From Verrucomicrobiota bacterium (GTDB lineage Bacteria; Verrucomicrobiota; Verrucomicrobiia; Opitutales; Cerasicoccaceae): a stretch of 64,000 bases of DNA. Where the stretch lies: NCBI GenBank assembly GCA_039818205.1, contig JBCBUK010000010.1, forward strand, positions 64,001 to 128,000, read 5' to 3'. Below the pieces are notes generated by a model. It did no database searches. It saw nothing but the letters and a program-made list of their open reading frames with translations, and was not told the origin of the DNA. Position 1 is the first letter of the stretch, and each line of letters opens with the position of its first letter. A program made the position numbers and the translations under genes. Shown here in pieces: positions 1 through 64,000 of this stretch.

Positions 1-549
1 GGTGTCCACCGCCTTGTGCGAATTAGCCCGTTCGATTCAAATAGTCGCCGCCATACCTCGTTTTCCGCGGTCGATGTGGTTGCGGAGGTTGATGATGACG
101 TGGATATCGAGATCCCGCCGGACGAAATCCGTATCGATACCCAGCGCGCCAGTGGTGCAGGCGGTCAGCACGTCAACAAGACCGAGTCCGCGATTCGTAT
201 CACCCACTTGCCAACAAACATCGTTGTCTACTGCCAAACCCAGCGTTCTCAGCACAAGAACAAGGATCAGGCCATGCGTCAGCTCAAGTCGCGCCTCTAC
301 GAAAAGGCCCTCGATGAGAAACGCTCCGAGATGGAGAAGTTCTACAGTGAGAAGGGCGAGATCGGTTGGGGAAACCAGATTCGCAGCTATGTCTTTCAAC
401 CTTACCAGATGGTCAAGGATCTACGCACCGGCGTAGAAACGGGCAACGTCCAGGCGGTCATGGATGGCGACCTCGATGCCTTTGTAAACGGTTGGCTTCG
501 CGCCGGGTGCCCTCGCCACCGCAATAAGGACGTCCAGCTCGACGACTAG
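1..549 (+). CDS. prfB: Peptide chain release factor 2, 3' part (5' end outside window)
   Basis: SPF specificity tripeptide (RISPFDS..RRHTSF), GGQ motif ([14 protein letters not shown]), [12 protein letters not shown] at 547-549. Confidence 0.97.
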
Positions 550-1139
550 ACCGCGCGGAATCGCGTTTCGACGAAGTGTTGCAATTCGGGGAAAAAGGCG
601 AGGAAGTCTTCCTCGATTTGCCCGTGTTTGGCGACGAGTGCCGGCAAGTATTGCTGCGTGGATTCGCGTTGGCGAACGCGCTCGGAGAGCCGGGCGTCAA
701 CGCGCTCCATCGCGCTTTCCACCCCACTGATGGGCTCATAGCGGCCCAGGCGATTAGACTTGATGATACCTGCGACGAATTGGCCTGCCTCGGTTGGCAT
801 CTTATCGATATGAGGCTGCGCCTGGTCATAAAACTGGTTGAGGAAACTCGCCAAGCTTTGCTGTGAATAGCGCTGTCAGTTGCGGGAGAGCATGTGGTCG
901 TAAGCCAAGTCGACCACCACACCTCGCAAATGTCCGACATCACCCAAGCTGCGAACACTGTTCTTCCAGCAAGGGTGGCTATCGGTAAAGGAATCAATGG
1001 CTTGATGAAGCTGAATGCCAGCGCGCATGCCCTCGCTCATGTCATCCCACGTGCGGCCTTTTAACAAGTCCGCGAGCAGGTTGCCCAACTGATTCTCAAT
1101 GTTGGGTGGAGAAAGAAAAATGTGCGCCAGCCAATTCAT
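546..1139 (-). pseudogene. acpH: ACP phosphodiesterase (AcpH/YajB family) interrupted by an in-frame TGA at 876-878
   Basis: MNWLAH..LGNLLAD..KG, GIQLHQAIDSFTD.HP, VD..YDH motifs. ORFs 876-1139 and 546-854 are in the same frame and join as YDHMLSRN*QRYSQQSLASFLNQFY. Confidence 0.85.
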
Positions 1140-1834
1140 TATCCTGCGGTGTGCTGGAAGTAGAGCTCTTCATAGGGCTGAACCACCACGAATCCGGTAC
1201 CGGCAAATTCCATTTGGAAGGACTCGCCGCTGCCTCGGCCGATGAAGGTTTTAAACGAGACATCCTTGCGGAAGGTGGGCTCCAGATTGGCCGACCACGC
1301 CACCGTGGCATTCGGATCGGTTATCACTGGATTATTGGGGGTGACCTGCAGTGTGAGTGGTTCAAAATGCGTCGCAAACGCAATCATTCCCTGACCTTGA
1401 AGGCGGACATTGAAGAGACCGCCCGATAGCATGGCGCTGACTTTCCGCATCATTTTGATCTTGTTGTCGATCTGCATCTCAAACGCCAGGATGTCGTTTC
1501 CGTTCACGCAGATGGCTTCGTTTTGGAGATTCAGGACTTTGACCTTCTTGCCGCTGTCGGCGAGATAGAGCTGGCCGGTGCCTTCCGCTTTCGTCAGCTG
1601 AGCACCCTCGCCGCTAACGGCCTTTTTGAGTAGGTTTCCCACGCCTTGGGCCAGGATGCCTTCTCGGGTGAACTTTATCTGTCCGTTGTAGGCGACCATG
1701 GCACCCTTCTTCATCCAGATGGAGCCATTGAGGTTTACCTCAAGAAAACGATCGGTTTCCAATTCGAAGATGCCTTGGCCGCGATCGCGTTGTTGTGTTT
1801 TGTCGAGAAACTCTGTGAGTGAATAGCTTTGCAT
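1139..1834 (-). CDS. AIM24 family protein
   Basis: KGAMVAY.G, G.G.LYLAD, GGLFNVRL.G.G, TDP.ATVAWS, GRGSGESFQMEF.G.GFVVVQP; ATG at 1834 preferred over 1888. Confidence 0.9.
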   Translation of the reverse strand: MQSYSLTEFLDKTQQRDRGQGIFELETDRFLEVNLNGSIWMKKGAMVAYNGQIKFTREGILAQGVGNLLKKAVSGEGAQLTKAEGTGQLYLADSGKKVKVLNLQNEAICVNGNDILAFEMQIDNKIKMMRKVSAMLSGGLFNVRLQGQGMIAFATHFEPLTLQVTPNNPVITDPNATVAWSANLEPTFRKDVSFKTFIGRGSGESFQMEFAGTGFVVVQPYEELYFQHTAG

Positions 1835-1914
1835 AATGTTTCGGTGGTTGGAGATTTTGACGAGTGGTTCGGGTTGTTTGGCCAGCACGCTTGTGGTCCA
1901 GCCAGTGTATGGAT

Positions 1915-2031
1915 TTACAGGAATAGATTGAGTTTGGGGATTGCGACGCCCGCTCCGCCCAGGAGGTTAAGAACGATGCCAGCACAAACAATCATCGCGC
2001 ACATCCCAATGATGCCGTCAGCGGATTCCAT
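1915..2031 (-). CDS. Putative 38-aa single-TM small protein
   Basis: Hand translation MESADGIIGMCAMIVCAGIVLNLLGGAGVAIPKLNLFL*; hydrophobic and co-oriented with flanking genes; below ORF-track cutoff. Confidence 0.45.
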   Translation of the reverse strand: MESADGIIGMCAMIVCAGIVLNLLGGAGVAIPKLNLFL

Positions 2032-2173
2032 AGCTTAGTTGAGGTTGTTTTTGGCCGGGCCCTAGTGTCTTGTGATGGGCGGTATCACTTGAGGCATCGA
2101 TCATCACAAGACATTGTGAAAGCTCAACGCCATTTTGGTAAAATTTCCGCCGCAATCGCCGGAAGCGCCTTAT

Positions 2174-2569
2174 CTAACCGCCTACTCGCACAACTCGGTA
2201 GCCCTTGGCCGTCAGCTCCGGTTCTACCGCGTCGCGCACATCACCTTGCAATTCCACGGTCTTGCCTTGGACTTTTCCCCCACAGCCGAGGCGGGTTTTG
2301 AAGTGCTTGAGCATCGCATCGAGCTCCTGCGGCCCGGTGTGGTTCATGCCTTCACCGGAAAGAATGGTCACGACTTTGCCGCCACGGCCACCCTTCTGCC
2401 GCATCAGGTCAACCCGCCCGCGCTTCTTAGGCTTCGCGGCCTTGCCTTGGGCTTGGGCTTTGGGTTTGGGTGCTGGCGTGGATTGTTGGGGAAGCCCTTC
2501 GCCAGTGAGGCTGGCAAAGGGATTGGCAGCGAGGTCGTCGCCACCTTCGGTCGAAATGCGCTTTTTCAT
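2174..2569 (-). CDS. yciH: Translation initiation factor SUI1 family protein
   Basis: KGGRGGKVVT, LK..K.RLGCGG.V, ELQGD.R motifs. Confidence 0.9.
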   Translation of the reverse strand: MKKRISTEGGDDLAANPFASLTGEGLPQQSTPAPKPKAQAQGKAAKPKKRGRVDLMRQKGGRGGKVVTILSGEGMNHTGPQELDAMLKHFKTRLGCGGKVQGKTVELQGDVRDAVEPELTAKGYRVVRVGG

Positions 2570-2578
2570 GGCCAGATC

Positions 2579-2806
2579 CTATGATTTGCCCGAACAGCCG
2601 CCTGGCGGAATGCTCTCGGCCTCTCCCTTGAGAAATGCGAGTGCCTTGCCGTAACTGCGCCGCTCCAAAAAGTGCGCCAAACGCGCCGGAAGCTCCGAGG
2701 CGTGCGCTTCGTGAAAGGCATCAAGCTCCCGAATCACCTCGCCCAAGGGACGATCTCGGCTCTCCAAGGATTCGAGATTCTTACGTAGTTGATTAAAATC
2801 GCTCAT
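2579..2806 (-). CDS. Small conserved hypothetical protein
   Basis: 75-aa ATG ORF 9 nt upstream of yciH on the same strand; helical, LAHFLERRSY.KAL. Confidence 0.7.
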   Translation of the reverse strand: MSDFNQLRKNLESLESRDRPLGEVIRELDAFHEAHASELPARLAHFLERRSYGKALAFLKGEAESIPPGGCSGKS

Positions 2807-2970
2807 GTCGTTGGTCGTCTAAGCTTGCGGAAAATCACTAAGAAGTCTATTTCAAGACGTTACAAAATAAAAATTTGTCGCGAAGCTCGAGTTTAATTTT
2901 TCGATTTTAGCAATTTTTGAACGGGCCGACATTTTTTGCGCACTTTGATTTTAGACAGATTCCCAAAGCC

Positions 2971-5730
2971 ATGAAGAACCTCGGCATCGCGAACCGTTGG
3001 AACGCAGACTTGATCGACCAGAATTACGAGCAGTGGCTCGATAATCCGGATGCATTGGATGATCATTGGCGCGCCTTTTTTGAAGGATTTGAGCTCGCCC
3101 AGCAGCTGGCGGACGATGGTGACGGCGCGGCTCCGAGCAGACCAAGCGCGGCGGGCGCAGGTACCGATGCCATTGTGCAGTCCCGCGTGATTGGGGCCAT
3201 TTACGCCTACCGTTCAATTGGTCACACCCAGGCGGCCTACAACCCGCTGCAGCCCAGACCCGTCCCCAACCCGCGAATGACGCTGGAGCGCCTTGGTTTG
3301 GATTCGGTTGGGTCCGATGATCAATATCATACTGGCAATTATTTGGGCGGTGTATTTATGGATGTACCGACGCTCTTGCAGCGCCTGGACGATACCTACT
3401 GCGGACACATCGGCTGTGAGTATATCCACATTCAAGAGACGCCCAAGCGCCGGTGGATCCAGGCCGCGATTGAGCCTGAATGCTTTGTTCCACGATTCAA
3501 TCGTAACGAGAAACTGCGGATTTTGAACAAGATCATGCAGGCGGAATCGTTTGAGCGCTTCCTGCACACCCGCTATGTGGGTCAAAAGCGTTTCTCGCTC
3601 GAAGGCGGTGAAACGTTTATCGCGGCGCTTGACCTGCTGATCGAGGATTGCCCGTCCAATGGCGTCGAAGAGATTGTCATGGGTATGGCCCATCGCGGTC
3701 GCCTCAACGTGCTGGCGAACATCCTGGGTAAGTCCTATCGGTTCCTCTTTCGCGAGTTTTCCGAGAACTATATTCCCGAATCGATCCACGGTGATGGCGA
3801 TGTGAAATACCACCTTGGTTACGAGTCGACCGTAAAGACCTCTTCTGGGGCGGAGATCGAGTTGCGCTTGGCTGCAAATCCAAGCCACCTGGAAGCTGTG
3901 GACCCAGTCGTGCAGGGAAAAGCCCGGGCCCGCCAACGTATCCGGGGTGACCTGGAGCGTCGCCGAGTGTTGCCGCTATTAATTCACGGTGACGCTGCTT
4001 TCGCAGGCCAAGGGGTGGTAGCGGAGACTCTCAATCTCGCCAAGTTGAAGGGATATCGCACAGGCGGGACGATTCATGTGGTGATCAACAACCAGATCGG
4101 ATTCACCACCGATCCGCGGGACTCACGTTCGAGCCGCTACTGCACCGACATCGCGAAGATGATCGATGTGCCGATTTTCCATGTCAATGGGGACGACCCG
4201 TTGGCCGTTTGCGAGGTCATGCGCCTTGCTGCCCGCTATCGCCAAGAGTTCGGAGACGACGTCGTTATCGACATGTATTGTTACCGCCGCCATGGGCACA
4301 ACGAGAGCGATGAGCCGGGCTTTACCCAGCCGGATCTCTATCAGCGCCTGTCGAAGCATCCCGCGATCAGTGAGACGCTTAAGCAGCGCCTGATTCAGGA
4401 GAATGAAATCACAGAGAAGGATGCGGACCAACTCACCGAGGCCTATCAGAATGTTCTGAACGATGCCTTCCTCGACGTAAAAAAGGAGGAGGAGAAAAAC
4501 AAGGGTAATGGCTTGGCTTGCAAGCTGGAAGGCTCCGCTGCGGTCATCCAACCACCCTACAATTTTGATCCGGTAGCGACGGGCGTGGATGTTGATCCGT
4601 TGACGCATGTTGCTCGCCGCCTCACGGAGATCCCGGGCAACTTCACCGCAAATTCAAAGATTGCGCGTCAGCTCAAGCAGAAGTGGAAGAATTTCCAGAA
4701 GGGTTCGGGCATTGATTGGGCTTTTGCGGAGTCGATGGCTTTTGGGACGCTTTTGCTCGACGGTACGCCGGTTCGCTTGTCCGGTCAGGATTCCGAGCGC
4801 GGAACCTTCAGCCAGCGCCATACTGCATGGTATGACACGGACACCCGCGCGCGCTACGTTCCGCTGGTCAACCTGGATGCTAACCAGGCGACGTTCTGCG
4901 TTCATAACTCCAGTTTATCGGAGGCAGCGATCCTGGGTTTCGACTACGGTTACTCCATCGATTACCCGGACATGTTGGCGATTTGGGAAGCGCAGTTCGG
5001 CGACTTTGCCAATGGTGCGCAGGTACATTTCGACCAGTTCCTGGCTAGCAGCGAATCAAAGTGGGGTCGCGTCAGCGGCCTCGTCATGCTCTTGCCACAC
5101 GGATACGAAGGGCAGGGGCCTGAGCACTCAAGCGCTCGGCTGGAGCGATACTTGCAGGCCTGCGCGGAGAACAATATCCAGGTCGCGAACCTTACGACGC
5201 CCGCGCAGTATTTCCATATCTTGCGCCGCCAGAAGATGCGCCCATTTCAAAAGCCATTGGTGATTATGGCACCGAAGAGTCTACTGCGCCATAAGCAATG
5301 TGTCTCCGACACCGAGGAGCTCATTAGTGGCCGCTTCCACGAAATTTTGGACGATACCGCAGCGCCGAAGAAGGCAAAGCGCGTTATCTTGTGCACTGGT
5401 AAAGTCTACTATGACCTCCTTGCCTACCGCAATGATAACGACATTAAGGACGCCGCGATTGTGCGCGTCGAGCAGTTGTATCCAGTCAATGAAACCGTGC
5501 TTGCGGATACGCTCAAGCAATATGGCAGCGCCGAAACATTCGTCTGGTGCCAGGAAGAACCACAAAACATGGGCTCTTGGAATTTCATCTATCATTACCT
5601 GAAGGCGGCGACTGGAGTGGATCCAATTTTCGCCGGCCGTTACGCAGCTGCCAGCCCGGCACCGGGCTCATTGGCAATTCACAAGATCGAGCAACAAGCG
5701 CTTGTTGAGGAGGCGTTCAACAAAGCGTAG
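2971..5730 (+). CDS. sucA: 2-oxoglutarate dehydrogenase E1
   Basis: [30 protein letters not shown] motif, [30 protein letters not shown] at 2971. Confidence 0.98.
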
Positions 5731-5755
5731 CCGATTCTAGTGGAAGGAAATCCTT

Positions 5756-5783
5756 TGAGCGAAAGTGAGAGATCCTTCGCTCA
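5756..5783 (+). promoter_or_regulatory. Intercistronic stem-loop between sucA and sucB
   Basis: TGAGCGAA-N12-TTCGCTCA inverted repeat; no U-tract directly after. Confidence 0.45.
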
Positions 5784-5849
5784 GAACGACTCCATTTTTA
5801 TCCCTGATTCACGTCACCATTTTAATACCTAGAATTTCGCATATATATC

Positions 5850-7067
5850 ATGGCTGTTGATGTAAAAATCCCCGCGCTTGGTGAGTCGATCACCACCGGT
5901 ATCTTGGCCGCCTGGCACGTTAAGGAAGGCGACTACGTTAAGAAAGAGCAGGTGCTGTTTGAACTGGAGACCGACAAGATCACGTCGGAGGGCTTGGCCG
6001 AGGCCGAAGGTGCGGTCAGTTTGAAAGTCGAGGAAGGAGACGAAGTCGAGATCGGGCAGGTAGTCGCCGTGATCGATGATTCTGCGGCACCCGCTGCGCC
6101 CGCATCGGCACCTGAGCCTGCTGCCGCCGAAGCCGCCACGCCCGCTCCGGCTGCGCCAGTGGCATCCGAGAAGCCAGCTCCAGCTGATGCTCAATCGCCG
6201 GCGGTTCGCCGCCTCGCCTCGGAGTCCGGCATCGACCCAACCACGGTTGACGGTTCTGGTAAAGGCGGCCGTGTAACCAAGGGTGACATGCTTTCCGCGA
6301 TCGAGAAGGGCACGACTCCGGCACCCGCTCCGGTGGCAACGGCTGCTGCGGCTCAACCAGCCGCTGTCGACCGCACCACCCGTCGCAAGATGACTCCGCT
6401 CCGTCGCAAGATTGCCGAGCGTTTGGTTGCGGCAGCTAATGAGGCTGCGCTGCTCACGACTTTTAACGAGGTCGACATGAGTGCCATCATGAAGTTGCGT
6501 AAGCAGCACCAGGAAAAGTTTGTTGATAAGCATGGAGTGAAGCTCGGCTTCATGTCCTTCTTCGTAAAAGCGGTCGTCGATGCGCTCGAAGCCGTCCCCG
6601 AGCTCAACACGCAGCTGGACGGTGACCATATCATCCAAAATCACTTTTATGATGTCGGTGTTGCTGTAGGAACGGACAAGGGTCTGATGGTCCCCGTTGT
6701 GCGGGATTGCGATACTAAGGGATTCGCGGAGATCGAGAACGACATCATTGGCTACGCCAAGGCGGCCCGCGCGGGTAAAATCAAATTGGATGATCTGCAA
6801 GGCGGTGTCTTTACGATATCGAACGGCGGTATCTATGGCAGCATGCTCTCCACCCCGTTGCTGAACATGCCGCAAACGGGTATCCTTGGACTGCACAATA
6901 TCACCCAACGTGCGGTGGTGGTGAATGGCGAAATCGTCGCTCGCCCGATGATGTATCTGGCTCTTAGCTATGACCACCGCGTCGTCGATGGTAAAGAAGC
7001 AGTGACCTTCCTCGTCAAAGTTAAGGAGTCAATCGAAGATCCAACCAAACTGATGTTTGGAATCTAG
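5850..7067 (+). CDS. sucB: Dihydrolipoyllysine succinyltransferase E2
   Basis: Lipoyl ETDK motif, Ala/Pro linkers, E3-binding [16 protein letters not shown], catalytic SYDHRVVDG. Confidence 0.98.
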
Positions 7068-7107
7068 AAGCTTCACGAGAAACACAATTTCAAACCCTCT
7101 TTTTGTT

Positions 7108-8505
7108 ATGGCAGATTACGATTTACTGGTGATTGGATCGGGACCGGGTGGCTATGTTGCTGCGATCCGTGGTGCGCAACTTGGGATGAAAACCGCCTTG
7201 GTTGAAAAGGATTCCTACCTCGGCGGAACCTGTTTGAACGTTGGCTGCATTCCCAGCAAAGCGCTGTTGCACTCCACCGAAGTCTTCCACTTCCTCCACG
7301 AACGTGGTGAGGATCATGGCATCAAGACCGGGAAGTTGACGAGCGATATTCCAGCACTGATGAAGCGTAAAGACGGCGTTGTGCAGCAGCTGCGCAATGG
7401 TGTTACCCAGTTGATCAAGGCGCGCAAAATTGAAGTCCTTGAAGGGCTTGGCTCGCTGGCAGGTGAGGGCAAGGTCAACGTTGAGGGGCCCAAGGGAGGT
7501 CAAACCGTCACGGCCACAAATATCATTATTGCAACGGGTTCAGTTCCGATTGAGCTGCCGTTCATGAAGTTTGACGGTAAGGTTGTTGTTTCCAGCGACG
7601 AAGCCATCGCTTTTGAGAAAATTCCCAAGAAGTTGGTCGTCGTTGGTGGTGGCGCGATTGGCCTCGAGCTTGGCAGCGTATGGTCACGGCTCGGAAGCGA
7701 AGTCACCGTGGTGGAGATGCTGACGCAAATCGCTCCTACTTACGACAAGGATGTTTCCAAAATGGCTGAGCGCTTGTTCAAGAAGCAGGGTATTCAGTTT
7801 GAGTTGGGCACCCGCGTCACGGGCGTAGCAAAGGAGGGGCGTAAGTCATTCCTTACCGCTGAGAAAGGCGAAAAAGATCTGAAGTTTGAAGCAGATAAAA
7901 TCTTGGTGGCCGTTGGGCGCAAACCAACCACCGACGGCCTTAACGCGGCCGCTGCGGGCGTCGAGCTCGACGAGAAGGGACGCGTAAAGACGGACGAGCA
8001 TTTCCGTACATCAGCCCCAGGTATCTATGCGATTGGCGACGTTGTTGCCGGCCCAATGCTCGCACACAAGGCCGAGGAAGAGGGGGTTGCGTGCGTCGAG
8101 TTGATCGCTGGCAAAGGTGGTCATGTGAACTACGACGTCATTCCCAATGTTGTCTACACAGAACCAGAAATCGCCTCGGTCGGAATTGGCGAAGACATGG
8201 CCAAGGAACAAAAGATTGCGGTATCGGTTGGCAAGTTTCCGCTTGCTGCGAATGGCCGCGCGATCGCAGTGGATTCAACCGATGGCTTTGTAAAAGTTAT
8301 TTCGGACAAGACAACCGATCGTCTCTTGGGCGTGCAAATTATTGCTAAGGGGGCCAGCGAGCTTATTGCTTCAGCGGTAACGCACATGGAGTATGGTGGC
8401 AGTGCTGAAGACCTGGGCCGCACAATTCATGCTCACCCAACCATGAGCGAGTCCATGAAGGAAGCAGGTCTTGCCGCGAACAAATCGGCAATCCACGCCC
8501 TCTAG
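7108..8505 (+). CDS. lpdA: Dihydrolipoyl dehydrogenase E3
   Basis: [20 protein letters not shown] disulfide motif, HAHPT.SE; ATG at 7108. Confidence 0.98.
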
Positions 8506-8506
8506 T

Positions 8507-9457
8507 TTATCTGCCTGCCTTCAGGCGTCGCAGACCAATTAATATCCAGTTCAGCGCCTCCGCACTCGTGGATGCGTTGAATAGGCGTTGATTCTCCTCG
8601 AGGCTGAGTCGATTCGACTCGCAAAGGCGCTTGATTACTGCGTTTGATTCTGATCCTAGCCTTCCGGCTGCTCGATGGAAATTATCCCAAATGCTTTCCA
8701 AATCAAGTGGTCTAAGATCAGAAGCTGGATCACGTAGCTCTTCGACATGGGTTACCGGATCTTGATAGCACTTAGCTAAATCCCCGTTCAGCTGAAAGTT
8801 GATTTGGCGGGGAATGCCTTCCAGTCTGTCGATCGCATACTCGGTAACGCCTCCAAACAGGCGAGAAAGATAGAGCGGTTTTTTAAGAGCGAGGCTCAAT
8901 AGAATCTCTTCTAGAACGCCCGGGGTCCGTCCCCATGGTGCCGATTGCAGGTTTCCCTCTATCATGTCCCGTCCGCCAAAAGCGATTCGGGCTGTAGATT
9001 CTTCAGTCATCTCGCGACGCATTACGCTAAGCGATACCGCCCGCTGGTAGGTTCCAAGGGCACCATCAGGAAGGTTGGGCGCGCTGGTATCAACGAGGTT
9101 CAGCACGCCCCTAATTTGGCGTTCGCGCCATTCCTCCAAGGGGTTCGCTGACCCATGGTATCGAAAGTTGTGAATTAGAGGATTCTTTCGTGCGTCCTCG
9201 TGGGCAAGAACGGCATCGTGAGCTTCAGCCATCTCATAGAGGGCTAGCATTACGCCATCGGCCCGCCAGTCATGACCGAAACAAACGGCGGCACCATGTG
9301 AGATTAATGTACGAGCGATCTCGAGGACCACCTCGTTCACTTGGTCTGCGCCGTAGCTCCATTTCGAAGGCTCGAGTGGGTTCGAAATGCCAACCGATAC
9401 GATCAGTCCGCCGAGGAGCGGGTCGGTATCGAAGTTTGATATCTGATCGAGACTCAT
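8507..9457 (-). CDS. SLOG superfamily nucleotide-binding protein (SLOG cluster-2-like), standalone
   Basis: GxxVSVGIS, G..V.FGHDWR.DG, SLS.MR..M....ARI..GG, GR.PGVLEE.......KPLYL...FGG motifs typical of conflict-associated SLOG domains. Confidence 0.75.
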   Translation of the reverse strand: MSLDQISNFDTDPLLGGLIVSVGISNPLEPSKWSYGADQVNEVVLEIARTLISHGAAVCFGHDWRADGVMLALYEMAEAHDAVLAHEDARKNPLIHNFRYHGSANPLEEWRERQIRGVLNLVDTSAPNLPDGALGTYQRAVSLSVMRREMTEESTARIAFGGRDMIEGNLQSAPWGRTPGVLEEILLSLALKKPLYLSRLFGGVTEYAIDRLEGIPRQINFQLNGDLAKCYQDPVTHVEELRDPASDLRPLDLESIWDNFHRAAGRLGSESNAVIKRLCESNRLSLEENQRLFNASTSAEALNWILIGLRRLKAGR

Positions 9458-10683
9458 GGCTGCAGCGAGGTTTGCATCACAATTTTCTGTGGAGTCGTGA
9501 GTATAATCGATCCTTGAAACGTATCAATCAAGCCTTTGACTGCTGGTGCAAAGACTCCGGTCAGTGGGGGATCTTGGTGGAGGATCATGTACCGATTGCC
9601 GCTGCCTGGTTGTAGGTCGCGAATCGCATAGGCAATCTGGCTCATTGAAGGTGGGTAAGGAATTACACTGCTCTGATTGAACTTCAGATTTGTTTGTTGC
9701 TGGTAGGCGTGAAAGAACCGTTCAAGTGCTAATCGCTTGATGTTTTCTCGGAACGCCGAAAACAATGCTCGAAACAAGTTGCCATCAGCCAGAGATACAG
9801 TGGGTGCACCGTCGTGGGTTAATCGGTCGGCGCCGCGCTCAAGTTGTTGCCGTATCTCAACGTTAACAAGGGGAACGCCATTGTCTCGAGCCCAGACAAA
9901 CTCTTGCCGACACCATGGGCGGGTGTCGTAGCCGTCAGTCCGAAGAACAACTATTGTTGAATCAGAAATGCCGCGTTTAATCTCGCTTCTCCAATCGTTG
10001 ACGCCCGCAAGATCTTTTGCGTCATACCAGGATGAGAATTCGGTTTGCCGATCGATCAATTGCTGCATTGCCCAAGCCAAGGGAAGTCCATCTTGTTTGG
10101 CATGGCTAAGAAATATCTGCAGCTTTCGACTCCGTCCAGAAGGTCCAGCGATCCCATGAAGCAATAGTCGTCGGGCTTGGCAGAGAGTGTATAGAGCAAA
10201 CCAGACTGTCCGTTCCTCGTTCTCCCCCCAGATGCAACTTCCTTGGCCATTGCTTCGTTTTTCGTCGAGATCTTCGCAACGGATATGTCCATCAATGACA
10301 TTGATGTATCGGGAGTTCAAATCACTCCGGATTTGTTTACCCATGGTCACGATGATTAGACCGTTGTCGGGATCTTTGAGGTTGGCAGCTAGCGGGTCCA
10401 ACCAATCTCGCTTCATCTGTTTGTTCGAATCCTCAGTTACAAAAACAACGAACAGCGAATGCATGGCCTTGTCGAGCAACGCTTGCTGGTCACATAGCGA
10501 GAGTGCTTGTGAGAGCTCCTGAACAGGAACGTCAAGTTTTTCTCCGCTGCGGAGGTAGGCATTTTCGGCAGAACGGTTTCCCTGGATGACATCTTTGATG
10601 CCGTCGAGAAACGGAGCGGCAGACAGGTCGCCGCTATCGCGCACCAGGAAAATTTGTAACGGTGGCCGGGCCAGTGGGTTCAT
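9454..10683 (-). CDS. TIR domain protein (uncharacterised N-terminal domain + TIR + DPPL tail)
   Basis: IFLSHAKQDG, WYD..D, W..EI..GI, Y.TRPWCRQE with catalytic-position Glu; ATG at 10683, 5 nt after upstream stop; ATGA overlap with SLOG gene. Confidence 0.88.
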   Translation of the reverse strand: MNPLARPPLQIFLVRDSGDLSAAPFLDGIKDVIQGNRSAENAYLRSGEKLDVPVQELSQALSLCDQQALLDKAMHSLFVVFVTEDSNKQMKRDWLDPLAANLKDPDNGLIIVTMGKQIRSDLNSRYINVIDGHIRCEDLDEKRSNGQGSCIWGENEERTVWFALYTLCQARRLLLHGIAGPSGRSRKLQIFLSHAKQDGLPLAWAMQQLIDRQTEFSSWYDAKDLAGVNDWRSEIKRGISDSTIVVLRTDGYDTRPWCRQEFVWARDNGVPLVNVEIRQQLERGADRLTHDGAPTVSLADGNLFRALFSAFRENIKRLALERFFHAYQQQTNLKFNQSSVIPYPPSMSQIAYAIRDLQPGSGNRYMILHQDPPLTGVFAPAVKGLIDTFQGSIILTTPQKIVMQTSLQP

Positions 10684-10688
10684 TAGAC

Positions 10689-11843
10689 TTATTTTGCTTC
10701 GTCGATTGAGGTTCCACCAGTTGCCTCTCGGGCAATCTTCTCGAATGCTTTCGAATGCTTGTCGAGGCATGTTGCCAGATCAGTTAGTGCTGTTGGCGCC
10801 GCATTGACGAGACGTCCATGGATTTCTTCGAGTTCATCGATAGCCAATAGTCCGGCTTCGTCGGCGTCAGTAGCCCCGGGCGTTGGTAACAAGCCTCCGA
10901 TTCGCCAAGTGATGTTTCGAATGAGTTCCTGAAGACGTTTTGTGATTGGATCAAAGATCAGGGTATTTGTCTGCCAGCTTGAGCATTGGGCTGAGAACCC
11001 GGCCATTTCAACCGAGAGCAACCAACAGGTCTGGCGATGCTCAAGAGAAGGAGCACCTTTTATGGCAGCATCCCAGCGTTCGAATTCGCCTAGATCTTCT
11101 TCTGAAATATCTGGCTGGGTTCCAGCGAGACTCGCTGATTCGGAAACCATGTTTTCGTAGCCCGGAATGTTTGCGGCATTACCGAGGTTCTTTGCATATT
11201 CAGCTGCGATTGCGCGCATCTTCTCGAGATCCCTGCGGCATATGGCATTGAGCGGCCAGTCGGCTTCACCGAGATTTGTGCCCTCCCAATCCTGCAATCT
11301 CGGGTGCCAACGACTGAGATAGGGGCGAACGGCGTGGTTCAGCATTCGATGACAGATCGATTCCAAGGTAATTGCGGTTTTCTGCGTGTTCGACGGAGTC
11401 GGAGGCATTTCCTTGAGCTCATCACGAACAATTTGGAAAAACTGATACAGAGAATTAAGCGCTTCGCGGATGTTCCCATCTTCATTGTTAAGGGGTTGGA
11501 TAACCGTCCGGGTTGTCATCTCATGGAAAATCCGCCGAGCAGCCGCCCGCTGCGGATTGCCGAGTTGAACCTTGGTGGCACCAAGAATCGGGATATTCAT
11601 CTCAACTTCGCTGACACCAAGAGGCGAGAGCATTTGTCGATAACCCGCTATCAATGGGCCTGCGATAAACGGTAAACTGCCCGCCAACGCGCCTAGAATT
11701 AGTATCATAAATCCGGTACTAACCCACCATTCTGTTTCGGATAGGTCGCCAGACGCAGTGTCGATTACCTTTGTGATTGCGATGAAGAGGGCGACGCCGC
11801 CTCCCAGGGCAAATCCAACAAGAAAACGTTGTATCTTTGACAT
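10689..11843 (-). CDS. Two-TM membrane protein with conserved cytoplasmic helical domain (apparently duplicated)
   Basis: Two N-terminal hydrophobic helices; AARRIFHEMTTR..REALNSLY..F..R..L..LN..VRPYLSRWHP.L..WE pattern. Confidence 0.75.
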   Translation of the reverse strand: MSKIQRFLVGFALGGGVALFIAITKVIDTASGDLSETEWWVSTGFMILILGALAGSLPFIAGPLIAGYRQMLSPLGVSEVEMNIPILGATKVQLGNPQRAAARRIFHEMTTRTVIQPLNNEDGNIREALNSLYQFFQIVRDELKEMPPTPSNTQKTAITLESICHRMLNHAVRPYLSRWHPRLQDWEGTNLGEADWPLNAICRRDLEKMRAIAAEYAKNLGNAANIPGYENMVSESASLAGTQPDISEEDLGEFERWDAAIKGAPSLEHRQTCWLLSVEMAGFSAQCSSWQTNTLIFDPITKRLQELIRNITWRIGGLLPTPGATDADEAGLLAIDELEEIHGRLVNAAPTALTDLATCLDKHSKAFEKIAREATGGTSIDEAK

Positions 11844-12244
11844 CTTAACAAATCTTGGTACCTAGAAGGTGCAATAATGTCACGATCAAAGGTGTTACAA
11901 TAATAAAACGCTAGGACCTAATTCCTAACTATTTGAATTATTAAGCTCAGGTAATTGACATCGATTTGCCTCTGGAAAACATTTAAGTGACTTCGTATTT
12001 CTTGGTAAGAATTGGTCTAATTTTTGCTAAATTATCCCTTACCTCCAAATGCGTGGTCTAGGTGCCGTTGGATGATTTCTAATTTTTAAGGTTAGGCCTT
12101 CTCTGGGCATTTTTCACCAGAATGGGTTTGCTGAGAGCGCCTAGTTTTATCGATCCGGCAAAAATTACCCAAGCCAATCGGAAAAACTTGAATATTTCTT
12201 TACAAATTATACTTACTATCAATTAACCTACTAATACTCCTGCG
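11844..12244. promoter_or_regulatory. AT-rich divergent promoter region of the TIR/SLOG/STAND locus
   Basis: Markedly AT-rich, ORF-free stretch between divergent operons; individual promoter boxes not assigned. Confidence 0.55.
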
Positions 12245-12412
12245 ATGATCTTGGACTCCAGCCATTGTTTAATGCTGATGCCGCCACCACGACTCCCGTT
12301 GGAGTACGGACTCTGTTGGGTGTCGGTTATCCTTGTTCTGGTGGCGTTCATAATGCGCCCGGTGGAATTTCTGGCATCTTTAGAAGCGGAGGACGGGTTA
12401 TCTTTTCGTTAG
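12245..12412 (+). CDS. Possible 55-aa single-TM small protein
   Basis: Hand translation MILDSSHCLMLMPPPRLPLEYGLCWVSVILVLVAFIMRPVEFLASLEAEDGLSFR*. Confidence 0.25.
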   Translation: MILDSSHCLMLMPPPRLPLEYGLCWVSVILVLVAFIMRPVEFLASLEAEDGLSFR

Positions 12413-12455
12413 GAGTATTAAAGGAACAGCCTTCACATATTGATCGAATCTAGCA

Positions 12456-13958
12456 ATGTCCGGGGACACTCCATATAGCGGTGAATCATTCAGGAATGAC
12501 GTTTTCGTTAGTTATTCGCACGGCAAAGAATTGGCTGAAAGCGGCCAATCTCATTTGAAACTGTGGTCGGATGTTCTTATTTCCAATTTAAAGGAATACA
12601 TCAGCGTGCCGCTTAGAAGTGCTGATGTTAAGATATGGAATGATGGTAAACTTCCTCCGAATTCGCCAATAACTGATACGATAAAAGAGGCGGTTGAAGG
12701 CTCAGCGATCCTCGTGGTAATCCTGACTGATTCTTACTTGCGCTCGGATTGGTGTAAGGCTGAGCGGGAATGGTTTGCATCAGAGGTAAGTCGTCGAGGA
12801 GGTGGTTCTGGTTTAGAAAGCGTGTTTGTCATTCGAGCCACAAATATCGAGCATGAGAAGTGGCCTGATTTTTTAAAAGACGAATCAGGCGAGCCGTCGC
12901 TTGGTATCAACTTTTGCGACCGGAAATCAAACTTTCCTTATGGATTTCCCGATCCGAATAAGGCCAAGGATCAGGGAGACTTTTATGCGTCACTGTCCAA
13001 TTTAGGTCCCAGTGTTGCCCGCGCGCTAGAGAAAGTAAAAAGCGAGTTTGAGAAAGCCCGCTCGGCCGCGAAACCAGCTGTCGCCAATAGGCCAATCGTA
13101 CGTACTGTCTATGTCGCGCCGGGTACTGAGGATGTCCGAGGCGCATTGAAGTCGATTCGTGAAAAGTTGACTCAGCGCGGCATCAAGGTAGCGCCTTCTG
13201 AAATGGTCGCGATTGATCAGATTCACGGACAGGTGACCAATGAAGTATTTGGGCAGGCTCGGGCATTTGTGCAATGCTTCGGTTATATGGCTGCGCGGAC
13301 ACCAGAAATGATCAGCCGTGTAGAGCGTCTACACAAGCTTGCTTGTGAACAGAATCTTCCTCGCTTTCTCTGGCGTGATTCGAAGATTGATATTGATCTG
13401 CTCAGTTACGATCTCGAGTACAAAAACTTTATCCAGCGATTAGTTCCGGACATTCAAATGGACATAGATGTTCTGGTAGAAGAGCTTTGCAGTAAACTAC
13501 AAGAAATTCAGCTCCCCGAAGATGGGGGTTTCTCCTCGACGGCTTATATGGAGATACCTTCCGAGGTTTATCATGAGTTTGATCGTTGGCGTAAAGATAT
13601 CCAGGTTCCGGATTGCGTTGTCTTTCCTCTTACACCTCCTCAGAAAGGCGGCATGAGTGAGATCTCCAAAGAGCGGCGCGCCAAGCAGTTGATTTATGAG
13701 GAGTGTAATGTGATCTTGCACCTCTACTGTGTTAAAGGCCAGTTGAAGTGGATGAGGGATTCGATCATAAATTCGGAAAAAGTAAAGACCAGGATTGACT
13801 GCCCTCAGAGTGCGCACCCGACAAATCTTATCGTCGATTATACGGATGAGACCGATACTGAATTGGTCGCTCAAACAATAGGCGTTCCGTTTTGTCGCCG
13901 AAGGGAAGGGGAGGATAGTGCTGCCCTTTTGTCCGCAATCAAGAAAGCGATTCGATGA
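12456..13958 (+). CDS. TIR domain protein (N-terminal TIR plus additional alpha/beta domains)
   Basis: DVFVSYSH, IWND, AV..SAILVVILTDSYLRSDWCKAE with catalytic-position Glu; ATGA overlap with STAND gene. Confidence 0.9.
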   Translation: MSGDTPYSGESFRNDVFVSYSHGKELAESGQSHLKLWSDVLISNLKEYISVPLRSADVKIWNDGKLPPNSPITDTIKEAVEGSAILVVILTDSYLRSDWCKAEREWFASEVSRRGGGSGLESVFVIRATNIEHEKWPDFLKDESGEPSLGINFCDRKSNFPYGFPDPNKAKDQGDFYASLSNLGPSVARALEKVKSEFEKARSAAKPAVANRPIVRTVYVAPGTEDVRGALKSIREKLTQRGIKVAPSEMVAIDQIHGQVTNEVFGQARAFVQCFGYMAARTPEMISRVERLHKLACEQNLPRFLWRDSKIDIDLLSYDLEYKNFIQRLVPDIQMDIDVLVEELCSKLQEIQLPEDGGFSSTAYMEIPSEVYHEFDRWRKDIQVPDCVVFPLTPPQKGGMSEISKERRAKQLIYEECNVILHLYCVKGQLKWMRDSIINSEKVKTRIDCPQSAHPTNLIVDYTDETDTELVAQTIGVPFCRRREGEDSAALLSAIKKAIR

Positions 13959-16900
13959 GTGGTGCGAGCAGCAAGTCTGATGGCGTGCAAGCGTCCGCTG
14001 TAATCCGCCGGAATCCGTATCCAGGGTTGCGACCGTTTCAAGTTGACGAGTGGTCGATATTTTTTGGCCGCGAGCGTATGATTGATGACGTTATCGAGCG
14101 CATGGGTGAATCTCAATATGTGGTCATTCATGGGGCCTCTGGCAGTGGTAAGTCTTCTCTTATTCGTGCTGGCGTGATTGCCCAGTTGCAGCGGGAGCAC
14201 CAGAGCCGAGGTCTTGATTGGCGACCAGCGGTGATGATGCCTGGCAGTTCGCCGATGTGGCATTTTGCCACAGCACTCTTAACCGCGCTTTCTTCTGACG
14301 ATCATGATGAACCTTGGAAGATCGCGCAGACGCGAGTTCGCCTCAGTATGGGTTCTGATGGAGTTGCGGACCTTCTACAGGAAGCGGGCTTTGGTCCGGA
14401 CCAGCGCTTGTTCATTCTCGTTGATCAGTTTGAGGAAATTTTTCGATTCGCCGATGAAGGTGGCGTTGAAGAGGCGACGGAGTTTATTGAGCTTTTGGTT
14501 GACCTTCACCGACATCCTTTGTCCGGGGTCTATCTGGCAATGACCATGCGCTCAGACCATATTGGCGAGTGTTCCCGTTTCTCTGGTCTCTCGGAAGTGG
14601 TCAACAACTGCCAATATTTGGTTCCACCAATGGAGGAACGCGAGTTGATCGAGGCCATATGCCGACCAGCATCAATCGAGTGTGGTCACGTTTCGGAAGG
14701 GCTGGCCCTAAGGCTGATCAAAGACACGCGGCATACTCCGGATCAACTGCCATTGATCCAACACGCACTGTGCTACATGTGGGCTTTGGAAGTGGATGAA
14801 GCGCCAGATCAGAACCCGACTCTTAACCTTGACGACTATGCAAGAGATCAAATCGGCTCAGTTACACATGCTCTTTCGAACCACGCCGATGAGGCATTGA
14901 AGGAGTTGGCTTCAGATGGTCGTCCAACCTTGGACGCGGCGGAGCATGTTTTTCGAGCATTGACGCAGGTAGATAGTTCTGGGCGAACCATTCGGCGGCG
15001 ACTGGGAAGAAAGAAGCTACTTGGTGAAGTTAGTTGTTCTGAGGCAGTTCTAGATCGAGTCATCAAGGTTTTTGCGGCATCCAATCGTACGTTTCTGTTT
15101 CAGGAAAAAGAAAATCCGGAGATGGATCCGAAGGTCGATATTTCCCATGAATCCTTAATTCGCCACTGGGAAAAACTAGAGGACGATTCTATTGATCCCA
15201 AGACTGGACGACCTGGCGGATGGGTGAGTCGGGAAGCTTATGATGGCGCTGTTTGGCACGGGCTGGTTGCGACGGTTACCAGTGCCCCTCGACCATCGGA
15301 AGCCCAGCTTCCAAAGATTGTTTATGAGCGTCGGCAGGAATGGTGGCATTCGCGAAATCCTAATGCCAAATGGGCGCAGCGCCATGGTGGTCATTTCGAT
15401 GAAGTTAAGGAACTACTCAGCCGAAGCCGAAAGAAAATCGAAGATGATGAGCGCCGCCAGCGAGAGACGGAGGAAGCCAAAGAAGCTGCACGCCGGAAAG
15501 CCAAGTTTTTGGCCTGGATCGCGTCGGTTTTCGCAGTAATTGCGATTGGGATGGCGATTTTTGCCGCTAAAAAGAATTTTCAATTGCGGGAGTCGCTTGT
15601 GAACGCTGAGCGCCTCGTAGTAAGTGAGCGAGCGGCGTTGGACGAAGCGAATAGAGCCAAGAATGCCGCGTATGCATCAAAGGACAAAGCGATTAAATCT
15701 GAGGAGATGGCGATCAATGCGTTGCGGAGGCAATGGCAGTTGACATTGGACAAAGCAGACGCGTTTAAGGACGATCCAGTGGTCCGTTCGCTAATCGCGC
15801 TTGAGTTCCTTCCTGACGCCAGTGTCGAGGACGATGATCGTAAGAATTATCCTAGTATTCCTAGAGTAGAACAGGAGTTGAGAGAGGCGCTGAGCGCCGA
15901 AGCTCGGGTAGCGGTGGTCTACGAGGACCAGGAATTTGCTCAGACGATCGAGTCATTGGATTTCAATTATGATGGCAGTCAGATCGCGATGGTGTCCGAT
16001 CGTGGAGAAACCGTGCGAGTTATTGATGCATCGTCCAAGGATACCATCTCGAAAATTGAGGGAGAGTTCCGCGAGTTCGAACAGGTGAAATTTGGGCCGT
16101 TTGGATCCCGCATTGCTGTTACTCGCGATTTGTCTGGGAAATGGAGTATATTCGATGCGAAATCCGGAGTTGAGGAGCAAATGCTAGATTTTGGCCCCGA
16201 TATCGATGCTCTTGCCTGGTCGCCTGATGGTGGCCAAATCGTGACCGGGTCCATCGATGGATCGCTCCGCATTTGGGATGTTGGTAAAGACGTTCCGACA
16301 TTGGATGTTAATGTTTCCAGTATTCCAATTAGTTGGGTCGAGTTTGATTCGACGGGATCCAAGATCGTCGGTGGCCTCTATGACGGAGAATTGTTTTTTT
16401 GGGATATCGAAAAATCTGAGCGACCACAGATAATTGTGTCTGGATCAAGTCGGTTAGTGGCCGGAGCCTTGCTCCCGGATGGAAATTCTATAGTAAGGTT
16501 GTCCGATAAGGGTCAGGTGGATTTGGTCGACCTGGCATCTTCCGAGGTGAAATTGGTTACCAAAATCGATTCGGTTGGTCGCTCACTTGCGGTTGCTCCC
16601 TTTGGGCGTTGGATTGCAATTGGCTGCTCGGATGGTCGGGTTAAGATCGTCGATCTTGATAATACGAATCCAGTCGAAACGACCGATACTCTAGGGCGAG
16701 AAGTTGATGCACTTTCATGGTCTGTGAAGGGAAATTCGATGGCAGCAGGGACCTACGATGGTTCGCTTGCGATAATAAGTTTTTATACTCCAGAAGAGGA
16801 AGTGAAGGGAAAGAACCTGGAGAGCATGACAACCCAAGAACTTGTTGAGTTCGCCCAGGCGTCTCTTCCTTATTGCTTTAGCGAGAATGAACGAAAGCGA

Positions 16901-19900
16901 CTAGGGCTTAGTGAAGCGGTTCCTGATTGGTGCCGTGAAGAGCGTGCCTACCCGTTTGATGCATCCGGTCGAATGGCTCGTGCATTGGGGTTGCTCCCGG
17001 GTTTCCCAAAAAAATCTCACGATCAATTCAATGATGCGCTATTCCTTGCCGGCGATGGACAAAGCCTGGACATGATTCATGCGATTAAGAAAGGGGCCAT
17101 GCTGAGGGCCCTGACTCAGCTTTCGGATGGAGCGAAAAGCCCCTCAGAATTTAACTCGAGAAAGAAGCGCCTTGATGAATTCATTCAGCTGGCAACAGAA
17201 TTGGAGTTAGCCCCGGAATCTCAACTTAAGGACGCTGAGGTCGCTTTTCTGGTTGAATCGTCTCGGAATGTCATGCGGCATGACCGAACGAACGAACCTT
17301 TGAGTAGTAAGTGGTTGGCAGATGCGCGGGCAATTGATCATTCGGGCTCCTTAGAGGCGCGTTGGCGCTTAACGCTTGATGATGCCCGAAATTTAGCGAT
17401 AGAGGAGGAGACGGACGAAGACGCCGAAGCTGGGGTGGATCCGATCGTAGAAATTCTCATTGCTCTTGAGTTCCTACCAGCTGAAAATGCAGACATTGAT
17501 TCAGTGCCCGAGATTGTAGAATCTCTCCAAAGATCACTGCTCAACCTAAGGAACCAGCCAAGCATTGAGCGAAACATTGTCCACTCATTTGATGATGAAA
17601 TTGAAATGCTCGATATTGACGCCGATGGTCGAGCTGTTGTGCATTTTCAAGACCATGATGTCTTGTATGGGAAATCGATTGATAGTGGCCAAAGCGGGGA
17701 ATACTTTAAGCTATCAGTTGGGAATTTGAGTGCGATAGAGTTTAGTCCGAATAATTCACGGCTGCTCGTCTCTTCTTATGATGGCTTTATCGAAGTGCTG
17801 GATCCGAATAGTGGCGATCGACAGATAGATCCGATTGAAGCCCATGCGAAGGTCGTTGATGCTGTTTGGCTTTCTGACACGGAGATCGTCTACGCAACTG
17901 ATGAGGCCGTTTTCATCCGAAACCTTGATGACGTTAACCGTGTCGAAAAGCTTGAGGTTTTTGAAGAGCCAGTTTTCTTAAACGTACACCCGGAATCGAA
18001 AAAGTTACTAGTTGCTTCATCTGGCATGGCAACTGTCTGGGAATTGGATGGCGCCCCGTTTTACTCAAATTTTTCCCCTGAAGGATACTTAGGCTTTCTA
18101 CATGCTGAGTGGGCTGATGATGGAAATTTCCTTATTACGGTCGACGATGGTGACAGATTTGACATATGGCAGAAGCCAGACAACAAGCGCAGAGACTCGG
18201 GCTATGTATTAAGAGAAGTTCCGTTTGAACAGAGATTTTGGGAAGTCAACGCGATCGATGTGTCACGGGATGGACGCTGGTTGGTTATTGGAAGCGAAGA
18301 TTATTATCTCGATTTCTATGATCTGAAAGAACAACGGTTTGTCGCTGAGGCGAAAGTGGATGACGCTATAGTTTTTTTAGAATGGTCAGACTCCGGTGAA
18401 AGTGTGAACTGTTCTACCAGCGATGGAAGTATCATTCGATTTGACTTCTTCACGGTTGGGCAAAACTACCAACATCAGATTGAAGAACTTGTCGCTGGTC
18501 AAAACGTAGCGTCGGATCGCTCAGGCAAGAAAGGTCCGGGTTCAAGCCTTGTCGATCTGGCACGTAATGTCGTTCCTTACTGTTTCGGAGAGTGGGACCG
18601 AGAAAGCTTGCTTCTCGATGAGGAAATTCCTGATTGGTGTATTACTTGGAAGAAGCCACCGTTTGACTTTAGGGGTAGAGTGGATAGGGCATCCGAACTT
18701 ATGAATGGAGGAGAATCGGAAGTGGCCGATGCCTTCCGAATTTTCAAGGAATTGGAGATGTCACATCCCGAATCATTTGAAGCGATTCAGAAAGAGCGAC
18801 TCGCCTCTGTGCAGAGTCGATTGTCACAGTTGTCCGGGGATGCAGATAGCTATATTCGTTTCCAAGAGAAACTTTCAAAATTGGAGGGTTTCACTGAGCA
18901 GGTTAATGCCGTGCATCCTGAAATGGAGCTCGATTTTGATTACTATCGCTTCGAGCTCGCCGAAGGTGCGGCAAAGCAGTTACTGGAATACGATCAGATC
19001 GAGGGGGCTCGACAAGCCTTTGCAATAGCACTTGGCTATCGGCCGGAGCTAAAGGATCGGATCGTGTTATCTCACGCCGAAGCGGCCCTATCTCGAGGTG
19101 AGCTTGGCGTTGCGTTGTTACTCGCGCTTGAGGTTGCTGATTCAAATCCGGATGCGAAAGAATTCCTGGCGCGTTACCTATCATTGGACGGGCCGACTCA
19201 GCGTTGGCCTATCTCAGAATCTCCAATCATTGGTATCAGCGTTGATCCTGAGAATGGAGCTTACCTTGCGTCTGGTGGTTCTGAGGTTTATCGTTGGAAC
19301 CCAGAGAGTGAAGATTCCGAATTGTTACTAGGGGACGTTTCTGACGCTGGTCGAATCGCGTTGAGCCCCGATGGTAGTCGATTTATCGTGGGGAGTAGCC
19401 TCCTTCTTCCGCGTATCTGGGATTTCCCATCGGGTGATACCTCGGCGGTGCTGGAAACAAACGCTGGAGATAGTATCGGCGCTGCTTGGTCAAGTAATGG
19501 TGAACTCATTGCGCTGTCGGACGGTTTTGATGGCGGAACGTATATCTTTAACTCGGAGTCGGGAATTGCCGAAGCAACCCTCAAGGGGGCGAATACGAGC
19601 GACTACGGTGTTTGCTTTTCGCCAGTTGATGAGAAACTCGTTTTGACCGGAGGTAGCGGGTTGCTTCAGATTTGGGACATTTCAAGTGCTAGTCCGATAT
19701 TCACGTTAGAAGTCGACGAAAACATAGAGATTTACGACGTGGACTGGTCCGTTGATGGTGATCGAATTGTATATTGCGGTGAAAATGGCACTGCCGGTCT
19801 TCTAATTAGAGACGAAAACGGCAATTGGAAGAACACCCACGAGTTCGATCATAACTCTGAAGTCGTTTTTTCAGTAGCTTTTGATTCGACTGGCGAGCTT

Positions 19901-20215
19901 TTCGCTACTGGTAGTGAGAATGGAATTATGGTTTGGGATACAACGAGCGGAGATTTGATTCGGCGATTGGTCGATACTCAGCTTGATCCGGATGATGAAG
20001 AAGCGGTTCCGATTGTCGTAAAATGGGCGTCGGATGGTAACATCTATGCGGGAATGGCCAGTGGAAATCTGTTAGTGTTTAATGGGCACGGACTGGATTC
20101 TACTGATGAGGCAGAAAGTGTTGTTGAACGTGCTCGCGATCGTGTTGAACGGGAACTGACAGAAGAGGAGCGTTGGCTCTACAACCTTACCGAAAAACAG
20201 CCAGGTAAGTCTTGA
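13955..20215 (+). CDS. nSTAND1-type STAND NTPase with TM helix and three WD40 beta-propeller modules (NLR-like)
   Basis: NPYPGLRPF..FFGRE, Walker A GASGSGKSS, Walker B ILVDQFEEIF, MRSD, LPLIQHAL, ISHESLIRHW; TM at about 15506-15568; repeated WSPDG/FSP..LV.GS.DG...WD. Confidence 0.92.
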   Translation: MSGASSKSDGVQASAVIRRNPYPGLRPFQVDEWSIFFGRERMIDDVIERMGESQYVVIHGASGSGKSSLIRAGVIAQLQREHQSRGLDWRPAVMMPGSSPMWHFATALLTALSSDDHDEPWKIAQTRVRLSMGSDGVADLLQEAGFGPDQRLFILVDQFEEIFRFADEGGVEEATEFIELLVDLHRHPLSGVYLAMTMRSDHIGECSRFSGLSEVVNNCQYLVPPMEERELIEAICRPASIECGHVSEGLALRLIKDTRHTPDQLPLIQHALCYMWALEVDEAPDQNPTLNLDDYARDQIGSVTHALSNHADEALKELASDGRPTLDAAEHVFRALTQVDSSGRTIRRRLGRKKLLGEVSCSEAVLDRVIKVFAASNRTFLFQEKENPEMDPKVDISHESLIRHWEKLEDDSIDPKTGRPGGWVSREAYDGAVWHGLVATVTSAPRPSEAQLPKIVYERRQEWWHSRNPNAKWAQRHGGHFDEVKELLSRSRKKIEDDERRQRETEEAKEAARRKAKFLAWIASVFAVIAIGMAIFAAKKNFQLRESLVNAERLVVSERAALDEANRAKNAAYASKDKAIKSEEMAINALRRQWQLTLDKADAFKDDPVVRSLIALEFLPDASVEDDDRKNYPSIPRVEQELREALSAEARVAVVYEDQEFAQTIESLDFNYDGSQIAMVSDRGETVRVIDASSKDTISKIEGEFREFEQVKFGPFGSRIAVTRDLSGKWSIFDAKSGVEEQMLDFGPDIDALAWSPDGGQIVTGSIDGSLRIWDVGKDVPTLDVNVSSIPISWVEFDSTGSKIVGGLYDGELFFWDIEKSERPQIIVSGSSRLVAGALLPDGNSIVRLSDKGQVDLVDLASSEVKLVTKIDSVGRSLAVAPFGRWIAIGCSDGRVKIVDLDNTNPVETTDTLGREVDALSWSVKGNSMAAGTYDGSLAIISFYTPEEEVKGKNLESMTTQELVEFAQASLPYCFSENERKRLGLSEAVPDWCREERAYPFDASGRMARALGLLPGFPKKSHDQFNDALFLAGDGQSLDMIHAIKKGAMLRALTQLSDGAKSPSEFNSRKKRLDEFIQLATELELAPESQLKDAEVAFLVESSRNVMRHDRTNEPLSSKWLADARAIDHSGSLEARWRLTLDDARNLAIEEETDEDAEAGVDPIVEILIALEFLPAENADIDSVPEIVESLQRSLLNLRNQPSIERNIVHSFDDEIEMLDIDADGRAVVHFQDHDVLYGKSIDSGQSGEYFKLSVGNLSAIEFSPNNSRLLVSSYDGFIEVLDPNSGDRQIDPIEAHAKVVDAVWLSDTEIVYATDEAVFIRNLDDVNRVEKLEVFEEPVFLNVHPESKKLLVASSGMATVWELDGAPFYSNFSPEGYLGFLHAEWADDGNFLITVDDGDRFDIWQKPDNKRRDSGYVLREVPFEQRFWEVNAIDVSRDGRWLVIGSEDYYLDFYDLKEQRFVAEAKVDDAIVFLEWSDSGESVNCSTSDGSIIRFDFFTVGQNYQHQIEELVAGQNVASDRSGKKGPGSSLVDLARNVVPYCFGEWDRESLLLDEEIPDWCITWKKPPFDFRGRVDRASELMNGGESEVADAFRIFKELEMSHPESFEAIQKERLASVQSRLSQLSGDADSYIRFQEKLSKLEGFTEQVNAVHPEMELDFDYYRFELAEGAAKQLLEYDQIEGARQAFAIALGYRPELKDRIVLSHAEAALSRGELGVALLLALEVADSNPDAKEFLARYLSLDGPTQRWPISESPIIGISVDPENGAYLASGGSEVYRWNPESEDSELLLGDVSDAGRIALSPDGSRFIVGSSLLLPRIWDFPSGDTSAVLETNAGDSIGAAWSSNGELIALSDGFDGGTYIFNSESGIAEATLKGANTSDYGVCFSPVDEKLVLTGGSGLLQIWDISSASPIFTLEVDENIEIYDVDWSVDGDRIVYCGENGTAGLLIRDENGNWKNTHEFDHNSEVVFSVAFDSTGELFATGSENGIMVWDTTSGDLIRRLVDTQLDPDDEEAVPIVVKWASDGNIYAGMASGNLLVFNGHGLDSTDEAESVVERARDRVERELTEEERWLYNLTEKQPGKS

Positions 20216-20257
20216 AGACTTTTAGCCTGGCTGTCTAAAGGGATCTGATCGGGCTGG

Positions 20258-21658
20258 TTACCCGAAAGTCGTGATCTTTTGCGATGAACGAAGATTTCCA
20301 GTGCCAACCTTCTGTTCCTTTTTGAGCTCCCGTCCGGTTGTGGTTAGAATATTGCGCATCTGGTCGGGGTCGACTGGCTTTGAGATGTAATAATTCATAC
20401 CGGCTTTGATGAAGCGCTCGCGGTCACCAGCGTTGGCAAAAGCGGTTGTGGCGACAATGGGAATGCTTTTGTTCTCATCACCACAAGCACCCTTTCGGAT
20501 CGCCGCGGTTGCTTCCAACCCGTCGACGTTCGGCATCATGATGTCCATGAAGATGAGATTGTAATTGTCTTTCTTGAGCTGCTCTTGCGCCTTTAGACCG
20601 TCGGTAGCGAAATCGGCGCGATGGCCCATCTTCTCCAGCATAGCCTTCATGGTCAGGCAGTTGAGAGCGTTGTCGTCGACGACCAAGACATTGAGCTCGA
20701 AAATATTTTGCGAAAGCGAAGTCTTGAGTAGCGAAGCGGCACTCAGGTTCTGGCCAACCTTGTTTTTCGAAGTGACGAACGCTTCGGCCACAAACTGAAT
20801 GTTGAATCGCGATCCGCCGACCTCACTCGGTTCATAGTGGATGCTTCCGCCAAGGCCAGATTCAACCATAAACTTGGAGATCGATAGGCCAAGACCAGTG
20901 CCTTCGTATTTGCGGGTCTTCGATTCGACCAGTTGATGAAATGGTTTGAAGAGTTGATCCGCCTTCTCTGGGTCAATCCCAATCCCTGTATCGGCAACTT
21001 GGAGGGCGATCTCAAACATCTGTTTTGAGCCCTTGTTGGAATGGTGTTGGAAAAACACCTCCATCTGGATGTGGCCTTTGTCGGTGTATTTGATCGCGTT
21101 GGAAACCAGATTCAAGAGTGCTTGGCGCAGACAGTTACGGTCACAGAAAACCTGGAGCTCCTTATCGGAATCCTGGTTAAACTCGAAAATGATGTCTTTG
21201 CGGGAGGCTTCTTCTTTGAACAACGAATGAATTTCTTCCGTTACCTCAGACAGGCTAAACCGCATTGGGTTGATCTCGAATTGGCCCGCATTGATCTTGG
21301 TATAGTCGAGAACGTTGGTCAAAATGGTCAACAAGGCTTCGGTGCTCTTGCTGATCGTCTTGAGGTACTCTTCTTGGTCGGGGCGAGGATCGGATGAAAG
21401 CAGAACTTCGGACAAGCCATTCAGACAGTTCAGGGGCGTCCGGATTTCATGACTCATGGTCGCCAAAAAGAGCTCCTTGGTTTGAGCGGTTTCTTCGGCG
21501 GATACCGCTTTGTCGCGGGCGTCGTCAATTTGTTCGTTCAACCGTTCATTCTTGTACCGTAAATCCGATTTGCCGCGGTTGCCCGCGCGGAATGCTAACA
21601 GTGTTAGGATGAGACCGGCGATGACGAAGACGACTTCCTTACTATTGAGGAATTCCAT
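20258..21658 (-). CDS. Hybrid sensor histidine kinase/response regulator
   Basis: N-terminal TM, FLATMSHEIRTPLN H-box, NLVSNAIKYT, DTGIG, GTGLGL, receiver VVDDN..FMDIMMP..KP. Confidence 0.95.
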   Translation of the reverse strand: MEFLNSKEVVFVIAGLILTLLAFRAGNRGKSDLRYKNERLNEQIDDARDKAVSAEETAQTKELFLATMSHEIRTPLNCLNGLSEVLLSSDPRPDQEEYLKTISKSTEALLTILTNVLDYTKINAGQFEINPMRFSLSEVTEEIHSLFKEEASRKDIIFEFNQDSDKELQVFCDRNCLRQALLNLVSNAIKYTDKGHIQMEVFFQHHSNKGSKQMFEIALQVADTGIGIDPEKADQLFKPFHQLVESKTRKYEGTGLGLSISKFMVESGLGGSIHYEPSEVGGSRFNIQFVAEAFVTSKNKVGQNLSAASLLKTSLSQNIFELNVLVVDDNALNCLTMKAMLEKMGHRADFATDGLKAQEQLKKDNYNLIFMDIMMPNVDGLEATAAIRKGACGDENKSIPIVATTAFANAGDRERFIKAGMNYYISKPVDPDQMRNILTTTGRELKKEQKVGTGNLRSSQKITTFG

Positions 21659-21944
21659 ACCTAATTATTTGGGGGTTATTCTTCGATTTCCAGGAAATTT
21701 TATAGAAATTTTATAAGTGACTTGCCCTAGCTTATCGGAGCTGATTAAACTAAGTTAAGTTCGAATTGATTAAAGTTTATCGTCTCCACCTAGTCTGCTG
21801 GGGGTTAGGGCCTATTTCTTCATGGATTTGCCCTGAATTCTGGCATCCATCTATCCGTTTCAAGCCGGCTTAACGTTGTTTAGCGAGCTTTAGAGATTGC
21901 GGAGGCAGCGGGAATAGATTGTGATTTGGTAGCTCTTTTCCACT

Positions 21945-22718
21945 ATGAATATACCAAGCTACTCTTTGGCCGTTCTCGGCCTGTTCTTTTGGGCGCTCGT
22001 TGGTGCTGCCCAGGACAAACCCGCTGAAAATGCAGCACCAAAAGATCCGTATGCAATCGGATTGATTCAACGTGCTGCTTCGTATCTTGCTGGGCAAGAA
22101 CACTTTAGTGTCCAATCTGAGATTTGGGACGATATGTTCGTCGAAGGGAGTCTCTTACAGTTTGACCGCACGGTAGAAGTGGTGGTGCGTCGTCCGGACC
22201 GCATCCGCATGGATATTTCAACGACGATTCCGACCCGGAGCATCTTTTACGATGGGGACACGGTTACCATGGTCGACCAGCGCACCAACCAATATGGGGT
22301 CACGAAGGGCGCAGGAAGCATCGACGAAACGATCACGATGATTGACTCAAAGTATGACGTCGAGTTTCCCATGGAGGATTTGTTGTTCAGCAAGCCGTTT
22401 GGAAATGCTGCCGAGACGGCACTTGGGGCTCAATATCTGGGTAAAACCGTGATTCTTGGCGTCGAGTGCGACCACGTGGCGTTTCAGCACCAAGTTCTCG
22501 ACTGGCAGGCTTGGATTGCCACGGGCCCGGTTCCCACACTGCGGAAAGTGGTAATTGATTACAAGCGGCCAACCAACAACCCACGCACGACGGCTATTTT
22601 TTCCGACTGGGATTTTACGACGCCCATGCCGGATTTCGTTTTTGAATTCACTCCAATGGCCTACCAGGACGAGATCGAGGTGTTGCCTCAAACCTCTCCG
22701 ATGGCTCCAAGGAAATAA
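21945..22718 (+). CDS. Periplasmic DUF2092-family protein
   Basis: Signal peptide; V.RPD..R, YDG..T, G..CDH.AF....DWQ.WI..G..P..RK.VI pattern. Confidence 0.8.
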   Translation: MNIPSYSLAVLGLFFWALVGAAQDKPAENAAPKDPYAIGLIQRAASYLAGQEHFSVQSEIWDDMFVEGSLLQFDRTVEVVVRRPDRIRMDISTTIPTRSIFYDGDTVTMVDQRTNQYGVTKGAGSIDETITMIDSKYDVEFPMEDLLFSKPFGNAAETALGAQYLGKTVILGVECDHVAFQHQVLDWQAWIATGPVPTLRKVVIDYKRPTNNPRTTAIFSDWDFTTPMPDFVFEFTPMAYQDEIEVLPQTSPMAPRK

Positions 22719-22748
22719 AACCGACCGCTAACCCTCTATTATTAAGTC

Positions 22749-23468
22749 ATGAATATGTCTCTATTTAAGATCACGATATTGGCTGCGATGGTGGCCTTGG
22801 TTCCTGTTGCCGAAATGCAAGCCCGGGGGGTTGGCCGAAGTGTCGGTGGCCTCGGCGGCGGCGGCGGCGGTGGTGGTGGATTTGGCGGTGGCGGTGGTCT
22901 CCGCGGTGGCGGAGGAGGCGGAGGCGCCTTTGAACGAAGCGGTGGCGGCATCGGCGGTGGCGGAGAGGCCAATCGCGATTTCAACCGCAATAACAACAAC
23001 AACAACGCCAACATCAACCGCAACAACATTAACACGAACGTTAATCGCAACAATGCGAACATTAACGTGAACGGTGGCGACACCCGGGTCAACGTGAACA
23101 AGAACGTGGACGTCAACGTAAACGGTCGTTACTATCACAACGGCTGGCACGATGACAATTGGGGCGCGTTTGCGGCCGGTGCGGTAACGGGTTTGGCTAT
23201 TGGTGCCATCGTTTCGCGACCTCCGGCTGGATACGTACCGGTTTATGTCGGGCCGACTCCATACTACTATTACGGTGGCGTTTACTATCAGTCGGGATCG
23301 AGTGGCTATGTCGTTGTTGCGCCTCCGGTAGGTGTGATTGTTCCGACTCTCCCTCCGGGTTCCACGACCACCAACGTCAACGGTGTGACTTATTTCGTTT
23401 TCAACAACACGTATTATCTGCCGGTTATGGTGAATGGCGTGACTCAGTACAAGGTCGTGACCGTTTAG
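22749..23468 (+). CDS. Secreted low-complexity protein: Gly-rich, Asn-rich, then Tyr/Val/Pro-rich (DUF6515-like) C-terminus
   Basis: Signal peptide; poly-G; NRNNNNNNANINRNNIN; YYYYGGVYY..YVVVAPPVG..V..LP. Confidence 0.8.
   Translation: MNMSLFKITILAAMVALVPVAEMQARGVGRSVGGLGGGGGGGGGFGGGGGLRGGGGGGGAFERSGGGIGGGGEANRDFNRNNNNNNANINRNNINTNVNRNNANINVNGGDTRVNVNKNVDVNVNGRYYHNGWHDDNWGAFAAGAVTGLAIGAIVSRPPAGYVPVYVGPTPYYYYGGVYYQSGSSGYVVVAPPVGVIVPTLPPGSTTTNVNGVTYFVFNNTYYLPVMVNGVTQYKVVTV
22853..23120 (+). repeat. Coding low-complexity tracts (GGC/GGT)n and (AAC)n
   Basis: Direct inspection; the tracts encode the Gly and Asn runs. Confidence 0.8.
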
Positions 23469-23522
23469 CCATCAGAATACGTTGATCAATTGGTCACTGC
23501 GCTTAGACGCCGCCGAAACGAA

Positions 23523-24413
23523 CTACGGGACGAAGTTGAACGTCTTCGTGCAATCGAGGAAGGCCAGCTGAGTCGTCGATGGAATGTGGCGGTTCATCCA
23601 GACCAAACGTACTTCTCGAATGTAGGGGTCGGGGGAGACCGAATGGAACTTCACCCGACGACCCGAGTGGCGGGAGACCGCCATTTTGGGGGTGAAAGTA
23701 AAGCCAAGTCCGAGCTCAACAAGGCCGATCAGCGTATCGATCTGCGTACTTTTGAAGCTGATCTCGGGAGCCAGGTTAGACGATCGACAGAAGACTTTGC
23801 TTTGTTCGGATAGGCAATGGGCTTCTTTCAAGAGCAACAGCTTCTCGTTCTTTAGCTCGTTCACGCTAAACTTTGACTCCTTGTTCAATGGATGATCCAG
23901 GGGCAATGTTAGCAGTAACTCGTCTTCGCTCAGGGTAATGTAATCGACATCCTGATCGATCTTCGTCGGTGGACTGATCAACGCGAAATCGATGTCTCCC
24001 TGGCGCAGCTTACTGATCAAAACATCCGTGGTATCCTCCACCAACTCGTATTGGATATCGGGGAAGCTGCTGCGCACATGCTGGATCATGTGGGGCATCA
24101 GATAGGGTGCGATTGTCGGTATGCCGCCGATTTTGACGCGTCCTGTAACGCGTTGGCTGGACTCGTCGATGAAGCTGCGGGCAGAGTCTACGGAGTCGAT
24201 GATGCTCCGTGCATAAGGCAGAAAACGGCCTCCAAGTTCCGACAGGCGAGTGCCGTCCCGTGATCTAAGGATCAGCTGCCCGCCGACTTCGTCTTCGAGC
24301 TTTTTTATCTGCTGGCTCAGCGATGGCTGGGAAATGTGGCAGACCTGGGCGGCTTTGGAGAAGCTCGACCAGCGAGCGACTTCAAGGAAATACTTTACAC
24401 GATGGATCTCCAT
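23523..24413 (-). CDS. oxyR: LysR-family regulator, OxyR-like
   Basis: LysR HTH (SFSKAAQ.CHISQPSLSQQIKKLE), IPTIAPY, LLLKEAHCL....FC with both redox-position Cys; divergent from katG. Confidence 0.82.
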   Translation of the reverse strand: MEIHRVKYFLEVARWSSFSKAAQVCHISQPSLSQQIKKLEDEVGGQLILRSRDGTRLSELGGRFLPYARSIIDSVDSARSFIDESSQRVTGRVKIGGIPTIAPYLMPHMIQHVRSSFPDIQYELVEDTTDVLISKLRQGDIDFALISPPTKIDQDVDYITLSEDELLLTLPLDHPLNKESKFSVNELKNEKLLLLKEAHCLSEQSKVFCRSSNLAPEISFKSTQIDTLIGLVELGLGFTFTPKMAVSRHSGRRVKFHSVSPDPYIREVRLVWMNRHIPSTTQLAFLDCTKTFNFVP

Positions 24414-24418
24414 TGGCC

Positions 24419-24464
24419 ATAGGCTATGCCAATACCACACATATTTCAAATATATTATGCCTAT
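24419..24464. promoter_or_regulatory. Putative OxyR binding boxes
   Basis: ATAG-N7-CAAT (24419-24433) and ATAT-N7-CTAT (24450-24464), each one mismatch from ATAG-N7-CTAT, in the oxyR/ankyrin divergent gap. Confidence 0.6.
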
Positions 24465-24490
24465 GGGTAGGTTAATGATATCTTGTGGTC

Positions 24491-24988
24491 ATGGAAACCG
24501 AGAACCCCGCTAACCAAGCTGACGAGCAAAGCACTCAACAGCAACCGCTGGACCTTGCAAGGGCCGGCCAGACCGAGGCACTTCACGCCTTGCTCGAGAA
24601 AGGATTCAACCCAAACTTCCGCGACGAGAAGGGCCAGAGCCTTCTGATGTTGGCCTCCTACAACGGCCACTATGAAACCACAAAGCTCCTCCTCGAGTAC
24701 GGGAGCATTGTTGATCTCCGCAACTTGCGGGGGCAAACCTCGTTGGGCGGCGCCGCTTTCAAGGGGTATCTTGATGTGGTCCAGTTATTGGTCGAGCACG
24801 GTGCCGATGTGAATGGGGACAATGGCTACGGCCTCACTCCGCTAGCATTGGCCAAGATGTTCGCCCAAGAGTCGGTCGAAGCTTACCTGCTCTCAAAAGG
24901 AGGGCGGCAATCCGTAGGCACTGCAATGGCGTCAATCCCTGGCCAGGTCTTGAAGACGATTCGCAACGCACGCGTTCGTCAGGCTTGA
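24491..24988 (+). CDS. Ankyrin repeat protein (AnkB-like catalase accessory)
   Basis: G.SLLMLASYNGH, GQT.LGGAAFKG, GLTPL..A.MF repeats. Confidence 0.9.
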   Translation: METENPANQADEQSTQQQPLDLARAGQTEALHALLEKGFNPNFRDEKGQSLLMLASYNGHYETTKLLLEYGSIVDLRNLRGQTSLGGAAFKGYLDVVQLLVEHGADVNGDNGYGLTPLALAKMFAQESVEAYLLSKGGRQSVGTAMASIPGQVLKTIRNARVRQA

Positions 24989-25021
24989 GACTCTTTTCCC
25001 CGTATTCCTTTAATCCAATAA

Positions 25022-27262
<2,241 letters not shown>

Positions 27263-27308
27263 TTATTTGATCGTCGGCTGAAGTCGACAATTTGTAGTGA
27301 GCAAGTTT

Positions 27309-27346
27309 CACCACGGTCTCATCAAGGCCGTGGTGTTTACTTTTAT
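27309..27346 (+). terminator. Rho-independent terminator after katG
   Basis: CACCACGG...CCGTGGTG stem followed by TTTACTTTTAT. Confidence 0.7.
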
Positions 27347-27569
27347 GATTTCGGAAAACTGCGGGTCAGTATTCTAGCTGAACCCACCGGTTCTTCTGCC
27401 GAAAGACTCTTGTCAGACTGTTTCCTAGTTACCTATTAAACAACTTTTTAGCTGAACTCGGGAGAATACTATGAAACAGCTGTCAAAGATCCATGAATCG
27501 GGATGAATGACTAGCATGAGATGAAACAACGGGGTATATAGGTGTCAGATAACTGGCATACATCGAACC

Positions 27570-28073
27570 ATGAGACAACGTTCGCTCATCTTATTCACGA
27601 CCACACTATTAGTCCTTGCTGTAATTAGCTTGCGCGTGGAGTGGTCGGCGTTTGATGCCCAGCTTGTACCCAAAGAAAACAACGAACCCAAGACTCAACA
27701 TGATCATACGCCCCCGTCTGAAGAAGTTTCCGATAACATTTCGCCCGAGCTCGTTCTGCCCGAGTCCAGTGCGCGCGAGCAGCTGGCAGCCGACTCCTCG
27801 GATCAGTTGCGAACCATTGACCCCACGGACCCCTCCTTGCCCAAGGAACTAAGGGAAGCGCTCGCTCGAATGAATTGGTCCCATGAGGGCTTGGAGCTGG
27901 TCGAACATTCCGATGGTCGGCTTTCCGTGGATACCTCTCAGCACTTTCAGCACATGGCAGTTATCAAGACAAATGCCAGAGGCGAAACGATTGTCGTTTG
28001 TGCGGCTCATCCCGGCGAAGTGCTTGCCGGGCCCTATTCATCCGTACATTCGGAAGACTACGCCGAACGGTAG
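27570..28073 (+). CDS. Exported small protein upstream of PA-domain peptidase
   Basis: N-terminal signal/anchor, disordered linker, S.EGL.....DG..VD....F....V.....G.....C C-terminal motif. Confidence 0.7.
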   Translation: MRQRSLILFTTTLLVLAVISLRVEWSAFDAQLVPKENNEPKTQHDHTPPSEEVSDNISPELVLPESSAREQLAADSSDQLRTIDPTDPSLPKELREALARMNWSHEGLELVEHSDGRLSVDTSQHFQHMAVIKTNARGETIVVCAAHPGEVLAGPYSSVHSEDYAER

Positions 28074-28127
28074 TTAAGGTGAGTCGCAGCGAAGTTACTC
28101 GAGTTTGTTTATCGCGCCAATCATCTC

Positions 28128-29921
28128 ATGAAGGTTACCACACTCTCAGTCCTTTGCCTGTTCGGGAGCCTGCTGGCTTCGTATTCCGTTCGGGCTGCAG
28201 ACTTTGTTTTTGTTAATCAGGATGCCGCTGGTGTTGGTCTTAATGACACGACTCCAGTTTCTCCGGTTGGCGGTAACCCAGGCACAACCCTGGGGCAACA
28301 ACGGCTCTTTGCACTTGAAGAGGTTGGTCGAATTTGGGGACAGTTTTTGCAGAGCGATGTACCGATTCGGGTCGGTGTGCGCTTTGGTGATCTTGGTAGT
28401 GGAGGAGCCTTAGCGCAAGCGGGGCCAGATAGCTTTGAGGTTAACTTCACAGGCGCTCCAGAGCGTGATGTCTTTTACCCGATTGCGTTGGCGAACAGTC
28501 TCGCGGGTTTCGACTTAGAGCCGACGCGTAATGACTTGTCCACGACGATCAATATCAACCTCGACAGCACGGTGCCTCGTCGTTGGTACTATGGCTTCGA
28601 TGGTCAGCCTTCTGGTTCCCAGGTCGACTTTATCGATGTCGTGTTGCATGAAGTAGGGCATGGTCTGGGATTTTCCGCTGTCACTAGCTTTACTTCTGGC
28701 AATTTCCTTTTTGGCCGACCGGCCGTCTACGCAACCTTTCTGGAGGACCTGACACTGGGGCTTCGTTGGACCGAGATGACGAGTGCTCAACGTCTGGCTT
28801 CAGTGAACAATGATCCGAATGTGGTTTGGAATGGACCCAGTACCATTGCCGGTGCGCCGAGTATCCTGCAGGCTGGCAATATTAGCTTTGAAGCTACGAG
28901 CCCTGCGTCATTCGCTCGCAGCTTCAGTTTTGCTGAGGCTGGTTTTGGTCCAGCGATCACGGGGAATCCGATCACGGCGGAGATCGTCGAAATCATTGAT
29001 GGCGCCGAGCCAACCAATGATGCCTGCAGCGACATTTTGAACGGCTTCGAACTAGCCGGTAAGATCGCTTTCCTATCACGGGGCACCTGTAATTTTGATG
29101 ACAAAATATTTCGTGCACAGCAAGCCGGCGCGATCGCTGTGGTCGTTGGCAACAATGTAGGTGGGGCTCCGATTGTCATGGGCGGCGATTCGGTGGTAAA
29201 TGGCCAGCCAGTCACCATCTCGATTCCGAGCATCATGATTTCGCAAACGGATGCCAGTGCGATTCGAGCACAGCTCGATGCCGCGACAACCGTGATTGTC
29301 CGTCTCGGAGCTAGCGGCGAACTGTTTGGTGCAAACCAAGGGAAGGTCCGGGTTCATGCGCCTTCAAGTACCGCTTCCGGTTCGTCCATCTCGCATTGGA
29401 GTACGGCAACGTTCCCCAACCTGCTCATGGAGCCTTCGATCAATCGGAACTTACGCGATGACCTTGATCTCTCCCTGACCGCCTTGCGGGACATGGGTTG
29501 GGTAGTCCTTGATATCCCATACCCACACCTGACCCTTGAGCTGTGGCAGGAGGAAAATTTTCCTTCGGCAGGTAGTAGTGCCCTCGCAAATGCTGATCCT
29601 GATTTTGACGGGCTGACCAACCTTGAGGAATATGCCTTCGGCGAGAATCCTAATTCTTCCACCTCTAATGCGTTCCCGGTCTTCCAAAGTATGGGTGACA
29701 CGCAGTCCATCGCCTACAGCCGTAGCGTTACGGCCACGGACATCAACTACTCGTACGAATATAGCACAGACCTTACGAACTGGCTTCCTGCCGAGGTTGG
29801 TGTGGACATCGGTGCTGAGGTCACAACGCCGCTCGGGAGCGAAGCGGAGCGAGTTTCCGTTGAAATTATTCGGAATGATCCTCGGGTGTTCCTGCGTCTG
29901 CGGCTAGAGCAGGTGATGTGA
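28128..29921 (+). CDS. Secreted zinc metallopeptidase with inserted PA domain and C-terminal extracellular tail
   Basis: Signal peptide; VLHEVGHGLGF zinc motif; PA domain GKIA...RG.C.F..K...AQ.AGA; SS.SHW..LLMEP; D.D.DG..NL.EYA.G..P tail. Confidence 0.9.
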   Translation: MKVTTLSVLCLFGSLLASYSVRAADFVFVNQDAAGVGLNDTTPVSPVGGNPGTTLGQQRLFALEEVGRIWGQFLQSDVPIRVGVRFGDLGSGGALAQAGPDSFEVNFTGAPERDVFYPIALANSLAGFDLEPTRNDLSTTININLDSTVPRRWYYGFDGQPSGSQVDFIDVVLHEVGHGLGFSAVTSFTSGNFLFGRPAVYATFLEDLTLGLRWTEMTSAQRLASVNNDPNVVWNGPSTIAGAPSILQAGNISFEATSPASFARSFSFAEAGFGPAITGNPITAEIVEIIDGAEPTNDACSDILNGFELAGKIAFLSRGTCNFDDKIFRAQQAGAIAVVVGNNVGGAPIVMGGDSVVNGQPVTISIPSIMISQTDASAIRAQLDAATTVIVRLGASGELFGANQGKVRVHAPSSTASGSSISHWSTATFPNLLMEPSINRNLRDDLDLSLTALRDMGWVVLDIPYPHLTLELWQEENFPSAGSSALANADPDFDGLTNLEEYAFGENPNSSTSNAFPVFQSMGDTQSIAYSRSVTATDINYSYEYSTDLTNWLPAEVGVDIGAEVTTPLGSEAERVSVEIIRNDPRVFLRLRLEQVM

Positions 29922-30044
29922 GCTCGGGATCGTGCTGTAGACCGAGTCGATTTCGTTTGCCTGATCATCGCTGGGAAGTCGCCGCTTTCGATAAATCAGC
30001 ATCTGTTTCTTGATTTTCGCCGTTAGCTGAATTCAAGAGAGACT

Positions 30045-30428
30045 ATGACATTGCAATTTTTAGGCCGTTGGTTTCTTGGGTTTGGCGCATTTTTGATCGT
30101 GTGTGGAGTTCTTGGATTTCTATCGAACCCAGAGAAAGCGAAGACTGCCTTGATGAGCGGTGGCACCTTCGGCCTGCTCTCAATTGGGTGGGGATTTTGG
30201 ATTCTTAAGGGAGGGCGAAAGGTTGCTTGGATTGCTGCAGCTGGGACCACGCTTTTGTTGATCGCCGCGTTTACCTGGCGATCGATTGCGAGCTGGCAGG
30301 CGTATTTTGCCGGGGAGCCCAAGCTTATTGCGGCTGTCTTGATTACTGCAATGTGGATTGGATCAGCGGCAAGCCTCGTCGTTCTCATGAAGACACGCTC
30401 GCTGTCCTTTGGGGCGGCTACGAGCTAA
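30045..30428 (+). CDS. TMEM14-family small membrane protein
   Basis: Four short TM helices; G..GF.....K.AL.SGG.FG pattern. Confidence 0.7.
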   Translation: MTLQFLGRWFLGFGAFLIVCGVLGFLSNPEKAKTALMSGGTFGLLSIGWGFWILKGGRKVAWIAAAGTTLLLIAAFTWRSIASWQAYFAGEPKLIAAVLITAMWIGSAASLVVLMKTRSLSFGAATS

Positions 30429-30640
30429 GCTTCCCGAGTTTGACCGATTCCCAATAGTGGTGCGACGTGGTTTCAGTCATGAACATTGGTGTTTTGTGTG
30501 TGCCAACTCGACCATTGAGATAAGAGGAACTGGCCTGCGCGACACCGTCGGAGGTTTTCAGGGGCCTTGATTTCTGGAGCCGAACGATGGTTACTGTTAT
30601 CGTTGCTCCTGGCATATAATTCTGTTCACAATCGCTATCT

Positions 30641-31705
30641 ATGGAACTGTTGATCGTATATGTTCTGATTGCCTTGGTGTTCTCGTTCTTGTGCTCCTTG
30701 CTCGAGGCGACTCTCTTGACCATTAGTCCGTCGAAGGTTGAATCGGCGAAGTCCGGAGGGCTTCCCTGGGGAAAGCGGATGGAAAGATTGAAGGATGACA
30801 TTGATCGTCCGCTGTCGGCAATTTTGACACTCAATACGATTGCACATACTATGGGTGCCGCTGGTGCTGGTGCGCAGTATGCGCGGGTCTTTGGGAATGT
30901 TGGAGAGTCGATTTTCGCTGCTATTTTGACGCTGCTTATTTTGATCTGCACAGAGATTATCCCAAAGACATTAGGCGCTAGATATGCTCAGTTTTTTGCA
31001 CCCTTTGTTTCGTGGTTCTTGCCGGGCTTGATAGGCCTCCTGAGCCCTCTGGTTTGGTTCAGCAAGAAGATCACGCGCCTTATTACCCGCGGTGATGCTA
31101 CAGTAGCGCATACTGATCGCGATGAGCTCATGGCGATGGCCAACCTGGGTGAGGAAGAAGGGGTGATTGATCAGCACCAGAAAAGCGTTTTTCAGAACAT
31201 CCTGATGCTCGATTCAGTCAAAGTTCAGGACATCATGACGCCCCGGCCAGTCGTGTTTATGCTCTCTGAAGACACCACCGGATCTGAGTTTGTCCAGCTC
31301 ACCCAAGACAAGCCGTTTACCCGCATACCGATCTATGGAAAGACCAGAGATGAGGTGGCGGGATTTGTCGTGCGAGCGGAGGTGTTGAACAAGAAATTGG
31401 TTTCGCCGGACGAGTTTACGATCAAGGAGCTCAGTCGTCCGATTAATGTAACGCCCGAAACCGAAGCCGTTGACTCATTGTTTCGTCGGCTTTCCAAGGA
31501 GAAGACCCACATCAATTTGGTTACTGATGACTTTGGTTCTGTTTCGGGAGTAGTCACCTTTGAAGATGTTATCGAAACGGTGCTTGGGTTTGAGATCGTG
31601 GACGAAACCGATCTTCACCAGGACCTGCAAGCACTGGCACGGAAGCTGTGGCAGGCACGCGCAGAGCGCATGGGAATCTCGACCGAGAACGAGCCGAATG
31701 ATTAG
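30641..31705 (+). CDS. CNNM (DUF21) + CBS-pair protein (CorC/HlyC family)
   Basis: FSFLCSLLEATLL, LSAILTLNTIAHT.GA, EIIPKTLG, DIMTPR, G.VT.ED.IE..LG.EI.DE.D. Confidence 0.93.
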   Translation: MELLIVYVLIALVFSFLCSLLEATLLTISPSKVESAKSGGLPWGKRMERLKDDIDRPLSAILTLNTIAHTMGAAGAGAQYARVFGNVGESIFAAILTLLILICTEIIPKTLGARYAQFFAPFVSWFLPGLIGLLSPLVWFSKKITRLITRGDATVAHTDRDELMAMANLGEEEGVIDQHQKSVFQNILMLDSVKVQDIMTPRPVVFMLSEDTTGSEFVQLTQDKPFTRIPIYGKTRDEVAGFVVRAEVLNKKLVSPDEFTIKELSRPINVTPETEAVDSLFRRLSKEKTHINLVTDDFGSVSGVVTFEDVIETVLGFEIVDETDLHQDLQALARKLWQARAERMGISTENEPND

Positions 31706-32337
31706 ATCGGACTTTCTCGGAACTGTGTTCTGAGGCGATCGTGGAACGCGCAAATATGCCTTGGATACATCTGGACAATTTCGAAGTGAGACGACGGTGA
31801 ATTGATAGCTTTGAATCACAAGCGCGTAACCACCTATATCGGTTCTGCGCAATTGGAGATAAAATTTACGCCATTGACCATTGGCTGAGTCCCGGAAATT
31901 TGTTAAGCTATAAGTCTCCCCTGTTCGTCAGTCGATGGCATCCGTTTGCCTGACGAATTTTGACTCCCCCATCTCATTATTACTGAATTTATCATGTAAA
32001 CTAGTTACCCAATTCGGTTTGGGTAATCAGACGCTTTGGCTGCATCGGATTCCGAAACGTATCTCTCCTGGCAACCCTTGATCTGATTCTCCAGGCCTGA
32101 CCGCCATCCCACTCCCTCTCCCATAGCGAGAGCCCTCTGCGGCTTGAGCATCTTATACCGGTAAGCATATGCGAACCGGCTCTGCCTACGTGTGCTTGTT
32201 GATATCAGTGTCGTGTTGGGCATGGGAGTAGAGGCGAGAATCGGACTCGGTCAAATCAGCTCGATGCTGATGTATCACCGATGCTGGTCTGCAAACCCAC
32301 TTACACCTCCAAAGAAATCATCACTACCAATAAATCT

Positions 32338-35300
32338 ATGAAAAAACTAATAAACCGCGTAATGCGAGCGCAGGCAATCGCCGGTGCTATCGTTGCTCTC
32401 GGTTTGTGCAGTTTAGGCTCCTCTGAGGCCTCTGCGCAATCCGCGGCGGAAAACACGCCGACTGCTGGCGTTTATGGCGAAACAGCTGGTGCCAATACCT
32501 ATCGTATGTGGCACAAAGTTACCGTAGCGTTCGCTGGACCCAATACAGGTGAAAACGCCAATCCAAACCCGTTCACCAACTATCGGTTGAACGTCACGTT
32601 TACCCACCCGGCTTCGGGCCAGAGCATTGTGGTTCCTGGCTACTATGCGGCCGACGGCAATTCGGGTGAAACCTCGGCGACTTCAGGAAATATCTGGCGC
32701 GTGCATTTTCGGCCATTTGAAACCGGTACTTGGAACTACTCCGCTTCGTTTCGAACCGGGAACAACGTCGTAACCAATACGAATGCGAATGCTGGTTCCC
32801 CAACATCGTTCAATGGTGCCACTGGTTCGTTCAACGTTGTGGCAACCAATAAAACTGGGCGTGACTTCCGTGCTCACGGGCGACTTGAGTACGTCGGTAA
32901 GCATCACTTGAGGCATGCTGGATCTGGCAAGTATTTCTTCAAGTATGGTGCCGACTCACCGGAAAATCCAATTGCCTATGTTGGCTTTGATAACACTCCT
33001 CTGTCACCGACGGACAACCGATCCGGCGTTCGTCATGTTTTCGCCCCCCATATACCAGACTGGAATACCGGTGACCCTCAGTGGAAGGGTACGCAAGGGC
33101 GCGGTCTCATTGGTGCCTTGAACTACCTGGCATCTGTTGGTGCGCATAGTTGGTCGACACTTGTTTACAGTATCGATGGCGGTGATGACCGTCGCATTTT
33201 TCCATGGACCGCTCAAAATACAAAAGTGCGGTTTGATTGCTCTAAGCTGGACCAATGGGCGATCGCGTTTAGCCACGCCAATAACAAGGGTTTGAATTGT
33301 ACCATTAAGCTCGCGGAAGAAGAGAACCATCGTGATCTTACCGGCAACAATCTCCATCTTCAGTATCGTGAGATGGTTGCACGGTTTGGACATAACCTTG
33401 GCGTCCAATGGGTCATCTCCGAAGAGTTTGGTGGGTTTGACGGAACTGACGCCGCGGAGGTCGCCGACATTCGGGCCCGTGGTGATCTCCTTGCGAGCCT
33501 GGACCCTTGGGACAACAACCTGACAACACATACTGGACCTGGAGATGGAGCGCAAAATGGCGTCTATGGAGCTATCTATGGTCGCCCTGCCTATACGGGT
33601 GCTTCGATGCAAATCTCCAATGCCTCTACCCAAGCAAACAAGGTCTTCAATCGGACATTGGTGATTCGCAATGCGTCCGCCAACAATGGCCAGCCATGGG
33701 TCGTTTCCAATGATGAACAGGGGCCCGCCAACCAAGGAGTCCGGGTTCAAAGTGCTACTGACCGTAAACATGTCCTCTGGGGGAACTTCATGGCCGGTGG
33801 TGCTGGCGTCGAATATTACATCAATATTGATGGAGCAAACCTCGATGCAAACACGGAAGACTACCGGGTCATCAGCACGATGTGGACTTGGTCGGACTAT
33901 ATGGTCAACGACTTCATCACCGGAAATAACATTCCATTTTGGGATATGGCAAACGCCGACAATCTAACAACAACCAACAATAACCATTGCTTGGCTAAAG
34001 TAGGAGACACTTACGTGGTTCATCTTTATAACGGTGGAACCACGAGCTTGAATCTTGGCGGTCAGACCGGGGATTTTGAGGTTAAGTGGTTTGACCCCCG
34101 TAATGGAGGAGCCCTTCAGAATGGCAGTGTTACCACGGTGACTGGTGGCGGGAATCGAGCACTTGGCTCGGCTCCGAATAACTCTGGTAGCGATTGGGCG
34201 GTGTTAGTTCGCCGATCGGGCGGCACACCTCCAGGAAATGATTCACTCAGCTGTAGCACCTTACCATCGTCAATTAGCAACAGCGGTTCGGTCGATGTAT
34301 CGATCAACTATGAAGCGGCGCAGGGGCGCGATATCGTGATTGCCCTCTGGGATTCAGGATTTATCGCGAACCAAAGGATATCCGTACCGATTGGAAGCGG
34401 CGTTGCAACTGCGACGCTCAATCTTAGCGGTCTCAACTTGCCTGCTGGTTCAAACTATTCTTTCAGAGCGCTCTTGTGGGAAACGGGCCAAGATTGGGGA
34501 ACCGCTCAACCACTGAGCAACTGTGGTGTAGTCCCGGTTACTCTAACCGACGGAACTCCCCCGCCACCTCTGGAAGACTCCCTTAATTGTGCGACACTGC
34601 CTGCTTCGATCCCGAACACTGGTCTAGTCAACGTAACGATCGATTATGAGGCGGTCCAAGGACGAGATATTGTGGTCGCACTCTGGAACTCCGGTTGGCT
34701 TGCTGCGAATCGCGTTGCCGTTCCCGCTGGGACTGGTACGGCTACCGTTTCGGTGGATCTGAGTAGTCTCAACCTACCGGCAGGTAGCAACTATTCGTTT
34801 AGAGCGTTGATGTGGCAGACTGGAGAAACCTGGGGTGTCCCAGCCGGTGCGGTTCCATTGGCCAACTGCGGTGTTGTTCCAGTTACTTTGACCGACGGAA
34901 CCCCACCACCTCCGCCGGGCGAAGATACACTGAACTGCAGTTCGTTGCCTGCGACCGTGGCGCCGAGTGCGAATGCCAATATCAGCATTGATTTTGAAGC
35001 GACCCAACAACGTGACGTGGTCGTTGCCGTTTGGACGACTGCTGGTCAGTGGGTTGCTGCGAATCGGGTTACCGTTGCTGCTGGAACGGGAACCGCAACC
35101 GTCCCACTAAACCTTAGCAGCGTCACTCCGGGCAACTACTACTTCCGAGCATACTTATGGAACGTCGGTGAGAATTGGGGAGTGCCTGCCGGGGCTGCAC
35201 CCTTGTCCAGTTGTAATGATATACCGTTTACTCTTTCCACCTCCGGTGGTGGAGGCGGCACGGTCGTTGAAACGCCAACCCAAGATGCCTACCTGCAAGG

Positions 35301-35703
35301 AACAACTCCATTCAATGACGCTAATCTGAAAGTTGAACCGAACTTCCGCACATCTTACTTAAAGTTTGATGTCAATGGAGTTGGAACAACGGTTACTGGA
35401 TCGAAGTTGGTTCTCCAATCGACTGAGGCGGGTAACGGAACGATTCGAGTATTCCAGGGCAATAGTAATCTCGGCTGGACTGAGGTAACTTTGACGGCTG
35501 CAACTGCGCCAGCCCAAGGTGCTGAACTCGGAACGGTTACTGGCAATGTCGCTAACGGTAGCACTATCGAGATAGACTTGGGCACTTCGATCGGAAACGG
35601 AGAGATTACCTTGGTTATCACCATGGACGGCGGCGGCAACGACGTCTGGTTCTCCTCTTCAGAAGGGGCGAATGCGCCCCGGTTGGAGGTAACCTTTCAA
35701 TAG
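32338..35703 (+). CDS. Secreted modular glycan-active protein: DUF5060 Ig-like + TIM-barrel GH-like + 'collagen-binding' domain + 3 tandem repeats + DNRLRE/CBM96-like domain
   Basis: Signal peptide; NPFT.YRLNV.F.H, VPGYYAADG, W.V.F.P...G.W.Y; NDEQG; WG..MAGGAG.EYY; V.WFDPR.GG; P..DAY..G..SYLKF..SSE. Confidence 0.82.
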   Translation: MKKLINRVMRAQAIAGAIVALGLCSLGSSEASAQSAAENTPTAGVYGETAGANTYRMWHKVTVAFAGPNTGENANPNPFTNYRLNVTFTHPASGQSIVVPGYYAADGNSGETSATSGNIWRVHFRPFETGTWNYSASFRTGNNVVTNTNANAGSPTSFNGATGSFNVVATNKTGRDFRAHGRLEYVGKHHLRHAGSGKYFFKYGADSPENPIAYVGFDNTPLSPTDNRSGVRHVFAPHIPDWNTGDPQWKGTQGRGLIGALNYLASVGAHSWSTLVYSIDGGDDRRIFPWTAQNTKVRFDCSKLDQWAIAFSHANNKGLNCTIKLAEEENHRDLTGNNLHLQYREMVARFGHNLGVQWVISEEFGGFDGTDAAEVADIRARGDLLASLDPWDNNLTTHTGPGDGAQNGVYGAIYGRPAYTGASMQISNASTQANKVFNRTLVIRNASANNGQPWVVSNDEQGPANQGVRVQSATDRKHVLWGNFMAGGAGVEYYINIDGANLDANTEDYRVISTMWTWSDYMVNDFITGNNIPFWDMANADNLTTTNNNHCLAKVGDTYVVHLYNGGTTSLNLGGQTGDFEVKWFDPRNGGALQNGSVTTVTGGGNRALGSAPNNSGSDWAVLVRRSGGTPPGNDSLSCSTLPSSISNSGSVDVSINYEAAQGRDIVIALWDSGFIANQRISVPIGSGVATATLNLSGLNLPAGSNYSFRALLWETGQDWGTAQPLSNCGVVPVTLTDGTPPPPLEDSLNCATLPASIPNTGLVNVTIDYEAVQGRDIVVALWNSGWLAANRVAVPAGTGTATVSVDLSSLNLPAGSNYSFRALMWQTGETWGVPAGAVPLANCGVVPVTLTDGTPPPPPGEDTLNCSSLPATVAPSANANISIDFEATQQRDVVVAVWTTAGQWVAANRVTVAAGTGTATVPLNLSSVTPGNYYFRAYLWNVGENWGVPAGAAPLSSCNDIPFTLSTSGGGGGTVVETPTQDAYLQGTTPFNDANLKVEPNFRTSYLKFDVNGVGTTVTGSKLVLQSTEAGNGTIRVFQGNSNLGWTEVTLTAATAPAQGAELGTVTGNVANGSTIEIDLGTSIGNGEITLVITMDGGGNDVWFSSSEGANAPRLEVTFQ
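34240..35238 (+). repeat. Three tandem ~105-110-aa domain repeats (starts 34240, 34576, 34924)
   Basis: D.L.C..LP.....I.(Y/F)EA.Q.RD.V.A.W...NY.FRA..W..G..WG...L..C, separated by poly-Pro linkers. Confidence 0.9.
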
Positions 35704-35749
35704 GTTCGCAAGCGTTCAGATTCGGGAAGGTTTTCTCGATGCATTTATC

Positions 35750-35780
35750 AAGGCCCGCACTCGGTGCGGGCCTTTTTATT
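35750..35780 (+). terminator. Rho-independent terminator
   Basis: AAGGCCCGCAC-TCG-GTGCGGGCCTT perfect stem followed by TTTATT. Confidence 0.9.
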
Positions 35781-35883
35781 GCGCTGAATTAAGTCGTTAC
35801 ACGGGCAAGGACCGGAACCTCAACGAATAACGATCGATTGTCTCGGTTGAAGCGGTATCTTGCATTCGCCTCTGCGGTATGGC

Positions 35884-37254
35884 TTAGACATCTTTTAGCT
35901 CCCGGAGTTTCTGCATTAAACGAAGGCTTAAGATCGCCGCTGCGAGCGCTAGTCCGCTGGCGAGCCCGCTCCACAGTCCAGAGGTTTGCATGTCTGCAAA
36001 GAAAGCCAAGCCGGCTCCCAGCGGTATCCCCACCAACCAAAAGCTGACAAAGATGATCAGTGTCGGCAGGTTTACATCCCGCAGGCCGCGCAATGCTCCC
36101 ATACTAATTATCTGAATACCATCAAAGACTTGGAAAGCGGCGGCAATACCCAATAAAGCGGTCGCTAGCAAAACGACATCTGGGTCACGGCTAAATGCAC
36201 TGGCGATCCAGTCTCCCCCAAATACGAATACCAAAGCGCAAAAAACCATTACGACCAACGTGCTTAGGTGTCCACCCAGTGCGATTTGCTTACAACTTGC
36301 CAGATCATTGGAGCCGAGCGCCTGGCCCACTCGAATGGTAACGGCCATGGATATCCCGAGTGGAATCATGAAGGTGAAGCTGGCACAGGAAAGTGTGATC
36401 TGATGCGCGGCGAGAGCGGCGCTGCCAAACTGGCCAATAAGTAACGCAGCCATCGCGAAGGCGCCGTACTCCATGACAAGCTGCCCAGAAATGGGTGCGG
36501 CAAGTCGAAGGGTTCGCTGGCAGGCGGAACGATTCCACGGGCCAATATATTTTAGTGGGCGCGTAGCGGACAAACGTGATGACTTTTGCAGGTAGAAATA
36601 CAAGCCAGCCCAGCTTGCCAAGCGGGCAAGCAAGGTGGCGATTCCTGCACCCGCCAGTCCAAGTTGAGGTGCACCGAGTTGTCCAAAAATAAGGGCGTAA
36701 TTTAGCCCGATGTTTAGGAGCACTGAGCAAAGCATGATCCAAAAAACGGACCACGGTTGGTTTTGAGCTTCAGCAAATTTTTTGATAGTCATCATCGGGA
36801 ACGTCGGGACCAGCGACAGTGCCAACCAGAAGAGATACTCAGGCACAATTTCAATGACTTCGGCTGGCTGTTGGAACAAATGCAGGAATGGTATGCAGGC
36901 GATAAGCGCAACGGCCATTGTGAGGCCGAAAATCAGCGCTAGTAAATAGCCGTTACGGAATGCCTCCGTAGCTTGTCCGTTGTTTTGTGAGCCGTGGGCA
37001 TGGGAAACCATAACTGCAACTGACGAGTACAGGCCGAATCCCATGACGAAAGGAAAATGATGCAGCACGTTGCTGAACGCTGCGGCCGCCAACTCAACTG
37101 TGCCAAGGTGGCCGATCATCAAGGTATCAATCAAGCCCATCAGTAAGTGGCTAAGCAGCCCGCAAGCGATGGGAAAGGCCAACTTCAGCGTTTGGTTGTT
37201 TTCTCTGATGATTGATTGCATGCGGCTTCTCAATAATGTGAATCGCTCATCCAC
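35884..37254 (-). CDS. MATE family efflux transporter (NorM-like)
   Basis: LA.PI, IDT.MIG.LG..LAA, N..LNY.LIFG..G.P.LG..GAG.AT, LAAHQI, FQ.FDG.Q....GALRG..D. Confidence 0.95.
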   Translation of the reverse strand: MDERFTLLRSRMQSIIRENNQTLKLAFPIACGLLSHLLMGLIDTLMIGHLGTVELAAAAFSNVLHHFPFVMGFGLYSSVAVMVSHAHGSQNNGQATEAFRNGYLLALIFGLTMAVALIACIPFLHLFQQPAEVIEIVPEYLFWLALSLVPTFPMMTIKKFAEAQNQPWSVFWIMLCSVLLNIGLNYALIFGQLGAPQLGLAGAGIATLLARLASWAGLYFYLQKSSRLSATRPLKYIGPWNRSACQRTLRLAAPISGQLVMEYGAFAMAALLIGQFGSAALAAHQITLSCASFTFMIPLGISMAVTIRVGQALGSNDLASCKQIALGGHLSTLVVMVFCALVFVFGGDWIASAFSRDPDVVLLATALLGIAAAFQVFDGIQIISMGALRGLRDVNLPTLIIFVSFWLVGIPLGAGLAFFADMQTSGLWSGLASGLALAAAILSLRLMQKLRELKDV

Positions 37255-37336
37255 CCATCATGTTGGCATTGTGAGTATAATTTTGATCCATTCTTATAGT
37301 GGTTCAAATCCGGTTTGAATGGTAGTGTGGGTCACG

Positions 37337-37717
37337 ATGAACGGAAACAGAAGAGAAGAACGTCGAAAACAGCGGTTGATAAAGAATGGAGTAAGGGAGC
37401 TCTCACGCTATCAGAAGAGGCACGGGGTTACTTGCAGCAAAGCGGATGCTCAACATTTGAAAGTGCAGGTAGCCCACCCGCTTATCCGCATTCTTTCTAC
37501 AATCTTTGGACTCATCTTAGTTGGAGTTTCTTCGTATATGTTGGTTGAAGAGGCTAATCTTCTTCTGACGTGTGTACCTTTAGTGTTTGGAACTGCTTTC
37601 ATTGTATTGGGAATTCGTGGCAGGAAGAAGGAGCTGGGCAAGTTCGCGGACGCTACTTTTGACGGTGGGGCAGAAGCCGTTTTGGAAATTGTAGGAGGAA
37701 TGATTGATGGTCTATAA
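37337..37717 (+). CDS. Hypothetical two-TM membrane protein
   Basis: Basic N-terminus and two hydrophobic helices; ATG at 37337 (or 37319). Confidence 0.6.
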   Translation: MNGNRREERRKQRLIKNGVRELSRYQKRHGVTCSKADAQHLKVQVAHPLIRILSTIFGLILVGVSSYMLVEEANLLLTCVPLVFGTAFIVLGIRGRKKELGKFADATFDGGAEAVLEIVGGMIDGL

Positions 37718-37738
37718 ATTTTCGGAGTGCACCGAGAT

Positions 37739-38839
37739 TCATTCGGGAAACAGATCCTGGTAGACTGGATGTTGGCGATGACTCTTCCCCCGGTAGTGCG
37801 AGCTGTGACGGCCGCAATGCGCGCCACCTGCGGTGTTCAGTGTGCCCGAAACATGGTAGTCAGGGTGGATTCTATCCTCGCTTAGAACGGTGCGGAAAGT
37901 GAGGTCCAATGTGTCGCCGGCTTCAACTGGAATACGACTCTCGAACAGTGGAAAATAGCTGGTTGCCTAATTGGATTTGTGATGGAGTGCGTCAAGCGGC
38001 TCCTGGTCCGGAAGGCATCGAATTTGCAACCAGGTGAGTAGGCCATCGACCATGCCAGGTCGTGAGATCGTCAGGCGAACGTTTGCCACCTGCTCAGTCT
38101 GCAGATTGCCATTGAAGTCTAAACGTTCTACAACGGCGCTGTCTGATATGATCGCATTCATATTTGGATTGGCGACACGTAAACGCACATCAAATGCCGC
38201 CCCGTTGCTGTCGAAGATCTGTTTCAGCTTCGGTAACGCGTCGGAAGTAAACGCAGCCTCTTTGTTGGCGAATAAGTCGGCGAAGTTAACCGCAGCGGCC
38301 TGGGTAAGGCAAAGGTCTGAAATTATTTTTGCGTCAATGGTGAGGTGACGTTGCTTTGCATCAGAAAGCACGGCTGCCGCGCCTTCAGCTCCGGGTAGTG
38401 AACCGATAATTTCTGCAACGCAAAGTTCTGCCTCTTGATCGATGGTAAGTGACGTTGATTCCCCATGCAGCAGTGTGATTCGTTGACCATCCTCAATCGT
38501 CGATAATAGCTTTGATGCAGCTTGGTATGACTCCGACATTGATTCGATCGCTAGAGCCCGATTGGCTCCCAACCGCAAACTCTCCCGTGCCCAGAATAGA
38601 AATGCACCGGTTCCGATATCGATGACTGTCCGGCCCGGGGCATATTTTTCCAATGCGTCACGGAATCTCCAATTGCGCTCGGCATCGCCTGCCATGACAT
38701 CATACAGGGGCGCGTCGTAGATGGGATATTCGCCGAGTGTGGGCGTCAATGCGGGTCCGTCATCGATCGATCTGGGCTCGTCACCTACAAGGACTCCCGT
38801 TTGCCAGCCATCACCATAGATATATTGGACTTTCGGCAT
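37739..38839 (-). pseudogene. PRMT-like class I SAM methyltransferase interrupted by an in-frame TAG at 37967-37969
   Basis: Y..M..D..RN..F..A, VIDIGTGA, AEIIGS..G.EG. The frame stays open for 75 codons after the TAG (ATSYFPLFE...GD...HPDY...YQDLFPE) to TGA at 37739. Confidence 0.8.
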
Positions 38840-39005
38840 TCTAGGCAAATAGTTGTTCCTGTGTTACTGAGATCACATGCAGTTTGATCGCCAAATAAAG
38901 AGAAATTAGCAAGGGCATTTGATCGGCGTCGATGGATTAGATTTCAGTTGAGTCCGCTGTACTTGTTAATCAGCTTAATCGACAGCTAAGAGTAATATTA
39001 TTGAG

Positions 39006-40085
39006 ATGGAAACATTCGGGAAAGAGAAGGAGAAGCAGCTTACAACAACGAGCATAGTCTGCACTCACAATGAATGGGATACGTTGGAGGAGATAATCAT
39101 CGGAAGGGCAGATTTTGCCCAACTGCCCAGAGATCTCGGAATTGACGCGCTATCTCAAGCAACGCCGGATATCTACAACGATATGGCCGAAAGGCATTTC
39201 CCTGAGCGCATCGTTGAGGAGACCGAGGAGGACTTGTCGATTCTCGTGACCGAACTTGAGAAACTAGATATTCGTGTTCGCCGCCCAACCCCAATAGAAT
39301 TTGACGAAACGATTAAGACTCCATTTTGGGAAAGCGGATATTTTTTCACTTATTGTCCGCGAGATGTTCTATTGTCGATTGGTGATATGATCATCGAGAC
39401 TCCAAACGTTTTTCGTTCGCGTTTTTTTGAGGCGTGGGCCTACAAGGACATTCTGGTAGAATATTTGCAGAAAGGTGCGCGTTGGATTTCCGCACCGCCT
39501 CCAGCGCTTCGCGATGAGGTCTATAATTTTGACCAGAAGGCCGGCAGCGCGATAAACAATACTGAACCGTTGTTCGATGCGGCTAACGTTATCAAGGCAG
39601 GCAAGGACATCTTCTATCTGGTTTCCGACTCGGGAAATGAGCTTGGGCTCAAATGGCTTCAAGCGACTTTGGGATCCGAGTACCGAGTGCATGCTTGCCG
39701 CAATCTTTACTCGTCGGCCCATATCGATACAACACTGGTATTGTTGCGTCCTGGGCTGCTGCTCGCCAATCCGGAGCGGGTCAATGAAGACAATCTGCCG
39801 GAGCCGTTAAAGGGGTGGGACATCATGTTTGCGCCAGAAATGGTCGAACCTCACTATAGTGACCTAACGCCGATGGCCTCAAAGTGGTTTGGTATGAATG
39901 TACTGATGCTATCGCCAAGTTTGGCTGTTGTAGATCAGCATCAGACAGCATTGGTTAAGCAACTGGAGAGTGCTGGCATCGAGGTGCTGCCGCTGCGGTT
40001 GCGACACGGCCGACAGCTTGGAGGTGGCTTCCATTGCGTAACGATGGATGTGCGACGTAACGGGAGCTTGCAGAGTTATTTTTGA
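39006..40085 (+). CDS. Amidinotransferase (glycine/inosamine-phosphate amidinotransferase family)
   Basis: HNEWD.LEE.I.G, YCPRD, FDAAN, AHIDTT, GGGFHC.T.D catalytic Asp/His/Cys motifs. Confidence 0.95.
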   Translation: METFGKEKEKQLTTTSIVCTHNEWDTLEEIIIGRADFAQLPRDLGIDALSQATPDIYNDMAERHFPERIVEETEEDLSILVTELEKLDIRVRRPTPIEFDETIKTPFWESGYFFTYCPRDVLLSIGDMIIETPNVFRSRFFEAWAYKDILVEYLQKGARWISAPPPALRDEVYNFDQKAGSAINNTEPLFDAANVIKAGKDIFYLVSDSGNELGLKWLQATLGSEYRVHACRNLYSSAHIDTTLVLLRPGLLLANPERVNEDNLPEPLKGWDIMFAPEMVEPHYSDLTPMASKWFGMNVLMLSPSLAVVDQHQTALVKQLESAGIEVLPLRLRHGRQLGGGFHCVTMDVRRNGSLQSYF

Positions 40086-41428
40086 TAGACCAGATGGATT
40101 CAAATTCGGAAGTGCCGCAACGTAACGCATTGTTCGGTAAGCGTCTCTTGATTGTTGGTCGCGGTGATGAAGCATGGGGTGCGCGTCGGAACGACTATAT
40201 TGTGCGGGCGAAAGAGCTCGGTGTTGAAGTAGTCATCTTGGGGAATGAGAGCTCACCGGCGGCATCAGGTATTGAGTCGGTGCTTGCAGTAGATACCGCG
40301 GATTATTCTGCCTGCCATCACGCTGTGCAGCGCTACTTGGGGCACGAGCGATTAGACGGGATTTTGACCTTTCTCGAAGAACGAACGGAAACGGCTGCAC
40401 GATTGAATCGAGATTTCGGCTTCAACGGCCATAGTGTTTGGGGAACAGAAGCCTGTCGTAACAAAAATACGATGCGTACAATTCTCAAAGAGAAGGGACT
40501 GCCCGTTCCGCGTTTCGTGCATCTGAATAACAGAGAGGAGGCCAGGGAAGTGGCGAGTTGGTTTCCAACGCCGGCGTTCCTTAAGCCAGCTCATGGAAGT
40601 GGATCTGTGGCAACGCGGCGTGTCGAAGCTCCTGAGGATATCGTGGCGACCTTCGATGATGTTGTTCAGGAGATTGAAGAAAGAGTCGTACCCGAGTTTG
40701 TCTCTATCGTGCTAGAATCATACTCTGAGAGCCATGCAAACCTCATTCTTGAGGAGTACCTTGCACCAGCAGAGAGACTCAACGAGGTGGGGCTTGGCCG
40801 AGTGGGCGTTGAGTTATTGGTTCAAGGGGGCAATATTGTTTTCTTTGCGATGGCAGATGGTCAGTGCTTTTCGCCAACGGACCACCGCTATGCGACACTC
40901 ACTTTTCCCAGTCGTTTGAGTGAGAACGACGAAAGACAGTTTCGACGGCTTGCCGACGATATCGTTTCGGTTTTCGAGCTTTCGGATGGCCCGGTTATCC
41001 TTGATGCGGTGATGACAGATAGCGGTCCTCAACTGTACGAAATCAATGCCCGAATCGATGGTCCTGGCATATTGCCACTCGTCCAGACCTGCTACGGGGT
41101 CGATCTTGTAGAGGAGGCACTGAAAATAGCCGTTGGATTGCCAGTTACATTGAGTGCGTCAGAAACGGCGCGTGCATCTGCTCATTTGCATATGTTTCTC
41201 GCAGCGTCTCGATCAAGAATTTCAAAATTGGAGTTTCCAGATTCGCCCAGGATTGAGGGATGCTCTGCCAAGATGCTCAAGGAACTAGGAGAGATCGTCC
41301 AAGGCCCAGAGGCCAATTATGACACGATCGCGACGCTCATGTTGACGGCATCCACACGCGATGAAGTGGATTCTCGCCTCGAGCAATTTCTTTCGCAGGT
41401 GACCATAGAGCTCGAGCAGCTAGATTAG
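40082..41428 (+). CDS. ATP-grasp ligase (L-amino-acid/peptide ligase type)
   Basis: CRNK..MR, G.P.P.F, P.FLKP..GSGS, LEEYL, YEINARI.G; TTGA overlap with amidinotransferase (alternative ATG 40094). Confidence 0.9.
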   Translation: MIDQMDSNSEVPQRNALFGKRLLIVGRGDEAWGARRNDYIVRAKELGVEVVILGNESSPAASGIESVLAVDTADYSACHHAVQRYLGHERLDGILTFLEERTETAARLNRDFGFNGHSVWGTEACRNKNTMRTILKEKGLPVPRFVHLNNREEAREVASWFPTPAFLKPAHGSGSVATRRVEAPEDIVATFDDVVQEIEERVVPEFVSIVLESYSESHANLILEEYLAPAERLNEVGLGRVGVELLVQGGNIVFFAMADGQCFSPTDHRYATLTFPSRLSENDERQFRRLADDIVSVFELSDGPVILDAVMTDSGPQLYEINARIDGPGILPLVQTCYGVDLVEEALKIAVGLPVTLSASETARASAHLHMFLAASRSRISKLEFPDSPRIEGCSAKMLKELGEIVQGPEANYDTIATLMLTASTRDEVDSRLEQFLSQVTIELEQLD

Positions 41429-41571
41429 CTATAACTGATTGGTTAGCGTGGGCGGCGCAATTGATTGCTAGCAGAAGGCTTTGGCCTCGCGAGCCATCGG
41501 TTATCGCTTATCCATGGGGTTATTCGCTTTAATCCCCACAAGGGTTGCGCTGCGTTGAGCTTATTGCGCGG

Positions 41572-42780
41572 CTATTTCTCAGCATCCACTTTGTCGGGCA
41601 CTTGAGCGAATGATTCTGTCTGCTCAAGCTGGGTCAGTTTCACATCCGTTTTGCGCACTTTGGGGAATTCTTTGAGAGTGGTGAAGTTCTTGCGCTGTCT
41701 TTTGTGCACCCGGTTACTTTGGGCATACTGGACAATGAGCTGGCTCACTGATGCAAGAGCATTCAAATGCGTCCGTTCATAACCGTGAGAGGCATCGACG
41801 CCGAATGTGATTAGGGCCGTTCGAATATCATTACCGGCCTCCAATGCGGAAGCACTGTCACAACGATAATAGCGAAAAACGTCTCGCTGATGTGGGATCT
41901 TGTTCTGTTCACAAAGGTTCAGTAAATGATGGGTCAAGTGGTAATCAAATGGGCCGGATGAATCTGCCATGGCAACTGTCACGCCGCGCTCTTGAGAATT
42001 TTGCCCTGGAGCAACCGTTCCATTGTCCACTGAAACCATCTCGGCGACATCGCCATGAAGAACGGCTGATGCGCCCGAGCCAACTTCTTCGGATATGGTG
42101 AAAAGCAGATGGCATTCAACGGGCAGTTCCACGTTATTATCTTTTAAGTATTTTGCCGCGGCTAGTATCGACGCTACCCCTGCTTTATCATCTAGGTGGC
42201 GAGAACTAAGGTAACCGTTTTCCAGAAACTCGGCTTGAGAGTCAACGCCGACAAAATCTCCTACTTGTAACCCCAGCTCTTCCAGGTCGGCCTTCGAGTT
42301 AGCGTCTTCATCAACGCGCAGTTCAACGTTCTGCCAAGAGTTTGGCTGAGTATCAACCTGATCGTTATATGTATGGCCAGAGGCCTTTAGAGGCAGGATC
42401 GAACCACGGTAAACTGTTTCATCCGTATAGATCGAAACCCGCGCTCCCTCAGCAAAGCGAGAAGACCACGTGCCGACGGGAACCAGCTCCAAACGCCCGT
42501 TGTCCTTTAATTGCTTAACCATCGCGCCGAGCGTATCCAAGTGCGCAACGATCGCGCGGTCAGGACTATAGGCACGACCGGGCAGCGTAGCGCGAACCGC
42601 TCCACGACGCGTAAGCTCGTAGCGCAATCCCAATTGGTCCAGCTCGCTACAAAGCTCGCGTACAATTGGATCGGTATATCCACTTGGACTGTGGATTCCG
42701 AGTAAGCGGAGCAAGACCTGTTGCAGATACTCTTCGTCAACTTTTGGCGGCTTGGGAACCGGGGATTTCTTCTTGGACAT
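41572..42780 (-). CDS. M42 family peptidase of the NAGGN osmoprotectant system
   Basis: SPSG, AHLDTLG, SRHLDDKAG, SEEVG, SHGYER.H; downstream of asnO-ngg. Confidence 0.9.
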   Translation of the reverse strand: MSKKKSPVPKPPKVDEEYLQQVLLRLLGIHSPSGYTDPIVRELCSELDQLGLRYELTRRGAVRATLPGRAYSPDRAIVAHLDTLGAMVKQLKDNGRLELVPVGTWSSRFAEGARVSIYTDETVYRGSILPLKASGHTYNDQVDTQPNSWQNVELRVDEDANSKADLEELGLQVGDFVGVDSQAEFLENGYLSSRHLDDKAGVASILAAAKYLKDNNVELPVECHLLFTISEEVGSGASAVLHGDVAEMVSVDNGTVAPGQNSQERGVTVAMADSSGPFDYHLTHHLLNLCEQNKIPHQRDVFRYYRCDSASALEAGNDIRTALITFGVDASHGYERTHLNALASVSQLIVQYAQSNRVHKRQRKNFTTLKEFPKVRKTDVKLTQLEQTESFAQVPDKVDAEK

Positions 42781-42794
42781 AAAAATAATAAGAT

Positions 42795-44474
42795 CTACGA
42801 GCCGTTGCTCTCTAGTGGAGTCACCACGCTTTGGGGAAAAAGAAAATCAATAAACTTTTCGGCAGTTGGTTGAGGCTCGTGATTGGCTAAACCGGGACGT
42901 TCGTTGCCTTCGATGATGACGTATTCCGGTTGATCAGGAGAGCTCACGATGAGATCCAGCCCAACCACTGGAATATCCAAGACTTGAGCCGCGTTAAGTG
43001 ATGCTTCAGCCAAGGTAGGGTGAAGAATATCAGTCACATCATGAATGGTGCCTCCGGTGTGCAGGTTTGCTGTTTTCCTGACCGGAATGGCGGTTTCCTT
43101 TTCGAGAATATCATCCAGACTGTATCCCGCCATACGAACGCAGCGCTCGGTTTCTTCATCCACCGGAATAACGCTCTCGCCTTCGGTCGCGGCGCTTCGT
43201 CGTCGGCTGACGCGCTCAATTAGCTCCAAAACGGTGTGCTCACCCGTCCCCACAACGCTTGCTGGGCGGCGAATTGCCGCCGCGACGATTTCCTGATTGA
43301 TCACGATCACGCGGAGATCCTGCCCTTCGACGTATTGCTCCAACAGCACAGTGTCGTCAAACTCCTCGGCTTTTTTAATCGCCATGCTCAAAGTTTCTTC
43401 CAAGCGCACATCCACGGAGATGCCTTTTCCTTGTTCACCGAGCAGAGGTTTTACAACAACGCTTTTGTGCCGGTGCAAGAACTGGTAATCACGCCGCTTT
43501 TCACCAGCGACAATTTGATCCGGTGTTTTTAGACCGACCTCATTCAGTAGCTCGCGAGTATATTGTTTATCCTCGGCGCGCTTCAGCGCTAATGCTGAAG
43601 TCATATCGCTGAGAGATTCCCAGCAGGTTACGCTGCGCCCGCCCAAGCTCAAGCGGAAGTATCCTCGCGTGGGTGAAATGGGGTCAACCGCGATTCCACG
43701 CCTCAGCGCCTCATTAATAATGATCGACGCATAGGGGTTGTAACCTTCTGGTGCTGGCGTCCCCACGAACAAGCGTTCATTGATGCGATTTCTCCGTTTG
43801 GCAGCAAAGATGTAAACGCGTTCGAAACCAAGTTTCTCGTAAAGTCGACGCGCCTGTTCATTGTCGTGAATCACGGAGACGTCCATGACTTCGCGTCCGA
43901 GATCGCGATAATATTCAATCAGGTGTCGAACCAATGATTTACCGACGCCGGGCAGCTCAGCTTGCGGGTCCACGCCTAAGGCCCATAGACTGCATGTATT
44001 GGGCATTTGGTCACCACAGGCGTGATGGTCTGCACCCATCGCTACCCCAAGAACCCTGTTAGATTCACTTTGAACCGCGATGAAATAAGTGAAGGCTTCC
44101 GCCTCCCGCTTCGCCCAAACATACTCGACATCGATGGGCACCATATTCAGCGTCGTATAGATCCGATTTATCTCGTCCAGCTCTTCCTTGTGGGCGAGTT
44201 TACGGATTTCAAAACCTGAAGCGGGGTTGTCTAAGTCCTCGTAGTCGGTAAACTGAAGGCGATAGGTATTAGATGGATCGAGGAAAATTTGCTGAGGTTC
44301 ACAATTGAGCACCAAGTGCGGGTCAACCAGGTATAAGGCAATATCCCGCTGATCGGAATTCTCAGCCAGTATGGCTTCCGCCACACTTTCTGGATTGGGA
44401 AAGGTGTCGGCGAACATCAGGCGTCCCCACCCACACTGCAGGGTGACGCCCGGATCTGTTTGTAGGACTTCCAT
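42795..44474 (-). CDS. ngg: N-acetylglutaminylglutamine synthetase (GNAT + ATP-grasp)
   Basis: CGWGRL, RDIALY..DPH, LW.L.VDPQ, LYEKLGF, NPYA.II..EA.RRGI, KTANLHTGG, NERPGLANHEPQP; ATG at 44474. Confidence 0.92.
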   Translation of the reverse strand: MEVLQTDPGVTLQCGWGRLMFADTFPNPESVAEAILAENSDQRDIALYLVDPHLVLNCEPQQIFLDPSNTYRLQFTDYEDLDNPASGFEIRKLAHKEELDEINRIYTTLNMVPIDVEYVWAKREAEAFTYFIAVQSESNRVLGVAMGADHHACGDQMPNTCSLWALGVDPQAELPGVGKSLVRHLIEYYRDLGREVMDVSVIHDNEQARRLYEKLGFERVYIFAAKRRNRINERLFVGTPAPEGYNPYASIIINEALRRGIAVDPISPTRGYFRLSLGGRSVTCWESLSDMTSALALKRAEDKQYTRELLNEVGLKTPDQIVAGEKRRDYQFLHRHKSVVVKPLLGEQGKGISVDVRLEETLSMAIKKAEEFDDTVLLEQYVEGQDLRVIVINQEIVAAAIRRPASVVGTGEHTVLELIERVSRRRSAATEGESVIPVDEETERCVRMAGYSLDDILEKETAIPVRKTANLHTGGTIHDVTDILHPTLAEASLNAAQVLDIPVVGLDLIVSSPDQPEYVIIEGNERPGLANHEPQPTAEKFIDFLFPQSVVTPLESNGS

Positions 44475-44509
44475 TCTGATAGTTTTGAATTTAGCTAGAT
44501 GGAACCATG

Positions 44510-46285
44510 TTATCCAATCCCATGTGTTTGCAGCCAAAGCTCCAACAGGGCCAGCTGCCAAAGTTTGGAGCCGCGAAGTGGCGTGATGTGCGCTTCCGGA
44601 TCAGCCAACAACTTCTCGACGTAGGGCGCTTGGAACAATCCTCGCTGGCGAGCAGTATCGTTGCATAAAGCTCCCCGTGCGAGCTCGAGAAAATCGCCGC
44701 GCAAATATTTTAGGGCAGGAACCGGGAAATAACCTTTCGGGCGATCAATGACCTCGGCGGGGATGATCTTGCGGGCGGCTTCCTTCAAGATGAATTTTCC
44801 ATCACCTGGGATTTTCAATTCTGGTGGAACCTGCGCGGCAAATTCAACAACTTCATGATCCAGAAAAGGAACGCGCGCCTCCAGGCTGGCGGCCATCGTG
44901 TTGTTGTCGACACGCTTGACCGGATCATCCACCAGCATCACAAGCGCATCCAAACGCATTGCTTGATCGATGGGCGCATCCGCGCCAGCACGCGCAAAGT
45001 GCTCTCGCACAAACTCTCTTGCGTAGTCTTGCTTCACCCAAGACGCATTCATGACCTCGCCATACTCCACAAAGTCGCGATCAAAGAAGGCGGTGGCGTA
45101 GTCTTCCAAGGCGTTGGTGCTTGTCATCATCGGCGGATACCAATGATAGCCGCCAAATATTTCATCGGCACCTTGCCCGCTCTGAACAACTTTCACGTGC
45201 TTGGCGACCTCTTGGGAAAGCAAATAGAACCCAACATTGTCGTGGCTGACCATGGGTTCGGACATCTGCCCGATGCAATCTCTCAGCGCTGGCAAGGCGC
45301 GTTGCGAATCGATGTGCAACTTGTGATGCTTCGTCTTGAAGCGCTCAACAATGACATCCGAGTATTTGAATTCATCGCCTGCTTCGTCGCCCACGGTTTC
45401 GAAGCCGATGGAAAAGGTCTCCACCTGCTGCTGATCGTGTTCGGCGAGCAGTCCGACGATTAAGCTGGAGTCCAGGCCGCCAGAAAGCAGGACTCCCACG
45501 GGAACGTCCGCTACCAATCGGCGTTTAACTGCGCGGCGCATGACATCTAATGTCGCATCTTCCCATTCCGCTTGCTTCCAATCGCGTTGTTCATCGCTGG
45601 GGCCATACTGCAAATCCCAATAGGAATTCACGTCCATCTCCCCATTCGGTTTGATCACCGCGACAGTCGCCGGGGGCAATTTTTTAATGCCCTGCAGGAT
45701 CGTCCGTTCCGGCGGAATGACCGAATGGAACGTCATGTAGTAATTCAGCGCAATTGGATCAAGGGAGGTATCACAGTCGCCGCCGGCCAACAGGGCCGGT
45801 AAAGTCGATGCGAATCGGAAGCTCGCTGAATTCTTTGTAAAATAAAGAGGTTTAATGCCAACTCGATCACGCCCAATGATCAATCGACCGGAATCACGCT
45901 CATGAATTGCAAAGGCAAACATGCCGTTGAGCCGCTGAACGCAGTCCGTTCCCCAGGCATGATAGGCTTTCAGGATGACCTCAGTGTCGCCGTGGCTGAA
46001 GAAACGATATCCTTTTGATTCAAGTTCCTCACGCAGTTCCTGATAATTGTAAATAGCGCCGTTGTATACGATGCTCAGGCCAAGTTCGGCGTCTACCATC
46101 GGCTGCTGTGCAGCTTCACTGAGATCAATGATCCTCAGGCGCCGATGACCTAATGCCACTGCTCCACGAACGATGAGCCCATCACCGTCAGGCCCGCGGG
46201 GCGTCATTACGTCCATCATTTTGGCGACACGCGCCGGGTCGGGCGCTTGCGCATCAAATCGCATTTCTCCACTGATTCCACACAT
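44510..46285 (-). CDS. asnO: N-acetylglutaminylglutamine amidotransferase (AsnB-like)
   Basis: MCGI Ntn Cys, RGPD, LGHRRL.IIDL, LSGGLDSS, SGQGADE.FGGY.WY, LVDDPVKRVDN; upstream of ngg. Confidence 0.93.
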   Translation of the reverse strand: MCGISGEMRFDAQAPDPARVAKMMDVMTPRGPDGDGLIVRGAVALGHRRLRIIDLSEAAQQPMVDAELGLSIVYNGAIYNYQELREELESKGYRFFSHGDTEVILKAYHAWGTDCVQRLNGMFAFAIHERDSGRLIIGRDRVGIKPLYFTKNSASFRFASTLPALLAGGDCDTSLDPIALNYYMTFHSVIPPERTILQGIKKLPPATVAVIKPNGEMDVNSYWDLQYGPSDEQRDWKQAEWEDATLDVMRRAVKRRLVADVPVGVLLSGGLDSSLIVGLLAEHDQQQVETFSIGFETVGDEAGDEFKYSDVIVERFKTKHHKLHIDSQRALPALRDCIGQMSEPMVSHDNVGFYLLSQEVAKHVKVVQSGQGADEIFGGYHWYPPMMTSTNALEDYATAFFDRDFVEYGEVMNASWVKQDYAREFVREHFARAGADAPIDQAMRLDALVMLVDDPVKRVDNNTMAASLEARVPFLDHEVVEFAAQVPPELKIPGDGKFILKEAARKIIPAEVIDRPKGYFPVPALKYLRGDFLELARGALCNDTARQRGLFQAPYVEKLLADPEAHITPLRGSKLWQLALLELWLQTHGIG

Positions 46286-46446
46286 AATTTGGTAGAGCCG
46301 CCGGATATCCAGAGTGGTTCACTGTCGGCGCAAACTAGTTTCCAGAAATCGAAATCGGTGTCAAAGGATTACCCTGAAAGTTATATTCCATCGGCCTTTC
46401 CGGGTATTCCCTTGCCATCGAAGACCAACACAAGCTATCAACCAGC

Positions 46447-48243
46447 ATGGCTTCCACCGAGCGACAGCTGACCACTCGCGCCATCATCACCGGCTTTTTG
46501 TTGGGATCATTGCTGGCGCCCTGCAATATCTACACTGGGCTGAAAATTGGATTTTCCTTCAATATGTCCATCGCCGCAGCGCTGCTGAGCTATGCTTGGT
46601 GGAACGGTCTTCATCGCTTTGGGAAAGCAACTCATTGGGGTCTGCTAGAGAATAATATCAATCAAACCACCGCATCGTCCGCGGCCTCAATTCTTTCGGC
46701 TGGCCTGGTCGCGCCGATTCCGGCACTGGCTCTAATTAGCGGCGATACCCTGAGCTATCCGGTATTGGTTGCCTGGGTATTTGTGGTCAGTTTCGCGGGT
46801 ATCATCTGTGCACTAGCCGTCAGAAGACAGATGCTGGATCGCGAAGCTTTGCCGTTTCCCAATGGAGTCGCGACAGCAGAAACGATCAGCGAGATCTATG
46901 CCCGCGGCAAAGAGGCAGCGTATCGCATTAAGCTTCTGCTTGGCGCCGGAATTCTCTCTGCGGGCGTTAAGTTTTATGGCTCATTCATCTCGGCAATACC
47001 GGCTTTGGGTCTGCCGAAAAGTTTTGGCTTTAAGGCTCCACCAAACGTAGCCGCGCAAGGGGTGGACCATGTTAGTTGGCGAGTTCTCGGCATTGAGTTA
47101 CAACCGTCACTGCTGCTCTTCGGTTTCGGCGCCATTGTGGGACCGCGGGTTGGTGTCTCACTACTACTCGGAACAATTTTTGCGTGGATGATTTTGCCTC
47201 CGGAGCTGCTCGCCCGTCAGTGGGCGCATCCAGCCCTGGATGGTACCACCTGGTATGAAACGATGCTTGAGTGGTTGCTCTGGCCTGGTGTGAGTCTAAT
47301 GGTTGCCGCCGCACTCACCTCGTTTGCCATTTCAATCATTGGTCTGATCCTTGCGAAAGCGAAGCGTGATCAAGCATCCGCAGAATCCGAAGGAGACTAT
47401 CGCCTAGGAGGAAAATTTCACTTCCCTCGCACGTGGTTCGTCGTCGGAGCACTCATCGCATTTCTGCTAGGAGTAATCGCACAGAAATTAATCTTTAATA
47501 TCCCGATTTGGCTCGGAACCATTGCGGTGGCATTGTCATTTCTGTTGGCAATTGTGGCTGGCCGCGTATCCGGTGAAACGGGCATTCCTCCCATTGGCGC
47601 GCTAGGCAAGATTACGCAGGTAACTTTCGGATTTCTTGCGCCTGCCAATACAACGATCAATTTAATGAGCGCCAATGTCACTGGCGGCGCCGCGGGCCAA
47701 TGCTCCGACCTTTTGCACGACCTGAAAACCGGAAAACTCATCGGCGCCAATCTTCAGGCTCAAGTGATCGCCCAGGTCTTCGGCATTCTCGCGGGCTCGC
47801 TAGCGGGAAGTGCAGCTTACCTGATTTTGATCCCAGACCCACAGTCGATGTTGCTGACGCCGGAGTGGCCCGCGCCGGCCGTCGCGACCTGGAAAGCAGT
47901 CGCGGAAGTGCTTGCGCAGGGAATAGATACCATTCCAGATGGTTGTGAAACTGCGGTAATAGTAGCAATATTCGTGGGAATATTCCTGGCCGCATTGGAA
48001 GCATTGTTGCCCGCCAAGCATCGAAAATGGGTTCCGAGCGCGTCGAGCCTTGGCTTTGCATTTATCATCCCGCCATTCATCAGTCTCGCCATGTTTGTTG
48101 GTTCGATGGTTCGCGTAACCGCAGAATTAATCAACAAAAGCTGGAGCGCGAAATATCTGATCGTCATCGCCGCTGGCTTAGTCGCCGGAGAAAGTTTGGC
48201 CGGAGTATTTGAAGCGATGATTCAATTTCTGAGCCCGAAGTAA
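46447..48243 (+). CDS. OPT/YSL family oligopeptide transporter
   Basis: LT.RAII.G, N.Y.GLK.G, ENNI.QT.ASS, LPFP.G.ATAE, DLKTG.L.GA, AGL.AGESL. Confidence 0.92.
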   Translation: MASTERQLTTRAIITGFLLGSLLAPCNIYTGLKIGFSFNMSIAAALLSYAWWNGLHRFGKATHWGLLENNINQTTASSAASILSAGLVAPIPALALISGDTLSYPVLVAWVFVVSFAGIICALAVRRQMLDREALPFPNGVATAETISEIYARGKEAAYRIKLLLGAGILSAGVKFYGSFISAIPALGLPKSFGFKAPPNVAAQGVDHVSWRVLGIELQPSLLLFGFGAIVGPRVGVSLLLGTIFAWMILPPELLARQWAHPALDGTTWYETMLEWLLWPGVSLMVAAALTSFAISIIGLILAKAKRDQASAESEGDYRLGGKFHFPRTWFVVGALIAFLLGVIAQKLIFNIPIWLGTIAVALSFLLAIVAGRVSGETGIPPIGALGKITQVTFGFLAPANTTINLMSANVTGGAAGQCSDLLHDLKTGKLIGANLQAQVIAQVFGILAGSLAGSAAYLILIPDPQSMLLTPEWPAPAVATWKAVAEVLAQGIDTIPDGCETAVIVAIFVGIFLAALEALLPAKHRKWVPSASSLGFAFIIPPFISLAMFVGSMVRVTAELINKSWSAKYLIVIAAGLVAGESLAGVFEAMIQFLSPK

Positions 48244-48321
48244 CCGAGTGGGCGACAACGATTCAATACGAACCGAAAACCGCGACGAAACATTGGCAGG
48301 ATTCAATGCATTGAAATGCAT

Positions 48322-49371
48322 TTAGATCAAGAATTGCTTTTTGATAAATGGAGAGGTCATCGCTGACAGAAGGCCACTGTAACTAAGATTGAACCGGACT
48401 TCATCACCAACCTGCAAGTTGTTGTAGCTCTCAACAATGAGGTGGTCGCTGCTTGCACCCAGTATTGACATCCGCTTATTCGCCTCTAGGCCGGATATTG
48501 AAACATCCTGCCTTCCCAAAGCAATGATTGCCCTTCGACAATATCCTCTATCTTGGATAGCAGACATATTTCCGAAAGCGTCTTGGGATCGTTTGCCTAT
48601 TGGGATGGAGGGCTTTATTTTCGATTCAACAACTTCAGCAACGAGCTGAAAAGCCTGAGTATATAGGCCAGCGATCGGTGTTCTAGCCACCGTCTCGCAG
48701 CCTAGCAGAATAGCCTCCCCTAACCGAAGATTGTTAATTCTTCCGATGTCGTCGGCAGACTGATACCACTGATAATTGGCCGAATTTCCCCCTGAAACAT
48801 AATTTAGACTAAGTTGAAAATCGTTTTCAGCTGATCGGCATAATTCAGAGAGTTTTCGCATGTTGCAGTTATCTGGCTCAATACCTCCGTAACAGGCTAG
48901 ATTGCACCCAATACCTACGATTTCTAAATGAGAAAAGCACAGTGCTTTTTTGATGAACTGCGGAAGGTCGCAAGGGAGAACGCCTTCACGCAGATCACCC
49001 AATTCAACCATAATTATGACTTTATGTATCTTGGATATTTTTTGGGCATGGGTAGATAGTTCATTGAGCGTCTCCATCTCTGTATTCAAACTGATGTCCG
49101 CACTTTCAACAATGGCCTGAGCGCGACTCAAGGGGGTTCGGAGCAATACGAAATTGGCAATAATTCCAGCCTCTTTCATCCTCTCAATATTCTCAATGCG
49201 AGAGTCGGCAATCGTCTGAATGCCAGCTTCAATCATTGCTTTAGCAATCAGAGGTTCTCCAAGCACGGCCTTGGATACGCCCATTAATGAAATCCCAAGC
49301 TCACGGCCATGATCTACACCGACGTCACTCAGCTGCCGACCTTCGATGCGGTGGCGTCTGTTCCGTGGCAC
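48322..49371 (-). CDS. Alanine/ornithine racemase-family PLP enzyme; native 5' end apparently lost (possible pseudogene)
   Basis: GVSK PLP Lys, ADSRIENI, ELGDLREG, NLACYGG, SGGNS, LRLGEAILLG, GASSDH; first ~25 aa non-homologous and more GC-rich. Confidence 0.85.
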   Translation of the reverse strand: MPRNRRHRIEGRQLSDVGVDHGRELGISLMGVSKAVLGEPLIAKAMIEAGIQTIADSRIENIERMKEAGIIANFVLLRTPLSRAQAIVESADISLNTEMETLNELSTHAQKISKIHKVIIMVELGDLREGVLPCDLPQFIKKALCFSHLEIVGIGCNLACYGGIEPDNCNMRKLSELCRSAENDFQLSLNYVSGGNSANYQWYQSADDIGRINNLRLGEAILLGCETVARTPIAGLYTQAFQLVAEVVESKIKPSIPIGKRSQDAFGNMSAIQDRGYCRRAIIALGRQDVSISGLEANKRMSILGASSDHLIVESYNNLQVGDEVRFNLSYSGLLSAMTSPFIKKQFLI

Positions 49372-49400
49372 GAAGAAGTTGATCAGGGCGGGAATTTCGG
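49291..49400 (+). mobile_element. C-terminal remnant of a tyrosine recombinase/integrase next to tRNA-Leu
   Basis: Translates as PKLTAMIYTDVTQLPTFDAVASVPW, resembling the (RHS)DxxLTxxxYTD..LP...AV..LP catalytic-Tyr end of integrases; about 150 bp from the tRNA 3' end. Confidence 0.55.
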
Positions 49401-49526
49401 GGAATCATCCTCACCAACCGCCTCACTTTTGCCAGAATTTCGAGGTCTTTCGCTGTCACAAAATGACATAAATTACGAGCAAATAGCTATCCCGGAAAGC
49501 GTTGTTGTTCAATTGCTTAGTCCCTA

Positions 49527-49555
49527 TTTGACGCAGCCTGACCGGGCGGGTCAAA
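49527..49555 (-). terminator. Hairpin immediately 3' of tRNA-Leu
   Basis: TTTGAC...GTCAAA outer stem with imperfect GC-rich inner stem. Confidence 0.4.
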
Positions 49556-49640
49556 TGGTGCTCAGGGCGGGAGTCGAACCCGCACACCTCTCGGCACTGC
49601 CGCCTGAAGACAGCGTGTCTGCCAATTCCACCACCTGAGC
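49556..49640 (-). tRNA. tRNA-Leu (anticodon CAG), CCA encoded
   Basis: Reverse complement folds: acceptor GCTCAGG/CCTGAGC-A-CCA, anticodon stem CTGTC/GGCAG with loop TTCAGGC, long variable arm, T-arm GCGGG-TTCGACT-CCCGC. Confidence 0.97.
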
Positions 49641-49737
49641 AGTTTTGGGGAACGTGTTATAAAGAATTTCGACGATCCTTTTGTCAAGTGCACTTTAGGC
49701 GCAGTTTTAAACTCCGTTTGAGCGATTTAGTGACTGA

Positions 49738-50685
49738 TCAATGGGGTGATGCTTCGACTGTCTCCCGATGCGGATCTTTGCTGTTTTGAGCTCGGTCGGC
49801 CTCGATGATCTCAAGTATTTTATCTGGATGTAGCATCACCGCAATGCTTTCGATATCGCCGTCGGATGGTTTGTAGACTGCCTGGGAAAGGATTCCGTAG
49901 AGGTTGTCATCTTGGTCTACGATTGGCCCACCACTCATGCCGCCGCGGGATACCATATCGATGCCGAAGGAAAATGAGCGGTTGGTTTCATCGGTCTGGG
50001 AATCCAATGCCTTTCCAGCGGAAAGGAAGGGACCATTGCCGGTTCCATCCTCAATTCCCTGGTTATTTTTTATCCGTAGAATTCCTCGATCATCTGCGCA
50101 AAGTAGGAGGGTTCCGCGGGCAGGCGGTTCGTTTGAAATGTAGCGAAAGTAGTCATCGGTTTTTTTGTCAAATTTGACAATTGCCAGGTCGACCTGTTCG
50201 CTTGTCCATACGATTCGTCCTTCGGTATAGCGGGTATAGAAAAAACGTTTCATTTCCTCCTCGGTATACAGGATTGCGACATCACTGATACGTTGGCCCC
50301 GCTGATCTTCGGGCGTTGCGTAAAACGCCTCAGTCTTGCCCTCATCTTTGATGAACAAGGGCGTCCAGTTCGATACATGGGCAGCGGTTAGAAAGTAGCC
50401 GTCGGGAGAGATTGCAACGATCCTGCCCAAGCCGTGGAAGTTTTTCTTTGAGATGGGTTCCTCGGAATTCTTTTGTCTACCAACCAGTTCGACCCGCGCC
50501 CCGATTCGATTCCGAACTACCTTGGCTTCCTTAGGGTCGGGAATGATTTGTCGTATGTAGGCATTTTGCCGTTCACGCATCTCCGGATTGTCGAAGCGCA
50601 GTTTGTCGACTTCTTCCTGGTCGACGCAACTTGCGGTGACAATGGCGACGAGGCAAAGGCTCCAAAATGTAAATTTAGTAACCAT
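49738..50685 (-). CDS. Trypsin-like (S1) serine protease lipoprotein
   Basis: Lipobox VTASC; triad LTAAHV / DLAIV / GMSGGP; ATG at 50685. Confidence 0.88.
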   Translation of the reverse strand: MVTKFTFWSLCLVAIVTASCVDQEEVDKLRFDNPEMRERQNAYIRQIIPDPKEAKVVRNRIGARVELVGRQKNSEEPISKKNFHGLGRIVAISPDGYFLTAAHVSNWTPLFIKDEGKTEAFYATPEDQRGQRISDVAILYTEEEMKRFFYTRYTEGRIVWTSEQVDLAIVKFDKKTDDYFRYISNEPPARGTLLLCADDRGILRIKNNQGIEDGTGNGPFLSAGKALDSQTDETNRSFSFGIDMVSRGGMSGGPIVDQDDNLYGILSQAVYKPSDGDIESIAVMLHPDKILEIIEADRAQNSKDPHRETVEASPH

Positions 50686-50699
50686 TGCCCGGAATTGGT

Positions 50700-51425
50700 T
50701 TACAAGAACTTGCTGATCTCGGGGAGGTGGCGCTCCCATTGGCCGTTGGCGACTCGGACCAACCAGGGATCAGCCGGCTTGACCAGATCGACTGGTTCCT
50801 CGGGCAAATTGTCTTCGTCAAACTCGATGAGATCGACAGCTTCGATATCGTCGTCGAATGCCAAGGATACGCGGCGCGGCTGGGGCTCCAGGATGAGGGC
50901 CGGGTTGCGCACGCGACCCTTTTTCATTAGCTCAATGAGGCAAGGAAAGTGTTCCTGCTCGAAGTGCGCCCGAAAGTCGCTGAACCATTTATTGGGCACA
51001 TCATTTCGACGGTTGAGTAAAACCACATCCGAAAAGTGAATACAGGCATCATGCCAGATTTGTAATTTGGGATTGGCCTGAAGAAGACTACAATGGACGA
51101 CCGTAATGATTCGGGCGAGGGTATGGCCGCTTCGCCGAATCCACGACTGAAAATCATCGATGGCATCCAGCGGATTTCCGCGTCCCGGAGCTACAATAAA
51201 AATAACGTCGACGTCGTTCGCTTCAATACCGGCTAAGTGCTCGTAAGAAACCACCCGGTTGTTCGTGCGACCAAGAAACTGCTCGTCAGCCGAGGTGTCG
51301 GGTTCCGAAGTGTGCAACGCAATAAGTGCGTGCTCGTCTTCCTCAAGTCCGCCCTCGATCAGGTCGCGAACGGCGTCGCGCCGTCCAGCTCCTTCGGCTC
51401 CTAATAGAAAGTAGACGTCTGCCAT
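50700..51425 (-). CDS. CobW/G3E-like P-loop protein with degenerate Walker A
   Basis: YFLLGAEGAGRR, L..IITVV, I.FSDVVLLNR topology as in CobW-type domains. Confidence 0.55.
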   Translation of the reverse strand: MADVYFLLGAEGAGRRDAVRDLIEGGLEEDEHALIALHTSEPDTSADEQFLGRTNNRVVSYEHLAGIEANDVDVIFIVAPGRGNPLDAIDDFQSWIRRSGHTLARIITVVHCSLLQANPKLQIWHDACIHFSDVVLLNRRNDVPNKWFSDFRAHFEQEHFPCLIELMKKGRVRNPALILEPQPRRVSLAFDDDIEAVDLIEFDEDNLPEEPVDLVKPADPWLVRVANGQWERHLPEISKFL

Positions 51426-51476
51426 AACGGGTTCGTTGGTTGCAGGTTGGTTAGCTGTCGACGTGTGGCGCGATTC

Positions 51477-52598
51477 TTACTCAAACGAGAAGGTGTCGCA
51501 TTGAGCCGTTTGTCTCATCCAGTGATCGACAATGACGAGCGCGGTCATCGCTTCGACGATTGGTACGGCACGAGGCACAACGCACGGGTCATGACGGCCG
51601 CGGCCCATGAGCTCGGTTTCCTGGCCAGATTGATCAACGGTGGCCTGGCTTTGCAAGATCGTTGCCGTCGGTTTGAAGGCGACACGGAAGTAAAGCTCTT
51701 CGCCGTTGGTGATGCCACCTTGGACCCCGCCAGAGCGGTTGGTCTCAGTATGGATTTCGCCCTCACGATTGACAAAGCGGTCGTTGTGCTCACGGCCGGT
51801 GAGGCCAACTGCGGCAAAGCCGCTGCCAACTTCAAATCCTTTCGTTGCGGGCAAGGAGAGCATGGCTTTCGCGAGGTCGGCTTCCATGCGGTCGAAGACG
51901 GGTGTACCAAGTCCGACGGGCAGGCCGCGAACGCGGCAGCAGATCACGCCGCCGACACTGTTGCCCTCGCTCCGTGCTTCCTTGATGCGGGCGATCATCT
52001 TCTCGGCCGTTTCAGGATGGGGGCAGCGAACGGCATTGGCCTCGACGTCTTCCATCGACGGAAACGGAATCCCGGGTCCGTCTAAGTCGCTCGCATTTGG
52101 TATGGAAATATTGTGAATCCGTTCAATGTAAGAGACGATCTCGACCGGCTCGGCGGGGCCCAACCGGAGAACTTTTTTCGCAATGGCGCCAGCGGCCACG
52201 CGTCCAATTGTTTCACGCGCGGAGGAGCGTCCACCGCCTTCATGATTGCGGATTCCGTATTTGGTCTGGTAGGTGAAGTCAGCGTGGGAGGGTCGAAATT
52301 TGTCCTTCATCTCGGCATACGCCTCCGGGCGGTGGTCCGAATTTGGGACAGTGATTGCGATCGGTGTGCCCAAGGTCTTCCCGTTGTAGACACCGGAAAC
52401 GATTGTCGCGATGTCGGTTTCTTTGCGCGGTGTCGTGATGTCGCTCTGACCAGGGCGACGGCGATCGAGCTCGAGCTGGAGGTCGGCCTCGCTTAAGGGA
52501 AGGCAGGGCGGGCAGCCGTCTACAACGACGCCGATACCACCACCATGGCTTTCGCCCCAGGTGGCAATGCGGAAGAGGTTACCAAATACGTTGCCCAT
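51477..52598 (-). CDS. aroC: Chorismate synthase
   Basis: [44 protein letters not shown]. Confidence 0.98.
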
Positions 52599-52600
52599 GA

Positions 52601-52744
52601 TTAATCGATCACCTTGGCTTCGTCCGCATCCGGATCATTTTTAAATTCCATACCGAAACCGTCATCAACGGAGGTCGTTGTGGATTCGCACCCACCGAAC
52701 AGGCCGGCGAGTGCGACAAAAAGAAATAGTGCCAATGGCTTCAT
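52601..52744 (-). CDS. 47-aa small lipoprotein
   Basis: Hand translation [47 protein letters not shown]; lipobox; stop 2 nt before aroC ATG. Confidence 0.7.
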
Positions 52745-52783
52745 CGGCCAATTGGAAGCAAGAATTCTCGAGCGATCAAGCGC

Positions 52784-53206
52784 TTATTGTCCGGAAGCCG
52801 ACTTCGATGCGCTGGACAGCTGATCGTGGTCGATGCCGTCCTTTGAGACGTATGGCGTCGTCAGTCTGCCTTCTGAGTCAAACTTGTAGTCTCCACAGGT
52901 CATGGGTTCGCTGTCCGGGGTTACGCGGCCGTCAGCCATGGCATAGGTAGGATACCAGACTTCGCCGGGGTTCAGACCCATATCGCGCTGGACATAATCG
53001 TGGAACGTAACGTTCGACTCCAACCAGCTTTGATTTGCATGGTACATGCTGGTTTGGGCTTTGATTGACTCCGTAGTTACGTTTTCTTCCCAGTCCTGAA
53101 CAACGTTCTCATCGGGTTGGATAACCATCTTGTTGTTCATGGAGCAACCAGCAGCGAGTATACCGATTGCGGAAATAGCGGTGAGGGATTTCAGTTTAGC
53201 GTGCAT
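52784..53206 (-). CDS. Hypothetical lipoprotein
   Basis: Lipobox LAAGC; co-oriented with aroC. Confidence 0.8.
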   Translation of the reverse strand: MHAKLKSLTAISAIGILAAGCSMNNKMVIQPDENVVQDWEENVTTESIKAQTSMYHANQSWLESNVTFHDYVQRDMGLNPGEVWYPTYAMADGRVTPDSEPMTCGDYKFDSEGRLTTPYVSKDGIDHDQLSSASKSASGQ

Positions 53207-53577
53207 AATAGGATAGTAATTAAGACTTTTGCAGCGCTAAGCGCAAGGACAATCCTGTGGGTTAAACAATTCCTGTTATAGTCTGTAACCCCTTATCCCA
53301 GAGGGCTTTTGGATTTAGAAAAATAGCTTTTTTTTTACCTCTAGCAGTGCCGTCCGATGCCTGATTGGTGTGATTCTAGGCAATCAAGTTGAGAAAAGTA
53401 TTGAAAAGCAGGATTTTATGGACTGCCCTGATCTCCGGCCGGGTCCTGTGCAACGTCGAACCGGTGAACTCCCCCAGGTCCGGAAGGAAGCAAGGGCAAC
53501 CAGGATTCACGTGTGCCGCAGGGTGCCTGGCCACTATTTTACATTTCCGCATCATTGCTGCTGAGGCTGCGCGTGTC

Positions 53578-55278
53578 ATGAACATCCAAATTGTTATCAT
53601 CGGGTCCGAATCATGGGCCGCCAGCCTGGTCCGTTGCTGGCAGTTTTTCCATATTCGCGAGGGCAGGCGGAAACACGAAACAGCACTTACGATTGAATTT
53701 AATCCGCTGCGCGCGTTCTTTTTCGCGACGATTGGAGGCGTGTTTTTTTATCTGCTGGGAGCTGTTTGCCTCTTTGTCTGGAGAAATCAGGTGCCTCACA
53801 ATCACATCGGTTTTCAGGATATCTTGTTAGCGCCGATTACGATGGACCGGATTCATCGGCTTCAAGGGATGACGAATCTGGACCAAGCCCGAGAGGATTT
53901 GAAAAATGGCCAGGTCATGGATGCCTTTTATAAGTATCGTGCTGGGGTTTCGAGGGTACCAGATGATATGGAGGCCCGTTTTGAGTTGGCGCAGTTTTAT
54001 ATTGGAGCCGGCTTGATTCCGGATGCGATCAATTTGTTGATTGGTGGTCTTAAGCACGGTTTTCCGTCAGATCCGCGATACCTACAGATGCTCTTCGCGC
54101 TGACTCAGGCGACTGAAGATTATCCTTCGCTGACCCGTGCACTGCCGATCTTGCTCGATTATCCCGAGATCGAGGATAAAGCGGCAATGCGTGTGGTCAT
54201 TCTGCAGTTACTTTTGAAATCTCAGCTTGTCCAACAGGACTATGCCGGTGTCATCGATACGTCGGAGGCTTTGAATGCGGAGGGGCTCGATAAGACATTT
54301 TACGATACCGCATTGTTCGCGCTGTTAAAAATGGGAGCGTACGAGGAAGCAGAAAGCTACTATGCAAGTCTGTCTGATGCGGAAAAGGCTGATGCCGATA
54401 TCCATTTGCTGCATGGTATTCTCCACTATTCCCAGGATAAACGGGCGGAAGGCCGGCGCTTGTTCAATGCATTATTCCGGGACTATCCAGCAGCCTGGCG
54501 AAACCATATGGACGCGATCCTCTACCTCTATGACGAGGAAGATAATGGATCAGCCGATGCGCTTTTGAATCTCTACATGGCGATTCATCGGCGCAATGGT
54601 TCCGCGCTCACGTCCATTGCCGCGCGATTTACGGATTTACCGGATCCAGTGAAAACCAAGCGCATTTTGGACGTGGTTAGTCGGGACACCCCACAGCTTA
54701 TGGGCCCCATGTGGTTCTACTATATTCAGGCGCTGTTGACTAATGGTGATTTCGAGGAGGCCAAAACGCAAATTGACTACATGGCTCCAGGAGCACCTAA
54801 AGAGGGCACAGGCGCGCTAACCTTTCAGGCCTATCAGCTGATTATTAACGCAGCGGCGGCCCGCAGCCAGGGTGAATACACCGAGCTGGTTAATTTCTTG
54901 GATGAGAAGCGCATGAACTCCGAGGTTTATTGGGAAGCGGCCGAAGCCATGCGTAAGATCGGTGCGATGGCGACCGCGGAAGTCATCTTGAACACTGGCT
55001 TGAATCATTTTCCCCACAATCGCTACCTTTCGGAATTGCGCACTGCTGTCCAACAGCAAGAGGCCGAGGCGGAAACGCGTCAGCAGATGCTTCTTTCCGA
55101 CATCCAGACGACAAAGAAGACAACCGAGCGTAAGCTTGCAACGGAGGCCATAGCGGACCGTTTGGTTGGCCATCAGCCAGCCGTTGCTCCTCCCGAGTCG
55201 TTGATCGGTGATGAGAAGCTGCAGAATATTTCGATCTCGGCCGAGGATCTGAACAAGACGCCGGAGACGCCCGATTAA
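53578..55278 (+). CDS. Membrane-anchored TPR-like helical repeat protein
   Basis: One TM helix followed by helical repeats (A...Y..G....P.D..AR..LA..Y); start uncertain, ATG 53578 preferred. Confidence 0.7.
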   Translation: MNIQIVIIGSESWAASLVRCWQFFHIREGRRKHETALTIEFNPLRAFFFATIGGVFFYLLGAVCLFVWRNQVPHNHIGFQDILLAPITMDRIHRLQGMTNLDQAREDLKNGQVMDAFYKYRAGVSRVPDDMEARFELAQFYIGAGLIPDAINLLIGGLKHGFPSDPRYLQMLFALTQATEDYPSLTRALPILLDYPEIEDKAAMRVVILQLLLKSQLVQQDYAGVIDTSEALNAEGLDKTFYDTALFALLKMGAYEEAESYYASLSDAEKADADIHLLHGILHYSQDKRAEGRRLFNALFRDYPAAWRNHMDAILYLYDEEDNGSADALLNLYMAIHRRNGSALTSIAARFTDLPDPVKTKRILDVVSRDTPQLMGPMWFYYIQALLTNGDFEEAKTQIDYMAPGAPKEGTGALTFQAYQLIINAAAARSQGEYTELVNFLDEKRMNSEVYWEAAEAMRKIGAMATAEVILNTGLNHFPHNRYLSELRTAVQQQEAEAETRQQMLLSDIQTTKKTTERKLATEAIADRLVGHQPAVAPPESLIGDEKLQNISISAEDLNKTPETPD

Positions 55279-55353
55279 GCCGCCTTTGTGAATTTTGGGT
55301 GGCTGGCCCGATTTCGCTTTATCTGCTCAAGCGCCGGAATCATCATCTGGTTC

Positions 55354-56211
55354 ATGAAGAACAACATCGTGTTTGCGGCTACGCTTCTCTCTGTGTCGAT
55401 TGGGCTAATTGCTATGAGCGAAGCTGCGGCCGAGCCAGCCGCGGCCCCAGCGACTGATATTGTCCTGCGTTCCGACGTCGAATGGGAGCAGCTAAATCCC
55501 GCGCGAGGTGACAAGAGCCCTAAGGCGGGCACGCTATGGGGCGATCGGAAAGGGACGGTAGCAACCGGTTTTTTGGTTGAGTTCGTCGACGGTTTTTCCT
55601 CACCGCCACACATCCACAATGTCACCTACCGTGGCGTGGTTATCAGCGGATTGATTCACAATGACGACCCGGATGCGAAGCCGACCTGGATGCCTCCGGG
55701 TTCGTTTTGGACCCAGCCGAAGGGCGAGGAACACATTACCGCGGCGAAGGGCAGCACCAATGTGGCGTTTATTGAGATCGATCACGGGCCCTACCTGGTG
55801 ATGCCACCAACGGATGCGTTCGACGATGGAGAGCGATCAATCAATGTTGATCCATCCAACATGGTTTGGCTCGATTCTAGCGAACTCAAGTGGATTGATC
55901 AGTCAGCTGCATCCGGGACTGAGATTGCCTTCTTGTGGGGAGCGACTGATGCCGGGCAGATGGGTGGAAGCTTTGTCAAGCTACCGGCAGGATTCCAGGG
56001 AGACATTATTGCCAGCGGCTCATTGTTTCAGGCGGTTGTCATCGAGGGAACGCCATCGTACCACCTTTCCGCCCATGATGCCAAAGCGATGGAGCCTGGC
56101 AGCTACTTTGGCTCTAAGCAGCCAGGTTCGCATCCCTTATCCAGTGCGCCCGACACGGATAGCCTGGTTTATGTAAGGACGAATGGTGCTTACAAGGTCG
56201 TTTCAAACTAG
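55354..56211 (+). CDS. DUF4437-family double-cupin exported protein
   Basis: W..LNPARGD.SP.A..LWGD, GF.SPPHIHN..YRGVVI.G, GSFWTQP.GE.H.T. Confidence 0.85.
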
Positions 56212-56329
56212 TCCAACTGGCAATTTTTGGGATCGGCATTGAAGTGGACCCGCTCCTGCTGCTAGGGGTGGATTGGCCAGATTGTCACCATACGATTTGT
56301 GCTGTTAAACATAAGTAAATCAACTCGTG

Positions 56330-56347
56330 AGCGAATTCTTTCGCCTT
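56330..56347. promoter_or_regulatory. Putative operator, copy 1 (AGCGAATTCTTTCGCCTT)
   Basis: Contains palindrome GCGAA-N4-TTCGC; exact reverse complement of 58325-58342; 39 nt upstream of the repressor ATG. Confidence 0.7.
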
Positions 56348-56386
56348 GTGTGCATATTAAAATTAGATTAGAAATTTAGGTCGTTT

Positions 56387-56782
56387 ATGGGGAGAAACGC
56401 GCAGAAGCATTTAACGGAACTTGAGCTCCAGATCATGAAGGTGATCTGGCCCCAAGATGAAGTTTGCGTTGATGAAATCAAAGCGAAGCTGGCGGCTGGG
56501 GGTAAGGAGCTCGCACTTCCCAGCATCCGCACAATGTTGAACATTTTGGAGAAAAAGGGCGCGGTGAGCCGTCGTCCATCCGGTGCGGGTCGAAAGTTTT
56601 TGTATAAAGCCGAAATGGAGCAGGCGGCGGTGAACAAGGAGTTCCTCGATGACGTGGTCAATCGCGTCTTCGAAGGTTCCACGGTTGATCTCTTTGCAGC
56701 GCTTCTCGATACCCAGGACATTAAAAAGAAAGACATTGATCAGGTAAAACGGCTTATCGACCAAATCGACCGTGGAAAGTAA
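56387..56782 (+). CDS. BlaI/MecI/CopY family repressor
   Basis: LTELELQIM.V.W, I.TML..LE.KG.V.R, G...Y, ..VFEGS. Confidence 0.93.
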   Translation: MGRNAQKHLTELELQIMKVIWPQDEVCVDEIKAKLAAGGKELALPSIRTMLNILEKKGAVSRRPSGAGRKFLYKAEMEQAAVNKEFLDDVVNRVFEGSTVDLFAALLDTQDIKKKDIDQVKRLIDQIDRGK

Positions 56783-56787
56783 ACCCA

Positions 56788-58293
56788 ATGCCCACTATCT
56801 CCGCCATTACTGGATTCAATGAAGCACTGTTTGGCTTAGTCATCGGTGTGTGGTGGATTACTTTTCCGGTCTTGGCATTGGCGGTGTGTGGGCGTGTGTT
56901 CTCTCTGTTGCCGTCCAGGCACAAGCGACTGCTTTGGGTTTTCTCCCTCGGTTTGCCCACGGTATTGATGAGTGCCTATTTCTTGGCGCCACAGTTATTT
57001 GCGTGGGCAAAACACGCGCCTATGGGCTGCGTCCTGCAGATCCCATCGTTTGCGAGTGGCCTTTGGCACCTGTTAGGCTTCGTGTATTTAACGGGAGTCG
57101 CCCTGCTATTCGGCCGGATCTTGTTGGGTTGGTTTCAGCTCTGGCGATGGAGCGCTAGCGCCGAGGCAATTTCAAATCCGCGTTTGATCAATGCTTTCGC
57201 GGTTGCGAAGTCTGCCTACGATATTCGTTCGCCCTTCTATTTGTTGGCTGGCGAATCGGTCCCGGCTCCAATTACGGTTGGTGTTCTTAACCATCGGATC
57301 TTGCTTCCCGCCAGTTTGGAACGGGAGCTCAATGATGAAGAATTGCGGGATCTTGCGTTGCATGAGGCGGCGCATATAAAGCGCGCCGATCCAGTTGTCT
57401 TTGCCGCTGCGTCGGTTATCCGTGCGGTGTTCTGGCCCAATCCGTTGGTTTGGCTGGCAACATATGAGCTTAAGCTGGCCGCGGAAAAAGCGGCCGATGA
57501 GTCGGTGATTTCAATCACGGAGGAGGTCTCTCCGTACACGCAATTACTGGTAAAGATGGCGGAGAGCCTGGTGCCTCGGTCTTTCGTTTCGTTGGCCGCC
57601 GGGATCAACTTGGGCAAGTCAAGTTTCCTGCTGCGGGTTGAGTCGCTATTGGGTTCAACCCTGGTGGGGAAGGGCCCCAATATCCCTTTGGTCGCCGGAG
57701 CTTGGAGCGTGTTCATTCTCTCCTTCGTGGTGCCGGTAGTCTTTCACCCGGTTTTGTCGGTCGAGGCACATACCGCCTCGCCCGAGGAAGTGGTGCAGGC
57801 GACCTACGAGTATAAGCTGCCCCCGCGTTACAATCGCATCATCGATGAGCTGCTGCCGTTTGCAGGGGAACCGCGATCGTTGGAACTGTTGGAATTAGCC
57901 AACCCGATTCGTATTGTCGTAGCGGATCACTGGTATTCACCCAACGAACAGAAGCTGTCATTCTTTACCTTTGAGGATGCCAACGGCAAGCGGTTGACCG
58001 CGGTGCTCGACCGGGGCCAGGAGCCTTATTCCATGCCCCAGCAGGGGGACTGGTTTCTGGTCGACGGCGAGTTTGACCGCGACCAGTTGAATCCCGTTCC
58101 ATTGAACAGCGAACTCGACTATGCAGTGATGGATTTGATGGAAGGTTGGGCCACTGCTCGGATGAGCCCACAAGCCTGGCGCAGCTTGCTTGAAGAGTGG
58201 CCGCAAGTCTCGATGGACTCGGTTGAGCTCGGGGCTTTGTTCGTGGGCGAGTCACTCGATGCCTGCCGAAACTTCCGGAGATACTACCGCTAA
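56788..58293 (+). CDS. BlaR1-like M56 metallopeptidase sensor with non-PBP C-terminal domain
   Basis: TM helices, P...G.....I.LP, LHE.AH..R.D, W.NPL.W, E..AD; no penicillin-binding domain recognisable. Confidence 0.9.
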   Translation: MPTISAITGFNEALFGLVIGVWWITFPVLALAVCGRVFSLLPSRHKRLLWVFSLGLPTVLMSAYFLAPQLFAWAKHAPMGCVLQIPSFASGLWHLLGFVYLTGVALLFGRILLGWFQLWRWSASAEAISNPRLINAFAVAKSAYDIRSPFYLLAGESVPAPITVGVLNHRILLPASLERELNDEELRDLALHEAAHIKRADPVVFAAASVIRAVFWPNPLVWLATYELKLAAEKAADESVISITEEVSPYTQLLVKMAESLVPRSFVSLAAGINLGKSSFLLRVESLLGSTLVGKGPNIPLVAGAWSVFILSFVVPVVFHPVLSVEAHTASPEEVVQATYEYKLPPRYNRIIDELLPFAGEPRSLELLELANPIRIVVADHWYSPNEQKLSFFTFEDANGKRLTAVLDRGQEPYSMPQQGDWFLVDGEFDRDQLNPVPLNSELDYAVMDLMEGWATARMSPQAWRSLLEEWPQVSMDSVELGALFVGESLDACRNFRRYYR

Positions 58294-58324
58294 GAATTCA
58301 ATTCAATCATTCCGCTTGGACCGA

Positions 58325-58342
58325 AAGGCGAAAGAATTCGCT
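58325..58342. promoter_or_regulatory. Putative operator, copy 2 (AAGGCGAAAGAATTCGCT)
   Basis: Exact inverted copy of 56330-56347; 24 nt upstream of the ATG at 58367. Confidence 0.7.
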
Positions 58343-58366
58343 AAATAATTTAATTGATCCAATCCC

Positions 58367-61300
58367 ATGAATTATAAACACCATCTCCTATCTATATTAC
58401 TCGCAGGCATTGCCCTGTGTTTTGGTTTCCGGGACCTTCTGGGGCAGAATGTTCCCGTGGTGGTTCCCACCTTTCCGACCGACCAAACATTCACGCCGGG
58501 CGAGTTATTGTATCGCCACATTGGCATTGGGCGGGTGACCAACATTGCCTACCACAACGGCATCGTATACACCCACAACGTCGGCGGCGGTGATCGCAAG
58601 TCGTGGGAGTGGAGCGATTCGGCCGACGCCTCGAGCTTAGGCCCAGTCTTGGAAGAAAGTGCGGGCGATATCATTCCCTTGTTCAACGACCACGGAAACC
58701 ACGCGCATACCAAAGTTGGTGACTATCTGGGCGGCCAATTTGATCTTAGCATTCGGCGTTCGAGTCCCGGCGTGAACGTGTGGGATACGCACCCGGAGTG
58801 GGCTGGGGTAGGTGGCCATCGCTTATATTGGCCGTGGGCATTGTCGTTCAACTGGATTCAGTACTCCAGCGATGCCAACCAACCGACGTTTATCCGCCGA
58901 TTTAGTGAGGAACTCTACGTTTGGGACTCGCTCGCTGAGCATGGCGTGACGGGGAATTATATGCTCATGGGGAACTATCTGATCGTGACCTCCGATGAGT
59001 CCCTGCTTGGCATATTGATTTATGACCTAACTCCAACCTTTGAGAACAACTCAGCGCCTGTTTTGTTGGATAAGCTTTCTGCTCCCGTGGGTGCCTACAT
59101 TGCGGTACTTTGGGAAAACTATATTGTGCTGGCTCGTCGCGATACCGATCAAGTTGATATCGTCGACTGGAGTGACCCGACCAACCTGCGTTTTGTGACC
59201 TCAATCGATGTGCGTGGCGACGACAATCTGAACTCCAGCTCGAACGTTCCTTACACCCAGTGCCAAGATCAGTTCGTGTTTACTCGCCGGCATAAGATCA
59301 ACATGGAGACATTCGAGCGCGTGCTGGAGTTTGATGAGGTTGGAAACAATCGCCCCACCGGGAGCGTCTCCGGTCGATTGGGCACGAGCCAGTATATGTT
59401 GCCCGTTGGGCAATTTATCATTACCGGTGGCTACAGCACTGACGGCCAAGATGGTATTGGTCTCTGGGCCCACCAAGCGGAGCCGGACACCCGTGCTCCC
59501 TACGTTGGCTATCATATACCCCGCGATGGTCAGACGAACTATCCGGTTCGCGCTCCAATCAGTATTTTGATCCACGAAACCTTGGAGTCGTACACGATCG
59601 TGAATGGAGAAAGTCTTATTGTTCGGCCCGTTGGTGGCAGTGCGATCGATGCCTACAATTCGTTCTCTCATGACGATGTGCTTACGATAACTCCGGAGCA
59701 GCCACTGCAAGCCGATACGACCTACGAGGTTATTATTCCGGCCGGTGGGATTAAGGATGCAGCCGGCAATGGGATCGAAGGGTATTCATTTACATTCTCA
59801 ACAGGAGGTGCGCTTAGTGGTGGCAACTTGTCTCCACAGATCGCGTCGTTCACCGCAACACCGTCTCCAACAACTCCAAACACACCGATTACTTTCTCAG
59901 CGTCGGCCACGGACCCCGAGAGCGATACCTTGGAATACCGCTTCTCGTTTTCCGATGGCTCCACGGCGACCGACTGGGGGAGTAGCTCAAGCATCGTTCA
60001 TCAGTTTGCCAACGAAGGGCACTACGAGGCCAAGGTGCAGGTGCGCGACCTTAAGCCGGGTGGCGCCACCTCGGTAAGCACCGAAATTCTTTCAGTGACG
60101 ATTGCTAACCCAATCGTGGGCGTCCGCCCAACCAAGTCGTCCCCGATAACGCTGGATGCGGCGAACCGCAAGGTATGGGTTGTCAACCCGGACAACGACA
60201 GCATTACGCGCTTGAATGCCGATACTCGGGCGTTTGAGGCCGAGTTTGATCTGGGTGCAGGGATTAGTGGTTCCGTCGATCCCCGTAGCATCGCTATCGA
60301 TGCAAACGGAGATCTTTGGGTAGCCTGCCGCGATGCCGATGGGATTGCGGTTATGACCAGTGGTGGTGTCTTGCTCGACTTCATTGACACGGGCTATGGT
60401 AGTGCTCCGGTGGGAGTTGCGGCGTCCGCAGACGGAAGCCGTGTGCTTGCAACCCTTGAAAGGCGCGGCACAACCGATCCCGAGAATGGTCAGCTGCTCC
60501 TTTACAACACCGCGACAGGGAGTGAGATTGATCGCCTGGAGTTGGGTCCAATGCCGCGTGCGATTGCGATTACCGGGAACGGTCAACGCGCCTTGGTGAC
60601 GCGTTTCATCTCAACGGAGAACTATGGCGAAGTATGGGATGTGGCAATTGGTGTTGGCCTGAGCCTGACTCGGACTATTCTTATTGGTCGTGACCGCGGA
60701 AGCTCGTTCAACGACAGCAGCTCCGATGGCAAAGGTGTCCCGAACTACCTAGCCGGTATCACACTCAGCCCAGACAACGAATGGGCCTGGTTCACCGCCG
60801 TAAAGGCGAACACCCAGCGCGGTGAGTTCTTCAACAGCACCGGAGTGAACGCCAGTTTGACGCCTGACCATACCGTGCGAGCAATGGTTGGGCGCATCGA
60901 CTTGAGTCTAAACCGAGAGCCAACCCCGTATACCTTGGAGCCGCATCGTGGTTCTCGAATCGATGTCGACAACAGTGACTCGCCCACGGCGGTTGCGTTT
61001 TCCGACCTCGGGGACTATGTATTCGTCACCCTGCAAGGGAACGATGGCGTCGCCGTTTATGACCGCTTCGACATCATTGCCGGAGCAGCACGCGCAACCA
61101 CCTGGCGTATCCCATCGGGTGCGGCTCCGCAGGGCATCCTCCTGGATCCCGCAACGAACTGCCTGTGGATTAAGGACTTTATGGGGCGCACCGTTACCGT
61201 ACACGATCTAAGCGGATTCTTCGGCAATGGTGATCGCACCAACGCGCCGGTAACCGTTAGCACGGTTGCGAACGAAGCATTGGCCACCGACGTACTCGAT

Positions 61301-63637
61301 GGTAAGCGGATCTTCTACAGTGCGTCAGATGAAATGAGTTTGGAAAACTACATCTCTTGTGCGAGCTGCCATGTCGATGGTATGCACGACGGCCGAACCT
61401 ACGACTTCACTCAGCGTGGTGAAGGCTTTCGCAATACCACGGACTTGCGAGGTCGGGGTGGCATGGACCATGGCAACGTCCATTGGTCGGCAAACTTTGA
61501 TGAGATTCAGGACTTCATTTTAGACATCACGCGGCACTTTGGCGGAACCGGTTTGTTGGATTCCGGTGAGCAGCCCAATGAACCCCTGAGCCTGCCGAAC
61601 GGTCAGCGGGCGATGGATCTTGATTCGCTTTCGGCTTATGTAACGTCGTTGAAAAACGATACTGTTCCGCGTAGTCCGCATCGAAATTTCAATGGAACCA
61701 TGACCGCCGAGGCATTGGCGGGCGAATCGGTGTTTAGCACCGCCGCATGTGTCAGCTGTCATGCCGCGCCTGATTACACGGATTCAACGCTTGGAATCGT
61801 TTCATTGCACAATGTTGGAACCCTGCGGACCAGCTCAGGCTTACGGTTGAATGGCCCGTTGAGCGGTATCGACACTCCGAGTCTCCTGGGTGCATGGGAT
61901 GGCGCTCCCTACTTTCACGATGGCTCAGCACAGGCCCTTGAAGATGTATTCTCAGTCGTCGGGGGTGTGATTTACCCCGCCGAGGATGCTGCGTTGTCGG
62001 GAAGCGCAAGCGTGCCGAATTATATCGATGTCAATTGGGATAGCTCTTCGCGTGGCTCGCTGGTGGCCCTGGAGTCGACCGGTGCCTCAGTGACATTCAA
62101 CAACGTGGATGGCGGTTCCGGTGGCATTGGCCAACTTGAGTTGCGACTTCAGGGCAACTTCGATGGAGAGTTCCGCGTCACGGTGAATGGCACGCAGGTA
62201 TTTGATTTGTCGATCTCCGGTGAGCGGACCTTGCATGAATGGAACCAAACCCGCGTCGAGGGCATCAGCTTTAGCCCGGGGGCAACCAATGTTGTGGTTG
62301 TTACGCGGACGACAGTTCCATTCGCGCTCGACGACATTACGGTGGCGGCTCCCGATCACCTTGCACTGGCGGCACCGCACCGGATCTATAACACCCTTTC
62401 CTCCCAAGATCGCGATCGCTTGCTTGCTTATGTTCGGCAGATTGATGGACGGGATCCCGTTGGTGCGCCGTTGAACAATCCGCCAGTTGCGCTTGGCACC
62501 TTGTCGGTTGGTCAGCTCAATTTTGGTGATGGCTTTAGCACCGCGATCTTGGCGGATGCTTCAAACTCCTTTGATAGCGATGGTGCGGTTGCCTCGTATC
62601 ATTGGTCAGGCAACGGCATCGAGTTCGTGAACGGGACGACCGAGTCCGACGCTGCTGCTGAGTTCGCGTTACCGGGAGCAGGCAACACGGTCATCACGTT
62701 GACCGTCACCGATGATGATGGAGCTATAGCATCGGCGCTGTTTGGTGTCCGGGTAGTCGACGGCGATATCAATACGCTGTTTGTCCAAGGAATTGAATAC
62801 ACGTATTACCAACGAGAGGATTGGTTCTCCGAGTTTCAGAATATCGATTTCGATACCGAGCCGGTTGATGATACGGGTACCCTAACGAACTTCGACATCT
62901 CGAGCAATACATCTCCAAACCTGTTCCTGTTCCGATTCACGGGCTATGTCTACATCGATACACCCGGCGACTGGACCTTCTACACGACCTCTGACGATGG
63001 TAGCCGGATGTTTGTAAACGGTACGCGGGTCGTAAACAATGACGGAGTCCACGGAACCCAGACACGGCAGGGAACCACGAGTCTGGGAGTTGGCTATCAC
63101 GAAATTGTGGTCGACTACTTTAACTCGTTTGGCTCGCAGGTCCTGACCGTTGAATTCGAAGGGCCGGGAACCGCGCGACAAGCCATTCCCGATTCGGCCT
63201 TGTTCCGCGGCGTGCCGATTCCGCGCCGTACCTTGGGGCGTGCGATGTTCGATAACTGGACGGAGGCGGATCCGCAGCTCGTCGGGCTCCAACCCGATAG
63301 TGATCCGTTCAACACGGGCCGTCCACTTTACTTGGACTTTGTGTTGGCGGACACACCGGGCCAGCGGCAGTTCGAGTTTGCCCTGCTAAGCCAGAACGAG
63401 GGTGGGACCGTCGTGTTTCGGACTCCGGCATTGAGAACGGGCGAGGGGCTCAACTACCGCGTCGAGTACTCGACGGATTTGGTCGACTGGTTTGATAACG
63501 ATGGTCGTTTTACGCTGACCATGGAGCCTGCCGGACCAGGTATGGAGGTCATTGCCTTGGAGCGCGACGTGTCTGGCTTTACCGGGCCCGAGTTTATTCG
63601 TGTAAATGTTTCGTTGGACGATCGTTTAAGTCAATAG
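58367..63637 (+). CDS. Large secreted multidomain protein: Ig-like (Big_5), PKD, YVTN-type beta-propeller, di-heme cytochrome c peroxidase-like domain, CBM6/35-like, PKD, PA14, C-terminal tail
   Basis: Signal peptide; P...L...T.Y.V....GIKD.AGN; WVVNPDNDSI; CASCH (61358) and CVSCH (61748); RNT..L.G, TPSL.G.W...PYFHDGS; F...SDDGSR....G..VV.NDG.H. Confidence 0.88.
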   Translation: MNYKHHLLSILLAGIALCFGFRDLLGQNVPVVVPTFPTDQTFTPGELLYRHIGIGRVTNIAYHNGIVYTHNVGGGDRKSWEWSDSADASSLGPVLEESAGDIIPLFNDHGNHAHTKVGDYLGGQFDLSIRRSSPGVNVWDTHPEWAGVGGHRLYWPWALSFNWIQYSSDANQPTFIRRFSEELYVWDSLAEHGVTGNYMLMGNYLIVTSDESLLGILIYDLTPTFENNSAPVLLDKLSAPVGAYIAVLWENYIVLARRDTDQVDIVDWSDPTNLRFVTSIDVRGDDNLNSSSNVPYTQCQDQFVFTRRHKINMETFERVLEFDEVGNNRPTGSVSGRLGTSQYMLPVGQFIITGGYSTDGQDGIGLWAHQAEPDTRAPYVGYHIPRDGQTNYPVRAPISILIHETLESYTIVNGESLIVRPVGGSAIDAYNSFSHDDVLTITPEQPLQADTTYEVIIPAGGIKDAAGNGIEGYSFTFSTGGALSGGNLSPQIASFTATPSPTTPNTPITFSASATDPESDTLEYRFSFSDGSTATDWGSSSSIVHQFANEGHYEAKVQVRDLKPGGATSVSTEILSVTIANPIVGVRPTKSSPITLDAANRKVWVVNPDNDSITRLNADTRAFEAEFDLGAGISGSVDPRSIAIDANGDLWVACRDADGIAVMTSGGVLLDFIDTGYGSAPVGVAASADGSRVLATLERRGTTDPENGQLLLYNTATGSEIDRLELGPMPRAIAITGNGQRALVTRFISTENYGEVWDVAIGVGLSLTRTILIGRDRGSSFNDSSSDGKGVPNYLAGITLSPDNEWAWFTAVKANTQRGEFFNSTGVNASLTPDHTVRAMVGRIDLSLNREPTPYTLEPHRGSRIDVDNSDSPTAVAFSDLGDYVFVTLQGNDGVAVYDRFDIIAGAARATTWRIPSGAAPQGILLDPATNCLWIKDFMGRTVTVHDLSGFFGNGDRTNAPVTVSTVANEALATDVLDGKRIFYSASDEMSLENYISCASCHVDGMHDGRTYDFTQRGEGFRNTTDLRGRGGMDHGNVHWSANFDEIQDFILDITRHFGGTGLLDSGEQPNEPLSLPNGQRAMDLDSLSAYVTSLKNDTVPRSPHRNFNGTMTAEALAGESVFSTAACVSCHAAPDYTDSTLGIVSLHNVGTLRTSSGLRLNGPLSGIDTPSLLGAWDGAPYFHDGSAQALEDVFSVVGGVIYPAEDAALSGSASVPNYIDVNWDSSSRGSLVALESTGASVTFNNVDGGSGGIGQLELRLQGNFDGEFRVTVNGTQVFDLSISGERTLHEWNQTRVEGISFSPGATNVVVVTRTTVPFALDDITVAAPDHLALAAPHRIYNTLSSQDRDRLLAYVRQIDGRDPVGAPLNNPPVALGTLSVGQLNFGDGFSTAILADASNSFDSDGAVASYHWSGNGIEFVNGTTESDAAAEFALPGAGNTVITLTVTDDDGAIASALFGVRVVDGDINTLFVQGIEYTYYQREDWFSEFQNIDFDTEPVDDTGTLTNFDISSNTSPNLFLFRFTGYVYIDTPGDWTFYTTSDDGSRMFVNGTRVVNNDGVHGTQTRQGTTSLGVGYHEIVVDYFNSFGSQVLTVEFEGPGTARQAIPDSALFRGVPIPRRTLGRAMFDNWTEADPQLVGLQPDSDPFNTGRPLYLDFVLADTPGQRQFEFALLSQNEGGTVVFRTPALRTGEGLNYRVEYSTDLVDWFDNDGRFTLTMEPAGPGMEVIALERDVSGFTGPEFIRVNVSLDDRLSQ

Positions 63638-63815
63638 TTCTCGTTCAAATCGAAATTCCTGAAGGTGTTGGCCAACTGGGTTTTCCGGTTGGCTGATTCC
63701 TTTTTTCGTAGCTGAAATATGTATTTGTTGTTTCGGAAATGACAACTTTGGGGTGAAATTGGTTTGTTCTATGTAATATTTGGTATATTGTTAATCGCGT
63801 TGAACCTCCCTCAAT

Positions 63816-64000
63816 ATGCTTCGAAATCCCTTTTTCCTCCTCGGGCTTGTCCTATCGGTTTTTGTGCCCTCGTTGAATGCTGAACCGGCGATCAAGAATC
63901 ACTCGGCCGAAATCAATATTGGAACCGCCAACGAATCATTAGATGCAGCTGAGGTATTGAACTGGTCGGGCGATGCACGGCTACATCGCGGTGATAACGA
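63816..64000 (+). CDS. 5' part of a probable secreted protein (runs off window)
   Basis: MLRNPFFLLGLVLSVFVPSLNA|EPA signal-peptide-like start; frame open to the window end. Confidence 0.6.
   Translation, partial: MLRNPFFLLGLVLSVFVPSLNAEPAIKNHSAEINIGTANESLDAAEVLNWSGDARLHRGDN

What the first reader, a model, noticed from the sequence alone, without database searches (positions are those of the whole stretch)
15780..20215. Whole sensor module of the STAND protein is triplicated
Seen: the unit [LxALE cap - WD40 propeller - closing cap] occurs three times. Opening caps are LIALEFLP (~15791), LIALEFLP (~17456) and LLALEVA (~19118). Closing caps are PYCFSENERKRLGL..VPDWC..YPFD (~16868), PYCFGEWDRESLLL..IPDWC..PPFD (~18575) and RELTEEERWLYNL (~20150). 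Helical linkers lie between copies and the propellers are highly diverged. All lie C-terminal to the single TM helix, on the opposite side from the ATPase. Inference: a transmembrane receptor with three different ligand surfaces, possibly sensing periplasmic or envelope cues.
Basis: partly seen in the sequence, partly recalled or inferred. Interest (0 to 1): 0.72.

Follow-up and report, generated by a model that had tools for sequence, protein, structure and literature searches.

The report
Membrane NLR-like receptor, three capped propellers
A marine bacterium encodes an immune-type ATP switch that crosses the inner membrane and carries three separate, capped propeller-shaped sensor units outside; its closest relatives carry two, so this is a rare extra-copy variant of a catalogued but untested receptor-plus-TIR-enzyme gene pair.

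Summary
The 2086-aa protein (13955-20215) is nSTAND1 NTPase, one TM helix, a stalk and three capped seven-bladed WD40 propellers joined by helical linkers. All cap motifs lie where stated, and profiles built only from homologues find all three modules. They are not three equal copies. Twelve distinct relatives have two modules (A-linker-B); this protein is A-A'-B, from one extra duplication of module A plus linker, and it was the only three-module form among 285 sequences examined. N-in/C-out topology is well supported family-wide but untested. This gene pair is already listed in the Kaur et al. 2021 source tables, and this scan met it before on other genomes. Three different ligands is unproven: the propellers diverge in core as well as surface, and in some relatives the two modules are 59-72% identical. 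Likely mechanism: periplasmic sensing, STAND oligomerisation, then NAD+ cleavage by the TIR partner. New variant of a known kind; moderate interest.

The parts
12456..13958 (+). Partner gene, 500 aa: N-terminal TIR with catalytic Glu103, DUF4062/DrHyd-like middle domain, third alpha/beta domain; stop overlaps the STAND start (ATGA)
   Evidence: Pfam TIR_2 E 5.5e-9; three alpha/beta domains in AF2 model, pLDDT 82.6; DUF4062 hit in 30 of 74 aligned members but not in this one; Glu in 72 of 74; adjacent in 126 of 143 loci
13955..20215 (+). STAND receptor gene, 2086 aa (P0001)
   Evidence: Single ORF; only nSTAND1 match over the cut-off in the genome
14015..15184 (+). nSTAND1 NTPase, residues 21-410, Walker A and B intact, no N-terminal effector
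   Evidence: PF20703 E 9.5e-81; both motifs in 74 of 74 aligned members
15506..15568 (+). Single predicted TM helix, residues 518-538, basic residues on the N-terminal side
   Evidence: Hydropathy 2.49; conserved in 231 of 246 sequences
15575..15754 (+). Predicted coiled-coil stalk, residues 541-600
   Evidence: Read from the Ala/Glu/Lys-rich sequence; length varies among homologues; not modelled
15773..16960 (+). Module 1 (type A): opening cap 607-647, WD40 propeller about 655-945, closing cap 958-1002 with Cys974/Cys993
   Evidence: Cap profiles 46.1 and 47.3 bits; WD40 families; slot-1 profile 234 bits vs slot-2 157
16967..17359 (+). Helical linker 1
   Evidence: Matches linkers of P0008, P0121, P0002 at z about 10
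17348..18667 (+). Module 2 (extra type A copy): W-helix and opening cap 1132-1200, seven-blade propeller 1202-1500, closing cap 1530-1571 with Cys1543/Cys1562
   Evidence: Caps 18.4 and 38.9 bits; 28 strands in model; slot-1 profile 118 vs slot-2 88 bits; sister to module 1 in quick tree, SH-aLRT 96, long-branch warning
18677..19069 (+). Helical (TPR-like) linker 2
   Evidence: All-helical in model; matches P0008 and P0002 linkers at z 8.5-10
19004..20185 (+). Module 3 (type B, terminal): type-2 opening cap, seven-blade propeller 1749-2043, shortened closing cap 2053-2077 without cysteines
   Evidence: Caps 32.1 and 9.3 bits; 28 strands in model; slot-2 profile 162 vs slot-1 119 bits
8507..11843 (-). 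Neighbouring divergent three-gene operon (unknown 384-aa protein, TIR protein, SLOG cluster2 protein): same island, probably a separate system
   Evidence: Pfam TIR_2 and LD_cluster2; homologues in only 2 of 160 STAND loci (L046, L122)

Best explanation
A two-gene, NLR-like conflict system on a horizontally acquired island. The large protein is a type II single-pass inner-membrane receptor: nSTAND1 NTPase in the cytoplasm, then a stalk and a chain of self-contained capped seven-bladed propellers in the periplasm. The subfamily ground plan is A-linker-B; one internal duplication of [A + linker] (about 555 aa, 1665 nt) gave A-A'-B, and the copies then diverged to 19-23% identity. Proposed working (all inferred): a foreign or damage cue in the periplasm binds or clusters the propellers; the change passes down stalk and TM helix; the NTPase exchanges nucleotide and oligomerises; this clusters the separately encoded TIR partner, whose TIR domain cleaves NAD+ and arrests or kills the cell. 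The extra module most likely widens or strengthens sensing. Shown by computation: domain layout, module boundaries, duplication history, gene pairing, intact catalytic motifs. Inferred: topology, binding of the partner, defence role, ligands.
For: Layout and modules. Two closing caps in 14 of 285 sequences held (12 distinct), three only in P0001. Module 2 carries the type-A opening cap, the preceding W-helix (score 84, best of 500 shuffles 57) and the internal-type closing cap. Topology: TM in 231 of 246, positive-inside in 222 of 231. Among 30 hand-picked homologues, tails include peptidoglycan-binding (2), PA14, laminin-G and PPC domains (1 each). Closing-cap cysteines are both present in 25 and both absent in 4 of 29 modules, never single. 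Partner: adjacent in 126 of 143 loci; catalytic Glu in 72 of 74. Complex prediction: weak support, score 0.41 vs best control 0.00; that mark was reached by 116 of 157 solved and 2 of 215 mismatched pairs, but at 0.60 or under by only 18 solved pairs and both mismatches; runs agree in at least 65% of contacts, partner pLDDT at least 70. Island: no match in 15 of 15 family genomes; GC3 0.47 vs 0.59-0.67 in three housekeeping genes; four congeners have other DNA after lpdA; a second TIR/SLOG operon lies beside it.
Against: No member is experimentally characterised in the papers searched. PADLOC gives no hit near significance for the STAND protein (best E 0.0014) and only weak ThsB/TIR hits for the partner. 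DsbA, DsbB and VKOR were not found in this 99.97% complete genome, so the cap disulfide may not form here. The single-module protein in L131 keeps only the first cap cysteine. The propellers have lost most WD40 GH/WD signatures, and this partner departs from family consensus at three conserved positions of its middle domain, which could mean decay. How a periplasmic sensor could switch a STAND NTPase across a membrane is unknown; the classical fold-back autoinhibition described for Apaf-1 is impossible in this topology. The tree is a quick one with long branches.
Confidence: 0.55

Rival explanations
1. Same receptor and partner, but the third module adds no new specificity: the modules give avidity for one repeating ligand or reach across the periplasm, or the extra copy is a neutral, decaying duplicate.
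For: Modules within one protein are 72% (P0008), 59% (P0121) and 43% (P0004) identical and are sisters in the tree for P0008 and P0004. Many homologues share one presumed top-face signature in both slots. Module 2 sits on one of the longest branches and matches consensus at 0 of 14 surface and 6 of 21 core positions. P0002 amplified the linker helices instead of a propeller.
Against: Module 2 kept an open frame, both caps and both cysteines, and models as a complete seven-blade propeller. Other relatives also carry very different modules (18-33% identity).
Confidence: 0.25
2. A non-immune envelope signalling device: the TIR partner makes a nucleotide second messenger, read for instance by the neighbouring SLOG protein, to report envelope state.
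For: A SLOG cluster2 gene and a second TIR gene lie beside it. Some Bacteroidota relatives sit behind a multi-TM protein instead of a TIR gene (rows). TIR domains of Thoeris make signals rather than deplete NAD+ (10.64898/2025.12.03.692087, passages).
Against: The SLOG/TIR operon has homologues in only 2 of 160 related loci. Patchy island distribution and freely swapped sensor tails fit conflict systems better.
Confidence: 0.12
3. The hydrophobic helix does not span the membrane; the protein is a cytoplasmic or peripheral Apaf-1-like NLR whose propellers fold back on the NTPase and sense cytoplasmic phage proteins.
For: Characterised bacterial STANDs sense intracellular phage proteins (PMC13581612, abstract). 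About 1500 residues would have to be exported behind one signal anchor. No canonical disulfide machinery was found. FGE/FGS tails, seen in 2 of 30 homologues, are treated as intracellular sensors in PMC8195603 (passages).
Against: A hydrophobic helix with positive-inside bias is kept at about 35% NTPase identity across many phyla. Peptidoglycan-binding and other exported-type domains occur behind it. Paired cysteines.
Confidence: 0.08

Closest known systems
[quoted passage not shown]
   Same: Same two-gene layout, listed for Verrucomicrobia, Planctomycetes, Bacteroidetes, Acidobacteria and others: 461 occurrences of nSTAND1+TM and 103 of TIR+DrHyd in that file.
   Different: The main text names nSTAND1 once and the passages seen do not discuss this pair or its topology. 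The table has no BetaPropeller+TPR+BetaPropeller string, though one row has two adjacent propellers plus TPRs. Capped modules and their copy number are not resolved there.
Avs / bacterial NLR-related STAND pattern-recognition receptors (PMC13581612; bNACHT, 10.1101/2022.07.19.500537)
   Same: STAND NTPase plus C-terminal repeat sensor, WD40 propellers among the sensor types; TIR or DUF4062 NADase effectors occur.
   Different: Characterised members carry the effector at their own N-terminus and sense phage proteins inside the cell. Here the effector is a separate gene and a TM helix separates NTPase and sensor. No PADLOC or NCBIfam Avs match.
TIR-ParA systems, receptor-like subtype, and PCTM (10.64898/2026.10.19.760177)
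   Same: Upstream gene with an active TIR plus inactive TIR-like domain, followed by a type II single-TM NTPase with a variable extracytoplasmic sensor (section 25).
   Different: The switch there is ParA; this protein has none (nSTAND1 starts at residue 21). FxsC N-terminal model scores 24 bits against a cut-off of 130.
Apaf-1 (tandem WD40 propellers on a STAND NTPase)
   Same: STAND plus several propellers; Apaf-1 chains are among the Foldseek propeller hits.
   Different: Here each propeller is separately capped and spaced by about 130-250 helical residues, and lies across a predicted membrane helix; TM-scores to all hits are about 0.28 of the query.
Thoeris type III (TIR proteins with a SLOG effector) - for the neighbouring operon only
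   Same: TIR protein next to a SLOG protein.
   Different: ThcB4 model scores 27.7 bits against a cut-off of 220; not linked to the STAND pair in other loci.

Membership tests
nSTAND1 clade of STAND NTPases | PF20703 above the curated cut-off | tested here: met
   272.8 bits vs 27.1
nSTAND1 clade of STAND NTPases | Intact Walker A and Walker B motifs | tested here: met
   Both present in this protein and in 74 of 74 aligned members
[quoted passage not shown] | Upstream adjacent gene with N-terminal TIR | tested here: met
   12456-13958 overlaps the STAND start; TIR_2 37 bits vs cut-off 28
[quoted passage not shown] | DrHyd/DUF4062-like second domain in the partner | tested here: inconclusive
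   DUF4062 hits 30 of 74 aligned members, not this protein itself; family profile hits KpSwz at E 0.018 over that region; alpha/beta domain in model. Equating DrHyd with DUF4062 is my inference.
[quoted passage not shown] | Effector-less nSTAND1, one TM segment, beta-propeller tail | tested here: met
   (TM by hydropathy only)
Avs / bNACHT antiviral STANDs | Effector domain fused at the N-terminus | tested here: not met
   NTPase begins at residue 21
Avs / bNACHT antiviral STANDs | Match to Avs family models | tested here: not met
   None in PADLOC 2023 or NCBIfam 20.0
Avs / bNACHT antiviral STANDs | Phage protection through binding of a phage protein | not testable with these tools
   Needs experiment
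TIR-ParA receptor-like systems | ParA NTPase as cytoplasmic switch | tested here: not met
   No ParA family among the listed Pfam hits; no room before nSTAND1
TIR-ParA receptor-like systems | Upstream active TIR of FxsC type | tested here: inconclusive
   TIR with catalytic Glu present; FxsC_Nterm 24.2 bits vs 130
Type II single-pass membrane receptor | Experimental N-in/C-out topology | not testable with these tools
   Only hydropathy, charge bias and domain context were tested

The most novel reading that the evidence does not exclude
The capped propeller is a self-contained periplasmic receptor cassette, latched by a cysteine pair, that this subfamily copies, homogenises, diversifies or swaps as a whole unit. 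This protein then wires three different outside-the-cytoplasm specificities to one NLR-type switch and a docked TIR NADase: a bacterial surface immune receptor that detects invaders in the periplasm before or during entry.
Probability: 0.25. Interest if true: 0.72.

Novelty: new variant of a known kind. Interest (0 to 1): 0.42.

Why it matters
The bacterial STAND receptors characterised in the papers I read sense phage proteins inside the cell. A membrane-spanning version with a separate TIR effector is widespread and catalogued, but none of those papers tests it. The two- and three-module subfamily gives clean module boundaries and a natural series (one, two, three modules; near-identical or very different; second module swapped), so single modules can be cut out for ligand fishing, swaps and deletions. 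The triplication itself is a single-lineage elaboration; its value is as a handle on how these receptors gain specificity.

Tried and rejected
BLASTP self-comparison of the whole protein returned only the diagonal; the repeats needed cut modules and profiles. DNA repeat search found just one 23-nt, 83% pair at the opening caps, so the duplication is old and not a collapsed repeat. A first locus scan with the single protein found nothing. Word-based search with the P0008 junction returned 3 proteins, 1 new relative. The junction profile found 7 proteins in 1.84 billion representatives, none with three modules except this one; the profile had only 5 rows, so more may exist. No match among 400 genomes of the phylum. 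Direct linker 1 vs linker 2 similarity is not significant (z 2.7). Fold searches gave only generic propeller or Rossmann-like hits; no solved nSTAND1 relative by sequence, only P-loop matches. No phage record matched the TIR partner. No RNA holder listed. Promoter scan at chance level. Atlas search left the 384-aa ORF unnamed. The careful tree did not finish. Rejected: three equal copies; a link between the SLOG operon and the STAND pair as one conserved system; misassembly. Cap-to-cap packing and the Cys-Cys distance could not be measured, as model coordinates are not returned.
Full report
Observation. The finding lies in one ORF, 13955-20215 (+), 2086 aa. Pfam places nSTAND1 at residues 21-410 (E 9.5e-81) and WD40-type families behind it. 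One hydrophobic helix spans 518-538. All six cap motifs are at the stated coordinates. Copies 1 and 2 match directly (closing caps 23 of 48 identical, z 22.8; opening caps z 8.9); copy 3 does not by pairwise score. I built cap profiles from homologues only. They hit the closing cap three times (47.3, 38.9, 9.3 bits), a type-1 opening cap at copies 1 and 2, and a type-2 opening cap at copy 3; 300 shuffles of the protein reached at most 4.1 bits. AlphaFold2 on residues 1150-2086 (14-row alignment) gave two blocks of 28 strands, each between cap helices, separated by helices only; pLDDT 78.6, pTM 0.45, so domain folds are credible and their relative placement is not. Module 1 was not folded. One contig of run X1, which may be the source of this DNA, runs from 14618 to 21500 with a single synonymous difference.

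What the repeat is. A search with residues 1-660 listed 120 proteins of 1147-3651 aa. The closest (about 50% identical in that part) have two capped modules joined by a helical linker. Among 285 sequences held, the closing-cap profile at 9 bits or more found none in 262, one in 8, two in 14 (12 distinct; many were profile seeds) and three only here. I chose that threshold after seeing the 9.3-bit score of copy 3. Module 2 has the type-1 opening cap, the W-helix before it (score 84, best of 500 shuffles 57) and the internal-type closing cap, and scores better on a slot-1 than a slot-2 profile (118 vs 88 bits). Module 3 does the opposite (119 vs 162). A quick tree joins modules 1 and 2 (SH-aLRT 96) with a long-branch warning. 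Opening caps are 1665 and 1662 nt apart. Both linkers match linkers of homologues (z up to 10.4). So A-linker-B became A-A'-B by one old duplication. The unit is plastic in relatives: P0002 has extra linker helices, and P0003 replaces module B by another domain that I read as PPC-like from the sequence, without a listed Pfam hit. The form is rare: 7 hits in 1.84 billion representatives with a five-row junction profile, none in 400 genomes of the phylum.

Three ligands? The window modules are 19-23% identical. At 14 positions that I take as top-face residues from recalled WD40 structure, they share 1, 1 and 0. They match the homologue consensus at 3, 0 and 4 of 14, but also at only 8, 6 and 10 of 21 core positions. 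Divergence is general, so diversification and relaxed constraint cannot be told apart. In P0008, P0121 and P0004 the two modules are 72, 59 and 43% identical, in the other eight pairs 18-33%. The family thus shows both homogenised and diverged pairs.

Topology. Of 280 sequences held, 246 could be scored; 231 have a helix of hydropathy 1.8 or more 60-260 residues after the conserved end-of-NTPase motif, against 3 of 280 in a control segment, and 222 of 231 have more K/R on the NTPase side (the set holds kin and a few duplicates). Among 30 homologues picked for unusual tails, peptidoglycan-binding domains occur in 2, PA14, laminin-G, PPC and PDZ in 1 each, FGE in 2. The closing-cap cysteines are both present in 25 of 29 modules and both absent in 4. 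Against a disulfide: L131 keeps only one, and DsbA, DsbB and VKOR were not found in this genome. Omp85 is present.

Partner and context. The gene 12456-13958 overlaps the STAND start. It has a TIR domain and models as three alpha/beta domains. Of 160 related loci (the best 80 of each of two capped scans), 143 had 1 kb upstream and 126 of those carry a homologue directly upstream; the profile used was built from these loci. In 74 aligned partners, TIR_2 hits 70 and DUF4062 30; the TIR glutamate is kept in 72. A Gln is kept in 69 at the place where I expect, by recall, the DUF4062 catalytic Glu; this protein has Leu there. The middle domain is therefore probably inactive (inference). Complex prediction gave weak support: 0.41 vs best control 0.00; the mark was reached by 116 of 157 solved and 2 of 215 mismatched pairs, but at 0.60 or under by only 18 solved pairs and both mismatches; runs agree in at least 65% of contacts, partner pLDDT at least 70. 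The STAND gene was not found in 15 of 15 family genomes; 2 of 45 further genomes of the order gave weak matches. Four congeners have unrelated DNA after lpdA, and GC3 is 0.47 against 0.59-0.67. The divergent operon (unknown, TIR, SLOG cluster2) has homologues in only 2 of 160 loci and is probably a co-resident system.

Mechanism. Most likely a periplasm-facing NLR-like receptor whose activation clusters a cytoplasmic TIR NADase (0.55). Layout, duplication and pairing are shown by computation; topology, docking, NAD+ cleavage, trigger and defence are inferred. Rivals: extra module for avidity, reach or nothing (0.25); envelope second-messenger signalling (0.12); cytoplasmic Apaf-1-like sensor (0.08).

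Literature. [quoted passage not shown] PMC13581612: abstract, sections 5 and 15, passages; its supplementary tables, unread, may include this clade. 10.64898/2026.10.19.760177: passages and section 25; its supplements are closed and may show related layouts. Passages only: PMC7159879, 10.1101/2022.07.19.500537 (says TM-bearing NACHTs likely sense membrane or periplasmic signals), 10.1101/2023.09.22.558884 (22), 10.64898/2026.05.01.722283 (71), 10.64898/2026.09.04.749371 (105), PMC11350192, 10.64898/2025.12.03.692087 (90). Eight searches turned up no description of the capped module or its copy number; subscription journals are not covered. Earlier notes of this scan describe the same gene pair on other genomes; they are not independent support, and one led me to the published tables.

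Verdict. Observation confirmed with the A-A'-B correction; interpretation partly supported. New variant of a known, untested kind. Interest 0.42.

Noticed in passing
window 8507-11843 (-): Three overlapping genes: 384-aa protein with a hydrophobic N-terminus and no family hit, 438-aa TIR protein, 316-aa SLOG cluster2 protein; Thoeris type III-like in layout but far below the ThcB4 cut-off. In L122 the TIR and SLOG homologues are fused in one 710-aa ORF.
   Followed up: partly
P0008, P0121 (database proteins): The two propellers within one protein are 72% and 59% identical while their opening caps stay of different types, suggesting gene conversion between modules.
   Followed up: partly
P0002 residues about 1020-1340: The helical linker unit is repeated about three times without a propeller between, and both closing caps have lost both cysteines.
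   Followed up: partly
P0003 residues about 1080-1454: Second propeller module replaced by two similar beta-rich domains that look PPC-like by eye.
   Followed up: no
L015:14644-20425 and L043:14409-21902: Two Candidatus Marithrix loci hold further TIR-partner homologues downstream of the matched STAND gene, apparently arrays of this gene pair.
   Followed up: no
L064:1554-4724, L162:399-3563: In some loci without an adjacent TIR gene (L064 is Bacteroidota) a multi-TM protein of about 1055 aa lies directly upstream of the STAND gene.
   Followed up: no
genome G000: No DsbA, DsbB or VKOR match in a 99.97% complete diderm genome; disulfide formation, if any, must use other proteins.
   Followed up: partly
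window 58367-63637 (+): 1756-aa protein combining Ig-like, PKD, a propeller-like region, di-haem cytochrome c peroxidase-like and PA14 domains.
   Followed up: no
window 32281-35703 (+): 1140-aa protein with DUF5060, collagen-binding-like and CBM96 domains, probably a secreted polysaccharide-active enzyme.
   Followed up: no
window 21945-23468 (+): DUF2092 gene followed by a Gly/Asn-rich DUF6515 gene.
   Followed up: no
window 11844-12455: AT-rich 610-nt gap between the divergent operons; run X1 contigs break at 12138-12210 and 14559-14618.
   Followed up: partly
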